Of a stretch of DNA of 64,000 nucleotides, positions 1-64,000 are shown one piece after another (the first letter of the stretch is position 1; the number at the start of each line of letters is the position of its first letter). Location: contig NW_020844479.1 in assembly GCF_003704095.1 (NCBI RefSeq), positions 1 through 64,000 of the forward strand. Direction: 5' to 3'. The notes beneath the pieces were generated by a model. That model saw only the letters and a program-made list of their open reading frames with translations. It was not told the DNA's origin and did not search any database. Position numbers and translations under genes: made by a program. The DNA is from Pocillopora damicornis (taxonomy: Eukaryota).

Positions 1-107
1 AAGGCATTTTATGACTGGGCTACCACAGGTATCCCAGTAAATATTGGCGCCAGAAGCAGTTTTATGTTGCGAAGCTTGCGATTTTACATTGTGGTTCGAT
101 CGAATAC

Positions 108-423
108 TGTGGTGTAGAAGAGGATGAATCTTTGTAGAGTCATGACGAAATCACGTAAACCCTCTCGTGATATTACAGCAGAGAAGGAAGCTGGTGTAGT
201 GTGACCTTCAAGAATGATCTAGAAGTAGATGTGTCATGCTGAGTCATCCCTGAATGTATATATAAATAGAATCTATTGTAATGTTACGGAACGTTCTAGA
301 TCCTCAACCGTACCTATAAAAGCCGAGCATGTAACTAGATGTAGCGAGTAGTTTAGTTGCTGGTATAGCCCGTCAGATATCAATAAAGGTGTATGCTGCA
401 GAATACAAGACGTCCACACTTCA
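108..423 (+). mobile_element. LTR of an LTR retrotransposon (probably Gypsy-like 5' LTR), followed by a primer-binding site
   Basis: Runs TGTGGTGTAG...CCACACTTCA (TG..CA ends, imperfect inverted termini). Contains TATAAAA (~315) and AATAAA (~383). Followed after 2 nt by TGGTACCGTGA (426-436), close to the tRNA-His PBS TGGTGCCGTGAC. No gag/pol ORF or second LTR seen in the window. Confidence 0.62.
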
Positions 424-453
424 GCTGGTACCGTGAAATCTGGTTTTGCAGTC

Positions 454-558
454 GATAATAAGAAAAAGAAAGTGAGGAGAAAGGAAAGTCATTCACTGTA
501 CATCTAAAAAGTGTTGAAGAAAGTTCATCCAGATACTGGAATTACAACCAAATCCATT
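454..558 (+). pseudogene. Histone H2B fragment (end of N-tail, helix 1, loop 1) with an in-frame stop
   Basis: Translates [34 protein letters not shown], matching canonical H2B ...[27 protein letters not shown]. TAA at 505-507 replaces a Tyr. No similarity to the rest of H2B. Confidence 0.85.
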
Positions 559-1356
559 GCAAGAGACCAGCCAAGTGGAACTACGAAGATGAAACGTAAT
601 TCTGGGACTGGGACTGAATGTGCTAATACTCCAGTTCTATACGTTTTCTTTCTTTAGGTCACAACAACCACATTCGCCGCATCATTTTTTATGAAAACTG
701 TTGCTGGATTGACCATTTTGATTCATATGAGGGGGGATTCGTTAATGGGTTGCTTTAAGGTGCTTTCGATAAACAATTGATTTGAGGTTAATAACTGATC
801 AAAGTTATTCGTATCTGCCTTAATGGGCAATGACTATAGATACAAAAGTAAATGCAAAAATAATTTAATGCTATAAAAACTTGTCCAAGTTATTTTAACA
901 ATACATTAAATACTGTAAAATATAAACCAAAGAGAAACTCTCTCTCTCTAATATAATCTTAATGAAAATAATAAAAGTTTACCTGATGTTAAATTGACGT
1001 TCTGAAAGGATAGGTATTTAATGTTCGATAAAAAATAAGTGTAGTTAAAGGTTGTTTGTGTTCCTAACTTGTCCATTCAAAAAGAGCCGAGGTTTTGGTA
1101 CTGTGAGGGAGAGAATTCCTCCACTGGTTGCATTGAAAGCTTAGAATTCGTGTCCATTACGCCAATCCTTATCGCAAAAATAAAGCTACAGTTACAACCT
1201 TAATTTCTGCCGAAATCGTCTGAGGGTTTCAGCCCTCTAGGTACTTTACCTGTCATCCTAAATTGGATAAACTCGTTCGACTCTGTCTAATTTGTGAGAC
1301 TTTGAAATAAAACTTTAACGCCATTTTTCTTGTGTTGTTTTATTTATGATTACTAT

Positions 1357-1790
1357 TAGAGCATTTTTCAATTAAGTGCCGAATGTAATTCGGGATTGTT
1401 TTGTTTTTGCATTGTTTTGCTCAGTGATTGGTCCAGGAAACTCGCGCCAATCTTTCAGATCGGATGTAAAACTAAAGCCAATCACGACTTAGTCGCTCGC
1501 GTTTTCCCGCGCTTTTTGTGAGACCTCGTAAGGAGAGAAATATAAATCATAACAACATTAGCTTGGGACTCTCTTCCAACGACTCTCAGAGCTGAGAATA
1601 AACTTTTAAAGAGAATTATAATCATAATGTTAATGATAGAGCAATTTTCAATTGTGTGTCCAAAGTTATCCATAGTTGCTTCCTTTTTTTTTTTTGCTCT
1701 TCGCTTTGTGATCGGTTCAGAAAACTCGCGCCAATCTCTTAACCAATCAGACGCTAAAGTAAAACCAATCACGGAGTAGCTTGAGTTCAT
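1357..1790 (+). repeat. Two partial copies of a dispersed repeat (TAGAGCA-TTTTCAATT...GATTGGT...AAACTCGCGCCA...CCAATC)
   Basis: Copies at ~1357-1515 and ~1637-1790. The same family recurs at ~25915-26200 (+) and ~38510-38745 (-). Confidence 0.7.
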
Positions 1791-4396
1791 AACGTAAAAT
1801 GGGTTATTAATACCAATTTACCTTGTGATACTCTCCCACCTACGCAGTACTACAGTTTCTTTAGAAACTTACTCCCCTTATAAAACCAATCACAACTCTT
1901 TCTTCTGCGTTTTNNNNNNNNNNNNNNNNNNNNNNNNNNNNNNNNNNNNNNNNNNNNNNNNNNNNNNNNNNNNNNNNNNNNNNNNNNNNNNNNNNNNNNN
2001 NNNNNNNNNNNNNTTTTGAAGTGTACTACAAAGTTTGTTTACATTCCGATCATTCTTTGTGAATGACGAGGTTACATAACAAAATGTCATCTAATTCAAA
2101 TTTGCATATTGTTTTCCTTGAATCGTTTATTCTTTCTTCTAACACAAAAAGTCCGAAAGCCTATTTAAGATTTGTTTCCACAGTTAAAATTGGTAGGAAG
2201 TTTCTCAAGAACGCATTTTTGGTTGATAAACGAGTTCGTAAAGTTTTAACTTGGTTTTGATTGATGTTTGAGTTTTGGCTTAAATACGAACTACTTGCCG
2301 TAAAATAACTTGCCTGGGGAAGGGGAAGTTATATTTCAGGGGAAGTTTCGAAACGCCTCTTTAAAAATTTATTTCTTTTGATCAAAATAGTATCCGTGTT
2401 TTTGATTCTCCTAAGACGAAAAAATCTGAAAGCATTCTACTTTTTGGTTTTAACCTTCGACCGCCTCTACAGGCCAGCATGGTACGTAGGTAGACATTCT
2501 TAGCCTAACTAACCAACATAGATTTTGTGCATGCATCATCTCGAATCTTGAGAACAGCGGCCACATACACACATTCTAAGCCTGTTTATAGCAATCGTAA
2601 TTCTGTTACTTACCCGAGCTTAATTCTTTGTTTTCGTTTTCTTCCCATCCACTCCTATGCTTTATTTGGTAATTTTCCTCAAAGCTCTTTATCTAAAAAG
2701 GACCAAACCAACAATCTCGTTTATTCTAGTTCACATGCAGTTTGGGTTATAATCTGAATTCGGATAGACTTAGCCTTATACAGTAAAACAGTGCGAAAGT
2801 TTTCTGCCATGCAACCACATTTATCTTCGATGAATCAAACGCCTTTTCAGCTTGAACTAGTCCTGATTTATCTTTACATGTTTTACAGTAGATAGATTAT
2901 TTACAGGTGAACAGAATCATGGTGCACCAATCTCTATATGGTTTGGATAGACTACAATGCAGTTTATCGATAAAATTGCCCTTTATCGGTTCTGTAATAA
3001 TTTCATTTATCAACTCCCCCACGGAGACCCGAGTGAAGTATTTTTTGCAACGACCTAGTTCAAAACACAAGCACTGTTCAGAATTTTCTCATTTGAAAGG
3101 TCGACGACAATTTTCAAGTTGAACTCAACTCTTACCTTGTGTACTACAGCAGAAGACTTTCTGGGGAGCTGTCATTCATTGTCGAGTCTTCAAGCACAGA
3201 CCATTCCTCACAAGTTTCCAGCCACGCTTAAAGTCAGAATTTTTTTCCTTTACGACGTTTTCACTGAAAAGCGTAACAGTTCAGACCACGAGGAACCGTA
3301 AATGCAAATGATTGGAAAGATCCACACGTGAAAATTCAGACTTGCGAATGAACTGCGTGTGCGAGGTTGGTGTAAATTTGCATTCTAAGGTCTCAAAACG
3401 CTTATGCTGTTGAAAAAATGAAGGGGGGTGGGGAAGGAGGGGTCGGGAGAGGGGTTGGTGGTGTCTGCATTCTTCTTCCAAACTCGTGGAAAAAATTCTG
3501 ATAGTAATTTACATCAGTTATACTGATGAATAAAGAGGTTTGATTCAGTTTGACTTGCTGCTGAATATTGTAGAGAAAAAGCCTCTAAAATGCTACTACC
3601 GACTAATTATCCTCTTGGGATGATGCAATATTATAATAAGTAGGAACAATGCGCATGCGTACAGTAAAAGCTCCCACAATTGTGGGGGTTTGGTAAGTTA
3701 TATTTAATTGTGAAAACACATGTTAGGCTGAATGGTACGGCGATGCCCGGCATACGTGCTGAGTTACGGGGAGCTAAAGACCCGTGTTTCTCGTGATCAA
3801 GTAGAGAGACTCGCCTTGAATTTTTGGCTTGAGGGCTAGCCATCGCTTGTGGTGCCCTCGTAAATCAATTTCCTCTAGAATGAAGAAATATCGACGGAAA
3901 AAAGATTGGAAAAGATGCAAATAACCAATACTTATCTCCGTCTTTAAAGAGAATCTGTTACTTTCTTTCCCCAAAATTCCCCCTGCTCTCGACACTTCTG
4001 CATTCCTTGATAAGGTTGCAATAATACTGTGACCATGTCACACTCCTTTTTGCTAATGTCACGCCATAAGTGACGCGTGACACTTATAAAAAGAATTGTG
4101 TGACCGGTAGTTTTGGAGGTGTACAAAAAGTTTAGAGGATCCTTTAGAGGTCACTAAATTGCAAAGCTAAAAATTGCCACTTACTTACATTTCCCTTTTT
4201 TTAAATGGTTTATTAAGCATTATGTACAAAAAGCATTTGGCATAAATTAGCCTGCATTGCTGGTGGTTTTGCTGGCAATTTTGTGGGTGGTTTATAATTT
4301 CACGTCACCACACTTAGTAACAAGTGTGGAAGTTGCTCATCCCTTAAACTGATACAAATCTACCAGCTATACAGGCTAGACATAAATCAACAGAAA

Positions 4397-7300
4397 TTAG
4401 CTGGTGTCCATTGCAGAAGCTTCAGTGGTAGAGGAAGGTTCATCTGTATCAGTTTTGTCTTCTGTAGAGACACAATGGATGATGAATATTGAGTTAAGCA
4501 TTACAAAGAGAGAACATCTTGGTGCATTAACTCTCTGATCCTTAGATCTCAGAAGAGAAGGAACTTAACACCAGGATTGACAATACAAAAACATCTGTGA
4601 ATATGAGAGCTATTTTTGCAGTAACAAACAATAATTAAGCAGTAGCAAAAATAAATCTTGAAAAAAATTCTGGCCGGTATGGGATTTGAACCCATGGCCT
4701 CTGCAATACCTAGGCAGTGCTTTACCAACTGAGCTGACAAGCCAACTGGGAGATGGTCATCATGTTGGTTGTAAATACACCAGTGAAGTGATGATATTTT
4801 TACTATTTTTCCTTCACAGTCAAAAACATCTGTTCATATGACAGTCCGCCATCTATTCATATAATTATATGTGAGGTCCAACCCCTTGGAAAAATGTTTT
4901 AGAGTTGGCCACTATTGCTCAGGTCTAATACTGTTTCATTCAATACTGACAAATATGATAGACTAAATTTGCGAATCCTGCTTGTCAGTGCAAAAATAAT
5001 TTGTGATTTATATTCCACTGCATTTATACTTTTGACCCCTGATAGTGACTAATGTCCAATCTCTCCTCACCATACCCCCCCTAAATCACACATTAAAGTC
5101 ATGAGAATAATGGAAACGATCACTAACAAAAGAAAACCTTGATTGGATAAGAAATTCTCCTTGTCAGCACCTTTGGAAATGTATGGAAAACAGTATAGAG
5201 AATATACAAGCTGATGTTGGAGTGTGAAGAGTTACATAGAGAAGTCTCACCTTCTAGCATCCGTTGTAACTCGTGAATTGTGTTGATGAGAAGATGGAAC
5301 TGTTTCTGTCGCAGTTCAAGCTGGAAAAAAGGAAGAAAATATCCAATAACATAATTATACAATTGATATTTTCAAACTACTTATTTGTACTTGACTTTCT
5401 CTGACAACAAACAGAATTTCTGGCTCATAAAGTTCTTTAGGAACTGTCAAGTCTTATACCATCATGCCTCAAAACTCCTCACACATCAACATGCACATGG
5501 TTATCACGCCATTAAAAGCTCGGAAAATTGTGAAGAAAGGGATGATGTGTTTTACTTACTTTCCCATCCATGGGAGAGGCAGTATCCCTTGTTACCTAAT
5601 ATTAGGAAAACTTTGAGAAGGTCTGCAGATGGGGTCAATAAAAAAGAATATTTTTTTTATCCTTCCCTTGTTTTTTCCTCTGTAGTCTACAGTGCTCTTA
5701 CGTGTTTCAATTCTTTCACGCTTCTATCTCTCTGTCCACACAATTCTAACAAGAGCACTTTGAAGAAATTTGCTAATTTGATTCACCTACCTTGGATAAA
5801 AGACTTTCTTTAGTACTTGTCAGAGAACTGAGTTCTTTATCTAGTTCTTCAATTTGTCTGCAAAGAGAAAATTCAACTGAACAGTTAGATCCAATGTAAT
5901 AAAAAAATATACTACTTCCTCAATAAATATCTCTGGAAAACCTTGCCAGTTAGGTTAATACAAATGACTTGCTGATAACAAAAGGTTGTTGAATCATTTA
6001 AGAAGGCATATAAAAAATACAAAAATAATCCACACTTACTTTAGAGTTTCTTGCCTCTCTGGATGTTGGGTGATAACCTTAGCAAGTGCATCATATTCTA
6101 AATAAACATAAAAGTTGGTATTCAAAAGATGCTACTCTTTTTGTCTCAAGCCTGGACCCAAGAAATTCCAAGTCTCTCACAACGAATATGGGAAGATGGG
6201 AGTGGAGTTGGTATGATAGAATTTGGCAATTGATGAAAAAAAAGTTAAGTTTCTCTATGGAGTTTTCTGTCAAGAATTTCAAAGTTTACAGGAGGAAAGC
6301 AGAATTGAGAGTAAATGAAGCACCACAGTAATCAAAATGGCCTAACATAATTTCTGTTCAAGTACAAGTAACATGTATTGTTTACAATGTTCCTGTACCT
6401 TGTCTGTTTCTTCGTATCCTCTTTGCTTTCTGCAGCTCAGTCTTGCAGGATGCAATTTCCTCATAGGCATGTGAAATACTCTGCTCTGTTTTTTAAAGCA
6501 AAATGTTAACCATGTCACTCATGGGAAGTAACACCACAAATCATTTCATGTAAGTATCAACATTTCAACATTTAACCCTTTAACTCACGTGAGTGACCAA
6601 GACAGAATTTCTCCTTACAATATCAATACAATATTAATCAGATAAGTGATGAGAATAAAGAAAAATATCAATATGGGGTAACCAATTGATCCAATACTAA
6701 ATTCTCTGAACCAACATAAGAATTGTATGGTTGACAATAAGGAGTTTTTTCAAACTTCTTTTCCTGCAATGGCTCAAATTGCTGCAACCTGTAAAGATCT
6801 ATTCATTGAGCAATAATTTTTTACATTTAAAATTTACAATTTAAGTTACAAGCAAAAATTACTCTTACCTATTTCACTATAAATCTTCTCATAGTTTTCA
6901 GTTTCCAGCTCATTCATTTCATAGACAGTCTGTGTTTTACCAATAGCAAATTCACACTGAGCCAGTTGAATAAGCATTTTCTGATATGTGGCATCACTGG
7001 AAAAGGAAAAACAACAAACAAAATGAAAAGCCATGTAATGTATAGCCTGTTTTTCACTAGCGACACAAGCACAAATGTAAGTGCAAACCCAAGCTTAACA
7101 GCTCTTATTTCACCATGAAAACAGCCTCAACACATGCATAAACACAAACACAAGCACAAGGATGGAAATTTTTTTCTTTTTTCTTGTGATAATACTTGTG
7201 CTTGTCAAGTTCATTTTCATTTGGCATAATTACTTTATACTTGCGCTCATGCTTGCATTGCTGGTTAAAACCAGGCTCAACTTTAACTGGAAGAGCTACT

Positions 7301-8270
7301 TACATCAATGTTATTAAGGATGTTAGGCAAGCCATGATGGCAATAGTATTAAGGATGTTGCAAAACAAAAGATCTCATGAGCAGAAAAATAACTCAGCAA
7401 ATGTGCTTTAAAACTTTGTACATGTCTTAACCATTCTCTGCAAAACAACAACATGAAATCCCAAATATTTGTGTGATCAGAGAACCAAGACCCTGACAAC
7501 AAATTATTTGAGTTTCCATTTGGAATTCAACTCTGCTCATGTACATTATGCTGAAGCTGAGGTGTGGTGCCATAAGAGACAGTAAGAGACATCTAGCCTT
7601 TGCAAAATTCTTCCTTCGACTATAACTACGTTTTTTGATTTACATCTTCTTTGACATCGCTGTCCTGACTGCTTAAGGTCCCTATTAAATGGTCAATACA
7701 CTGAGAAAGTCGAAAACTATGCCATAGTCTGAAATTAAACTAATCTTACTTAATACAGTTTCATTGAGCCGTTAGTCACAGTCCTGAAAAGTCAAAAAAT
7801 GACCCATAATGTCCAAATCAAACAGTGAGTCGCTTACCTATAAGGAACACAGTCCACAGTATGAAGACTTCATTAACACCATAATATACAAATAGTGTAT
7901 TCGTAAACAGCTCTTCAGCTGACCGCGACCTTACAGAGACAAATCTTATGTAGCCACGCATTCTAGAAATAAGCTTTCCTACAAATCGCACATATAAATC
8001 TGAAGTAAAAAAAGGAAATCCTTGGATCAAGAAATATGAAACAGTACTAACTTGTCTTCCTCCTCGCCAGTAGAATTACACCATTTCAGGAATGTCTTCA
8101 AAAGCGCGGTAATTCTGCGATCATCACCCGCACCTTCTCCATCAATCAACAGCCTCTTCCGAATGATATCATCTTAAAGTAGAAAACACACACAATCAAC
8201 TTTATATTGACAACACAAAATGGAAGTGTTTTTGCGTTTAAGTCCCCTCTGACTCACCGTCGGTTGCCAT
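4397..8270 (-). CDS. THOC7: THO complex subunit 7 (8 coding exons)
   Basis: Exons 8258-8270, 8052-8172, 6869-6996, 6399-6485, 6040-6097, 5791-5857, 5251-5320, 4397-4461. All are GT-AG and phase-consistent. Protein MATDDDIIRKRLLIDGEGAGDDRRI...RIRRNRQEYDALAKVITQHPER...LELRQKQFHLLINTIHELQ matches THOC7 signatures. Confidence 0.95.
4590..4795 (-). mobile_element. tRNA-derived SINE-like repeat in the last THOC7 intron
   Basis: Minus strand reads AGCTCAGTTGGTAAAGCAC...GGGTTCAAATCCC (A-box/B-box-like) followed by a T-run. The stems do not pair as a proper cloverleaf. Confidence 0.65.
7313..7688 (+). repeat. Dispersed ~370 bp non-autonomous repeat
   Basis: Shares blocks (GCAAAACAACAAC.TGA, GTAAGAGAC, CTGA.TGCTTAAGGTC) with a second copy at ~47648-47995. 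Confidence 0.6.
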
Positions 8271-8345
8271 CTTGAAACTAACAGAATTGTGCACCTGCGA
8301 GAGTCTGGGAAATAATTTTCTATTCGTTCGATGGTGTAGATACAC

Positions 8346-9173
8346 ATGATTTGTCTACCAACACCAAGAATGGTTTCTGTTCGTAATGTTGTTATAATCG
8401 TGAAGCAAATCTTGGAAGAGTGGATTGTTCGGGAGTCTGGAATACTGTCCAAAACACAATGCGAAACCTTGCTACGTTCTGAAGAGACTATCACTACCTT
8501 ACCTACAAAAAGAGGAAATTACCCGAGATATCCCCTTTATGAGGACATTTCAAAAAAGTTACATCAGTGGCTGTCCACTGGGAATTTTCCTGTAAAAAGC
8601 GAAGCTTGTGGATTACTTTCGGAGGAAAATTTTGTTCAAGAAAGAAAAAGAGTTTATGAAAAAGTTTCGCTGGTACTGGCCTCCCTTAACGATTCTTGGA
8701 CAGAGATTTCTGATGAAGAAAAACATCTTCAGTTTTCTTCTATCATAAAAATTCTTGGCGTTAGAGGATTGCTTGATCTGCTTAATATTCGTCACACGCA
8801 AGGAAGTGTTGATATTTTTCCTCCTCCTGTTAAAGTTCTAATAGAATCCTTCAACGAGAAACACAAACCAAATGCCAATTTGACAGTTGGTGCAAGGGCC
8901 TTGTCTAAACACTGCCACAGGGATTCCAGTGAATGGTGGGGTGCCTGTGCGGGTAGTGAACAAGTTAAGAACGAACATGCTATTACAGTTGTAATGCGTA
9001 TACTAGAAGATGCTTCATGGATTAATATCCACCTACTGCCACATGAGCTCAAAGTTATTGAAGTGAGGTGCACTGAAGGTTACGGTGCAAGATGGAGTCA
9101 TGATGGAAAAGTTTTCCGTGGATTTCTTGAGCCTCAAATGGAGGATGGTCATGCAGCAGGATGGAAGCATTGA
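8346..9173 (+). CDS. Intronless 275-aa uncharacterised protein with a conserved C-terminal GARALSKH...GYGARW...GFLEP...GWKH domain
   Basis: Clean ATG-to-TGA ORF. The C-terminal ~100 aa resemble, from memory, the C-terminal domain of plant ASCH-domain proteins. No ASCH domain is evident here. Confidence 0.85.
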   Translation: MICLPTPRMVSVRNVVIIVKQILEEWIVRESGILSKTQCETLLRSEETITTLPTKRGNYPRYPLYEDISKKLHQWLSTGNFPVKSEACGLLSEENFVQERKRVYEKVSLVLASLNDSWTEISDEEKHLQFSSIIKILGVRGLLDLLNIRHTQGSVDIFPPPVKVLIESFNEKHKPNANLTVGARALSKHCHRDSSEWWGACAGSEQVKNEHAITVVMRILEDASWINIHLLPHELKVIEVRCTEGYGARWSHDGKVFRGFLEPQMEDGHAAGWKH

Positions 9174-9334
9174 ACTTGTAGCTCACTGTCAATTTAAATT
9201 CTTTTTTCTAGCTAATATATATTTTCTTGTAAATACTTCTGAGAATCTTTTCTAATCTCCTGTTTGGTGATCATTGTATAATTATAATTAAATTTTTTGG
9301 AGGGGAAATTTCATTTAAATCACCCCTCAAAGTT

Positions 9335-9485
9335 AGGGATCAATTTTGGTATCTAAGCAACTGCACACCCTACCTACCTATCCCTCCCTAAGCCCAACCA
9401 TAGTCAATTGATGACAAGTTAGGGTTAACATTGGGTTGGGGGAGGGGCTGGTATGCTGTTGCCCAAATTCTGACATTAATCTGAA
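9335..9485. repeat. Palindromic MITE-like repeat (CCCTCCCCTAAGCCCAAC...GGGTTGGGGGAGGGG)
   Basis: Imperfect inverted arms around a short core, downstream of the 8346 ORF. Confidence 0.5.
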
Positions 9486-9867
9486 GTTAGTGTTAAGGTT
9501 ACTGTAATATTTAGCAAGTTCTTAAGATAACTTACTTGTGAAAATCAATACTCTTCTGGTAAAGTTTTACCACATTATTTACTGATATCTGTCAACATAA
9601 ATGTTTATCATAAAAGTACAAATTGTTAGGAAATATACATATTTGGAAATGATCCAAAGAAGTAATAAACAGCAGTTTTCTATCGCATCAGCAGAATCCA
9701 TGCAAATGCATAGAACTGAACCTCTTTGGTAAAAGTCAATAATCTTCCGGAAGAGACACTTCAATCCAGTTATTTTGTTTATTAATAGACCGCTGGCTAC
9801 AAACGTGCCAGCGAAGGGGTTTTGAGAAACTCGTTCCCAGGCCGACAGAGGTTCTTGACCCATGTAA

Positions 9868-12791
9868 ATGATGGCGGTTCGAATATGTATATTTCTGATA
9901 TTTTTCTCTGACTATTTCTCGATTTACTGCCGCGTTTCAGCATACAAAATTGTAAAAGTTGCAAACTACAACATTTGGAATGTTATGTTCCAGTGGGAAA
10001 CAAGAAAATACTTCATTGCGGAAATGGTAATTTTTCACGTTTTTTGATATAATTTCATATCCGTCTCTTGACATTAACATTCAACCTTCACATATTTATG
10101 TGTTTCCCGCTGTTTTGTTTATTTTTTTTTGGTAAGGCTATTCTTATAATCCCAGCGAAAATAGTCATTTGAAAGGTTAGGTGACTATTTTTCTGGCTAC
10201 GTTCAATTTAAAAAAGAGAAACAAATCAAAAGAGAACTATTTTAATCGATTTTTATATTTAACAAATTTAATCAAATTTAACGTTGTTAAATTGACGAAA
10301 GTTTTCGAAATTCATAAATATTAGAGATTCTTGATGTTGAAAAATCAAAGATCGCGAGATTCTTGCTCTTTTTCAATCTTTATAAAATGTTTGTTGGTGT
10401 TAGTAGGTAGCTGAGCCCGGTCAAATCTACCTGTCAGTTAACCCGTGTCAATGCCCGTGTCCACATGTTGGGAAGGGTTGAAATTTGTTTTATATTGACA
10501 TCAACTTGAAAGCTTGTTTGGGTTGGTACTTTCACTCAAATAACCATGTTGGATTTGTTAGTTTTGTTTTCACATTGTGACATACTGCTATTCTGTCAAG
10601 GGCACTCAAGTTTGTATTTATTTTTATTTTTGTTTTATGGTTTGCAATTTATTATTCCAGATAAATAAAATTAACCCAGATGTGATTGGTTTCCAAGAAG
10701 TGAGGGCTGATACTAAGGATGAAAGAAACCAGTTAACCGAGCTTCAAGAGTTAATTCCACGGTACAAACACCTAGTTTATCACCCTGTTTCCGTGGTTAC
10801 ACACCCAGCTGGTCAACAAGGCCCACCAGGGTGGGAACAGGAAGGCCTGGGACTACTCAGTAAACATCCCATAATACTAAGTCATGTTGTGAACCTTACC
10901 ATCGGGAAAGGTGGTGTTGATCGCAACAAGAGAGCTATACTTCATGCCCAAGTTGATATTGATGGTGATGAACTGGATATAACAGTGCTTCATTTATCTT
11001 ACGATAAAGCTCAGCAATGCCAAAATGCAGTGGATGTCATTAACTATATTGCATCAATGGGAAGTGAACGCTCTGTTTTACTGGGTGACTTCAATGCATA
11101 CAATGATTTCCATTGGCCTGTAAATGGAATAATGAAAGGGTCCTTTGACAAGCAAGGCCCATGCCACGCATCCAGTCATTTGGATCCACAGGGATTAAAC
11201 CAAGGATATGGCTTTGTGGATGCCTGGGTGACAGCAAATGGGAACAGCAAGGGATATACCTTCAGCAATATGGTGTGTTGTAGAAAGGTTTTTCTGCCAT
11301 GCTCTTGTATAAATGATCTTATCCTTTTTTTTTAATAGCATTTAATAATGTATATGAAAAAAAACTTGCTTCTGATTGGCTGAATGCAAAGTTGTTACAC
11401 TAATGTAAATTACAAATAGCGCACCCTTGCTTTCAAAACTTTTGTCTGTCTTAACTTCCAGTGATGTTTTTCCATCTACATTATTAACAAGTAATATCAT
11501 GATTCCTGTTGCAATTTGGTGTAATGAGCACTTGAAAATTTTTCAGATTCCAAATTGCACTTGCCCTACAGGCTTGTGCAATTTTGTTGTCTTTGAAAAA
11601 GACTAGTGCTTATTAACACCAAATTTTATTCAAAATCATGTTATCACCTATACAAATTTCATCCCCTCTTTCAGTTGTGCTGCCAAAACAGACTGCTTAA
11701 TATGCAGATTGCTGACAGGATTTGGTTTGCTGCTTAGCCTCCTATGCTTGCTGTTAAGTTGAAAAACAAAAAGCCAATACCTTCTTTACCAACGTCACTT
11801 TGACTTGTGCCCTATCCATTCCAAGAGCATTTTGCAGAAAAATTTTCCATTGGTTTATTTTGTCTGAACATTATCTGACTTAACCTTTTAACTCCCAAGA
11901 TCTCATTAGTAATTCTCCTTACTGTCTGCCATACAGTTCTTGTGATATTAGTTTGGAGAATTTGGTATTGGATCAACTCATAATCCCCTAATTGATATTT
12001 TTTCTTAATTCTCATAACTTGTCTCCTTGATTTTGTGTTGATATTGTAAGGAGAAATTCTGTCTTGGTCATTCATGGGAGTTAAAGGGTCAACAGTATCA
12101 TGTTCTTTTGGTTTCTTAACACTGATCTCAAAGCTCTTGCTAAGGGCACAAGCTAAAGATAAGCTTATTTTCTTTCCAGCCAGAGCCCGGACTCATTAGT
12201 CGGCCAGACAGGATCCTTGTTTCTTTAACTGGACTTCAAGTTGTGTCTGCTGAGATTCACGGAGATGGAAAAATCTACCAACAAAAGTACAGCTTGCAGA
12301 ATAAATGGCAAAGGCTTAAGAAAGCATACCTCATGGCCAAAGAAACTGCTTATGGTCCACGTTTTAAATACACTTGTCATCAGGACTGTGGCCCTCATGG
12401 ATCATGTCGGTGTGGTGTTTGTGTTAAAGGAGGAGATACAAATAACTGCGAGTTGCCCTTCTGCTTTGAATGCAATGCCGAGCACTTAAACAATTTTATC
12501 TTAATTTTTGTGCTATATTCCACAACTTTGGTATTTTTCCTGTACATTCTCATAAAAATGTTGATACAAAGATGTTTTTCAAAGACGAGAAGAGTGCATG
12601 CCAGGGTCTTGTTTTTGTTGTCGAATAGAACACTAGGAATAGTTGTGGTTTGTTTAATGGCTGCTCTTTACTTCATCACAATGACTTTGCTACAAGACAC
12701 CTTGGAAACTGTTAATGGAAGGATTGCAGAAGAAATGTTTCCTTCAGATCATATGATGGTCACTGCAAGCTTGAAGTTTACATATAGATAG
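9868..12791 (+). CDS. EEP (endonuclease/exonuclease/phosphatase) superfamily protein, ~460 aa, with a probable signal peptide, a Cys-rich module and two TM helices
   Basis: Exons 9868-10026, 10661-11272, 12180-12791, joined by phase-0 GT-AG introns. EEP motifs appear in order: NYNIWN, DVIGFQEV, GLLSKHPI, VLHLSY, LLGDFNA, FVDAW, YTF, RPDRIL, FPSDH. Confidence 0.9.
11880..12092 (+). mobile_element. piggyBac-like MITE (~210 bp)
   Basis: TTAACCTTTTAACTCCCA...TGGGAGTTAAAGGGTCAA terminal inverted repeats with TTAA-type ends. One of many copies in the window. Confidence 0.75.
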
Positions 12792-13528
12792 CACAAACTG
12801 ATAATCAAAATAAGTAACCATGGTCCATGGTCTTCCCAACTGAATTTAAATAATGTATTCAAAGAAACAAGTGACCAATACTTAAAATTTTTTATTCTTG
12901 AGAAAAGAAATTTACTTACCNNNNNNNNNNNNNNNNNNNNNNNNNNNNNNNNNNNNNNNNNNNNNNNNNNNNNNNNNNNNNNNNNNNNNNNNNNNNTAAA
13001 CAATACTTCATGCCACAGAAATTTGCAAGGGAAGACTTCGAATCTCACTTTTCCTTGCCCCTTTATGAAATTTATACATAACATCCTTATTGGGGGCTTA
13101 AGTATGCCTTTGGACCCTTTGCCAACGTCTACAGAGATGATACGTGCACTAACAGAAGTCTATGAACATTCTATATATATAATTTACAGCCCTAAGAATG
13201 AAAGAGATTTAAAAAATAAGTGTTTAACAGCTTATCTGGGTTTTTCTGTGGTCTTCACTGAAGTTTTCTCTTCTTCATGATGAAGTTGCCTTTCTTCCCT
13301 GACCTTTTCAAGTCTGTTGCGTCACTCATTATGTATGCAATATAATTAAACGTCTTTCAATAACACTATTTATAAGAAATTTACATAAAGGTTCTTTACA
13401 TTCAAACATTACCACATTGAGGGTTAAAACATAGTTCTTGTGTAAAGCAAGTGTGAAAGAATAATAATAAATGTTCTTTTGTGTTTGCAGTTTGTTAGTA
13501 TTTTTGTTGATAATCCTTTCATCTATTA

Positions 13529-16500
13529 TCACTTTACAGCATTGTATTCCACAGACTTTGATGGATCTGCAGGAAACTTCTTTTGGCAAAAGGTCATCAG
13601 ACGTTTTAGTCCCTGAGAAAGAACAAAACTGGTTCACTGCAACATATTTACGACATTTTAAGACATAACTTATTGATTTCATTAGATAACTATTTTTTAT
13701 CATTATTTTCCATCTTAATCTTTACCTGAATGTACTTCCTTTGAGTTTCATCATTGAGAACATCTGATAAAACAAAAGTTAAGGGAACATAGCAATAAAT
13801 GGAAACTTGATGGGCTACATCATTTGGGTAGAAGTGACTGTTAACCCCTTCACCTCCAAGATCTTATGAGTAATTCTCCTCAATTTTTGCCTTACAATTT
13901 TTGTGGTGTCAGTTCGGAGAATTTGGTATTTGATCAACTTATGATCCCCTAGCTGATATTTTTCATTATTCCCATCAGTTGTCTACCTGATGTTGTACTG
14001 AAATTGTAAGGAGAAATTCTGTCTTGGCCCTCTATAGGAGTTGAAAGTTTAAGAGAATTGTGATCGTTGTACTTGAGCTTTAAAATTCAGTGGAAATCCT
14101 CCTGTAAATTAGCAAACATCAAACCAGTAAACAGGTAAAAGGGATACGAGCCACATTCTGAGCAAAAATTTTTTCTCTTCCTGTTCGTGCGTGAATTCCC
14201 ACCATAGTTACACCAATAGGCCAAGGTGCATTTCCTATTGCCATCTGAAGATATGAGTCATTGGCCTGTAGGATAAAATATAGTGATGCTTATCAAAATA
14301 AGCTTCCCTTTAAAATATCCTTCATTAGCAACAAAAATTTCTTATGAAAGTCCTACTAAAAGTTGTCTTAAATATCTTTTAACTCTTTCCACCCTAGCAT
14401 CAGTATGCATATTCTCCACTCTGCTCTCTATACATTTCCTGATGTGCTGACAAGGAGAATTTGTTTAACAATCAAGAGCTTCTTTAGTTGGTGATCATTT
14501 CCTCTTTTCTTGTAACTTTAATGTTTGATTCAAGGGTGATATTGTAAGGAGAAATTAAAGGCTATCACTCTCAGGGGTCCAAGGGTTGAATTGGAGTATA
14601 GTCTCTAGATGGAATTTTTTTTTTTGGAAACCAATCAAAACAATGAATAAAATCAATGAAAGATTAAAGTAAAATCAAAGTAACTAACATCATTGAATTG
14701 ACTTCATACCTTGACATACTCTCTTTCTAAAAGATTCATTATGATGGTTGTTAATGCACCAAGAATATCTTGAGGTGTTTTCTGTATGGAAACAACAAAC
14801 AAATCTGACATCAATAAGTGCAAGTGTCTGAGGTTTTTAGATGACATTTAATAAGTTCAACATCTTTTTTTTTTATAGCAGAAATTTCCACATAGAAAAA
14901 ATCTATGTCATTTTTTAATTTAAAGTTATCACTCTGATAATTATAGAACTCTTATTGTTGATGACTTTGAAAAGCCATGATAATTGTTAAAAAAGGACAG
15001 TTCTCCAAGTTTATTGTTTACCTTATTTTTAAGTTTTCTCAACAATGGCTTCAGATATGATTCTGTCTGTCTTTGAGTAGCACCTGCCAATTTTGCCTAT
15101 TTGCAAACAAAATAAATAAAGTAAAAAAACAAATAACTTGGTCAATATATTCAGCACCTAAACATGCTTTTGACACAGATAAACACAACTGGAAAGAATC
15201 CACTTGTGTTTAAAATACCAAAGGCTAGGAGGCAGACAAGTTGGCTATTTGCAAGCCACAGCACAGGGGTGACCTGAAGACTACACATGTGTGTTGACAC
15301 CTGGAGACTGCATGGGCTGATACTGATATTTGATTGTGACATATGATTGTCTGCATGAGGGTAGTCCAAAGAGGGACTGTTATCAGTTGTACTGACTAAT
15401 GCTTCAAAAACCTGAGTGGAAGTCACCATCATAGTCTAGTGAGGAGTTCTTGTCAATCAAGTTCACGTAAACTGCTAGTCAATCTTGCTGTGATGTTAAA
15501 ATCATACTGATCTGTTGTAAACATTCCATTTTGGTTCCAAAGGAAAAAAAGAGATGGATTCATGTATTGTAGATCTTCAGTTACTATTATAGTAATTTCA
15601 ATTTCTAATTCTGTAGTGAATCATGAAAAATGCTCTAGCTCTAGCTCAAGGTTTTTTTTTTTTTAACAATTTTAGTGTAGTGTGCTACCTCAAGGCTTCT
15701 TTTGCTATCATCAGATCTTGTCTTGCAATCCTTAGCCCATAAACCAAGGAGGAACTAAAGGGAAAGCAAAACAAACAGACATCTAATGACAAACAGAATC
15801 TATTTTGCTGTGGGTTTGTACAGTAATAGACACAGATGACGTCAAATTGTGTTAAGAGCATTAATGACATGCTCAGCTGTGGGTCATCTGCTGCATGCTT
15901 GTTTTTTTTTTTTTTTTTCATCAGTGCCTTTATCCAAATGACAATTTATACTTTAATACTGCATTATTAACAATTTTCTGTGAAAGTACAATCTGCAGTT
16001 CACCTGAATAAACTTTAAGATGACATCTTGATCCAAATTTTCATTACCTTTACCCATATTTATGGCCAGTTCCTTCAAAAAAAATAGAGAATATATTGTG
16101 CATATAGTTTAAAAAATACACAAAAATTAGCATTAAAAATATCTTTTTAATTGCAAAATATATTCAAAAGTAGAAAGCTAACCAAAGATAAATTTACCTT
16201 GATATCCTCCAAGGTTGTTCCATCTTCTTCAACTTGTGACGATTCTTCACTTTCTGAACTTTGTTGTTCACCACCACCCTACAAAAACATCCTTCTGATT
16301 AATTGCCTTATTCTCCTTACCATCTTCCACAAAAGTCTGTTTTGAGCCAAGTGCTCATCTAGTCACTGCTTATCCTGATTTCCTTAGCATCAAGTGACAA
16401 AACATTTTTACCCCCTCCTTCCCTAGATGAGATGCCAGTTCATCACAAAGTTACCCCTCCCAGCATTTCATCAGGCCTCCCTGACAATTCACCAGTACCC

Positions 16501-19500
16501 ATTTATACTCCTGGATGGAGAGAGGCACTGTTGGTGTTTTGCCCAAGAACTTAACACAATGACCTGGCTAGGTCTCACACTCGCAGAGGTCAGAATGGCC
16601 GAGTGGCTAGGGCGCTGGACTTATAATCTGGTGGTCCTGGATTCAAGTCCTCCACCCTACCACTCACTAGATTTGTCCTCAGTCACCCCTATTTCAACTA
16701 CTCAGCTGTGCTGTGTAAATAAGCCAACTGTTTTGTCTCCTGCCAGTTGGGATTTTCAAGCACTTTATGTTTATCTGAACTATTTGTTTCTCCCTCTTTT
16801 CTGGCCCAGAATTTAAACTACTTAGTCCATCAGTAATTGTGATAGCCATTAAAGTCTATTTTTTTTAACTCTGACCTCTTGAAACGGAGTCCAGCAAACT
16901 AACCATTAGGCTGCTGTGTTTGACACTATCTGGCATACATTTCTCAAAATTTGTAACCACATATTTAATAAAAATCATTCATTAATTTTTTTTGTCATCT
17001 TTTGTTCGATGAGAGCATACCTGCTGTTTAATTAACTCTGCTAAATATTCCTGATCCACTCTTTCCATGGCGGCTTTGAAGTCATTCCTCAAACCCTGGT
17101 GCAAAACAAAACAAAAAACAAAACAAAAAAACAAAAAAGCAAAAAAAAAAAAAAAAGAAAGAAAAACTGAATAAATGTACAAAAGGATCCTCTTTGGAAT
17201 TTTTGCATGGTATGCAGTAAACTTTTCTCTGCGCAACCTCTCAGTGTTAAAAGTAGATATTTATGTTTCTGTAGGATTAAACAAAATGTTGTGAATCTTC
17301 AAGCATTATTAATTCTTTCAGTAATTCCCTCTTTTATCTCTGTTGTTCTCTTATCTGTATACAACATTGTGTTAATCAACAACAGGCTCTGTAAATTGAA
17401 TTTAAAACAAAAAAAGTTGGATTGAATTTCAATTCAATACCTTATTAATTTCTGGAGCAAGCATCTCAATTCGCCTATTGATTAAAAATACATTTTTTAC
17501 TATCAGTGTTTTGCATACAATCCTGTTAAAGCTAATCATGGGGAGACACACTGACTCAGCACTCCTAGCTTGACTTTTTTCAAAGAATTAAATCTGCCAA
17601 CAATGAAAAAAAAAGCTCAGGCAAGTAAGGAAAGTCTGGAAGAAAACAGTGGAACATATCTGAGTAATACTCCATCAAAATGTTTAGTACCTCACTTTGA
17701 CCTCAGACCATAAAACTAAGTCAGAAAAACCTTATCACTTGCTATATAACTATCCAAAACAGGTTACAAATTTAGTCATCAAATTTTGTCATGGTCACCA
17801 AAGCTACCTAAATAGTCACAGCTTGGAGCACTATAACTACAAACCTCAATCTTTGACAAGCTTCCTCATCACTCTCAGCAAACAATCTAATTGGTTCTGC
17901 CCTTTCCCTCAATCTACGAATCACCTTTTGAAAGAACATGAAGAAAAGTCTTCTGTACCTGCCACAAACATTTCTTACAGATGAATATGGAGAAATCCAA
18001 TTACTGCAAGGAAGATCAAAGGAGGTACAAATCTGTCTCCTATATAATTATCTAATGCTGATAACAGCTGATTTCAATGAAATGCTGTTTTTATGTTCTA
18101 GTAATTAATTTCATTGGAGTATTTTCAACTTTCTTAGAGATTTGTGAGTAATTTCATTTCTGCTAGTTACTGCTAAATTACTGCTAAATTACAATAATGA
18201 CCTCCTCTCTTGGAATCAGAGCAGAATTTGCTTCATTTTCATCTTTTTTTCTTTTGAAGGCAGCAAATATATCATCATCTGCAGCCCTTTTACCAGCTCT
18301 CTCCTGAAAATGGGTCAACAAAAAACTCTCACAAGGCATATTTCGGTTATTAAAAACATAAATATTACTGTCATAGTAAGTGCATTAAATTCATGATCAT
18401 CGTTAATTTTGCTTGTGTTCTTCAATTCACACTGTCTCCTACCAGGCTATAACACTTTTGGCAAAGCAAAGGGATTTCAGAGGAACCTGGAAGCTGCCAG
18501 AGTTCCCTCAGCTTCTTAATAACATGCTGCCGGTTATGCTGGTCCAAAAACAATTACCTTTTAGCTCTTAAACCCTATAACTCCCATGAGTGACCAATAC
18601 AGAATTTCTCCTTACAATATCAATACAATATCAACCAGATAAGTGTTGAGAATAAAAAAAAATATCAATTTGGGGATAATTAGTTGAGCCAATACTAAAT
18701 TCTCTAAACTAACATTATAAGAATGGTATGGTCGACAGTAAGGAGAATTACAAATTTGATCTGGGGGTTTAAGGGTTAATGAACTCCTCACAGTCACCTG
18801 CTTTTACCAAGTCCAACCCCAACTCCAAACCATTTTGAAATCCCTGAAAGCAGTATCCTATAGAACCTCTTATTCAAAGAGAAAAATCATTTACCTCTTT
18901 TTCCTGAAGCCTTTTCTAGATTGGAATTAAAAATATACAAAGTGTTAGAAGACTAAATTCATTTCGTAAAATTAATTTGCATTTAAAATTTGTGAGAAAT
19001 CAAGTACTGGAGGCTTTTACCTCTTGCTTTTTTCTATAGTCTTCTGCCTGTTTAGCAGTTAGGTCCCCACGCTTAAAGTATTTTTTATTCTGGTGAAAGA
19101 CAAAAATAATATCATGATGCAGCCTATATTACTGACATTAGCAACCAACTAAATAAATAAAAATGTTGTTTGTAAATATGAATGTTGTAAAAACTGAAAT
19201 ACCTCCACTGACCAATTCTAAGAAGGGCATAACTTAATGCTATTACTAAGAAAATGTTTTAATGCTGTTAAATTAATAAATGATAAATTTGCAACTTCTT
19301 TATGCTCTCTCAGCATAAAATTGTTGGCTACAGTAGCATAACACAGCCATATTCAGAACTGATGTTAATAGGTCCCCTAAAGTTTATTTATGTTTACCAA
19401 AATGTCATTTAAACCTTTACTTCCAAGATCACACAATCAATTCTCCTTACTGCATACCATATATTTACTTATGTTTTAGCTCTGAGAATTTGGTGTTAAA

Positions 19501-20271
19501 TCAAGTACTCTCACTAAGTTATTCAGTTTTTTTCTTCACCTTTCTGCTTGTTTACCTGCATATGTTGCAAAGAGGAATTCTTTTTGGATCATTTGTGGAA
19601 GCGAAAGGGTCAACAATGTTTTTAATTGATTACATTGGGTCAAAGTAAGCCTCAAATGTACAAAATGTAAGTTAAACCAAAAAGAACTATCACAGCACAG
19701 AAAGGAAAATCAAGATAGTTGATTCACTTCCTATTTTAGTGATAATGATTACCAGTCTAAATTCTCTTTTGTTCCAAAAGTGATTTGGTGATATATTTTT
19801 TGTTAATCTCTTGATTTATCTAGCAGTCTTGACTTGATCTATCTGCGGTGGTCGGCATGCAGATTGTAAACGTGCATGTAGATGTAGTTATAATTTTTTG
19901 TGCGCCTGCAGTACAAATTCCAAGGCTCAAATTATTTACTGAAAACAACTATGTTTTACTGTGTGCACAGCTTGCTCTTTGTCTTTCCTTTGCCAAACAA
20001 ATTCTTTCTTCTTGGTTAAGTATTTAAAAAGTTAAGAGAGAAGAAAATTTGAAAACGAACCGTGAATAGATATGATTAAGACATATTCATCTTGCAAACA
20101 TAGATAAAGAATAGGAGAATCCTATTCGAGCTGGTTCTGTTCGAATTTATCACATTTTGGCCAAACGTTTCTCTTGTATTGTAGTTCTAATTTAAAGATA
20201 CTTACCGATGTGACTTCATTTTGATCTATCTGTTTCCTTTTTCTATCGAGTTCAGCAAGAAGAAAGTCCAT
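13529..20271 (-). CDS. PRPF18: Pre-mRNA-splicing factor 18 (15 coding exons)
   Basis: Exons 20206-20271, 19021-19089, 18895-18915, 18202-18303, 17845-17924, 17441-17474, 17021-17095, 16198-16278, 16004-16072, 15689-15754, 15022-15096, 14710-14781, 14148-14265, 13726-13763, 13529-13612. Encodes [31 protein letters not shown] and [34 protein letters not shown]...[23 protein letters not shown]. Confidence 0.97.
13764..14147 (-). other. Probable U12-type (minor spliceosome) GT-AG intron of PRPF18
   Basis: Donor GTATCCCTTTT. Branch-point-like TTCCCTTAAC at 13778-13787 ends 14 nt before the exon. Splits a His codon (phase 1). Confidence 0.75.
13841..14052 (+). mobile_element. piggyBac-like MITE copy inside the U12-type intron
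   Basis: TTAACCCCTTCACCTCCAAGATC...GGAGTTGAAAGTTTAA. Same family as 11880-12092. Confidence 0.7.
14379..14589 (+). mobile_element. piggyBac-like MITE (related subfamily)
   Basis: TTAACTCTTTCCACCC...AAGGAGAAATT...AAGGGTTGA. Shares internal blocks with the other copies. Confidence 0.6.
15340..15432 (-). repeat. Degenerate Penelope-like terminal repeat fragment
   Basis: Minus strand GATGGTGACTTCCACTCAGGTTTTTGAAGCATTAGTCA...ACAGTCCCTCTTTGGACTACCCTCA resembles, from memory, the CTGAAGATGAC...CAGGTTGTCGAAACGTCAGTC repeats of Penelope-like elements. The hammerhead core is mutated. Confidence 0.4.
16343..16915. mobile_element. Nested SINEs: a plus-strand tRNA-derived SINE (~16584-16815) inside a minus-strand SINE (~16343-16580 plus ~16868-16915)
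   Basis: Inner element has a TGGCCGAGTGG...GGATTCAAGTCC head and a GTAAATAAGCCAACTG...CCTGCCAGTTGGGATT body. Related fragments lie at ~15200-15300 and ~41060-41260 (-). The outer element's tRNA-like head is split by the insertion. Confidence 0.65.
18568..18779 (-). mobile_element. piggyBac-like MITE copy
   Basis: AACCCTATAACTCCCATGAG...GGGGTTTAAGGGTTAA. Reverse orientation of the 11880 family. Further partial copies at ~5025-5235, 6572-6745, 19409-19613, 31975-32140 and 51212-51350. Confidence 0.75.
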
Positions 20272-20379
20272 TATACTTACAACCTCTCGAAGGTTACAGT
20301 TTCTCCTAATAATTACTAACTCGTATAAAAGCGGAATAGTATCCTGGCAAGATTTTTCATTAAACCCGAGAAGACCCTG

Positions 20380-20430
20380 GGAATGAAAAGTTACGTGACA
20401 AACTGGACTTCCGGCGGAAATGCCGTTAGA
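20380..20430. promoter_or_regulatory. Candidate bidirectional promoter core between PRPF18 and the otopetrin-like gene
   Basis: Overlapping inverted ETS-type sites ACTTCCGG/GCGGAAAT (20407-20421) plus TTACGTGAC, lying between divergent ATGs at 20271 and 20913. Confidence 0.45.
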
Positions 20431-20912
20431 ATTTCCTTCTGAGGCTTGGGTTTTCTTGCGAAAACTTCATAAAATTACAGTTAGAAAAGTTGATCGGATG
20501 AAATCTACAAGAAAGGCTTCATTTTTTCACTGCTTCTTTGTTTTCTGAAGATTTCCTTTTATCAAATATTTAATGCAATCCTTAATCGACCCCATTCCTT
20601 TCTAGGGTGCTTTCCCCATATGCTGAAAGTAACGCTTGCGTCTACGTCAATTTTTTTCCGAGAGACCTGATTCTACAAGTCCACTTAGTTATTTGAACTC
20701 ATTGTGACCTTCGGCCGCATTCGTGTATTGAGTCGAAAACATCTTAAAGGTACGCTTTATCACTCTTAAATTATGGTTTTAGAGAGATCAATTGTGATTC
20801 TTTGTTTTTAATCACATTTTGCAGCTGTGAGGTCAAAGTCAAGCGGAGTTCTGTCCAGAAGACGTCGAACTGCTCAAACCTGTTGTAGTATTTTCCGTTT
20901 CGCCCAGACACG

Positions 20913-22670
20913 ATGCAATTCTCTTCTCTTTCGAACGGTAAAGAATCCTCTTTAAGCTCAAAAGATGCTTCTGCCCCAGTTACTCTCGATGTTTCTATCA
21001 CTACGGCTGTGATTCTGGCCACTCTTTCCTCCTTTCTGTTCTTCTTGGCTTGCATTATAGTTTTCATATATTTCAAATGGCGTCTATGTCGACACGTTGT
21101 GGAAACTCGTATCGGACTTGTGGTCTTTTTCCTCGGAGCGTTACTCACCCTCATTACAACCCTCAGCTCCTATGAAGAACAAGAAATTTATGCAGTGTAT
21201 CGCTTGACTCTCTTGGCCTCATGCGGAATTGGAGTGTTGATGATAGGTTGTGCAATGCTTTTCGAGAATCCTTCCCCTGACAGGCCGCTGGATGACTACG
21301 GCTACGAAAGACTCTCTGTTGGTTATATGCACGGTAGCTTGGGAATGATCATCTGGGTCATAACGATACCCCTCAGCATACTAGAGCTCTTCTTCGCCAT
21401 TGGAGCTGCTCGGAAAGCACCCAACACAATGTATGCTGCTGTGAGGTACACAGCTCTGGCGCAAAAGATTGTCCAAGCAAGCGTGTACTACTTTAGTCTG
21501 CGACACAAGGTTGCTAGAGGAGATATGCGCATGGCGTGTTCGTGGCTTTTCAAGATAATCTCCGTCTTTAATTTTGCTTTTTTTATCGACTCACTAGTAA
21601 CGTCAAATTCTGATAACGACTTTGTCCTAAGTCTGTTTGGCAATGGGTTCTCCATCGTGAAATCTGCATATAATGCCTTACTCATTGATTACAGACTGCT
21701 GTGCTGTTTGTTGTTTTTGGAGCATTCTTTGGAGTTGATGGATGTGCGCATAAACCGACCCATTGGAGATATATTATTTAACCCTGAAGCTAGTGAGGCA
21801 ATGATGCAAGATTCTTTGGCCTCTGCGGTTGTTAATGTGGAAATCTCGCATTCCTCTGGCTATGGATATGTCATTGGCCTCATTCTGGTTGCCATGCAAC
21901 TGGTAACTGGACTACAGTATCTTGGATTTGTGGGAGAGTGGACAAACATGTTCCCCATTCTAGCTTGTGGTGTTGTAATAATTTTTGGTCTCTTGCTACT
22001 CTCTGGAGACACAAGTTTCCCTGAAAACAACAGAGAGAGGAAATGGCGTGAGACTGAATCTAAGGCTATTGATATCATGGTGTGCTTTATGGGAACCATT
22101 GGCTTTATCTTCTGGTTCATGAAAGCTTCCTACTGTGGTCTTTGGGCCTCACAATACTCATCAACAACTGACATTGAGTTTTATCAGTATCTCTCTTGGA
22201 CAACAATAAAAAACTTTGCTTATGCAATTGTAATCATCTTTCAGCTTTACTTCTTTGTTAAAATGGGTCCACATTTTGGGTGTGACCGTGAAAGCAGTCG
22301 TCAGAGGGCAAAACACTTTTACGTCACAACTATCATGATGGCTCTGTTTGCACTGCTCATATCACTTGTCATTGATGAATTCAATGGCCGAGTAGAAAAG
22401 CTTCTTGCTGAAGCACACATCAGCAGCACCATGTCAATATTTTTCCAGGCAGCAGCCCCCATACATCTTGGCTTTAGCTTGCACATGTTTCTGCATTTCT
22501 TCATTATGAGCAGAAGATTGTCTCAGTTTCAGTACAACTGGCAATATAACCAGGCAGAAGAACATCAACATAGTCAACAGTCCTCATCAGGGAACACTGG
22601 TGGTAACAGTACATCATCAAATGCTGAAACAGGGGATGAAAGACAGCCACTGATTTCCCACCCAACGTGA
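20913..22670 (+). CDS. Intronless 585-aa multipass membrane protein, divergent otopetrin-like (proton channel family)
   Basis: About 13 hydrophobic segments forming two halves. Otopetrin-like motifs: KIVQASVY, VFNFAFF, LIDYRLLC (cf. IEYSLIC), SGYGYVIG, IDIMVCFMGTIG, IFQLYFF, PIHLGFSLH (cf. PLxIFYRFH). The ORF is certain; the family call rests on motif recognition. Confidence 0.75.
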   Translation: MQFSSLSNGKESSLSSKDASAPVTLDVSITTAVILATLSSFLFFLACIIVFIYFKWRLCRHVVETRIGLVVFFLGALLTLITTLSSYEEQEIYAVYRLTLLASCGIGVLMIGCAMLFENPSPDRPLDDYGYERLSVGYMHGSLGMIIWVITIPLSILELFFAIGAARKAPNTMYAAVRYTALAQKIVQASVYYFSLRHKVARGDMRMACSWLFKIISVFNFAFFIDSLVTSNSDNDFVLSLFGNGFSIVKSAYNALLIDYRLLCCLLFLEHSLELMDVRINRPIGDILFNPEASEAMMQDSLASAVVNVEISHSSGYGYVIGLILVAMQLVTGLQYLGFVGEWTNMFPILACGVVIIFGLLLLSGDTSFPENNRERKWRETESKAIDIMVCFMGTIGFIFWFMKASYCGLWASQYSSTTDIEFYQYLSWTTIKNFAYAIVIIFQLYFFVKMGPHFGCDRESSRQRAKHFYVTTIMMALFALLISLVIDEFNGRVEKLLAEAHISSTMSIFFQAAAPIHLGFSLHMFLHFFIMSRRLSQFQYNWQYNQAEEHQHSQQSSSGNTGGNSTSSNAETGDERQPLISHPT

Positions 22671-23407
22671 TCTATATCACTAAGATGATTAACAAATATA
22701 TTACATGACTTGCCATGCTGCGGTTCTGTAATAGATATTAATGATGTCAAATGGGGTAAGAACAAAAAGGTAGGACACAATGAGCAGTGGAGAGTGTCAC
22801 TGATGCTCTTTTTTATATTTTTACGTCTTCTGTGATATTTTATTGTACAGACACAGCTAAATGGAATCTATTTGTTTTCTAGCATAACAAAGCAAAATGT
22901 TATTAACAGTGATGTTGTTTATGCATCTGTTCTCCAGTAGATTGTAAGTAAGATCAAAGCAAAATGCATCTTTAATTCAGCTAATCATATAATTTACAAT
23001 AAAATGCATACCTTAAGATTTCAATGTTCTATTTCACCCAAGTTTTCAAGAACTTGAAGTAAATTGTTTGTACTGTGACCTGATTCATCTTGCAAACAAG
23101 AGAAGACCTTGTTGATACCTTGAAAAGACTTAGTAGATCAGATTTTGTTTTTATTAAAAATGACATTATTTTGCATGCTTTTATTTAACCAAGCTGTTGA
23201 GTTTTCACTGAAAGTAAACTTTAAAGGTCAAGTGAGTAATGTAAGATCACAAAGGTTTGAAATTATTACAGTGATCTTCAAATGATACATTGATTGGCAT
23301 AATGTAATGTTCTATGTACGCCATTAGGACCTACATTATTTAAGCAAGAAAAGGATTATGGGACATGAGAATGAACTGGCCATGTTGTTGTTAAAAGTGT
23401 GCATTGA

Positions 23408-23615
23408 TTAACCCTTTAACTCCCAAGATCTGATTGTTAATTCTCCCCTTTGGCTGCTACCACTTCCTTGTAAAGTAGTTATGAGAATTTGGTGTTAGAT
23501 CAAGATGAAAACTTCATGATAAGTTTGAGTATTCTCATTACCTGTTTGCTGGATAATGTATGGATATTAAAGGGAGAAGTTGCATGTTAATCACTTCTGG
23601 GAGTTCAAGGGTTAA
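23408..23615 (+). mobile_element. piggyBac-like MITE with intact TTAA at both ends
   Basis: TTAACCCTTTAACTCCCAAGATC...CTGGGAGTTCAAGGGTTAA. Confidence 0.8.
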
Positions 23616-25457
23616 GAGACAATCCTACTGTTGTCATACGTCAAACATTATTTCCTGTGATCTATTACTGTACAGACCCACTGCAATTTGGGATCTTTTT
23701 GTTTTAAATGATGAAAAAGCAAAATGCTGTTAATGGTGATATCATTTTTGTGTCTGTCCTCCATTAGTTCATAAGTAAGAACCAATCAAGTTATGTACGT
23801 AATTCAGCTTATCATACTTGGTGTCTTTAATCTCAGTGGCAGATGAAAACAGTACATAAATGTTCTAGCATTTGAAACATTGTTTTGAACATTGAAATAT
23901 TCAGATACACTTCATAAGATAGAAGATCCCTCATTGATTTGTGAATTACAGTCAGCCTTGAATGAAGATCAATGTGCACAGAGAGAATTTTAGTTGTCAT
24001 CAATTTGTTTGTGTTTTGGACAAATTTGATAAAGATTTGCTGCACATTGATTTTTGTTATTAAAAGAAAATCAAATTATAGAGAACGGTGTGATTAATTT
24101 TTTTCATTGTTGTGTACATTTTATTTCTTCCAGTGCAAAGAAGTATGAATAGATGCACTGTGATAAATAAAAATCTATTTTTGACTTCTGCTTGGTTGAT
24201 GTGTACTATAGGCATCATTTTCCCTGGGTTACTGTACAGTTCTATTTCTATGAAATTGTTTGTACAATTTGTTAAAAGGGGGTTCAGGCGGAAGGCAGTT
24301 GCCAGTAGGGAGTGGGGTAGCTCTGAGGGCATCCTCCCTCTGAAAATGTTTTTGAGTCTACAGGAAACATTTGAATTCTTTGAAGTTGGCTATCTCAGTG
24401 CATGGGGTTCGAGTGCCTCCCCCAGCCGCCCATCCTCTTAGATAACAAAAAATCGGATAAGCTACCTAACTATGAACAAGCAGTGCTAATTTATGAGTAT
24501 GTGTTCTTTGTGATGTTTTATTTTTTTGTGTGTTGGAGTTCAAGTGTGGATTGCTCTCTACAAGTCTCCCCTAGGAGAGAAGTTCCAACATACTTGGATC
24601 AAAGCGAGATAAAAGTAAGCGATGCGAGTGCCGCGCAAGGGCCTGGGCGAAAGTGTACTCAACTGGAACACGGCATCGTGAAATAGGCGTTGACGCTTCA
24701 ATTGGGTGGGGACGCTTGAGGTGGATGGTGACGTCTAAAAAGCCTGTCGACGTCAAAAAAGAGTAGCTGCGCCTATATCTGGTGGCTACATCCTAAACTG
24801 GCTGTGACTTCTGACATAAGCGGTAGCGCGGCAGCGACGCGTACGTAACGCAGCATGGACGCTACCTCTAATTTGGGTCAAGTCGCCTTAGATTTACCCT
24901 TTCGTCTCACATGCTATTGGAAGATGATGCACTACCCTGATTGCAGAATTCTCTATTCATTTAAATCTTCGTTCAGTGCACGAAAAAAAAGGAGTTAAGA
25001 GCAAAACAACGAAAGCGAGCTCTAAGGGGTGGAGGAGGCCCCGGCCTCGGCCTGGCGCGCGCGCGCGCGCTTCGCTCGCAGAAAGATGAATAAATTGCAC
25101 AGAGAAGCTAACGTTACTACAGATGAGAAGTGATGTCTAGTTCATCTAGCTGTGCCCAGACAATTAAGCACAAATTTTCGTAGTTTGCGACGAACCAGGA
25201 AAAGATACTTCTATTACTGGTCTCAAGGAAGGCTGAAAGCAGGGCGGAGAGAGGTTGGCCCAACCTCGCTCTCGGCACTGCTGAAACAGGGTTGGGCGTG
25301 GTAGCGCGCGCAAATTTTCTTTCACGTAATGCTAACGTAAGTTACACGTCACAAAGAGAGATCACGCGTCAGAAATTGAAAACGGCAAAAAAATTTTGCA
25401 GAGTTAGCTGGCAGGAAAGACGTTCAGACTTGCAAACAGAACAGTTAAAAAACTACG

Positions 25458-28400
25458 ATGGCGAGTTGTAAGAAGAAATACTCTGAGCGTAAGTCAATGA
25501 AACGATTCTATGATCTTAAACAAAAGCAAGTGACCGGCTGGCTGGAAATTTCTAGGTTATTTTCATGGCAAATCGTGTGGGAATATTTGCGCGCTGAACC
25601 TAAGAGTAAAAATGAAAAAATTACATACAACCAAACGTTTCGATAGTTGATACCAAAACTGTCATCTAGGGCGAATCATATGCTGGCTCCACGGCAATAA
25701 TAAACTTCACGGCAATAAGCTCCTCAGCAATAGGCTCCACAGTAGTATGACATTATCTTACTCATTCCTCCTCAATTATCTTACAACAAAGACGGTCAAC
25801 GATCATTTTAGTACTGGAAAACGTGTTTAATACATTTCATTACCATAACAGATTCTTTATTTTAAATGATTTTTTTAGTATTTGGGGACACTTCGTTAAC
25901 CATTTTTATCGCATTAGAGCAATTTTCAATCATCATATTGAGCGTCGAAAGTAATCCGAGATTGTTTGGGTTTTGCTTTACTTCGCTCTGTGATTGGTTC
26001 TGAAAACTCGCGCCATTATCTCGGCCAATCATGTGCGAAACTAAAACCTCGGTCGCCCGGCACGTTTTCCCGTGCTGTAAGCGCTTGGTCTTTTTTTAAC
26101 TTGAGTTCTCATTGGCTCTCGAGGGTATATTCCTTTGTTCTGATTCGCCGATGTGATTACATTGGTTTTGGTTTTACGACACTGAATCAAAAATTACTTT
26201 ACTTTCTAACGTATTGTATTTGTTTTAGTTCGCACAAACCGCAAGGAAAAGTTATCCTCTCCCAAGAAAGAATTGTCTTCTAATGACAGCGATGTGCCTT
26301 TGTCTAACAACAATTTAATATCAAAATGTAATGATCTTGAACAGGCAAACAAGGTAGGTCTAAACACAAGCTATATGCTTACAGTTTCTCGCAAAAATTT
26401 AATCAACCTTTGCACAGGTATTTTTTCTTACAGCCCAGTAGCTTTACAGGGGTAGCTTTACGGAATCAGATCAGTATAGTTGGCGTTGCCCGAAATTTCT
26501 GGAAAATAGCGTAATTGGATAAGCATTCAGGCCTTCACCTTGGAATTAAGGAGGGTGTGAAGAAATGAATGTCATCGCAACTTCTTTTTCTTGACCTTGA
26601 ATGTTTTCAAATCAGAGAACCCATATAAGTAAATTTCACACATCTATACCTTTTTTTCATTAGGATTTGAGGGATCTTATCGAGTCCAAGAAAAGCTCGA
26701 TTCATACGGCACTGACTACAATTCAGTAAGTCGCCTATTGAATTTATACGGCTGAAAAGTTTATCAATTCTACTAGAAGTGGAAGGGTAACTAGAGTTAA
26801 AATTCATAAAAATTAGCTTGCATATGACACAACCAGCGAGCGTACCCTCACTATTAGAGCTGTAGGAATTTAGGACGCGCGTTTCTCCGCCCGCGGGGAG
26901 AATGGAGACTACTCAGAGAGGTTTGTCGGAGGTCTGACACTAATAATGCTGGGCAGACCTCTTGCTGGCTCGTGTGGTTCAACGCTTTATCCTTCCCGTG
27001 GGGCAAGAAACGCTTGTCCTGAAGCGCTATACTAATGAAGGCTCACTCGCACGCACGCACGCTACGCGAGACAGAGAATACATGCAAAAGGGAAAGCTTA
27101 AAAAGTTACCAAAGAGAAAACTAAGAATCAATCATTTTAAAAGCATTAGCATATTGTTTTAGCTACAGCTTGGAGCTACTGTAGTAGTCAGTAGTCTAAG
27201 TGTGTCAGGATTCCAAAGTCCTTTGAATTTGCTGGTTAAGTTTCCTTTAACAATTGCTCCGGCACATCTTCGGTAAAAAACAAACCCCGTTTTTTTCACA
27301 AGTGACGTAGATCGAAAAAAACAAAAAAGGCCGAAACAATAGAGATCAGGAAAAAAAAGACAACTGCAACAAAGAAAAAACTCACAGGTTCTTTCATCGA
27401 GGTAAACCTGTTACTCTTTATGTAAATATGCACCTATTCAGTGTTCTCGAGTGAGAGAAGGGGTCAGCCGAACACATGCTACTGATCTATAATATTACTT
27501 AGTGCACTTGAATAACTGGACATAAATTAGTTAACATCCTTCTCTTGCACAACTAAATTTTTCCATTTAAATTCCCATGCAGAGATGTTCAACTGACTGT
27601 GAAAGAGGCGCGTAAAAGACTTGAGACGGAGACCGGTGCCATGAAGGTGAAAATGTAAACTTATTGTAAGAAATAACATTTAATGAAGTTTTCTCCTCAG
27701 TTTAGATTAAAAAACTTAAGTTACCAGTGGTCTTACGAGCCAGGCGGATCGTTAGGTTTAATGAAACTGTTTTTCACCAAACACTTTTTATTTTTTAACA
27801 GATTGAATTGGTTAAATTGCGGGCGGAGCATGTGCAGAATTACAAGCAAGTATCTAGTTCCAGATCATTAAAGGGTCGATCTCGGTGTTGTATTTAGTGT
27901 TACCCTACAAGAGTATTATGAGATATGATTTGCCCCTGAGGTGGCTCCATCTACTAACTTACTGAAAACACTTCGTATTGACGAAGTGTTCAAAGATTTT
28001 TGTAAATTGCAGACGGTTAAAACAAGGCTTTCCATGGATGAAATTTTAAATAAGCACGTAAAAGTCTTTATGATCATAACGCATCAGTATTTGAAAGATG
28101 AAAACTTCAGCGACGTGCGTAGAGATTCGAGATGACGTAAGTTACCGTTTGGGCAGTGCAGTGGACTGGTACTAGCTCACAAAGTGACTCACCTCTACTT
28201 TCCTCAACGATATTTGTGTTCGCCTCGGAAAATGATGCCACATATTTTTACGATGTGCATGAAAGGATGGCTGTTTTTATTGAAAGGTCTTGCGAGAGTG
28301 AGAGAAGAGACCTAGACATATTTTTCTGGATTATTCTTGAGTATTTGCCGAAATACTGTTTTCCATCGTACCCGGTATCACATATACTCATATACAGTAA

Positions 28401-31400
28401 AAGTAATGGGCTCTTAATAAAACGGTAACACCAAATTATTTGTTTGTTTATGCCTTTTTCCGAATATTTTTCTCTTTATTTTTTGTTCAGACAATGTAAT
28501 GTAAGCAGGATTCAAGAAGAGAAATATTATATCAATGCTGTGAGTAAACGGTGGTTTAGTTTTTTAAATTAAAAAAAACAATTCATTGCGTCAAGTCTAC
28601 TTCTTTATTCTAACTTCTTTGTTTTCCTGGGTTTTTCCCCCTATTTTAGGCGAACGTAGACAAGATAAAAAAGTTGCGAAGGTGAGTACGTAGTTTTGCA
28701 GCTGTCTTTCTCTCTTCGGTATTTTCTTTAACAAGTGCAATTAATCGGTTTTCTTTACTGTGGGGCTTCTCTTACTTCAAGGGAGCAGCCGACATCTTTG
28801 GTGCTAACGCGCATTTCGTTAAAAATTTAACTAACCAAAGGGACTGGGCATTATTTATTACCCTGTGTGAGGGGGAGGGGTAGGGGGTGGGGGATTTTAG
28901 GGTGTGTGACAATGAAATTTTATCTGATCCCCCTAAGGCTCTGTAGTTTTCTAATGATCCCCCTCATTGGCAGTCAATTTTCTATAGACCCCCTATATAC
29001 CCTGTTGTAAAGAGGGGTCCCCCTCCGTTCCCCGACCGTTCCCCTTTTCTTAAGATGCGTAGCAACTTTTGGCATTGCAAATCATTTTGCAACATTTACT
29101 TTAAGTGCTATGCGAACAAAAAGAAATGAAAATCGCGATGGAGAAGTTTAATTGTTCGTNNNNNNNNNNNNNNNNNNNNNNNNNNNNNNNNNNNNNNNNN
29201 NNNNNNNNNNNNNNNNNNNNNNNNNNNNNNNNNNNNNNNNNNNNNNNNNNNNNNNNNNNTTATGTACGGTTTTTCTGGCTTCGATGTTCATCAATACAAG
29301 CACAAATAAGAGCTAGTGATTAAAGCTTTTGGTTGAAATCGGCCGCCGTTTATGTTATTTTTTCTGTTCTTCTATCCGCAGGAAAAGAATCAGTTAAAGG
29401 AAGACCTAGAGAGGTTTGCGACTAGTTTGTTAATTCTTCTAAACTTTTCAGTACGACAAACTATGATAAGCCTCTGCACTTATTACCGTGGTTGAAAAAG
29501 CCAGTCAATCGTTTTTCATTAACCGACTACGATGAAATCTTGCCTCACAAATATTCCTCCAACGTCGTCACAGCCTCGTTTTTGTACCGAACGAAAACTC
29601 CATCCTTACAGCCAGAGATCACTCCCCGTGTTCCATGGTCGATATCTTGGCTTAGTCGTAATGAATGTGGGAAAACCAGAACTTATATTTGAGTGCGTAG
29701 CTGTCCACAAGTTGTTGTCAAAGGCGACTAACCATCGCGTTTTCATTTACAGCGAGATTGCACAACTAACAAGGGAACTTGAAGAAAAGGAGGTGAGCAA
29801 GTTTACACTATATTTAATCATTTAAATCTATTAGCACTCTATTACAAATGCCACAATCTGATTGGCTACACTACTCGCTATCCATTCTGGGATACACAGA
29901 GAGTAGAGTAAGGAATCAAACAGTTTGCTGTAGTAAACAAAATAAAATAACAACATAAGTCTCTCCTGTTGCTAAGTTTTGAACGAATATTAGATTGTTT
30001 GCTGACGATTTCAACACGTGATTATTGATTCGGACTTCGCCTTCATCAACTAAAGAAACCGAAGAAAAGCCGAAATCTACCGAAGAGAAATCGAATACAA
30101 ACCGAAGAGAAAACATATAGCCTTCTGAATACTTTTTTCTCCGCTGACTGCTAGGGCAACCTTGCTAAATCAGCGAAATTCTTCCAAGCCTTTTCATTAT
30201 CTCCTTACTGTTTCTTAGGAAGCAATCCCTAACAGTTTCGAAACTGAACAGAAATTTAAGGTATGAATGCACTATTATGGCAGAGGTCGCATACTGCTTT
30301 TTGTTGTCGGTTTTGATACATGATACATGTCCTACATTCTTTAAGCTCAAGTTTACAGCCATAATAATAACAGATAACGGGAGATAAAGTTTTTTTAGTT
30401 AGCTTTTTACCTGTCATTAAACATAACTGACTTGGGACTGACCTGTAGAAAGGTTGTATGAAAAGATGAAATAATTACAAAAGCATCATACTGGAAACGT
30501 TCGCGACTCGTACACAATTAGCAAGAAGCCTGGAAGGAATGTGTGCACCGATTGCCTCAAAGGTTAGCTTCCCAAGAGATTAAAAAAAAGTTTGCCCAAA
30601 TTTTTCATCAAAAACACAATGTTCACTCAGAAAAATATATAAACAATAAAGGTATGTATAATCTGAAAGTCCTCTTCAGTATGGGGCTATTGTAAAGGTC
30701 TATCTCTAACACGTAACACGTAACACGTATCTTTTTTTTCTTTTTATCAGATGAAGAAAACTGAGACATACAGGTAAACATAATCAGGCTCTACAGAGAT
30801 GTGATTTCAAATTCTAGATTCAGGTCTTCTAAATTGTTAAATCAATGCAGTCCTAAACGAACGAATAACTACCTTGACGGCTTCTTTGTCGTCTCTGGGG
30901 AACAGCTACATTTAATGTGGCCGGCTTACTTTTTTAATTCTCCACAGAACAATGAAAGAGCTTTTCGAAAGAGAGAAAGAAATAGCACGAAAGGTAAGTG
31001 AAATTCTCATCTTCAAACAGGCCACGATGTATCACGTTATTTCGTTTCAAAGAGTTATCAGTTATGTAAATATACGGGAAATATTACGCTCGACTTTTGG
31101 AGAACACTGCCTTATTTGTGACTTTAGGAGAACGCTACCTAATTTGTTTCTGTGACCTCTTGGGTATCCTGTGTAACCATAGCGAAAGCTCCACGAATTT
31201 TTCCCAATGGATCATCTACCATTTCGGCGCCATCTTGAATGACGTGATGCTCATGTTACATTGCGCACTTCTTGGACTAAACCTAAATAATTTTTGATAA
31301 GAGACTAAACTGCAATAATTAAAGCAATTCTCGGGTACAAATAATTGCATAAGGAGCTTGAGCCTCTCTTGACAAAATAGCAGACAGGTAAAACCACGCC

Positions 31401-34248
31401 AAACTGCAGTGTCAACTGTTAACACGAACGCACTCGATAAGCTGTGATTACTTCTAGTTCTGATCTTGGTTTTTTCTTAAACCACAATTCTCTGCATCGT
31501 CGTCCCTGTAGGGCCATCAGAAGGAACNNNNNNNNNNNNNNNNNNNNNNNNNNNNNNNNNNNNNNNNNNNNNNNNNNNNNNNNNNNNNNNNNNNNNNNNN
31601 NNNNNNNNNNNNNNNNNNNNNNNNNNNNNNNNNNNNNNNNNNNNNNNNNNNNNNNNNNNNNCTGGCAGTCAATTTTCTATAGTACCCCTTCTGTTCACGC
31701 TCTGTTGGCGACGACTGATCCCCTCCCCGTCCTCCCTAAAAACCAAAAATAATTAGCGTTCTCTAAATACTGTTACCTATCCCCTATTGTTTCATGAAAT
31801 TTTCGTTGTGTTGATTTATTAACAGGGACGTCTCCTGAAAGCGTCCAAACACGAGATCAACGCGGAGTTAGAGGTCAGAATAATTATGATTTGACTTTGG
31901 TACAAATGTTGATTGAACGTAATTGAACATCAGTGTTTATGCGACTAGTTTACGGAAATAAACGCTTGTCTGCTTTAACTCTTTAACTCCTAAGATCTCA
32001 TTAGTAATTCTCCTTACTGTCTGCAAAATGGCCAAATGATTCTCATTATGTTAGTTTGGAGAATTTGGTATCGGATCAATTAGTAATACCATGATTGATA
32101 TTTTTCTTTATTCTCATCACTTGTCTGCATGATATTGTATACATATAGCTGCACATAGAAAATCCAGTTACGAAAAAAGTGGCCGGAGTCCAAACTCCGT
32201 AGAAATTATGTATTAAACTTGTTTAATGAAGTACAACATTTGGCTAAACTCTGAAAATTCTTAAAAATACAAAGAAAAGGGTAGCACATTTGCGCGAACA
32301 AAAGCTAAAAAAAAGAACTGACTAACAACTCCGTAAAAACAAACAACAAAAATACGGGAAAAATGTCTACGTCAGTTTTCAATATTAAGTTAGAATTCTT
32401 TGATTTGATTGGCTAATTTGTGAAATCACGCGCTTCGCACGTGAATACAAAAAAAAAAGCACGAAGGGGGGAGAGGAAGAGATAAATTGTAATTTGAAAT
32501 TCAAAATAAAAAAAAATTTCAACGCGACATCTAATTATAATTTGATGAGAACAGATGTTTTTTTTTCTTTCATAGCTCCTCCCAGTTGAATGTAAAGACA
32601 TGGAGAGGTAATGTTTTGAACATGTTCTTTCAACCACAACTCTCTTTCACTCAAGTTGAAAATGTCAGAAACTAAACGTCTAGCAGCTATGTCACAGGTG
32701 ACCCAACTTGTAAAAAGTCAAGAGGAAAAAAACAGATAGGAAAATGTAAAGGAAGATGATGAAATTTTCTGAGGCTACAATAGATTTATTTAATTTTGGA
32801 TTAAAAAGAAGTACTAATCAGAAAGTCCCGTGCCATTAATTGAATAACTTCGTCTTTCGCTTGAGTAAAAAACGGTTGTATTTTTGTTGCAGAGGAGTTG
32901 CTGAGAGAGAGAGGCAATTTTCGATTTGGCGTGTTGAGGTAGGCCAGGAAGAGTGTTACAATGTAATTTCATTTATCGATAGTTTGTACCGCAATTTTTT
33001 TGGGTGTCTGTGTTTTGTCTTTCCTACATTTGTAGTATGGGAAGAAAAATAATTAAAAAAAAGGCATGTTTAACAACAAACTTTACATTGCCCCGAACAT
33101 CTAAAGAAATTTGTTTCTCTTCTTCTCACAAGAAAACTTAAAATGGACGTTTAGGTCTGTTACAAAATAGGAAGCCTATTTTCGCCGCAGTTTTCTTGTT
33201 TTACTGTTTGCGAGAAGTCTGGTCAGGGGCGGGCTTTCAATCGTCGTGGCTTCTTAACTAGCAATAGGTTCCAGCCTTGACCGATCCGATCACACTATTT
33301 TAGTTTGTCTTACATACATATTTTTTTTTCGTCGCTTTCAGGCCAAGATGGAGCTGAACGAAAAAGACAAGTAAGTTCAGTGGACTTATAGTTAATACTT
33401 AAGGAATCCAGTGCAATTGCAAAGTCGATTTGACGTGATTCTATATTTCCCAAGTAATAAACGGCAGTATTCGAAAACTAGAGCGTTGCAGAGAGTGGGG
33501 TGAGGTGTGCATGACCCCATGACATGACTGACTCCTTTCTGGTTCAGAAAAAATTAAACTTAGTGAAACATATTAGGAAGCTCTTAGATTCTCATTGAAC
33601 GCTAATAAAAGATGTCCTTCCCCCTTCTCCATCTTCTGAAAAATCCATCCTTTATATCTAGGAAAAATATGATACTCAAACAAATTGCTATAAAGAAGAA
33701 GAAGAAGAAAAAGAAAAAACAACTCATTGTTTATAAAATCATGTCTGAAACAAGTTAGTATGCGATATTTATTAAAAAAATAAACATAAATCATTCTTTA
33801 GCTTTGTTGCTTTGTGTTGCAGTGAGCTTGAAGATCTGAAGACTCAAATCTGTGAGCTCAAGGAATCACTGAAATCTCAGGTATTTTATATTCATTGTTA
33901 CATTTAGTAACAAGGATCCATAAGGCTATATCCTTTTTCATTGTCCTGCTGAAATAAAAGATTTTCCAATAGGCTACTTTTTTTGCCCGATGTAAACAAA
34001 CTGTTAGTACACAACAAGAAGAACCAGAGATCTTTTCAATTTAGTAATGAAAGCGGTTTTATTTTTATTCTCATTCCGCTATCCCGCTGAGGATTTCCAA
34101 GTAATTAGTTATCACCAGCACAACGCTTGTTTTTAAAATAATTTAATTTATGATTTTTCGTTTTCGTTTTCGTTTGTAGGTTCTTCCTCCAAAGGAATCT
34201 AATCGTTCGGCTAAGCATTTCATTCCCAGACTTCGACGCCGACGATGA
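25458..34248 (+). CDS. Unnamed micro-exon coiled-coil protein (~19 exons, ~290-310 aa)
   Basis: Phase-compatible exons: 25458-25488, 26229-26353, 27311(or 27388)-27401, 27585(or 27583)-27646, 27802-27845, 28491-28539, 28650-28681, 29106-29145(?), 29382-29413, 29753-29792, 30219-30260, 30751-30773, 30948-30993, 31826-31873, 32576-32607, 32893-32938, 33342-33370, 33823-33880, 34180-34248. Most have a pyrimidine tract plus AG and a GT donor. Product is E/K/R-rich with heptads (SEIAQLTRELEEKE, ELEDLKTQICELKESLKSQ). Exons near 27.3-29.2 kb are uncertain and two gaps may hide more. Confidence 0.75.
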
Positions 34249-35460
34249 GACATTTTAAAGTTACATCATACTGAAACTTAACAAGCCTGTACCTTCAAAA
34301 TCGAACTCTAATTAAAGTAAACTCTTTGGTTTTCATTGCAAGAATCTGAGTTGCAATCGTTTTGGGTAAAATAGTTCGCTCTCAACAACTGACTACAAAT
34401 CGTATTAAGTTTTTATTGGATCTAATAGACGGGAATTTTATGATACGTAAGAAATCTCATTACGAAAGATTCATGGAAGTTGTATAGAAGAGAACTGTAA
34501 TGAAAATACTCAGAGTTCAACTGGTAAACGACATGACTTACTTCTGTAGCGTTGTCCTGCCAAATCTTTTTTTTTTATCAAAGAATAACAAGCGGGTCAC
34601 CAAACAGTTCAACAGGTAAGCGAAGTAAACGTGCTTGTGAAAAAACGCTATGTCAAAAACTGTTTTGCTTATGGATCAATGGTTAATTTTCTGGCTCAAA
34701 CGGCTACGCCTCAACCTGTTAATTACAAATCATTTATTAATCAAATGTCAATCAACTTGTTCACTTGAACAGGAACAACTATTGTCATATTATCAACGAC
34801 ATGAGTGTAAAGGATTATTGATTGTTTCCTATGTGAGTTCTACACCTCCAAGGACCCACCCATTCAAGGCCGACCCGGTGCTCCTCACAGCGTCCCAAGC
34901 ATTCATTAACGAGTGGCCTTGAAACGAGCCTTTTGTAGTTGGTTTCCAGCTCTATGCCCTCTCTTTCGCTCGCGTATTTTTAAGTGATTACGTAGCGTGA
35001 CCGAATAGCGTGGAAAAGAATAACAACAGAAGGGTCCCATTCTATTTATAGAACCGTGTTTTCCCAGTAAAATACATGCTCATCTCCTTCCTTCATACCA
35101 TAAACCTCGATAAATTTCAAAGTTTATATTTGGAAAAAACAAACATACATACGAACAAAATAATGAATTCCTTTCAACACCTCATGACCCACTCCTCACT
35201 TTTCCATGAGGATATTCTTGGTTTGAAACTTCTTCACTAGTCCGTGAACCCACAGTTCCCATTCAGAATTTCCAATTAAGGAATGAACCACAGCTGGACC
35301 TTTTTTGTTCGGGAGTTGCTTCGCAAAATGCTTAGAACGTGTGAAACACTGTTAAAACAGCAAGTTATTAATGCATGTAGTGCGTGCCTGAGTTTAGTAA
35401 CCGAGAAAGATTGGAACTAGAATGCGTAGCCGCTGATCTGCATGCTCAGCTGATTTCAAG

Positions 35461-38374
35461 ATGGCGGAAGAGTTTATCGTCCAATACAGCGTGCAAAGTA
35501 ACCCGAGTTATACTACGAATATGGCTCTATTTACGGATGTGACAAACAGTAGCGAGCTTAGGCAACTGATCATCCAAGGAAAAATAGAAGCTGCCCTTTT
35601 AAATGCATCTATGGTACGGTCATTTCACTTGTATATTTACTAACTTCGTACATAGCTTGGGTAAGCTCACATGTTACCATACATAAGCTTAGGTTGAGAC
35701 TTGAGGAGAAAGTTTGCTTGCATTTGGAAGAATTTCAGAGAAAGCAGAGGTCAATAAGCGTACATATGAATATAAACACACCCGTTTTTTAATACGTTGC
35801 AATTTGAAAAAAAAGATGGAAATATGTACACCTTTTGCTTACATATATATGGTATACGAGTCGACGGTTGACAAGTTTGGGGGTACGAGATAAAACCAAT
35901 GGAAGATTTTTATATTCAATGCAATGTGAAAAAACTTGCCGGGGATTCTGCACTTTAGCTGCTTGAAAAGTAACAATATTTTACCCAGCATCTTCTGTAT
36001 GTCATAGGCAGACCAGCCACAAGTTTACTCTGTAAAGTCTCAGGCTTTGTATTTCTCTCGAGAGTGATTGTGTATATATGCCTGTGATTACGCTTTTTAG
36101 ATCATAGACCCATTTCATGTGGCAATAGCAGGACACAAAGCTCTGCAACTGTTTCAACAAGGAAAGATGAAGACCAAGACACTTCACTCAGAGATTGTTT
36201 TTAATTTGTCCCCCTCCACAAATGTAAGAAAATACATTAAGTAACAATACATTGAAGAAACTTAGCTGAGGTATTAGTGCATAGCCCCGCCTATAAAGCA
36301 AATAATTTTTTTAAGCAGGTCTTTAAAACACTTTGGATTGTGGTGATTATGAATGAATTCCCTTTTTGCGGATTAACCCATTGCATCCAAGAGTGATAAG
36401 CATCTAATTTCTCCTTTCTGTATCACCCTTGAATCACACATTAACCCTCTCACTCNNNNNNNNNNNNNNNNNNNNNNNNNNNNNNNNNNNNNNNNNNNNN
36501 NNNNNNNNNNNNNNNNNNNNNNNNNNNNNNNNNNNNNNNNNNNNNNNNNNNNNNNGGGGGGGGGGGGGGGTTGTTGTACTCTTAGTCACTTCATTCTACG
36601 GAAACAGTATTGAATTGCAGCTAGATGGGCCAGTTGGCCTGAGTGTTGAGTAATACATATTATAGTATTGATGGAATGGAGCTTTTTATTAATATATGCC
36701 TGTATCATAATGAATTTATGTGAGTTTGGAACTGAATCTTTTGCCCAAGAATCAGAGAAACATATTAAAACTGATGGTACCATCCTCACAGAGGCCTATA
36801 CAGGCTTTCCTTAATATAGATTCAGCCAAGCCTAAAAGCGGAGCTTGCATTTTTTTTTCCCGCACATCTCAAGGGCACAACGCCTTGCCCCGGCCAGGAC
36901 TAGAACCCGGGTTGTCTGACTTGGAGCCCAGTGCACTGACCACTGGACTACTGGACAAAGCCGTGGCATTGGTGTGCCTGTGGTACAGTTGACCACGCAT
37001 GTTAAAAGTAGCACCTTGTATGGTCGTACAGTTGTACATCCAAATTTTTTCGGCTTGATGGGTTACTACTATTTTGTATAATTATAGGGCTATGCTCTGT
37101 GAGCTCCGCTATAAGAGTTGAATTCTCACCTTTGATTATTTTGAGAGCTTAGTCAAATCTTCAACACCCTGGGAAAAGGAGAATCTAAGAATGGCTGGGA
37201 TATTAATCTTGTCATTGAAAAGAAGGTATTATCCATCAAACTGGTGTGAAATATCTTATATCATTGTTTTCAGATAAATGAATCTTTCAAGAAATTTGGA
37301 ATACTGGACAGTACAACAAGTGTGTTAGTTGTCATTGTGACTCAAGAAAATGCCAACAAAAAGGTTTGCATAAGTTTCATACCTGGTATCTACATTTGTT
37401 AGTTTTTAAAACTTTACTACATCAGACAGTCATCTACTTCTTGACTGTGATATTAGTATTTAGAATATACCACACAAGTGAATAGTGCCTTTCATGTGTG
37501 CTGATTGGCTAGTTCAGAAATGAATAGCAAGTTGTATTCGCCACCATGTGTATGGTGTTATTTGTGCATAGCTTTACTTTTGAAGGGCACAGCATTGACA
37601 CTTGTGCAATCGAGGAATTCAGCTACATGTGACTATTAGAAATAATTCATGTCTTCTGGAATATTAATGTTATGTGTTAATTATTTTTTTGAGACAGATT
37701 CTTGAACGCAAAGTTCGTGACAAAGATATGATTTACTTGGACATACAAAGTTTATTAAGGCTCTCAGAGAATTTCTAAGTTTAATTTGTACAGTAGGTTT
37801 GGGGCCTAAAAACTGTGGAACTTAAATGAAAGAAAATAGAAAAAGAAAGAAGTTGATTTTTAAGTCTAAACTTTTGGTATAAATTGCTTAGTTTTGAACA
37901 TTAAGGGACTTGTATATATTATTTGAACAAACACATTATTTTTAATTTCTCCACAGATTTCAGAAATCAGTAAATTTATAAATGGAGAACAAGTTTCTAT
38001 AACTGCATTGAGCACAATTTCTGACCAAGAAAAAATAAAGAAGGTAACTGATGTATTTCATTTTGAGATCTACTGTACTCATTCCCGAAGTGATTGCTAT
38101 CAAGAAATAATCTGGAGTAATTTATCAGTTTATTTGTAATTACTACGGTAAGTGCGAAAATGACAAACAGATGTTGCTATCATCAAAATGGGAGCAGATG
38201 GGTCAACAATGAATATTTGAAGATGTTTCTATGTACACAATTTGTTAAGGTTTTTTAGAAACTCTATCATTTTATTTTTCTTTTCAGATTTACGGTATTT
38301 CAGACGAGGAACTTCAATGCAGTTCGCTGCAAGACGGCGTAATCACACGAGTAGCAACCAAAGATGCTGCGTAA
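35461..38374 (+). CDS. TPRKB: EKC/KEOPS complex subunit TPRKB (CGI-121), 5 exons
   Basis: Exons 35461-35613, 36101-36223, 37274-37363, 37957-38043, 38288-38374, all phase 0. Encodes [76 protein letters not shown]. Confidence 0.95.
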
Positions 38375-41300
38375 TATTAATGAACTATTATTAGAAGGAC
38401 TAAATAGAAAGAAATCAATCTTTTACCCAATAACATTTATTTAACAAATAGCAAAGCCTCGGCTGTGCTCTGTTCTGTCGATTTAGGCCGTTGCACGACA
38501 CTCGATAAAGCAATCGCAACGACCAATCACCGTGAAGAAAAATACCACAAGAAGCCAATGAGAATTCAAAGTAAAAACACGCAAAAGTGCGGGAAAACGG
38601 GAGTGCCGAGTCGCGTTTGGGTGTAAGTTCTGCATCTAATTGGTGGAGAGGTTGGCGCGAGTTTCATTGGACCAATCACAGGGCGTGGTACAGCAAAACC
38701 AATAAAGTCCTGGCTACTTTCGACATTCGATTGAAAACTGCTCGAAACCTGAGACTAAAATGATTACATTGCTTTCAGAAGCAATTGTGTGTCGCCCATA
38801 AAAAGAAAAACAAACCACAGGGGGTGTAGTAAATATTGTCCGTCCATCTCGGTAGGAATCTAACCAACCATTTTGTCGCCTGTGGGTTTATTCCTTAGTT
38901 GGGTCTATACGCAGTTGGATCAATTTCTATCACTGTGTACACGTTTGTAGAGTTGAATAAAAGCATTTAAGTTTCGAAACAACAGTTATATTGCCCTATT
39001 GGTTTAGATTCTCGCTTGCTGATAACTGAAATATTTTACTTTTCGAGAACAATAGTCGACACAAAATGATTGACAGATTTGTCAAGTGGTAATTTATATC
39101 TAGCAAAAAACCTGTGTTATTCGTCATTCGAGAGGTAGACTGTCAAGCTGTGACGTTCAAGCGACTCTGTGATTTGCCCTTTAGCGTTTTAAACCTTCAG
39201 GTGAGGTTTGTTTTTGTCTATCTAGAGCTAATCGTTTGAAACACTGAATGGGAACGCTCCCATAACTTGTACACGTGTCCAGAAAAAAAAAATGAGAGCG
39301 CTTCCGCTTTGTACCGCCCCGGTTAGTGAATCAGAGAATTGTGACTACGCGCGGAGGCAACATAACTACAGTTTCATGTACACTTTTTTATGTTTATACA
39401 ATAACAGACTATTTCGAGCGCTTATCACTACCTAGATCGATGGGAAAGATTTGATGTGATGTGTTATTTTGACCATTTACAAACTGAAAACAAAGAATGC
39501 TGTCATTAGATAGATTCAAAAATCGTAATTGTTCTAACACTCATCTTGACAAACCGGTCAGATTAAAAGTAGCAGTAAGTTTCACCAGCCTCTGTTACTT
39601 GAACTGGGATGAGGTGGTAAGAAATACGAAATCACGGGTATGTTTTACGTCAGTTTGAAACAGTTAAAAACTCTATTTGTTTATCTACGCTTAAAGGACA
39701 CCCCATTGCGAGTTACACCTGAGCAAATTAACACCTTGGTTGAAATCGCAGTTTTCAAGGGCTTCTTTCAGTTTTAAGAAAAATCCTAGGGAGAACGTGA
39801 ATCATAACATGGGAGCCGACTACTGGAAAGCGTTGGAAAACTTGCATGTGTTGAAAAAAAAAAACTGCATCCTTATGATAAACTATTTCTGTGTTCTTCA
39901 GGAATACTCTTGAACCGCTACATACTCAATCACGATTAAGTTTCAAGTCTTGAAGCTGAAATATCGAGGCTTTGGAGAAAGCCCTTGAAATTTTTCGAAT
40001 TTCAGAAAATATCAAAGATTCGCACAGTACTAGCTTTTACCAGTTCAATTTGTGATAATTTTACGCTTAGATAACTATCTGTTGCAAAAATGTGTTGTTT
40101 TGTTTACATATTAGCAGTCATTTACACCCTAATTTAAACCCTTTCGCACACTTCAAAAATACAGGCAGATCGATTTCGCGAAGCAGACACAAAAAACATC
40201 AGTGTAATTGGAGGGAGACTCGCAATTAGATTTGAAACAGTCATCTGTTGTTTGTCTGCGTGGAAAGAGAGCATAATCCTAATTACTCTTTACCAATGAT
40301 CGTAATTTGCATATTAATTATTTGTTACTAATGACACCAGTTTCACATCTGTTCTCACATCTGTTTCTCAGAAATGTCCTAACATGACTGAAATGGCGCT
40401 CTGCTAGGGCTGAAAAGATCACATACTTTTACTACATAAATACAAGCGTCTTTTTGGTATAAAATTGCTCTTGCCGTCGAGCTTCGCGCCTCGAAAGTGT
40501 TAATATCCAAACTAAATCTTTCTCTGGTCAATGAAGCTATTAACTCAAAGCGAATTATCTAATCTTTTCGTTGATGTTCGCTAGCTATTAAATGAAATGC
40601 GTCAGATGTAATTCACGAACAGGTAAGTTTGTTGCTGTTCTGTATAATGAAGGGGCAGCAAACTGACAACAGTTACAAGTATGCATTTTGTGGTTTTGCA
40701 GAAATTTTTAACTTGGCCTCTGTAGGGGGGATGTCACTATGGGGAGTTATTTCTGTAATTTCATTCGATAAGCAACGGCTAATTCATTCCCGTCTCAATC
40801 AAAGCAACTTTGTTTTCCCCCGACACACCAATTCTGAAAAACAGATGTTTGTATTTTGGGCCCACGGGCTTTTCGGTCAGCTGTCTATGGAAACACCCTA
40901 AATTTCCTCTGATACAGATCCATGAAATTTTGTTCAGACAGCACCCATGAATACTTCTATGGCGCAAGTGAACACTGAAGATATGATCTAAAGCGTATTG
41001 CAAACTATGTGACAAATTGGAAATATTCACATTAGAAACAAACGTTTTAAATAAACATAGTGTTTAAAAATCCCAATTGGCGGGAGACAGACCAGTTGGC
41101 TTCATTCATAACAAAGCCAAGGCACTGAACTCGGGCGAACCGAGAAGGCTAATACCCCATCCATTCCCCTGAAAAAACATGTGATTCCCCAAAAATCCAC
41201 TACCGCTCACCCGGCGATGATAACTGTTAACTAGTGCCTAACCACACGGCTACTCTGCGTCGCTGAAAAAAAACGTCTTCTTTAAAGTGCATTCAGGGAA

Positions 41301-41580
41301 TTATGGACAGATGGCAAATAACATGTTGAAAATTTATGGATTTTGCCAAATTTTACCCGACCCCAATAATCTTAAGCTCATTTCTGCCGTTTCTCTTGCA
41401 ACGCGTCTTATTTCGTCCTCCAAATCTTCGTATTTCCCACACTTTTCAAAATCTGGGACAATGAGGCTCTTATGCCTCTCCTTTCCCCCCCCACCCTTCC
41501 CCCGAGCCGAGGGTCCTTCTGAGCTTTTAAACCAAGTTTGGTGATTTTCTATCCTCGTAGGTTGTCAAGTAGAAGCAAGA

Positions 41581-43000
41581 ATGAGTCTGATCAACAATCT
41601 TTCGAGCACACACTGGCAGCAAGTAGGAAATTCACCTAGTGATGGTAGGTAGATAGTCGACGGTAAAAAAAACAAACAAACAAACAAACAGAAAACGCCC
41701 GAGATGTCAAAATTTTTCGCCTTTTTTCCTAACCATTCAAAGGTCGGGATGTTTTTAACACGTCGACTTTTGCGTCGAATCTCGCGCCGTCTCGTGAACC
41801 AATCAAATGCATGCCTAAAGCATGATTTTTAGATACCAATGTTCAGCCCAGCAAGGTTTGAATTGAAGAAAGGAATTAATGGCATTTGTTGGAGATTATT
41901 TGTTTTTCATTATCTGTAACAATTCTTTCAAAGTTTTCAACTCAAGTTTTTCAGCAAAGCTGACGTATTCTTCTGACGTTATTTTCAGTAATTATAATAA
42001 TAGAAAGCACTTTTCATTGGCGGTATACTTACAGCCTCACTCTATCAAATTGATCAAAAAATTAGACTCTCCCGTTTGCGGCTTAGAAAGACACAAAATA
42101 ACTTGCAGATCACTAGCATGCGCGCAAGCTCTCATGACTCGCGTTTTCCGCCCGAGGGAAGATTGGAGACGAGTCAAGGAGAAGTTTGACGGGAGTCTGG
42201 AACTAATCAATGCCAGACTTCTTGCAGACCTCTTTTCGGCTCGTGTCGCTCAGGGCTTCATACTTTCCCGTAAGTGAAGAAATGCTCTTACCGAAGAGAT
42301 AATAATGAGGGCCGCTCGTTGGCTAACAAAACACGATAGCGTGCGTTATCATTCTTCGTGATGACGCGCATGGCCTGGTGAGTTGTGATCTGTAACCCTT
42401 CAAACCATAATAATAACATGCACATTCTCTATATTATTACTAAAAAGCAGAATTTAATAAGCAGTAAAGAGCTTTCATAACCCTTTGACTCCTACCAATG
42501 ACTAAAGAAACGATCACCAACTAAAGAAGTTGTTGATATTTCAACAAATTCTGCTTGACAGCGCCTTAGGAAACATATATTAAGCAGCATGGAGAATATG
42601 CATACTGAAGTACGGGTGTAAAAAATCTAATGGGTGATCATTTCCTTCCATGATTCTCATGACCATAGCGTTTGATTCAGCAGCGATGCTGTGAGGGGAA
42701 ATTAGACATTAGTTACCATTACGAATTGCAAGGTTAAACAAAATCCCCTTTTCCTCAGGTCTAGAATTCAAAGAGTACATTATCACACGTTCCCAAAAAG
42801 ACGGAAGCGTTTATAAATACGCTGTCCGTGCCGCTGACGATAACGACGCCCCTCCGAGGATATTTCATTTGGAGGGCGGTGACGAGAGGAAAGACCCGCT
42901 GAAAGAATACCGCATGTTGGAGATCGTGACGCGCGCGGATGGAAACAAGGTCTTTATAACTGGGATCAGAAATGGCGGAGATTGCGTTGTGAAGATCTGA
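41581..43000 (+). CDS. Unnamed small protein, paralogue A (101 aa)
   Basis: Coding exons 41581-41644 and 42759-43000 (phase 1), with a probable upstream exon ending at 40622. MSLINNLSSTHWQQVGNSPSDGLEFKEYIITRSQKDGSVYKYAVRAADDNDAPPRIFHLEGGDERKDPLKEYRMLEIVTRADGNKVFITGIRNGGDCVVKI. Supported by homology to paralogue B. Confidence 0.85.
42392..42738. mobile_element. piggyBac-like MITE with a second family copy nested inside
   Basis: Outer TAACCCTT...CAAGGTTAA is interrupted at ~42478-42625 by an opposite-orientation copy starting TAACCCTTTGACTCC. Confidence 0.5.
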
Positions 43001-45205
43001 TCACAGATCAAGAGTCCCAATCATTTTGTCACAGAAATGCACTTTAACTGTTTTGTGAGAATCGTTAATTGTGAAAGTAGTGTATCTCAGCTTGTGTTTA
43101 GTTACGAAGAAATCTCATGGCCCAAGAAACTAAGTCTTGTTTAATATCTGCCTTCAAGATTTACATCAAAACTGCCTCGTTATGCAAATGTCCGTCCCTA
43201 AAGTTGATACCGAAACGAGGCTACCAGTAAACTATGCCTATTGTTACAGCTTGTGTAACATTTCATATTGAACCTTTGGACGTGGATACAACTTTTTCTC
43301 TATATTTAACCTCTAGGTAGAAGTCGTGTGCACATAGAGGTTCCTTTCCTTTGGAAGGGAACCTTTTTGCCGCAGGTAACACTGTATATATGAGATAAAT
43401 ATTTTCCTTATTTCATGTAAAGCGATTAAGAATTATCTTTTAGACTTCTCATCTTTTCTGTCTTTTCCAATTATTTTTATGATATCCGTGGCCAATAATT
43501 ATCGATTATTCACAAAGGTGAATATAGAAGTGGATATTTACCGAGCCGCACAGCAGCGAGGTGAATATTCAACACTTTCACCGACACTGAGGTGAATAAT
43601 TATTTTAGAATATATCACATAAAAACGAAAAAATTGTTTATTTCTGTTAGTATACCCCCCCAAAAATGGTCGAAAATTTCATTGTTGACGTACGATTTTG
43701 TCTCTTCGGCTGTTTGGAGGTGAATAGTATTTTCTTATCACTCCGAACCGGCCAATCAGCGTGCGTGAAAAGCATTATTCGCATGTGTGGTTTTTACTAA
43801 GCTTACTTTTAAGTAACAGAAGTGTTGTTTCGCATCATTTTAATCAAGTTGGTTAATACTACTTTTTTTTTTTAAAAGCAGGAAGGCATGTACACAAATA
43901 AAATCACAGCCATAGCTTGAGCAAAGCTAAACTTCCCTGAGCAGATTGAAGCACTGAAACTGGTTTTTCACTTGTTCGCCTCAGAGTTCTATTATTTTTT
44001 ATTGTACTTTCTCCATCACTGAGATAAAAGTGATAAAGCTGTTGTTTGAATCTTTGTCAATTAATGTAAAAAAGGTCTCATTCGAAAGAGTGATCCAGAA
44101 TCAGGAGAAAATAATGAGACCTTATTTACTCTTGTCAGTATTTAGTGTCAGCACACCAGGCCAAATCCCAAGAGAATGTATTATGACGTGAAACAGTTAA
44201 GCGTTTCAAATTCCACGTTATAGCAATAATGACTTTCCTTCAAAAGGGTTGACGCATATGTAGAATTTTCTGTCCTGCAAGATTTGTTTTTGTTTTTGTT
44301 CTTGGTTTTGATCGTTATGGAATACTTATAAACGAACATTAAAGCGCTTGTCTCGTGATTTCGAGTTATTGTGTGATTATTTTGTCCTTGCTAGGGGGAG
44401 AAATCGAAAGAGGGCATGCGTCGTTTTATTGGACATATCTTCTCTACAATGGATTTAGGATTGAAAATTGAAGGTTCCCTGCACCCCCATTTCCGACCGC
44501 CACTCAGTTTTTCATAACTCTCTGATATATTCTCTTTGTCCAAAGTTTCGGTAAAAGGATGACTCCTAAGCATCAAAAACTTGCTCTGCGCTGCGCGGGC
44601 TACATACCAACTGTACATCAGGATGTCACACAGCCTTCCATCGCGTGACATCCCACACAACCCTCTTTTGCGTGACATCTAGTGGGTACTTGAAGAGAGT
44701 TTTTAAAAGCGAAAACATGAAATAAAAATTCCTTTATTCTAATTTATAATGAATACATCCTTAGAAATTTGTTTCAAATTCAAACACACAATTAGGCAGT
44801 AATTGTGAATGTTTTCTTGTTCTCGCTGATAATCATAAAAAGTTCATTATTCAACGCCTCTAGATCTAAATATAAATTTTCTGCATTGTCTGTCATTCAT
44901 TTCTCATAATTTTGCTTCAAGAATTTGTTGTTTTTATCCAGAAGTTACTCCTCGCAATATACTGTAGTTTTAGATTTAAAGAGTTTTTTTTGCACCCTTT
45001 TTGTTACTCTTCGCACTCCTTCACGGGAGGCCTAAGAATTTGCTGACCTTGATAAAGATACTTTTGATGATAATCTTTATGTCTGTACAAAATATATCTG
45101 GTAAAGGAAAATGAGTTTTACTGTTGTAGCTACCTAGTTCACAGAGACAGTTACGTAAATTTTTTGAGGCGATTTGTTCTGTTTTTCAAGGGTGTAGTCA
45201 AGTCT

Positions 45206-45545
45206 CAGGCCCTCATTATTAGCGCTTCAGAACGAGCTCTTCTTTGCCAGCGGGAATTGTGAAGTCTAGGCTCGATTACCAGTCGCTGTTCGGTAATATG
45301 AGCCTGCGTTCCTCCCCTTGAAGCGTCGAGCTGGCTCTTCTCAGGGAGGAGCGAAGACCGGACGGGAGAGAGCGGCGGGAATCGAGCCCATATGAGGCCT
45401 TGAGCAACACAAATCGTCGAGAGGTCTGGCAGGGTTCTAGCACTTATAATGAAGGTCCGATCCCCGGAGAACCTCTCCCTGACTCGTCTTGAATCCACCC
45501 AAGGGCGAAACGCGCGTCTTTAAGAGCTTTAATGATTAGGGCCTG
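45206..45545. mobile_element. MITE with CAGGCCCT terminal inverted repeats carrying a nested insertion
   Basis: Left end CAGGCCCTCATTATTA, right end TAATGATTAGGGCCTG. A related partial copy on the minus strand at ~42190-42315 lacks the ~45265-45388 block (GGCTCGATT...AATCGAGCC). Confidence 0.55.
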
Positions 45546-45845
45546 ACGCAGATTACGTCAGATTACGTCAAGCCTTCTTTTTTTTCTATTTAAGTCTGAA
45601 TTTTCTCTCATATTTCTCCATATGCTCGTTAATCACTATTTCATTGATTTTTAAACTCTAAGGGTTATCAAAATCATTTAGTCAGAGTAACTCACGGACT
45701 TTCGTAAAATAACTTGACGTCATAGCTTAAAGACTCCCGTCTGCAGTATAAGGTATCGGAAATAATGAAGACGTTTTAAAAATTTTACAATTCAGCTATT
45801 CTCTCAGTGCATCGAAAAACTTTGACTGAATGTTATAGGGTGCAC

Positions 45846-46644
45846 TTATTTCCTTACGACACAATCCCCATTGTCGTTTATCCCTGTGATATATTTGTTA
45901 CCGTCGACGCGCAGGTTTATAACTTGGATTTCCTTCAAGGGATCTCTGGATTCTGACGCTCCAGTAATGTGGAGCTCCACAGGAAGTTCCTTTTTCGGAT
46001 CGAAGGCGGAATATTTGTACTTGCCCTGGCCTTCTGAGGCTCGGCGAATGATGCGGTATTCATCAAAACCTGTGAAGGTTTATTTCATTGAGTTTGTTAC
46101 TTCATCATTTCTCTCACCTTCAATTTCACCTATTACCGAGATTTTTGCCTATGCAACAGGAAGGAGAAAGATTAGGGTTAGGGTGTAGGGTTTAGCGCGC
46201 CTAACCCTCGCGTGAAGCGAGGGTTGCGCGCGCACTAGCAGATCACTAGCATGACGAGAAGAAGTAAGGAGCTAACGCGAGCATCTTTCCATAAGGCACG
46301 GAAGTGGAAGAAACTCGCGGTGCAAGGGGGTGCATGCGTGTCAAACACGCGCGCAAAGAAATTATTTTGCAGGGTAAAGACTACGCACGCTTTTCAGATT
46401 TATGCAAGTCCTAACCCAACTCTGTTTTCTTTGGAGTTGTAATTCATAATTCAGTTGTGAATGAAGAAAAAATATTTGAAGTATCTAGATGAATAAGCTT
46501 TTTTTAGCTCTATGGTAACACTCAATGTTGCACAGTGTGTGTCAGATCCATTTGATTTAATGTAACCACCATTTCTGTACCTTCTAAATTCCCTCCTTCT
46601 GCAATTTGCCATTCTTCGGCGGACAAATAATTGATCAAATCCAT
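45846..46644 (-). CDS. Unnamed small protein, paralogue B (95 aa)
   Basis: Coding exons 46581-46644 and 45846-46069 (phase 1), with a possible 5'UTR exon ending at 50147. MDLINYLSAEEWQIAEGGNLEGFDEYRIIRRASEGQGKYKYSAFDPKKELPVELHITGASESRDPLKEIQVINLRVDGNKYITGINDNGDCVVRK. Confidence 0.85.
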
Positions 46645-49600
46645 GATTTGGTTCCGGGTGATCACCGTTGAGAGCTGCCTTGTTGAAGCAAAAACAGATC
46701 GCATATCATTGCGAGTTCTTGGCAAGAAATAGGTTTGTTTAGGGGGAAGTCCTGGAGAGATGTTCGTGAAACCCCCTCCCCCCCCTCCCCCCGTGACATT
46801 TACCACCCTTTGAGAGATGAATTTTCAAAAATTCACTCAAAATTCAAATCATATAATCTCCGTACAAAGAGAGCCAGCGAATCTGAACAATATACACAGC
46901 TTGAAAAATTTCACAATCAATAAAATACAGCGTGCATGTCTGTCAACATAACAACTGATTGGGTAGTCCGGGTGTGACATGCTGTAAACCCCCATTCCCC
47001 CCCATAATGCAGGTGTTTTACCAAGGGAATAAAGATCGTTTAGTAAACCGGCCATGTAGAGTGGATGGTGGGAGGAGGGGGAGGGGACTGAGAAAGGTGA
47101 GAAGACGCAGTTATTTCTATTGCCCCACCTCTCCCCTCTCACTCCTTTTTACTGTCGCTCACCCCTTGATACAAATTTATATCTCTCCCCAGTCTCCGCC
47201 GCTGTAAGAACCAAAGATGGCAGCTTTCATTTTCATCAAGCTCTACTCTGCTGGCTAATTATCCAACGATTTTGTGACAACCATGCGATATGAACTTTCC
47301 CACAGATAAAGAGTTTGTGGTTCAATCGAAGTCATTGTGTACTAAAACACACATGTTTTAAATCATGTATTTTAGGTGTTTGCAACATGAAGCAAATGTT
47401 GCCAATTCGACCGCGACAAGCCCGATGGCACATTCCATAAGGTGCCAAGAAGACGATTAAAAGGTGAACTGAGAGGCCGAAGAGGTGATAAGACGAGGGA
47501 ATCCATGTGGTGAGAAGCCAACCACACGCGCCATCGACAAACCGACCGCAATTTGACAACGCAGTCACTTGCTTCATGGAATTTCTCTGAATTCCACACA
47601 ACCAGAAACACTTTTCCAGAAATTTTGTGAGGCTTTGATTATCATAATAGGGCCCCTGAGCATGAAACCACGGCGGTGACGGCTACGAGAACATAGCAAA
47701 AAAACTGATTTCTAATGGGCAGAATTAAAGCTCAGCGCGTGCGTTTTCAAACTATGTACATTTCTCAGCCGTCTTCTGCAAAACAACAACGTGAGACCTT
47801 CAAAATTTGTGTAGTTTGTGGACATAAACCCCGATAGCAAATCGTATATCTAAGTTAACGCTGCTGGTGAAGTCGGGGTCTAGCGTCGTAAGAGACGGAA
47901 AACACATCTAACCCTAAGCAAAATTCCAACTTAAATTATAAATTCCTTTTCAATCGATGTCTTCTTCGGTGTTGCCATCCTGATTGCTTAAGGTCGCAGT
48001 CTCTAAGATAAACTATAAAGGCTGATTTTCAAGGTAGCTCAATTTGTCGGTTTCATTTTTCTGAAATGCCTTGGAAAAACTGGGATTTCGTTCGTCATTC
48101 TTGTGCCCGAGTTTTCGAAAAACTACTTTATCAGTGGTGATTTGTACGATTTTTAATTAATATTGCAATGTGATTCAAACATTAAACGATGTTAGGCGCG
48201 ATGCCGTGGCACCCGCTTCATCTTAATCAATAATTCTTCTGAAAAGGAGATTAGGATTTTTGAGCGATTTTTGTACATTGTTTAGGTGTTTTGGCAGCTA
48301 GACAGAGCATAATGATCAGACAAACGTAAAAGGCCCTTAGGATTTTACCGAACGTTAAAAAAAATCAAAAGATATAATTGGCCTTCAAATCAAATTACTC
48401 AAAATTCAAACAAACTATTCTTCATAAACTTTCTGCAGGCTAATTAAAAATGATAACTGATCTAAACTGGCCACAAATAAAACAAAAAAGCACGATAAAA
48501 TTTACAGATAGCTTTGTTTAGAGATGCTAATGGTTAAGATAGAATTTGTTCTATGAAAAGTCGGTCTCCCTTTTAATTACAGACTCAAATTAGAGTCTAT
48601 AACCTTTGTCCTGGCCGCAAATGTTTGTACTAACGGAACCCATTTCAACGACATAGACAAGTATGACTTGAATGCAAACAATTGGAAAAAGAATATTCAG
48701 CCGAAATAAAAGAAACCAGCACCCCACGGAGTTCAGCAAGTGTTCTTATCAATAACTTACACAAGAAAAGCCGTGTCTACGTTCTTTTAATACCGGGGTT
48801 TTTCCGTGTTTTCCAAAAATAAAACCTTTCTCGAGCGGTTGAAAATGACTTGCGACTTCTTATCGCTAGTTAAACTCTGAAACAAATCGCATTTCGATGC
48901 CTTTTTTGTGTGTGTAAATATTTGATACTTAGGTACTTAAATTCAGTGATTTTTTTAACCAAGTGCCTGAAGCACTTGTGGTTTTAGAGAATGGAATGGT
49001 CAAAAGACGTTTGTCTGTGCCAGTTGAAAATCACTGAGATTCCTTGATTCACAATCCACGCGGCATTGTGTGTAGGAACCATTCAAACAGTGACTGTCTA
49101 TCAGACTAATCGCGGTTTAGATATGAGGAGAGCTAAATTATTTCGACAGGTTTCAAGGAAAGGGGACGGTTCTACTCAACCGTAGCGTAAATATGTTTCT
49201 GATTGTATTTCATTTTTTTTAACTCTTTCATCATAAGAGAGCAACTATTTGCATAGAAAAATCTCTTTAACTTCCCTTTAAATCGCAATAAAAAATTTAA
49301 CTAAAACAACTGTAATGCTTTTGAAAATGGCTTTTCCTGTTGATGGATTTTTTCCAATGTATTTTAAGAAGGCTGCTTTTTTGACCCTCGAGGACAATAT
49401 ACAGTACACTTAAACTAGTGGTGACATGAAGCAAACAAAACCGCTTGAGGTATTCTGAATTTTTCAGCCTATAATTTGGTTGTAGAAGCAATAAAACGGT
49501 ATCGTTTTGTTAAATACTGAGATTAATAAGCTTTTTTGTTACGGATATGGACGCCAAATGTTATTTAAGGGAGATAACAGGCGACTGAAGTGGACTAAAC

Positions 49601-51463
49601 GTGGTTCGTTAATACTTCATAGAAATGTCATTTCCGTTCGCTAACCCTTCAGAGAATTGAAAACAAAAACATGTAACGAAGTCTTTCCAGTTGGGAACCA
49701 GAGCGAAATACAAAATCTACCTCATCTTCTTGCTTGTGAGAGCTTAATTACACACGTGTTGAAACACTCGCGTGAATCGCCAATATAATGCTATTACGAT
49801 CACTCAATTGTGAAACAAGGTTAGTCAACTCTCTTTTGTCCTGCACCCCTATCATAATGAAAATGTTCTTTACTGTAGACAAAGCCGAGTGATCTGAAGC
49901 TTGGATAACTTTGTGATCGAGAATGAAAACCGTTTACTGCTGCAAGCTGTTTTATTTAGGCCGCATAGAGCACCCTGGGTGCGTTAACAAGTGATCAGAG
50001 ATTGCCCAACAAATCAAGGCTGTAATTGACATTGTAAACAAATGCGAAGTTAACAACTTTAGCACGCTGTCGTTCTGAAAAAATCTTAAAACATATCTGT
50101 CGGATGTTTCACGATTCAAAATAAAGCTACAAAGCATACCATTTACCTGTGTCTTGTGATTTATGCAGAGAGTGCAAAGAAGGCTCAGTCGCTAAGTGGC
50201 AAAGACCTGCTATCCAACAAGCACCTTGTCGAGATGAGTAAATGACCCTTATTACTCAGTCGAAGCTAATTAAATTCACTATGAAACACGCAAGCGTGTG
50301 ATTGGCCTAAAATGCTGCTTATTGACGGAAGTGATCTGCAGTTCATTTAATTTCATTAGCTGACGGCATGAGAGGGTAAAACTCACGCAATCATGGAGCC
50401 ACGGGGCAACTACCTTAGTTTTTGAGTGGGTAATTTCGATCGCTTTAGCGAGTTTTTTTTCCTTCGTGTGCACGCTTTTCATAGCTATCAAATCTTACTG
50501 CCCAGCTTTAACCTTAGACAAACTCTAAGAAGCTTAGATCCGTGTCTAAGGGTTTTAACAGGCTTAAAGTACTTTGTTTCACAATATTCACTTATAGGGG
50601 TGCAAAAACACCCCTCGCAATAAATCGAGTTTAAATACTGATAAGTCTTAACCATTTCCTGAAATGACACGCAATTTGAGTTAGCAACGTTCAGTAAAAT
50701 GTGTATCGTACTGGGCGGTCATTATTTATGGCCTGAGAGGGGGTGGGTGAAGAATTTTGGTTTTGTCCCAATAGAAGTTATCTGATCTCCAAGTCAGGTC
50801 AGTATTCTGATGATCCCTTACTCCCTCCCCTCCCCCCCTTCCCCCCCCCCCCATCATTAGCAGTGCCAATTTTCTTTAGTTTCCCTTTACACCCTGTTAG
50901 GAACGACTGTCCCCCTTTCCCTGTGATCCCTCAAAATCCTCTGTCCCCCTCCCCCGAAGCAATAAATAATTTTCAAGTGGTAGTGGTACCTTTGATCATA
51001 AAGTGTACTGTTCAAGCATAATTACTTTAGGGGCTGTTTCCATATTCTCACGTTAGATTTCCGTGACTGGGTGCTCTGTGCCATTAACTTGTAGTATTGA
51101 CATTGAGAAACACATATTTGTTAAAACTCTTCGGAATTTTAAAGAAGTAGATAGATAGATAGAAGGTTGTTTCCAGTCCCTCGGTGATCATCCTTGTAAC
51201 CCTGTCGTCGATTTAACCCCTAAGAGTGACTATAATCTAAATTCTCTTTTTACAGTATCGCTACTGATCAAGCATGAAGGTCAGGAGAGGAAAGGAAATG
51301 ATCTCCAGCTTAAGAAATTCTCTACCATCATAGATAAACATAAGAAACGTATAGAGGAACAACGGGCCCCCTCGCATCTAGTGCAGGTAAAAGTTAGCAG
51401 CTTACTCCAAGACCCTGGAGCTGGTTCGTCTGCTCCCATAATGCTTTGGTGCTTTCATTCAAA

Positions 51464-53936
51464 ATGGCGGCCTTTTCGTTCTCTGCATGGTACTCCAGTT
51501 TATTTGCAGTTTCTATGGGTATTTTCCTACAATTTAACACAAAACAGTCACAGCCGTATATGGATGAGATTTTCCATGTCCCCCAGGCCCAGAAATACTG
51601 CAACTACAAGTTTGATGAATGGGATCCAAAGATAACAACATTGCCAGGATTGTATTTTATATCCTTCGCATGTTTGCGAACTTTGGCGTTTTTCGTTGGA
51701 CACGAATTACGTGTAGTGTGTTCGACGTTTTTTCTACGGATGGTTAATACTTTGTTCCTAATGGGTAACGTGTTGCTTCTGAGGCAGATCCTGTTAATTC
51801 TTCACTGCGATAATACTCGACAGTCACGTCAGGTACGGTTTTCGAATTTTATGAATAGTGTAAAGGACTCAGGTACTTTCTTACGCAATCACTTGCGTAC
51901 TTGCGTAAACGTGCGGTATCAGAACACTTATGTAATGGAAAGGGGGACGGTGGGGTCTGAGTCACTCACTAGGTATCGAAAGCTGGACCTTCACATCTGA
52001 GATCCCATGTCGACCCTTCGACCTTTGGAGTGAGTCGCATCTAATTTCTCCTTACAATAATCACCCCTGAATGAAATATTACGGTCACGAGAATGAAGGA
52101 ATAAGATCACCATCTAAAGAGGCTCTTGATTGTTAAGTCATTTTGGCAAAATTTCCGCACAGCCCCATACTTCATTATGCATCCATAAATGGGGCTTTAT
52201 ATTCAGTGTATCACCAATAAGACGTGCATGCATAATGAAGTATGGGGCTGTGCGGAAATTTTTCTGTAATTTCTTCTTGTTAGTACCTTAAGAAATGTGT
52301 CGAGAACAGTAAGGAGAAAATACATACTGATTTTGGGTGTCAAGGGTTAAACAAAAGAGCGACGGAGAACTCCTTGTTGAGTTCACTGTCATGACTATGT
52401 TTATATGCATTAAGCATTCTGCATGGATCAGAAATTTGGAAAGTGTTGTGTAGTTGGTATAATTAGAGCTTTTAGCTTGATCGTCAAATGAAGGAAATTG
52501 TTGAAGATGCTATTCAGTTAATGACAGAGGCACACTTGGAGAAAAAACTCCAAGTTCTACTAATTATGATTTAAACCAGTGACCTTCTGATTAGTACTCT
52601 GTACACTTTAAATGCTTTATTACTGAGCCATGGGAAACTCATGGCAAGCTGAGCTGTTCATTAAGGTCCATGGTGACAAACTTCCTGCATACTGCGAGGA
52701 TAAGAGTGTCACTGATGCTTATAAATGATGACAATGTACGTGTAAATAAAGATGGTAAATTTAAGCCTGGTGGTTTGAGTGAAAGATGTTATTCAGTGAA
52801 TAACATTAGTGAACTCAGCCTCAAAATTGTTACTGCGTAACAATTGGTGGTCATTAATTACATTTTTTTTTTCTGAACAGGGAGATGAACCCACAGAAGA
52901 AGAGATCTCTTCACCCATTAAATGTTCTGTGACGGCTTTGGTCCTGGCATTATTCCCTGTGATGTATTTCTTTACATTCCTCTACTACACTGATTCAAGC
53001 TCCACTTTCTTTGTTCTTCTACTGTATTACCTCAGTCTCCGTGGAAACCATTTCATTGCAGCCCTGATTGGTGCCGCATCAATTGCCGTGCGTCAAACTA
53101 ATGTCATATGGGTGGTGTTCACAGCTGGAGTGACTGCATTGAGAACTTTACAATCAGTTGAGAAAGAAACAGCTTCATCAACATTTTTCACAGAACTGAA
53201 GGAATATATCAAATCATTTTACCACAACTTTTTCAAGATGTTCAGATATCTCTGGGCCTATGGTTTTGTTGTAGCATGTTTTGCTATTTTTGTGGTCATG
53301 AATGGTGGAATCGTAGTTGGTGATAAGAGTCAGCACCAGGCATGCTTAAATTTCCCACAGTTGTTTTACCTTCTGACTTTTACCCTTGCATTCAGTAGCT
53401 CCCAGCTGCTTTTGCCACAAGACATTGTAAGCTATTTGAAAACCTTTAAAAACATTGTCAAGAAACCATTGTATGTTATTGGGTTACTTTTATCTGCAGT
53501 TTCCATAACCTTAATCATTTACAAATTTACATATGTGCATGAGTATCTTCTAGCTGACAATCGGCACTACCCATTTTATATTTGGCGGAAACTTTATGCC
53601 AGGCATTGGGTGGTGAAATATGCTCTTACACCTTTGTATATATTTTCAGGATACTGTATTCACCGTCAATTATCTCTAAAACAACCAAGAACATGGCTAG
53701 CTATGTTCTACATCTGTGTCTCCATGGTTACTGTCCCCCAAAAACTGTTGGAATTTCGGTACTACATCATCCCATACATTTTCTATCGGCTTCACAGTCC
53801 ACTAGGGTCTTATACAAGAGTTGCTTTAGAATGCATGTTATACATAGCTGTGAATGCAATTACTTTCTACTTGTTCTTGGAAAAACCATTTCGTTGGGCT
53901 CACAGTCCTAAGGAAGTTCAAAGGTTTATGTGGTAG
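51464..53936 (+). CDS. ALG10: Dol-P-Glc:Glc2Man9GlcNAc2-PP-Dol alpha-1,2-glucosyltransferase (ALG10/DIE2), 2 exons
   Basis: Exons 51464-51832 and 52881-53936. Motifs PYMDEIFHVPQAQKYC, WDPKITTLPGLY, FLYYTD, RQTNVIW, NGGIVVGDK, LLADNRHYPFYIW, LLEFRYYIIP and C-terminal QRFMW. Confidence 0.97.
52010..52350 (-). mobile_element. piggyBac-like MITE in the ALG10 intron, interrupted by a hairpin element
   Basis: GACCCTTCGACC...TTTCTCCTTACAAT...CAAGGGTTAA, with an unrelated inverted repeat at 52148-52262. Confidence 0.65.
52148..52262. repeat. Perfect 35-bp inverted repeat with a 45-nt spacer
   Basis: AAAATTTCCGCACAGCCCCATACTTCATTATGCAT (52148-52182) and its exact reverse complement (52228-52262). 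Confidence 0.9.
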
Positions 53937-54038
53937 CCAAGTGATCAAATGAAATTGAATATATTGTTTATTTTACAATCCCTACTTTTGTAAACATACA
54001 GGCTTGGAAATTCAAAACTATGCCCTTTGGCATATCTG

Positions 54039-54252
54039 TCAACCCTTTGACTCCAAGAAGTAATTATAACATGACCTCTCTCAATAATATCCATACATTA
54101 ACCAGCAAACAGATGATAAACAATACTCAAAACTTATCAGGTAGAAATTGTTATCTTGTTCCAACAACAAAGTCTTGTAACTAATTTACAAGGAAATGTA
54201 TAACAGCAAGTAAGGAGAAGTAACAAGCAGATCTTGGGAGTTAAAGGGTTTA
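54039..54252 (-). mobile_element. piggyBac-like MITE between the ALG10 and GTSE1-like 3' ends
   Basis: TCAACCCTTTGACTCC...GATCTTGGGAGTTAAAGGGTTTA. Confidence 0.7.
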
Positions 54253-54740
54253 TCTCTAAAATTCTTCAACATACCAGTATATCAAGCTTGCAGCACCACA
54301 GATGTAGTGGAGTGTTCACTTGAAGTGTCACAACAATATTAATTTTGAATGCTCATGACAGCAGCAGCTACATTGTGACTTTCCATGGTTAAATTTTTGA
54401 ATGATATACACTGTACCAAGTTATGATCATACACTTTATAATCTCAATGTGAGGCACATTCAGTAGTATTAATGTCAAGACAAAATCCAGTTAGTACCTT
54501 TAACAAAACAATACATGTAAAACATTGCATACCCAACAAAACTCAATGCTACATGTGTTTGACAATCATTAAGGTGATTTCCTTTGACAACTTGTGAAAA
54601 AAATTTCACAAGTGCACATTTTATTAACATTTAGTTTCTTTGGAATAGCATTGTGTCCTGTTTGCTGTACAGGTGTATGTGAAAAACTGGTCTTTCTCTT
54701 AATCTGGCCTTTAAATGCCAGATATATTCCTCTGATATCT

Positions 54741-57700
54741 TCATATGTCAATAAGATTTCCCTGCAATAAAAATAAGAGAAGAAATGATGATGTAAGTTG
54801 TTGAGTACTGGGAAGAAAACAAAGAGAACTTATAAAAGATCTCAATAAGAATGAAGCTTTGTTTTGGGAAGCCTTCTTAAATTCAAGTGTCTCATCATTA
54901 CTGTCAGGAATATCAATAGTATCAAAGATCAAGACTGTGAATTTGCTAGTCTTTTTTTGAGGGTTACTGTAGACTATCATTATCATCATTATAATTATTA
55001 TCATTCCCCAATCTTTGGTACCATGCCAATCTTTAAACCTGTGGTGTTACAATAATTGCACTTACTTCCCTGGCGACAGCAGGTGACCATTCAATCAAAT
55101 TTCCAGCAACTGAATGGTCACTAGTGTTCACACTTTTCGGATCGATGGAAACAAACTGGGAAGCTGGAGAAAATGGATCGGATAATCTTGTGTTAGAGTG
55201 TGATAGTTGCAGATTTGGGTCTGGTTTTGAGGCAGAACTCCTTGGTTTAACTTCAGCTGATGGAGAGGAGCTGAATGAAAGGGAACCAGGAGGCTCATTG
55301 TTGATGCTGATTGATCTAGACTTCTGTGACTGGGATCTAGTGATCCTGTTTTTCAAAGGAGTTGGCAGAAGAGAGCGTCTTTTTTGGCCATTTGCACTCA
55401 GTGACTTTCTTTTTGAAACATTGCTGGAAGCTGCTAAAAAATTAATAGTAGTAAATAGACTTGAAGTAAGTAGGGGTAAAGAAACTGTGACAGTTACAAG
55501 GGATTTCCATTAAAAAAAACTAGTGGGGGTGGGGGAAAGTGTTATGTAACAGGAGCATATGTTACATAAAAGCTTCACTCCAAGCCCACTGAAATTTAGC
55601 CTTGGAATTCTTAATTCTCTGATCTGATTCCCAAACCCACTATGTTAAGTGTTGGCTGAGCACCCATCATTATCTGTCAAAACAAAAGTGATTCCAAGTT
55701 CATTTTGTGTGCTAATAAAGTTGGAGATTGGCTTCCTTCAACCCCAGAAACATACATGTGTACTAATCATGCATTGAGTTTTGCTCTGCAAGGAAGGGCA
55801 GTTTACCACTAAGTTAACAAAGGCATCACTAAATGGAGGTAGGGAGCCTGAAACATCCAGGAACTTCTACTATTAACAGCCAGCTCCTAGATGGAGACTT
55901 CTCCTGTGGCTGGCAAATCCTAGCAACTCAGCTATGAGCCCCCTCACAGGAAAGGGAAACAGGCACCTGTAACAATGAATAAACAGTGGAAAGAGAGTGG
56001 GAAGGGATGGGGAAAACTGCCTGGATGATGAGCTGGCACTCCTCACAATGCTGCAAGTTCACACTCAAAGCACACACATGAATGCCTCAAACAAAGAGCA
56101 TGTGGAGTTCTGACACATGTGCATATGCAGAAAACCGCTGACCACTAGAGAATGCTTATGCTCTTTGTTATTAACTCCATTAAATTGCATTTAACTGCAT
56201 CAATAATCATGATCTCTACCTGGATTTGGTGGAGTAACATTATCAGTGGATGCATAACATGCATTTTCAGGTGTAGATGGTAGGGGGGCATTCTTGTTGT
56301 GAGCCTTTGAGGATACAGCTGCTGTTGTACCACTTTTGCGCCTTTGCACAGATGTTTGGACTTTTGAGGTACTAGCCCTTGGTGTGACACTACCTCTTCT
56401 CCTTGGAGTCAAAGGCACTGTCATGCTTTTCCCTTTAGTGGGAGTTTGTGCCTGTCTAACAGCCTGGCCTGTTGGAGTGTTACTCCTACTTTGCCTTACA
56501 GGTGTATTAAATGACTTGGACCTCTGTATGCTATTGGGTGTTTGTGACCTGGTGACCATTTGCTCAGAGCACATTCCACTCCAGCGACGCCCAGGAGTGT
56601 GGCCAGGCACCTTCTTTGATTTCAGAACATCAGTTGGTGTTGGTGGAGCTTTCTTGCTGTGAGTGACTGGCTGTGGAAGTGCTTTCACTGGCTGAGGTCG
56701 TCCTTTAGGCCTGGAAAAGGTAGGCTTTGTCAATGCACTATTTCCATTTACTGGCTTCAAGCAGGCCTTAGTAACTGGAACTTTGCGTGCACAGACAGTT
56801 GGAATAGATGAAATGTCAGAAGAAGAACCTTTGGAGATGACAAAAGTCTCATTCATGTCACTTGATTGAACTGATACAGCACTAGAAGTGGAAGACACAG
56901 AGGAAGATGAACTTGTGCGACGTCGTCTTGGCTGACAACCAAATCCTGGAGGTTTTATTCCACTTTGTGAAACTTGTGGAATCTATGAATTGGAAGAAAA
57001 ATTAATCCCAGCTCAACAAACATAAGGGTCTTTACTACATTTTGAAACCACTTCAGGGCTTTAATTGAAAAGTGTATTAACTAAAGATTAAAGAGAAGTA
57101 ACATGAGAATTTTCTCCATGCTTGGATAAACAATTTCCAAACAGCTGTGGCAGGAGAAATCTTCAATCTCCAATACCCATAGACAAAAATTGCCTGTACT
57201 CCAACAGGGTTTGTGCGTTTTTTAAGCAGCGAGAATTCCATGACTTTCCATTTCTTTTCAAAAAATAAAAAAATTACCTAAGTTAAGCAAGTGTACTGTT
57301 GGGTCCTTTCCAAATGGTTCACAAATTTGCATAAATATCACGCAAGAATGCAGTGCAAACAAAAATGTCTGCAAGAGTAGATCTTACAACACCTGCTAAT
57401 GTTTATTTCTACTGAAATTAAATCTTACATTTTGACTTATTGGTTAATTTTTCAAAGACAGATCTCCACTGCTTTGAGCTCATAAGAATGACCGCAGATT
57501 TTCCACAAGTTTCCATGACTTTACAGGTCCTAAACCAAAATTCCATGACTTTCCAGGCCAGGTACAAACCCTGTTCTTACTGATGAAGTTAATTTATTTG
57601 AGGTCTACTTTGTGTCTACATTAAGCTTTATTTACCTTTTCATTCTCTGAACCACCAGTTTTCCGTCTCAGACCATACAGATGTTCTACTTTTATAGGCT

Positions 57701-60700
57701 GAAATGATTTAATACGAGCAAGAGTTAATAACAATCTGAACTTTGTACTCGCCACTGCCCTAAATTGAATAATCAACAACAGATTGAACAGCTTGAAGAA
57801 ATGACACAAAAACAGAGCTAAAGTCAGAAAACTTTCTATAAAACTTGACAAATCCTATTGATTTATAGACTGAAACAATCATGGTTCAACAAGTTAAAAA
57901 AAAAAGGCTAAAAAAGACATTTCTTTTTAAGGGAATGAAATTTGATTTTAGGAGGTAAAGATGGATTAAATGTTATTGCAAAAATTATTAATAATGGTAA
58001 TAGGACTGAGTGGAATCCAATTTGGTCTGTAATCATACAGGTGATGAACAAAATGAGACAACCGCAAAGTAGGGGTCCAATTTGTCAGTCACAAGTATGA
58101 TTACAAACAGATTTGGATGAAACAAAGTCCTGTTACCAATTAATCAAAACTAAGACGAAATTTGAGAAAGAAATTAAAAATCAGTCATACATTGTCATGA
58201 AAAAAAACTGACAGTTAACTTGGTGAAATGTGAGACAACAGTGTGTGCACATGACATGTTCTGTCCACCTACATAGGCATGACATGTTAACTTTCCTTTT
58301 AACAGTTCTATTAACACTGCTCAGTTACAAGCATGACATGTACACTGTCCTTATTAGTGTTCAAATCGGGCTGGTGATAGCCAATCACTTTAAAGAATTT
58401 TGAAGTAGTTTTGATTAGTAACCCTTTAATTCCCAGATCAAATCTGTAATTCTTCTCACTGTAAACCATACAATTCTTATAATGTTAGTTCAGAGAATTT
58501 AGCATTGGATCTACGAATTATCCTTAAATTGATATTTTTCTTTATTCTCATCACTTGTCTGGTTGATATTGTATTGATATTTTAAAGAGAAATTCTGTCA
58601 TGCTCACTCATAGGAGTTAAAGTGTTAAGTGGTTCCAGGTTAACTGACCATTCAGTACAGGTGGGGGACTATACAAAAAGGCCATCGAAACTCACTGAAG
58701 GATGACTCACTGTGACCACTTAATGGAGGTGACCACTAAATAGAGGTAAAAGTTACTGCAATTAAGGGGGAACAATTTCAGGACTTTGACAACTGACTGC
58801 TTATTACAGGGTGAGTGCTTAGTTTTGTGCTGCTTAACACAGGTTTGACTATGGTACTGTAGTTTTAAAACGTGCCAAACAATCAGCAGCTTTAAGTGTG
58901 CTTGTAGTCACTGGGCTGCCAATCTTAAGCAAAATTGTAGGTACATTTTGAAAGTTTTGAATGTTTGGGAAACATTAATGAAACAGCACTGCAATCATAC
59001 TTACAGAATTAAAACAACTACGAGTCTTCAGAGTCATCTGTGTTGTGGGAAGCTTGGATTGAGCAAACTTAGAAGTATTTTGCAAAGGACGTGCTTTTCG
59101 TGCTTTGAAGGGTGACTGAAACACTCCACTTTGGGTGTTGCTTTCTTGCAAAATTCTCCTTGGAGTAACAGGGAAGTTCATGTCATCTGGAAATTCTGTT
59201 GACTGTGGTGAAATACTGCTTGCCGACTCAGGGGAAGAAGCAGATTTTGTAGTTCTTTGGTCATTTTCTAGATCTCTTTCAGCTGACACAGCTTTTTTAT
59301 CATCTTGGACAGTAAATGTTTGTGATAAAAGCTTACATATATCACGATTCTCTTTTTCATCTGTCATATTATCATTATTCTGGGTTAAGGAAGAATTTTT
59401 GATGAATATTGACACTGCAGTGGCTTCTTTAAACAGTTCTGCAATTTGTTCACCATTGAGGGGACTCAAGGGCTTAAATTTTTCATCATCTTGAACACCA
59501 CTGTTAACAGTAACACATCTTTCTCTGTGACCCACAGGACCAAAGAAGACTTCATCCTCATCTTCTTCATCGGCATTAATCTCTCTGATAAAGAAAAAGG
59601 AGAAAAAGCATTATGTATTATTATATGGTGAGGTAGTCTTGAGGTACATCTGAGTGTTCTGATTGGTTTTTGATTGGTCGAGATTTTGTAAAAAAGGTCA
59701 TTATCCTTGCACTTTTATTTGCGAAAGCTGGAAAATTCAAAATAAACAACTTTGGTCTAAGTGCCATGCAATAAACTTCTTATCAATCTTCCTTGCATGA
59801 GCCATACTAGGAAATATTGGCCCTAATAGATAACTTTGTATGGACCTTACCACCCTTAATCCATGCTGCCAAGACTGATGGCCAATATTTTCTAGTACAG
59901 GCCTCAATCTTTTTCAGTAAGTTGTTCTTCAAAAGCATGTACCAGTAAAACAATTTTAAGATAACTCTTGGGTGAAGGCAGAATTTTGAGTGGGAGGTTT
60001 TTTACTTCATTGAGGAGCATGCCTGGTTGCTGGTTAGTCTTGGAAAGAAGGGTAGACTTCTAAATAGAAGAGAATGATCATCCAAAATTTTAGATTAAGT
60101 CCCTCAGGAAGAAAACTCTTGGCACAAGCCAAGCTTTTTTTCACTCCTTCAAGAGACCACTTTGAAGCAGAGACAGTTTACTATGATTTCTTTAGGTATT
60201 GATGTTACAAAAAAAATTCATTGATCTTCATAGCTGCAATGGGATTTTGCACACTCTGACAAGTATCCCTTCCCCTTTCATTTGAGTGCCCCAATGCCCC
60301 TCCCCCCCTGCCGCCAAATGGTTGCATTCATATTAGAGCAGGTAAGGAATTTGACTTCCTTTTTACATTGAGACTTCGAGAAAAATTTGTACTTTTGTAT
60401 ACTCCTTCAACCACCGGTATATGTCTAAGACCTAACGCACATTTGTGTGTCGAAAAACATAGAAATAACAAACATATTTCATATTTCCTGCTGGAGCCAT
60501 GGCATGTAAGCAACTGTAATTCAACCGATCTTGTGGGAACAATTGCTATTTACGTACTTTCTGGTTGATAACCAACAATTGATACACACATGCAGTGTAA
60601 CTTACCGAACATCAAAATCAATTGGCGAGAGTGGCACGTCAAAATCGAACTTCTCGTCTTCAATGAGACTGGACACACCGCCAATAGCACTGGGAAACGC

Positions 60701-61021
60701 TACAAAGGCAGAATTCTGAATTCAAACAGTTTGTCGAAATGGAAGTAGACATTGCCAAAGACAGTTAAACGTAATCTTACGCTCATGAAAAATCTCTCTG
60801 ATCATGACTGACCTTCTGAAACGTAGGAGCCAAGGTTTTATTCAATGATAATGAAAACTTATCAACTTTAACACAGGGTTTATAATTCTTAAATATAGAT
60901 TTCGTAAAAGCTTCCACGAACAAGCGATCCCCCACTTCATCCAGACAAAGGTCAATGCCGGGATAAAAACACAGTCTCAGAAAGCTCGTGAAAACTTACC
61001 TTCACAGTTTGAAGTTGCCAT
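54741..61021 (-). CDS. GTSE1: GTSE1/PSRC1-like microtubule-associated protein (7 coding exons)
   Basis: Exons 61000-61021, 60606-60699, 59005-59584, 57636-57698, 56220-56982, 55066-55433, 54741-54761, all phase-consistent. GTSE1 N-terminal motif LIEDEKFDFD...EDEVFFGPVGHRERCV...SPLNGEQIAELFKEA, then a basic S/T/P-rich disordered body, ending GNLIDI*. Confidence 0.85.
58418..58628 (+). mobile_element. piggyBac-like MITE copy
   Basis: TAACCCTTTAATTCCCAGATC...TAGGAGTTAAAGTGTTAA. Confidence 0.75.
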
Positions 61022-61798
61022 GTTGAATGAAGATCTTAACAAGCCATTTTATTCAATATCGTGCTTCTAAGGTAAATCTGCAAATTCCTGAAAAAATTGT
61101 GGAGCACGTTCAAAACTCGTTCAAATCTGTTCGAAGCGTCCAGCTCTTCCCGGTACGATTTAAAATTATCACGTGACGGTTGAACTTTGTTGCGATTGGC
61201 CAATTTCAATGACAACACATCATGGTTGTTTATTGCTTTATTTCATCCATCTCGTGTACTGTTTATTGTACCACTGATAGCTTCCCTTTACAAAAATACA
61301 TCCAAGTTATAATACATGTGCTAAAAGACAGAAATTCTGAAGCTGTAGAAATTTTCATTCTTCTCGAGTGCGGTGATGGTATGTATTGCACGATAAAGCA
61401 GAGAACGAATCGCAAATTCATGAAGAAACCGCAACATTAATCTACATCCAAACCAGAGATGCCATTCTCTAGAAATTCAATCCGAAATCTAGAACTGTTT
61501 GCCTAAGGATCATTTGCTCACCACCTCCCCCTAAATTTGTTTTCCAATGCTCTCTCTTAATCTCTCCCAAAAAGAGGCTACCACTGATGCACGTCAGCCA
61601 TCCTTCGACATTAACTCCAAACTTTCCTCGACAGGGGTAAATTTCATCATTGATTTCCGGTCATTTTAGAAATTCACTCATATCTAAGAGATTTAACGAA
61701 CTGTGCAAGAGACCGGCGGGAAATTAGTTCTATGTCAGGAGGACCTATAACGAATTCCAAAAACATAAGCATCTCTCTGGGGATTGCGAAATATTACT

Positions 61799-62314
61799 NN
61801 NNNNNNNNNNNNNNNNNNNNNNNNNNNNNNNNNNNNNNNNNNNNNNNNNNNNNNNNNNNNNNNNNNNNNNNNNNNNNNNNNNNNNNNNNNNNNNNNNNNN
61901 NNNNNNNNNNNNNNNNNNNNNNNNNNNNNNNNNNNNNNNNNNNNNNNNNNNNNNNNNNNNNNNNNNNNNNNNNNNNNNNNNNNNNNNNNNNNNNNNNNNN
62001 NNNNNNNNNNNNNNNNNNNNNNNNNNNNNNNNNNNNNNNNNNNNNNNNNNNNNNNNNNNNNNNNNNNNNNNNNNNNNNNNNNNNNNNNNNNNNNNNNNNN
62101 NNNNNNNNNNNNNNNNNNNNNNNNNNNNNNNNNNNNNNNNNNNNNNNNNNNNNNNNNNNNNNNNNNNNNNNNNNNNNNNNNNNNNNNNNNNNNNNNNNNN
62201 NNNNNNNNNNNNNNNNNNNNNNNNNNNNNNNNNNNNNNNNNNNNNNNNNNNNNNNNNNNNNNNNNNNNNNNNNNNNNNNNNNNNNNNNNNNNNNNNNNNN
62301 NNNNNNNNNNNNNN
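61799..62314. other. Assembly gap (others: 1914-2013, 12921-12996, 29160-29259, 31528-31661, 36456-36555)
   Basis: Runs of N. Confidence 0.99.
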
Positions 62315-63801
62315 CCCCCCCCCCCGCCTAAATTCAGGCTTTGTCATGAGGGGTGGGAGTGAATAACATCCAAAAGATTACAGGAATGCATCGTCAATTT
62401 AATCAACAAGAATGTAAAACTACTTACAATAAACTTACAATAATCTATATTAAGAATTTTTTTTAATCATCGAGATCTAAATTAATCAAAACTAGAATCA
62501 TGTCCCTCATCGGGCTTACAAAATAAGGCTGTAAAAATTATTCTATATTTTAAATATATAAATATCTAGATCTATGACATTTTGGAATGTAATCTTCGGA
62601 AAACTAAGAATGGATTTGAATCGATGAAATTTTCATTAAAATATCGAGGCGTTGGGCATTACGTTTTTTTTTTGTATCAATTCCACTTCTGGTTACACAT
62701 GTTCTTATCCTATGATTGTAAATGGCTGGCCTCAAAGTCATCATAAGTCTATAAATCCTCCAGAATTACCTCCCCCCTCCCCTATGATGATAAATAATGA
62801 GCTGTCCCAAGAGCCCATTATCCGGAGCTTCTATCTTTCATACTTACCCTCTGAGTCAACCCTGTCCCGTATCTTTTTATTTTTAGAGGCGCCTTCCACG
62901 GGGTTTTTCGCGGGTGTTTACATAATAGCCAATCATAAAAGAGCTGTGGTCCTTTATTGTTACGTCACATGCAGGCGGCACGAAAGTATTTTAATAATGG
63001 CGAAAAGCGTGGAAAGTTTACCATTTTTTGGGGGGTGTTATGCGAACGTCAGCGTGTTTTCGCGGGAAATTGAATAACACCCATATATCTCAGTTCTAAA
63101 AATAAAAAGATACGGGACAGGGTTTACTCAAGGGTAAAATTGGTATGGAAGCTCCGTGTAATGGGCTCCTGGTTGTCCTAGACACAAATTGTTCAGGTGA
63201 CAGTTCTAAGATATATAGAAATCGGATAAATAATATTAAAAAAATTAGAAATGTTACTCGACAATGGTATATGATCTCCTGTATTGCATACTTCAATCAG
63301 GTTCAACCCATTTTGAGACACTGTTTATGCATGAGCGATTATATATATGTACTCCAATACAAGAAGCCTCTTAGTATTCTTTAAAAACAAACAAACATCT
63401 TGCATCTCTTAAAAAAAAACAGAATTAGACTGTAAATAGCGGCTACGCTTTCATTTTTAGTCGTTTTTATGACGGGTAAAAACTAAGACATTATTTTTCT
63501 TCCAATTAAGTCTTTCGCATCCATTGGGAATTAAGAGGTACATGAACCCTGTTGTACCCGGCTGGGACATTGGCCGGTAATGACATCCCGCGACGGAGCC
63601 CCAGTCCGACGGCTTTTTTTTTTTTTTTGCCTGACCTTCGCCATTTTCTGTGCGCCCACTTTTTCGTTTGTTCCAACTGACAGAAAACCTGTCATGGGCT
63701 AACTTTCCTCTGGCAAGGTACTCTATGGAAAAGATCCTTCGAACTGTCCTTGTTAGTAGAAATTCATTTAATTCAAAGTTCCTCTGACTAAGTGTGCGCA
63801 C

Positions 63802-64000
63802 TCAAACTTGATCTGGGACTACATCAGGACGTGAACCCAACGACGGCGGAGATTCAGCAGCAACAAAAGTAACTGTCTCTTTTCGTGGTGGTTTATCCAT
63901 CATCAACGACGAAGATGGTGTATAAACAGCATTCTTTCCCTGCGTATTCGACCTAGGGTATCCCGTTTGAGAATCGGTCTCCGTAGGCCGGAAATTCAAT
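63802..64000 (-). CDS. Probable 3' end of a gene extending beyond the window (unidentified low-complexity C-terminal tail)
   Basis: Frame is open from the window edge to TGA at 63802-63804 and is more GC-rich than the flanks. ...PSSSLMMDKPPRKETVTFVAAESPPSLGSRPDVVPDQV*. No domain recognised. Confidence 0.5.
   Translation of the reverse strand, partial: LNFRPTETDSQTGYPRSNTQGKNAVYTPSSSLMMDKPPRKETVTFVAAESPPSLGSRPDVVPDQV

Follow-up and report, generated by a model that had tools for sequence, protein, structure and literature searches.

The single-exon gene at 8346..9173 (+) of the Pocillopora damicornis window (the whole stretch of 64,000 nucleotides that was analysed) encodes a protein whose C-terminal domain, judged from its sequence and a predicted model, is almost certainly homologous to the tRNase toxin tips of bacteria and adopts the same fold. 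The same grounds make it very probable that the coral protein is an active RNase, and analogy with its relatives makes tRNA a fairly likely substrate. Our preferred reading, to which we give about an even chance, is an intracellular, His-dependent and metal-independent tRNA endonuclease that was inherited from early eukaryotes and works in housekeeping quality control or cut-and-repair.

Gene structure, transcripts and neighbours

The open reading frame, re-read from the sequence, encodes 275 amino acids and contains the motifs quoted earlier. Translation likely starts at Met9 (nucleotide 8370), which would give 267 amino acids, as 198 of the 213 relatives aligned at that column have a methionine there. 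A search of the coral's own genome (234 Mb) matched the frame once, so the gene is single-copy. Neither Pfam, which detected no domain, nor NCBIfam holds a family for the protein, and none of the six proteins submitted to PADLOC was matched. Eleven allelic differences occur within the frame, eight synonymous and three non-synonymous (T50S, D67E and H233N), and none of them hits an invariant residue.

Eighteen sequencing runs contain the stretch, 11 of them recorded as RNA. Four polyA/oligo-dT runs from three studies were mapped over window positions 7700-10100. Unspliced RNA contigs cross the frame at 8342-9334 (X3) and 8367-9724 (X1) without joints, whereas the neighbouring genes show spliced ends at 8052 and 10030 in the same runs; the four runs lack contig cover at 8186-8266. 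The 3' untranslated region (9174..9750, +) is covered by joint-free contigs ending at 9334, 9495, 9724 and 9750. As these data are contigs, neither strand nor level can be read from them. The gene is thus real and transcribed, and it is intronless, as the original prediction had read from a single-exon frame among spliced neighbours.

The divergent neighbour is THOC7, whose first exons lie at 8052..8270 (-). Its assignment is based on a Pfam match (THOC7, E 6e-9) on 8054-8170, with exon 1 read from the sequence and a spliced RNA end at 8052. The two genes are arranged head-to-head with roughly 100 bases between the THOC7 ATG (8270) and Met9, which implies a shared promoter region. The THOC7 intron beside exon 2 (window 7700-8081) is read through in RNA contigs of all four runs and also occurs in spliced form in two of them, possibly reflecting intron retention or pre-mRNA. 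Downstream of the coral gene lies an exo-endo-phosphatase gene. The locus, flanked by these two neighbours, has no adjacent cognate immunity gene, and RNA-repair genes are not among the gene's neighbours. Neither an N-terminal secretion signal nor a repeat stalk was found in the 275-residue protein with Pfam, and a crude hydropathy scan gave no strong N-terminal hydrophobic stretch. Elsewhere in the window a further long single frame of 593 amino acids (20889-22670, +) carries hydrophobic, membrane-like segments.

Fold, candidate active site and domain architecture

The BECR colicin-like RNase domain comprises residues 166-262 (8841..9131, +). An AlphaFold2 model of the coral protein reached a pLDDT of 92.6 and a pTM of 0.90. 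The top PDB sequence match of the single coral protein was chain 6D7Y_A (E 0.0012), which was again best for a 108-sequence profile (E 6.4e-7) and also for a profile of the stand-alone bacterial proteins described below and for an RHS toxin tip (E 1.9e-5 in either case). Foldseek ranked 6D7Y first with a probability of 1.00 and a TM of 0.82 on the target, at an E of 1.2e-3, just above the 0.001 line. In a VIA search over 48,161 chains, 6D7Y_A was the sole chain with a Z of at least 8 (Z 13.6, rmsd 1.8 Å, 92 of 92 residues, 29% identity). The runners-up were colicin D (Z 7.0 and 6.4) and other CDI tRNase toxins, an order that was repeated in a second run; colicin D superposed with an rmsd of 2.7 over 86 aligned residues at 5-9% identity. 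The secondary structure of the predicted model (helices 181-190 and 205-221, strands 225-231, 235-241, 247-251 and 257-261) follows the colicin-like BECR layout of a pre-alpha helix, an alpha helix and a four-stranded meander. The Ser/Thr on strand 4 of many BECR enzymes is absent from the coral protein and from 6D7Y, and is described as not universal among BECR enzymes (Zhang 2012, PMC3482391). The original prediction had likened the tail to a bacterial toxin RNase module and named AlphaFold and Foldseek as a check. The model places the 6D7Y CDI tRNase first, VIA adds colicin D, and the module can now be specified as a His-bearing domain of BECR/colicin type, related to CDI and RHS tips. An identity with Ntox49, which is listed in plants and stramenopiles (Zhang 2012, PMC3482391), was also considered; it was dropped once Ntox49 had been equated with DUF4258 (bioRxiv 10.64898/2026.08.28.747851), for which the coral protein has no Pfam match at E<=1.

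The candidate active site centres on Lys188-His189 (8907..8912, +). Residues of the 6D7Y chain carry the numbers 3352-3443, and E262 aligns with the last residue of its 96-residue sequence. From this, the histidine of the ALSKH motif falls at position 3372; this placement assumes continuous chain numbering, and no other register puts a histidine there. His3372 is described as the key catalytic residue of the tRNA(Gln)/tRNA(Pro) nuclease CdiA-CT (review, PMC9086364), and H3372A has been used as a catalytic null (meeting abstract, PMC12791740). Coral His189 is predicted to be catalytic because it aligns with this residue. Colicin-like BECR enzymes, most of which target tRNA, are characterized by a conserved histidine on the pre-alpha helix, often after a lysine and with Lys/Arg nearby (bioRxiv 10.64898/2026.08.28.747851). 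The coral protein shows the same arrangement, with K188-H189 on the pre-alpha helix and R192, R241 and R249 as nearby basic residues.

These residues are nearly invariant. Among 276 aligned proteins, which were chosen by likeness to the query so that their conservation is partly selected, H189 is retained in 273/274, K188 in 274/275, R192 in 273/274, E239 in 275/275, R241 in 274/275 and R249 in 274/274, and E262 behaves alike. The His, Arg and Glu positions on which the original prediction depended are therefore conserved. In 45 distinct stand-alone bacterial proteins K188, H189 and R192 are present throughout (45/45), and E239, R241 and R249 in 44/45; these six positions lay outside the search patterns used for the bacterial proteins. 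A common fold does not show function and catalysis is here predicted from a model, so the protein might be an adaptor on a toxin fold that binds tRNA or RNA without catalytic activity. However, in eukaryotes and bacteria alike hardly any variation is seen at the equivalent of the catalytic histidine and at five charged residues near it, which makes such an adaptor quite improbable. Behind the domain lies a eukaryote-type C-terminal tail (9132..9170, +) with conserved G268, H269 (259/272), W273 and H275 (266/272); no His-bearing tail occurs in the 45 stand-alone bacterial proteins. His229, His269 and His275 belong to the eukaryotic members and are absent from the bacterial set, although the contrast at position 229 is partly circular since this position lies inside a search pattern.

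In front of the RNase domain the model shows an N-terminal helical domain (residues 9-160; 8370..8825, +), which is common to the stand-alone bacterial relatives from about residue 65. A profile-profile comparison of the coral family with these proteins matched query residues 65-267, including N-domain and linker, with a probability of 99.9. The conserved RxTxGS...PP linker (residues 149-160; 8790..8825, +) retains T151 in 259/266, G153 in 259/266 and P159 in 258/265 proteins, and its arginine and threonine in 45/45 bacterial relatives. For the fold of the N-domain the best Z was 4.4, from a VIA search with the whole model rather than with the domain folded alone, and no atlas match was found.

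The original prediction also connected the tail with plant ASCH-domain proteins and regarded the coral gene as one without the ASCH domain. ASCH-bearing relatives do exist, as the domain was found in 4 of the 39 long relatives scanned, which contained no other sensor-domain fusion, and the coral protein has no ASCH match (PF04266) at E<=1. In plant members the ASCH sits between two helical blocks of the common N-terminal domain, and in the IQ-TREE analysis two ASCH-bearing relatives group with Selaginella. The domain is thus best read as an insertion in a green-plant subset, and its absence from the coral protein is not a loss.

According to the mechanism that we propose from BECR chemistry, His189 would act as acid/base in a metal-independent cleavage of tRNA, while Lys188, Arg192, Arg241 and Arg249 would hold phosphates. 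Cleavage would leave 2',3'-cyclic phosphate and 5'-OH ends. Such ends are the kind re-joined by RtcB. The helical N-domain, the linker and the His-rich tail may restrain or aim the enzyme and so replace an immunity protein, and the plant ASCH may add substrate recognition. The choice of tRNA follows from the nearest relatives and from the colicin-like members, which mostly cut tRNA.

Distribution, bacterial relatives and proposed role

At E<=0.001, 233 relatives were found among 567 candidates, and the C-terminal 104 amino acids gave 934 clusters at 50% identity. At the level of sequence, the motifs of the coral protein are far beyond chance. Thirty proteins were looked up by name, and 14 clusters gave an organism name. 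Among the matches listed, the closest named relative is a Stylophora protein (79% identical), followed by a graded series through animals, which comprises cnidarians, sponges, molluscs, annelids, nemerteans, echinoderms, a hemichordate and a flatworm. The same lists name three choanoflagellates, chytrids, Mucoromycota and Glomeromycota, and further Physarum, Guillardia, Alphamonas, a diatom, chlorophytes, Closterium and Selaginella. No vertebrate, insect, nematode or yeast is named among the matches listed (120 of the 233 and 150 of the 934, most of them unnamed). The family is therefore not the patchy animal family that had been supposed, but is spread over eukaryotic supergroups. Sponge-like relatives are spliced, which identifies the intronless state as a lineage trait and, together with the grouping of the coral protein with cnidarians, means that it is no sign of recent transfer. 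In one sponge-like copy (L004:5218-5554) the last two exons are tandemly duplicated, the second copy with a stop codon. A GTDB scan gave five loci, four of which (L002, L003, L004 and L005) resemble eukaryotic contigs in bacterial bins, two being spliced and the others having eukaryote-like neighbours; they likely represent bin contamination and were excluded from the bacterial count. No relative was found in viral contigs and phage records.

Bacterial relatives are of two kinds, toxin tips and stand-alone two-domain proteins. Many of the 87 longer relatives are annotated as RHS or HINT. An RHS protein of more than 1,400 amino acids in L006 has RHS repeats and carries such a toxin tip. A small frame without a Pfam family (L006:4254-4478) starts one base after its stop codon and probably encodes an immunity protein. 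Orphan CdiA-type tips occur on plasmids, and a Cronobacter plasmid carries an orphan VENN-type tip from this domain family (L082:6950-7402) that is interrupted by a stop codon. The stand-alone proteins have about 216-250 amino acids and no secretion stalk; this two-domain form is new here. Six of 401 genomes from the phylum to which a Planctomycetota record belongs carry it, as do 47 metagenome loci; scans of two further phyla, with 401 and 51 genomes, yielded none.

Trees across eukaryotes and bacteria, as the original prediction had suggested, recovered the eukaryotes as one clade in one of two analyses. In FastTree (213 of 361 domain sequences after a redundancy filter) the RHS tips (100) are separated from the eukaryotic and stand-alone proteins (100), with an unresolved base at which the eukaryotes do not form one clade. 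A quick IQ-TREE analysis of 76 rows (33 eukaryotic, 25 stand-alone and 18 of the 87 tips) and 142 columns, with SH-aLRT as the only support and the root placed on the toxin tips by choice, placed the eukaryotes in a single clade (SH-aLRT 99) that lies beside the stand-alone proteins or among them. Within it the coral protein lies next to Stylophora and Nematostella, far from the toxin tips. The original prediction had left retention and transfer side by side; the sequences favour a single early origin in eukaryotes, and a recent transfer into corals is disfavoured by the spliced sponge-like kin and the cnidarian grouping. The intronless structure and a tblastn match of the C-domain to an orphan tip in a cdi locus (E 3e-3) might suggest that the gene is a contaminant, was transferred recently from a bacterial toxin or encodes a toxin secreted by the coral. 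However, the gene has spliced coral genes on both sides, is transcribed in polyA libraries and belongs to the graded animal series with the cnidarians, and a secreted toxin is opposed by the hydropathy scan. This explanation is largely refuted and appears very improbable.

The neighbourhoods of the stand-alone genes were analysed with our own calls of reading frames and clustering, with Pfam on 39 and 68 chosen frames; many loci are short. In the 47 loci the neighbours include DUF434/DUF5616 (NYN nuclease) in 21, TatD in 17, a zinc-ribbon SDR in 16, RlaP in 6, RtcB in 4, Rnl2 and an R2K ATP-grasp in 2 each and a PNKP ligase/kinase/phosphatase in 1; a DEDD exonuclease also occurs. DUF434 proteins have been predicted to be NYN nucleases, with a proposed role in maturing tRNA or rRNA (PMC5499597), and RlaP takes its name from an association with RNA ligases (bioRxiv 10.64898/2025.12.29.696909). 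RtcB, RlaP, Rnl2 or PNKP stand beside the gene in 11 of the 47 loci by raw count, representing three different ligase systems; these 11 loci form about five groups at 70% identity, and two loci are identical. All repair-gene loci that were included in the tree fall within one low-GC bacterial subclade. No repair gene was found among the frames scanned in the 11 high-GC loci, nor in the bacterial rows nearest the eukaryotes (L041, and L029 with only 1.2 kb). The link to RNA repair may thus represent one recruitment in a sister lineage. In L046 (3-1444) PNKP ligase, kinase and phosphatase are encoded as separate frames, with TatD, DUF434, the gene and RlaP downstream of them. The order tyrS - gene - HIT - ileS occurs in two genomes (among L011, L013, L022 and L034); in L022 the stand-alone gene precedes HIT, and in L034 a class II (Asp-type) tRNA synthetase is encoded downstream of it. 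A small Barstar-like gene is located directly upstream in L039 (3604-3915) and L040, with a weak Pfam match (E 5e-6) from one sequence pair; its product could be an inhibitor.

The operon company of RtcB, Rnl2, PNKP, RlaP, TatD and DEDD exonuclease would also suit an end-processing enzyme that opens 2',3'-cyclic phosphates or trims broken RNA ends before ligation, and so would the eukaryote-specific histidines, with the reservation made above for position 229. Since the pocket residues common with the endonuclease 6D7Y are retained and no likeness to a phosphodiesterase was seen, this is improbable. The main rival of the housekeeping reading is a latent defence or stress tRNase, which the N-domain holds off until infection or stress frees it and translation stops; in that case the neighbouring bacterial ligase genes would serve self-repair or act as antitoxins. 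PrrC, Schlafen and SAMD9 are comparators for such an enzyme. The closest solved relative, 6D7Y, is a toxin that cleaves eukaryotic tRNA (PMC12791740). RlaP-type nucleotidyltransferases and the Barstar-like gene of L039/L040 flank bacterial relatives, and the sparse bacterial distribution, with six carriers in one phylum and no protein of the type in 401 genomes of another, also fits defence. On the other hand, the coral gene is single-copy, its key residues are near-invariant across supergroups, the long relatives show only ASCH fusions, PADLOC matched 0/6 proteins and the start lies about 100 bases from the ATG of a housekeeping gene. We therefore consider defence unlikely, though not negligibly so. 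The balance is tilted towards housekeeping by the single copy, the near-invariance, the promoter region shared with THOC7 and the presence of RNA-repair genes next to bacterial kin; a housekeeping or repair role, argued by analogy from conservation, copy number and sister-clade neighbourhoods, stands at roughly equal chances.

The coral genome also encodes an SDR (L069:1501-3318, -, contig C2727) as a single frame of 606 amino acids that is 43-45% identical (E 1e-83) to the operon SDR, which is encoded immediately after the bacterial relatives in 16 of the 47 loci. Fragments of this frame were seen in three of the four RNA runs. From its sequence, the coral SDR is a possible co-inherited partner of the RNase-fold gene. 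It is no fixed partner, because in another bacterial group only two of five genomes contain the SDR and, where checked, it lies far from the gene. DUF5616 was not found in the coral genome. A more far-reaching scenario, which we put forward tentatively and regard as rather unlikely in its entirety, is that bacteria domesticated a toxin-derived tRNA endonuclease as the cutting half of a cut-and-repair module, which entered eukaryotes once near their root and was retained in lineages as far apart as corals and plants, perhaps together with the zinc-ribbon SDR.

Comparison with known systems

Neither the fold class nor the bacterial toxin is new. In the literature searched, no paper links the eukaryotic family to a nuclease fold; together with the lack of a Pfam or NCBIfam match this agrees with the original view of an uncharacterised family. 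Nor was a paper found that combines at least three of RtcB, TatD, RlaP, COG2454 and DUF434. The main text of the 2026 BECR classification (bioRxiv 10.64898/2026.08.28.747851) does not mention 6D7Y, PABL017, ASCH, plant, metazoa or animal. No matching clade was identified in the available text of Zhang 2012 (PMC3482391), and the available portions of PMC7641849 and bioRxiv 10.64898/2026.09.30.755834 contain nothing on the family. The family may already be listed in a supplement or database, to which our guess gives clearly less than an even chance.

Few tRNA endonucleases are known in eukaryotes, to our knowledge. An unannotated family spanning several supergroups can thus be given a fold and a predicted catalytic residue, together with a probable class of substrate and a hypothesis on its pathway, and the stand-alone bacterial form would provide a route from a toxin of bacterial warfare to cellular housekeeping.

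The plant "RNA-binding ASCH domain protein" family, which we take to be PANTHER PTHR34204, shares the N-terminal blocks, the linker and the C-terminal domain in its ASCH-bearing relatives, but is named for the inserted domain found in just four of the 39 long relatives scanned. The literature searched assigns it no nuclease fold or activity; it may now be explained as a predicted nuclease into which a reader domain has been inserted. In the 11 loci, bacterial relatives occur in neighbourhoods of the RNA-repair operon type (RtcB, RlaP, Rnl2, PNKP), whereas the coral gene is without repair neighbours. With CdiA-CT of P. aeruginosa PABL017 (6D7Y) the coral protein shares the whole 92-residue fold, the ALSKH helix with the catalytic histidine, the GxG-R hairpin and the FxGF last strand. 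In contrast to this toxin it lacks a filamentous stalk and a secretion signal and has no immunity gene next to it, it adds the N-terminal helical domain, the RxT linker, a WxNxH strand and the His-rich tail, and its gene is single-copy and conserved instead of polymorphic. Colicin D and the colicin-like BECR enzymes share the pre-helix with Lys-His, the helix and the four-stranded meander. That group consists mainly of exported antibacterial effectors of bacteria and archaea (bioRxiv 10.64898/2026.08.28.747851), whereas the coral family is mainly eukaryotic and apparently intracellular.

What the first reader, a model, noticed from the sequence alone, without database searches (positions are those of the whole stretch)
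12180..12791. EEP enzyme with a Cys-rich module and a transmembrane hairpin inserted inside its catalytic domain
Known: in EEP-fold enzymes the R-x-D-x-I strand and the catalytic SDH motif are usually only a few tens of residues apart, and membrane anchors (e.g. nSMase1/Isc1) lie outside the domain. Seen: about 180 aa separate RPDRILV from FPSDHMMV. They contain an 8-Cys EGF-like stretch (CHQDCGPHGSCRCGVCVKGGDTNNCELPFCFEC), TM1 (FILIFVLYSTTLVFFLYILI), a basic loop (QRCFSKTRRVHAR) and TM2 (LGIVVVCLMAALYFITMTLL). The N-terminus looks like a signal peptide. Inference: a lumenal or ecto-phosphodiesterase whose catalytic His is delivered only after the chain crosses the membrane twice. That would pin the active site to the bilayer (lipid or GPI substrate) and could allow transmembrane control of activity.
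Basis: partly seen in the sequence, partly recalled or inferred. Interest (0 to 1): 0.78.

Follow-up and report, generated by a model that had tools for sequence, protein, structure and literature searches.

The report
Membrane hairpin splits a phosphoesterase domain
A coral gene encodes a phosphoesterase whose catalytic fold is interrupted by a cysteine knot and two membrane-spanning helices before its last catalytic strand, and this odd, unstudied design proves to be transcribed and conserved from amoebae to sea urchins.

Summary
Window 12180-12791 (+) is the last of three exons (9868-10026, 10661-11272, 12180-12791) of a single-copy coral gene. RNA contigs from three studies show both GT..AG joints and no joint inside exon 3.

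The 460-aa product has these parts in order:
- a signal peptide and an EEP body (PF03372);
- R265-P-D-R-I-L-V, then a 29-residue helix;
- an 8-Cys module, TM1, a basic loop and TM2;
- a short tether, S446-D447-H448 and the last beta-strand.

An AlphaFold2 model of a 98.5%-identical transcript ORF scores pLDDT 90 and pTM 0.87. It aligns end to end with solved EEP enzymes (Z about 26), so the SDH strand takes its canonical place.

More than 100 homologues share the split design. They come from cnidarians, echinoderms, hemichordates, molluscs, annelids, a brachiopod, a choanoflagellate and a foraminifer. Two amoebozoans have the hairpin without the Cys module. The inter-TM loop is net positive in 76 of 76 members.

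All named members are "uncharacterized", and I found no paper on the family. The substrate and any regulatory role remain inference. "EGF-like" is not supported by any profile. Verdict: a real, ancient, undescribed variant of a known fold.

The parts
9868..10026 (+). Exon 1 (53 aa). It holds the start Met, a signal-peptide-like hydrophobic N-terminus (residues 1-25, possible cleavage VSA|YK) and the first EEP strand with the YNIWN motif.
   Evidence: ORF and sequence. Hydropathy. RNA joint 10026|10661 in 4 runs. It aligns with the signal peptides and the TYNLWNVMF motif of homologues. The same exon end (IAEM) occurs in Nematostella.
10027..10660 (+). Intron 1 (GT..AG, phase 0).
   Evidence: RNA contigs of X1, X6, X11 and X5 skip it.
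10661..11272 (+). Exon 2 (204 aa), the main body of the EEP domain. Motifs: E66 (FQEV), H164 (VLHLSYD), D196/N198 (GDFN) and the invariant Cys pair C173/C221.
   Evidence: PF03372 E=1.8e-11 for this exon alone. Invariant columns in A2.
11273..12179 (+). Intron 2 (GT..AG, phase 0). It holds a very high-copy dispersed repeat at about 11840-12160.
   Evidence: RNA contigs of three studies skip it. Word depth reaches 4e4-2e5 over 11840-12160, with many loose ends.
12180..12791 (+). Exon 3 (203 aa plus stop). This is the finding itself.
   Evidence: The ORF is continuous. RNA contigs cover 12179-12900 without an internal joint. It occurs once in the genome.
12201..12221 (+). R265-P-D267-R-I-L-V strand. 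D267 is the Asp that pairs with the catalytic His in EEP enzymes.
   Evidence: R265, P266 and D267 are invariant in 66 sequences. The role of the Asp comes from established EEP knowledge (APE1 D283-H309).
12267..12353 (+). Long helix (residues 287-315) that leaves the EEP body.
   Evidence: AF2 DSSP gives H287-315 with pLDDT 92-98.
12375..12473 (+). 8-Cys module C323-C355 (C-x3-C-x5-C-x-C-x2-C-x8-C-x4-C-x2-C) with the core DCGPHGSCRCGVCV.
   Evidence: C, D, C, G, P, C, C, G, C and C are invariant or near-invariant. A beta-hairpin is predicted at 331-340. There is no Pfam EGF hit.
12495..12554 (+). TM1 (residues 363-382).
   Evidence: Kyte-Doolittle peak 2.58. AF2 helix 357-390 with pLDDT 90-98. 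A first hydrophobic helix is found at this place in the homologues.
12555..12632 (+). Basic loop between the TM helices, inferred to be cytosolic.
   Evidence: Net charge +7 in P0116. The loop is positive in 76 of 76 members, median +6. Low pLDDT of 60.
12633..12692 (+). TM2 (residues 409-428).
   Evidence: Kyte-Doolittle peak 2.44. AF2 helix 406-427 with pLDDT 97-98.
12693..12743 (+). Acidic tether of 17 residues from TM2 to the SDH motif, containing the conserved EE.
   Evidence: E441 and E442 are near-invariant. The tether is short throughout the family (median 19, range 9-30, counted from the end of the hydrophobic window).
12744..12779 (+). S446-D447-H448 catalytic motif and the final beta-strand (450-457) of the EEP sandwich.
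   Evidence: S, D and H are near-invariant. DSSP gives strand 450-457. The structural alignments reach model residues 457-460 and the C-terminal ends of the solved EEP chains.

Best explanation
The locus encodes an expressed, single-copy, membrane-anchored hydrolase of the endonuclease/exonuclease/phosphatase (EEP) fold. Its catalytic domain is physically split.

1. A signal peptide takes the N-terminal 260-residue EEP body into the ER lumen, and from there possibly to the cell surface or another extracytosolic compartment (inferred).
2. After the strand that carries D267, the chain leaves the sandwich through a long helix.
3. It then forms an 8-Cys disulfide module that sits on the membrane.
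4. It crosses the bilayer (TM1), makes a basic cytosolic loop and crosses back (TM2).
5. After about 17 residues it supplies S446-D447-H448 and the last beta-strand. These complete the sheet and the Mg2+-dependent phosphoester-cleaving site (N/E66/H164/D196/N198/D267/D447/H448).

Because the tether from TM2 to the catalytic His is short and conserved, the active site should sit within about 2-3 nm of the membrane surface. The likeliest substrates are therefore membrane-bound phosphoesters, such as lipid head groups, GPI or glycan phosphates (inferred).

Shown here: the gene model, its transcription, the conservation of the design and of all catalytic residues, and the charge asymmetry. Predicted only: the docking of the SDH strand. 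Inferred only: topology, location and substrate.
For: Gene model and expression:
- Both splice joints are seen, and there is no joint inside exon 3, in RNA contigs of three studies.
- The transcript ORF P0116 (460 aa) is colinear with the exons and differs at 7 residues.

Fold and catalytic residues:
- PF03372 scores 56.5 bits against a cutoff of 24.5.
- The catalytic motifs are invariant or near-invariant in 66 sequences.
- The AF2 model has pLDDT 90.1 and pTM 0.87. TM1, TM2, the Cys module and the final strand are all above pLDDT 86.
- VIA-align spans model 25..460 against full EEP chains: Z 25.9 (3mpr), 25.8 (4ruw), 25.7 (TDP2) and 24.7 (human nSMase1, 8j2f).

Conservation of the design:
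- Almost every homologue that carries both motifs has two hydrophobic helices and the DCGP motif between RPDR and SDH. The gap is 145-241 aa.
- The exceptions are divergent or mis-modelled members with gaps of 93-106 aa.
- The design is conserved across Cnidaria, Ambulacraria, Lophotrochozoa, a choanoflagellate, a foraminifer and, for the hairpin only, Amoebozoa.

Topology:
- The loop is positive in 76 of 76 members, the flanks are acidic and the tether is short.
- Ten conserved Cys on the proposed outside include the invariant pair C173/C221.

Other:
- Only synonymous variants fall in the catalytic and Cys parts among coral transcripts, while the TM and loop region varies.
- The Nematostella genome encodes the same contiguous last exon.
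Against: - No experiment supports this, and no dedicated topology or signal-peptide predictor was available. Hydropathy and charge rules were used instead.
- I could not read the model's coordinates. The His-Asp geometry and the orientation of the active site to the membrane are therefore not measured.
- The loop just before RPDR (residues 251-260) has pLDDT 53.
- The closest solved relatives are bacterial EEPs of unknown function, a mannose-6-phosphatase (4c1r, 25% identity) and TDP2. None is a lipid enzyme, so the fold gives no substrate.
- Amoebozoan members have short hairpins (16+19 residues with a 4-residue turn) that might not span the bilayer.
Confidence: 0.72

Rival explanations
1. 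The architecture and topology are the same, but the hairpin is only an anchor. The substrate is soluble or extracellular, for example nucleic acid, nucleotide or phosphoglycan. The protein would then be an ecto-nuclease or ecto-phosphatase.
For: The best sequence and structure matches are non-lipid EEPs: 3teb and 4ruw (E 2e-9 and 4e-8), and the mannose-6-phosphatase 4c1r and TDP2. There are weak NCBIfam hits to the membrane nuclease MnuA and to ExeM/NucH.
Against: Those hits are far below the family cutoffs. A plain anchor could sit at either terminus, as in nSMase1, yet the internal position and the short TM2-to-SDH tether are kept across eukaryotic supergroups. That argues the geometry itself is under selection.
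Confidence: 0.25
2. The two hydrophobic helices do not cross the bilayer. They form a monotopic or re-entrant hairpin, or a buried protein core, so the whole chain stays on one side.
For: Amoebozoan relatives have a 16-residue first helix and a 4-residue turn. AlphaFold cannot tell a membrane from a hydrophobic core.
Against: In the coral both segments have 20 or more apolar residues, with Kyte-Doolittle peaks above 2.4. The loop carries +7 here and is positive in 76 of 76 members. In bilaterians the loop is 40-66 residues long with its own conserved CCLxNP motif. This is hard to fit inside a membrane or a protein core.
Confidence: 0.1
3. The topology is inverted. The N-terminal hydrophobic stretch is not a signal, the EEP body is cytosolic and the loop is lumenal.
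For: The coral N-terminus is only moderately hydrophobic over 19 residues (1.81).
Against: There are ten conserved Cys in the body and module. Most full-length homologues have typical signal peptides. The charge bias is the reverse of what this topology needs.
Confidence: 0.03
4. The stretch is an annotation or assembly artefact, or a decaying gene. The Cys/TM block would be intronic or non-functional sequence.
For: Older gene models (Nematostella P0023, Elysia P0154) lack the hairpin.
Against: RNA contigs include the block. The frame is open with no indels. The block is conserved across phyla. The Nematostella omission is a false intron, because its genomic ORF encodes the hairpin contiguously.
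Confidence: 0.01

Closest known systems
Bacterial EEP proteins of the structural-genomics group (PDB 3mpr, 3g6s, 3l1w, 4ruw, 3teb) and the Bacteroides mannose-6-phosphatase BT3783 (4c1r)
   Same: These are the best sequence and fold matches: profile E 2e-9 to 9e-6, Z 24-26 and 23-25% identity. They share the same N-terminal YN..W..R...I....PD(V/I)IGxQE layout and the same catalytic residues.
   Different: Their domains are contiguous and soluble. SDH follows the RxD strand within a few tens of residues, and they have no Cys module and no TM helices.
Neutral sphingomyelinase 1 (SMPD2, PDB 8j2f), yeast Isc1 and bacterial sphingomyelinase C (2ddr)
   Same: They have the EEP fold (Z 24.7 and 21.1). 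nSMase1 is also held to the membrane by two TM helices and acts on a lipid head group (established knowledge).
   Different: In nSMase1 the complete domain (chain residues 5-284) comes before the TM helices. Here the helices lie inside the domain, before the catalytic His. Sequence similarity is weak (E 6e-5). There is no Cys module, and nSMase1 is not a signal-peptide protein.
PGAP2IP/CWH43 C-terminal nuclease-like domain (PF23226)
   Same: It is an EEP-like domain of a multi-pass membrane protein of the secretory pathway that acts on GPI lipid (established knowledge). There are weak Pfam matches in 7 of 66 members.
   Different: The window protein scores 14.5 bits against a cutoff of 27. In PGAP2IP the TM helices are N-terminal to the domain.
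TDP2, CCR4/CNOT6L, nocturnin and PDE12
   Same: They share the fold and the catalytic motif set (Z 23-26).
   Different: They are cytosolic or nuclear enzymes acting on nucleic acids or NADP(H). They have no membrane parts and only 16-22% identity.

Membership tests
EEP superfamily (Pfam PF03372) | Profile match above Pfam's gathering score | tested here: met
   56.5 bits against 24.5 for P0116. All 66 of 66 family members match. Exon 2 alone scores 44.7 bits.
EEP superfamily (Pfam PF03372) | Catalytic residue set: Asn in strand 1, Glu (QEV), GDxN, Asp of the RxD strand, and SDH | tested here: met
   E66, H164, D196, N198, D267, S446, D447 and H448 are invariant or at least 90% conserved. They align with the same motifs of 3teb and 4ruw.
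EEP superfamily (Pfam PF03372) | Four-layer alpha/beta sandwich with the His-bearing strand at the C-terminal end | tested here: met
   This is a predicted model only. pLDDT is 90.1. Z is 25.9 over 244 residues, and the model range 25..460 covers whole chains.
EEP superfamily (Pfam PF03372) | Metal-dependent phosphoester hydrolysis | not testable with these tools
   This needs an enzyme assay.
Neutral sphingomyelinase (nSMase1/Isc1 type) | TM anchors placed after a complete catalytic domain | tested here: not met
   Both TM helices lie between D267 and H448. In 8j2f the domain is residues 5-284, ahead of the anchors.
Neutral sphingomyelinase (nSMase1/Isc1 type) | Closer in sequence to sphingomyelinases than to other EEP groups | tested here: not met
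   Profile E is 6e-5 to 2ddr, against 2e-9 to 3teb and 4e-8 to 4ruw.
EGF-like domain | Match to an EGF-type profile | tested here: not met
   There is no EGF family at E<=1 for exon 3 or at E<=0.01 in 66 members.
EGF-like domain | Small disulfide-knotted fold with a central beta-hairpin | tested here: inconclusive
   A hairpin at 331-334/337-340 is predicted with pLDDT above 90 in the full model. The module folded alone reaches only pLDDT 60, so no fold search was run on it. The Cys spacing CxCxxC differs from the canonical EGF spacing.
PGAP2IP C-terminal nuclease-like domain (PF23226) | Profile match above the gathering score | tested here: not met
   14.5 bits against a cutoff of 27. Only 7 of 66 members reach E<=0.01.

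The most novel reading that the evidence does not exclude
The split is a switch and not only an anchor. The cytosolic loop is basic everywhere, and in bilaterians it is 40-66 residues long with a conserved CCLxNP motif that could be palmitoylated. The loop could set the packing of the TM hairpin and so seat or unseat the SDH strand. That would give inside-out control of an extracytosolic phosphodiesterase. The enzyme could act on the sphingophospho(no)lipids typical of the animals that keep it. One candidate is ceramide aminoethylphosphonate, a major lipid of cnidarians and molluscs but not of crustaceans (PMC8708635).
Probability: 0.08. Interest if true: 0.85.

Novelty: new variant of a known kind. 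Interest (0 to 1): 0.64.

Why it matters
Soluble catalytic folds are almost never interrupted by membrane-spanning helices. Here the final catalytic strand must be exported again after two membrane crossings before the enzyme can work.

The design has been kept since before animals, amoebozoans and foraminifera diverged. It is absent from the hits for vertebrates, arthropods and nematodes. That makes this a conserved membrane enzyme family with no known function and no model-organism history.

It offers a natural test case for three questions:
- how a split domain folds across a bilayer;
- how an active site can be held at a fixed height above a membrane;
- possibly, how a cytosolic loop can control an outside enzyme.

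The family is also tractable in Nematostella and in sea urchins.

Tried and rejected
Exons were searched one by one by reference. The database ORF P0116 (7 differences in 460 aa) stood in for the whole protein.
- ESM Atlas search with exon 3 gave no usable hit.
- A PDB sequence search with exon 2 alone gave nothing meaningful. The family profile was needed.
- NCBIfam gave only sub-threshold hits: MnuA, ExeM/NucH and Xth.
- A search of the window's own genome found no paralogue of exon 2 or exon 3.
- The Cys module folded alone was a poor model (pLDDT 60), so I ran no fold search on it and make no fold claim.
- Three paper searches found nothing about this family or design: by architecture, by six locus names, and by EEP plus TM hairpin. 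One search was a malformed query.
- I considered that TM-less forms (Nematostella P0023, Elysia P0154) are real soluble isoforms. This is rejected for Nematostella, where the genomic ORF encodes the hairpin contiguously. Elysia was not checked.
- I considered that the block is spliced out in the coral. This is rejected.
- Model coordinates could not be read, so I report no distances or membrane orientation.
Full report
**Gene model.** The finding's stretch, 12180-12791 (+), is the last exon of a three-exon gene. Reading the sequence gives:
- exon 1, 9868-10026 (53 aa);
- exon 2, 10661-11272 (204 aa);
- exon 3, 12180-12791 (203 aa plus stop).

All borders are GT..AG and phase 0.

I laid Logan contigs of four RNA runs on 9700-12900. 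The joint 10026|10661 appears in all four runs. The joint 11272|12180 appears in three runs, each from a different study (X1, X6, X11). In those three runs a single contig carries exon 2, the joint and 12179-12900 without any further joint. Two of these contigs (X6, X11) also carry exon 1. The mRNA therefore contains the Cys/TM block.

No indel or stop was seen. The only other joints lie in a very high-copy repeat inside intron 2.

The runs are labelled coral or marine metagenome, so the organism is a stony coral. The gene is single-copy in its 234-Mb assembly.

**Joined model.** A word search with a related coral ORF (P0014) returned P0116. This is a 460-aa ORF from a transcript assembly. It is colinear with the three exons and differs at 7 residues. 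I used it as the stand-in for the whole protein.

**The observation.**
- R265-P-D-R-I-L-V lies 181 residues before S446-D447-H448.
- Between them are eight Cys in 33 residues (C323-C355).
- Two segments of 20 apolar residues follow (363-382 and 409-428). Their Kyte-Doolittle peaks are 2.58 and 2.44.
- A basic loop separates the two segments.

Exon 2 alone matches Pfam PF03372 at E=1.8e-11. In P0116 the Pfam match covers residues 37-286 and profile positions 3-216 of 225. It stops just where the insertion begins, with only the SDH end of the model missing. This confirms that the two motifs are normally adjacent.

**Does the SDH strand dock?** I ran AlphaFold2 on P0116 with a 66-sequence family alignment (A2). 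The model has mean pLDDT 90.1 and pTM 0.87. Its elements after the RPDR strand are:
- strands 267-272 and 276-284;
- a long helix, 287-315;
- a small hairpin, 331-334/337-340, inside the Cys module;
- helices 357-390 and 406-427/429-436;
- short turns, then a final strand, 450-457.

All of these have pLDDT above 86. The exceptions are the inter-TM loop (60) and the loop 251-260 (53).

VIA-align of the model against Foldseek's top chains spans model residues about 25 to 457-460. It reaches the very ends of complete EEP chains:

| Chain | Protein | Z | rmsd (Å) | Aligned residues |
|---|---|---|---|---|
| 3mpr_D | Bacteroides EEP protein | 25.9 | 3.3 | 244 |
| 4ruw | Beutenbergia EEP protein | 25.8 | 3.4 | 249 |
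| 5inm_B | mouse TDP2 | 25.7 | 2.5 | 227 |
| 8j2f_A | human nSMase1 | 24.7 | 3.0 | 245 |

In the model, the C-terminal strand therefore occupies the canonical last-strand position. I could not read coordinates, so I report no His-Asp distance.

**Conservation.** An exhaustive HMMER search with exon 3 alone found 80 proteins, 54 of them at E<=1e-10. The word search with P0014 found 101.

Nearly all members that carry both motifs have:
- a gap of 145-241 residues between RPDR and SDH;
- two hydrophobic helices;
- the DCGP core of the Cys module.

The few exceptions have gaps of 93-106 residues and are covered below.

Named members come from the following taxa:
- Cnidaria: Montipora, Hydractinia, Nematostella and the jellyfish Sanderia.
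- Sea stars, sea urchins, a crinoid and a brittle star.
- Acorn worms.
- Many molluscs.
- Annelids: Capitella and Owenia.
- The brachiopod Lingula.
- The choanoflagellate Salpingoeca urceolata.
- The foraminifer Bolivina argentea.

Two amoebozoans (Phalansterium, Soliformovum) keep the helix, a tight hydrophobic hairpin and EExFPSDH but lack the Cys module. The hairpin may therefore be older than the module. Alternatively, the module was lost in those lineages.

No vertebrate, arthropod, nematode or fungal protein appeared among the hits. This is an observation on two hit lists, not a proof of absence. All named members are "uncharacterized", "hypothetical" or plain "EEP domain-containing".

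**The TM-less Nematostella model.** P0023 jumps from the Cys module straight to TFETVN...SDH. I fetched its locus. The genomic ORF L003:4162-4884 encodes the hairpin contiguously. It aligns with the whole of exon 3 at 51% identity, E=6e-69. The old model therefore contains a false intron. Exon 1 of Nematostella also ends at the same IAEM, so intron position is conserved between sea anemone and coral.

**Topology (inferred).**
- Ten Cys are conserved in the body and module. C173 and C221 are invariant. This fits an oxidising, extracytosolic location.
- Typical signal peptides head most full-length members.
- In 76 of 76 full-length members the inter-TM loop is net positive (median +6, coral +7). 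The outer flanks are neutral or acidic (medians -1 and -2).
- The distance from the end of TM2 to SDH is short and conserved (median 19, range 9-30).

The positive-inside rule thus gives body out, loop in, tail out. This is the only arrangement that lets the tail rejoin the body.

The bilaterian loops are longer (40-66 residues) and carry a conserved CCLxNP motif. The coral loop is short.

**Selection.** I compared variant positions between the coral RNA contigs and the window.
- The long helix, the Cys module and the SDH codon carry only synonymous changes.
- Residues 356-400 (TM1 and the loop) carry 9 amino-acid changes and 3 synonymous ones. Several of the amino-acid changes are conservative.

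This is what one expects of a helix constrained mainly for hydrophobicity.

**What it resembles.**
- By sequence profile, the nearest solved proteins are bacterial EEPs of unknown function: 3teb at 2e-9, 4ruw at 4e-8 and 3g6s at 9e-6. Sphingomyelinases follow at 6e-5.
- By fold, the same bacterial group, the mannose-6-phosphatase BT3783 and TDP2 lead.
- nSMase1 is the nearest analogue in lifestyle, as an EEP with two TM helices. Its helices follow a complete domain, so the defining feature differs.
- No EGF profile matches the Cys module. Folded alone, the module is not confident. "EGF-like" remains a resemblance of Cys spacing only.

**Mechanism.** The catalytic set is intact, so the protein is most likely an active Mg2+-dependent phosphoesterase. 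The short, conserved tether from TM2 to His448 should hold the active site close to the outer or lumenal membrane face. So should the Cys module, which ends 7 residues before TM1. That points to a membrane-bound phosphoester as substrate.

This last step is inference, and the fold relatives do not favour any substrate. A regulatory role for the cytosolic loop is possible but untested.

The family is kept in phyla rich in ceramide aminoethylphosphonate and is missing from crustacean-type lipidomes (PMC8708635). This is a loose correlation that I offer only as a lead.

**Verdict.** The design is not a quirk of one gene. It is the hallmark of an old, unstudied eukaryotic enzyme family. I found no description of it in the searchable literature.

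Noticed in passing
window 8346-9173 (+) and L003:1892-2746 (-): The intronless 275-aa gene just upstream of the EEP gene has a 50%-identical orthologue (E 5e-93) directly next to the EEP orthologue in Nematostella. There it lies on the opposite strand. This is conserved microsynteny with a local inversion. The gene's function was not examined.
   Followed up: partly
window 11840-12160 (intron 2); a similar ORF fragment at 13815-13937 (-): This is a very high-copy dispersed repeat. RNA contig word depth is 4e4-2e5, against about 30-50 for the exons. There are many loose ends and odd internal joints, so it is transcribed as part of many other RNAs.
   Followed up: no
window 12922-12997: A run of N lies inside the 3'UTR. 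RNA contigs continue more than 1.2 kb beyond 12900, so the UTR is long. The gap was left untouched.
   Followed up: no
window 9997-10548 and 11305-11411: Low-depth RNA contigs cover parts of intron 1 (X1) and the start of intron 2 (X5). This may be intron retention or DNA carry-over. Read-through of intron 2 would end the protein about 24 residues after exon 2, without RPDR or SDH. That is similar to the 290-292-aa "isoform X2" models of Asterias and Ptychodera.
   Followed up: no
alignment A1, inter-TM loop of the bilaterian members: Bilaterian orthologues carry a conserved CCL(F/C)NPxL motif and an RR-rich stretch in a 40-66-residue cytosolic loop. Cnidarian loops are only about 18-28 residues long and lack the motif.
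   Followed up: partly
window 12201 upstream loop, residues 251-264 (11255-11272 and 12180-12200): The motif TFSNMPxPGxxS straddles the exon 2/3 joint. It is almost invariant across the family yet has the lowest confidence in the model (pLDDT 53). It is a candidate substrate-binding lid.
   Followed up: no
P0096 (700 aa, Logan): One homologue carries a thioredoxin domain (PF00085) in front of the split EEP architecture.
   Followed up: no

Follow-up and report, generated by a model that had tools for sequence, protein, structure and literature searches.

Introduction

NTR modules are extracellular, disulfide-bonded domains that end in helices. Among small stand-alone OB proteins, CipA from Photorhabdus and SilF/CusF do not bind nucleic acid. 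To our knowledge, there are few stand-alone OB proteins in animals beyond the known DNA-maintenance and translation sets.

In this report, a pair of genes (A and B) from Pocillopora damicornis will be discussed. The pair is located at 41581..46644 of the window, by which we mean the whole 64,000-nucleotide stretch of DNA that was analysed (GCF_003704095.1, NW_020844479.1, positions 1-64,000). A and B are real, expressed and spliced paralogues arranged tail-to-tail, and their family is real and apparently undescribed, on a well-known fold. The outcome is that two hypothetical coral proteins become members of a definable family with a corrected gene model and a confident predicted fold.

Gene structure and RNA evidence

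The RNA evidence consists of assembled contigs, which carry no readable strand or expression level, from a first set of four runs (four studies) and a second set of four further runs. The contigs of one run of the second set, X19, cover 30 of 30 bins and run through the introns, so this run behaves as DNA; none of the splice joints was found in it among the joints listed.

Gene A (+ strand) begins with a non-coding 5' exon at 39102..39200 (5' end approximate) that was placed from RNA contig pieces and a GT..AG joint at 39198/41559, present in two of the four runs of each set. The start-codon exon at 41561..41644 contains the ATG at 41581, 64 coding nt and a phase-1 donor, and it is followed by a coding intron of 1114 nt (41645..42758, GT..AG). 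The initial annotation had predicted the resulting junction, 41644/42759, and it was found in contigs from three of the four runs of the first set; in the second set it was absent among the joints listed. One contig (record 22 of run X7) leaves exactly 85 nt, corresponding to the middle exon of A, between its neighbours. The last exon (42759..44360) holds the stop codon at 42998-43000 and then a 3' UTR with AATAAA/ATTAAA-type signals at 43897 and 44338. The spliced frame encodes 101 aa.

Gene B (- strand) has a non-coding 5' exon at 50149..50250 (upper end approximate), which was recognized beside a GT donor from loose-end RNA sequence: in runs X1 and X14, contigs have loose ends at 46680, 94-104 nt long, that map from 50149 upward. 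Its start-codon exon lies at 46581..46678 (ATG 46644, 64 coding nt, phase-1 donor) and its coding intron of 511 nt at 46070..46580 (GT..AG). The predicted junction, 46581/46069, was recovered from all four runs of the first set and from two of the four in the second. In the last exon (44718..46069), the coding part starts at 46069 and closes with the stop codon at 45848-45846; a 3' UTR with a polyA-type signal at 44738 follows, and the spliced frame encodes 95 aa. The 64-nt ATG-to-donor segments that had been noticed in both genes (41581-41644 on the + strand and 46644-46581 on the - strand) are thus retained, as is the phase 1 given for both GT..AG coding introns. Neither leader contains an upstream ATG, and therefore the start codons chosen originally stand; an N-terminal extension was rejected on this ground. 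The additional non-coding 5' exon of each gene is a correction to the original gene models.

The pair had been described as convergent and unannotated. The first part is accurate, but NCBI already lists the proteins as hypothetical. Protein B is identical to P0015 (pdam_00017988, Pocillopora damicornis), and 3 of the 101 residues of protein A differ from those of P. meandrina P0003. The record pdam_00017987 (P0004) joins the second exon of A to another first exon, one that derives from the intron; the RNA joints do not support this arrangement. This first exon is an intronic open frame (window 41867-42277). Several runs show loose ends at 42144-42175, suggesting a repeat there, and the NCBI model is therefore probably wrong.

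Neighbouring genes

The left neighbour is TPRKB/CGI-121, the later exons of which were placed by RNA joints at 36101..38980 (+ strand). The TPRKB polyA signal is at 38956, and the first exon of A begins ~120-150 nt past it. The X7 contig mentioned above spans the last exon of TPRKB and gene A (window 38286-39200 and 41561-43898), and a contig from a distant coral does likewise (L027:644-2412; compare L028:2087-6478); an open reading frame in L027 matches TPRKB (Pfam CGI-121, E 4.5e-38). The joined contigs may reflect read-through, a promoter within the 3' end of TPRKB or an assembly fusion.

The transcripts of A and B end ~360 nt apart (about 44360 and about 44718). The intronless L027 is unbroken from the last exon of A to the last exon of B (L027:2175-4756), which may mean that the 3' UTRs of the two genes overlap in that coral or were joined during assembly. 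The right neighbour, ALG10, is divergent from B (51451..53936, + strand; Pfam DIE2_ALG10, E 2e-29 and 9e-91). Three non-coding stretches in the first intron of B and upstream of the gene (49350-49445, 49970-50031 and 50252-50393) are 73-77% identical to the loci L021 and L023, and they are likely to be conserved regulatory elements lying between B and ALG10.

Several other genes were observed in the window. A 593-codon open frame at 20889-22670 has many hydrophobic segments and no Pfam match at E 0.1; its product looks like a multi-pass membrane protein and may resemble otopetrin. The 277-codon open frame at 8340-9173, for which there was no convincing Pfam match, has a conserved-looking set of His/Cys/Trp-rich motifs in its C-terminal part. 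An endonuclease/exonuclease/phosphatase-family gene (10562-12791, Pfam E 2e-11) contains a Cys-rich, membrane-like insert close to its end, and a GTSE1-like gene is located at 55033-59610 on the - strand (Pfam GTSE1_N, E 2.6e-13).

Family range and evolution

Proteins A and B are 42% identical (E 6e-21 between the database copies P0003 and P0015), and their local score is 166, whereas the highest value among 2000 shuffles was 59. The codon-aligned DNA is 49% identical and synonymous sites are saturated, which agrees with the earlier observation that the similarity is clear in protein and weak in DNA. All of the motifs listed in that annotation are present in both spliced proteins.

A family profile built from 11 coral sequences retrieved 65 cluster representatives at E <= 0.001, all of 51-196 aa, and, in a 90% library searched up to E 10, 47 proteins. 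Nine of the 30 representatives that were looked up belong to species-named clusters: Nematostella (two), Paramuricea, Crassostrea, Babylonia, Littorina, Elysia, Owenia and Dimorphilus. Further members come from Dreissena, Mya, Oculina and Porites. Judged by these sequence matches, the family is common to corals, anemones, molluscs and annelids, and the term "lineage-restricted" used at first was too narrow. The two Nematostella proteins (XP_032236246 and XP_032236247) have consecutive accessions and the same longest contig, which suggests that they are neighbours. The Elysia member (101 aa, ~31% family identity) is recorded as monocarboxylate transporter 12, a name that looks like a transferred misnomer. 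Additionally, the A-like proteins P0010-P0014, P0040 and P0042 appear frameshifted, or in part read in a different frame, suggesting extra and possibly decayed copies of A in some other coral.

Three single-protein searches of the coral's own genome returned this locus and one match at E 1.3 that contains a stop, although distant copies may have been missed. With coral-specific words, which are insensitive, none of 126 pattern matches in virus contigs was confirmed, and in prokaryote genomes 1 of 31 was, a 24-residue match (L029) that the 75-sequence profile failed to retrieve.

No sequence family was found to fit, as had been anticipated. Searches with the two second exons matched 0 Pfam families and 11 members gave one match at E 0.11. 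For 75 members the best Pfam match was Lip_prot_lig_C (E 0.0002, 3 of 75), the rest occurring in one or two members among the 25 of 29 families listed, and the best NCBIfam match was at E 0.0054 in three members; these matches were treated as noise. Three sequence searches of the PDB gave best E values of 2, 0.98 and 0.83. No paper was found under the accessions, locus names or keywords of the family in a literature search whose range left out most subscription journals. The main text of PMC13044578, a 2026 survey of coral dark gene families, nowhere mentions an OB fold, and the supplement of that survey may list the family; the main text of PMC11565725 contains no term match.

The relationships within the family were examined in a tree of 75 rows and 103 columns in which many forks are open. 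A starred clade on a long branch (1.02) unites 7 A-like sequences, and another starred clade unites 10 that are B-like; the tree supports no particular relationship of these two clades to each other or to the Nematostella pair. Oculina carries both A and B, with a contig of equal length for each. Both genes are present in two of the 22 metagenome loci, the genomic L028 and the intronless L027, which are nearly identical to each other, and the other 20 are mostly too short for both genes. In L027 and L028 the genes (A with 52% and B with 66% identity) are convergent, and the order in L028 (TPRKB, A, B, ALG10) is the same as in the window. In L021, ALG10 is upstream of B and the 3.8 kb behind B are without A. 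The position and phase of the coding intron are identical in all seven genomic loci inspected. An old duplication kept by selection had been inferred, and the dN/dS values (Nei-Gojobori counting) point the same way: they are 0.10-0.19 in seven of nine pairs, indicating purifying selection, the other two pairs being saturated. As part of the explanation that we tentatively prefer, the duplication would be older than the split of the sampled corals and A would have diverged faster afterwards.

Predicted fold and conserved residues

The proteins had been expected to be small, soluble and rich in beta structure, lacking a signal peptide or transmembrane segment. The models are beta-stranded and no hydrophobic or signal-like stretch was found (best 19-residue hydropathy 0.35 and -0.11 for the two proteins), in line with this expectation. 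The specific proposal of a calycin/META-type barrel fared differently, as both confident models match OB-fold domains instead. They superpose on known OB domains as a five-stranded barrel, and the fold lists consist mostly of RecO, SSB/PriB, RPA, MCM, Teb1 and HIN domains; Foldseek searches against the PDB and viral models gave no match at E up to 0.001. The predicted five-stranded core would span about residues 23-88 of B, to which a short N-terminal helix, a strand containing Trp12 and an extra C-terminal strand (DCVVRK) appear to be added. Each model has seven strands of at least 3 residues, of which two span no more than 3-5; a 14-residue crossover follows the third long strand, and a C-terminal helix is absent. 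Calycins have eight to ten up-and-down antiparallel strands. None of the 50 fold matches listed for each search bears the name of a lipocalin, FABP, staphostatin or META protein, though absence from such a listing is not proof against any of them.

The only invariant residue in the family is Pro65. Conservation is strong at hydrophobic strand residues, at glycines and in the D-P-L turn, and the best-kept positions (F23, Y26, I28, Y39, Y41, L54, I56, G58, P65, L66, L74, V76, I82 and G84) are probably core or turn residues. The conserved aromatics share the alternation of the strictly hydrophobic positions and thus probably face the core. A conserved C-terminal Cys had been reported; Cys91 is present in 60 of 75 members, but some others carry I, V or S in its place, so it looks structural. 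The only other recurrent Cys is Cys72 (20 of 75). No conserved catalytic or metal-binding set was found in the 75-member alignment, and 52 of the 75 members have a pI < 6.

Possible functions

The reading we favour, to which we give nearly an even chance, is that A and B are non-enzymatic cytosolic OB modules that dock a protein partner or themselves. Each would be one stand-alone OB barrel of ~97 residues that acts as a binding module, a protein being the favoured partner. The surface of the barrel probably docks another protein or its own copy and not stacked bases; the absence of a catalytic or metal set and the mostly acidic proteins argue for this. The lack of a signal peptide or membrane segment makes a cytosolic location likely. 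When the A+B complex was modelled twice, without alignments and with an uncertain partner fold, it scored 0.00 both times (the mark being 0.34), which counts neither for nor against a heterodimer.

Alternatively, the proteins may bind RNA or single-stranded DNA through conserved basic residues, in the manner of SSB-, RecO-N- or cold-shock-like OB proteins. Most of the structural neighbours that dominate the fold lists bind nucleic acid, and several K/R residues are kept (positions 30, 40, 63, 67, 75, 94 and 95); the aromatics are in core register and most members are acidic. We consider this reading less likely than the first, but more likely than those that follow.

It is unlikely that the family comprises intracellular, disulfide-free relatives of NTR (netrin/TIMP/C345C) domains that regulate a protease or other enzyme. 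The best structural counterpart of this kind is the meteorin C-terminal domain (7tlh), but the identity is only 4-5%, B reaches scores of 5.5-5.6 with this domain, and the Z values are within about 1 of the RecO/RPA rows; a conserved cysteine set, a signal peptide and, in the models, a C-terminal helix are all missing. A fuller version, in which an ancient enzyme-controlling NTR/TIMP counterpart predates the cnidarian-bilaterian split and has two diverged coral copies in a fixed tail-to-tail pair, seems to us quite improbable. If true, it would tie cytosolic OB proteins to the secreted NTR domains of netrins, TIMPs and complement.

There is also little to recommend a role as small-molecule or metal carriers, either as a calycin-like barrel or as a CusF/SilF-like metal chaperone. 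Calycin-type features in the ESM Atlas scored 0.86-0.89, below the bar of 0.9, and the Nematostella member gave no feature match and a poor model (pTM 0.22). One PDB Foldseek row, 7l5l, which we take to be a lipocalin-derived structure, had a probability of 0.08. The seven-strand models with their two short strands weigh against a carrier, as does the absence of a conserved His/Met ligand set: no Met is conserved beyond the start, and His recurs only at position 30 (20 of 75 members). That A and B are diverged stand-ins for a small OB subunit of genome-maintenance complexes (RPA3, TEN1 or RMI2) is very improbable, because a canonical RPA3 is found elsewhere in the genome (27 bits, one exon, over the cut-off), TEN1 (72.8 bits) and RMI2 (53.6 and 44.8 bits) are on other contigs, and none of the 75 members matches PF08661, PF15490 or PF16100 among the 25 of 29 Pfam families listed.

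Without a partner or phenotype, the finding is a gain for the catalogue and not yet a new mechanism; the discovery of a partner would give a common fold another function. The Nematostella pair provides members that are open to knock-out and localisation.

Comparison with known systems

CipA from Photorhabdus is bacterial, differs from the model by an rmsd of about 4 A and has no sequence similarity to A or B. SilF/CusF are also bacterial and without sequence similarity; they are characterized by a His/Met/Met(Trp) metal site and an export signal, both of which are absent from the A/B family. NTR/TIMP proteins are secreted and have conserved disulfide cysteines, whereas the A/B family has no signal peptide, a single semi-conserved Cys and a strand at its end. 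The broader OB superfamily (RecO N-terminal domain, SSB/PriB, RPA and MCM) is 2-19% identical to A/B with no sequence similarity. Compared to these domains, A and B are stand-alone and mostly acidic, and are predicted to carry an extra N-terminal helix and Trp strand together with an extra C-terminal strand.
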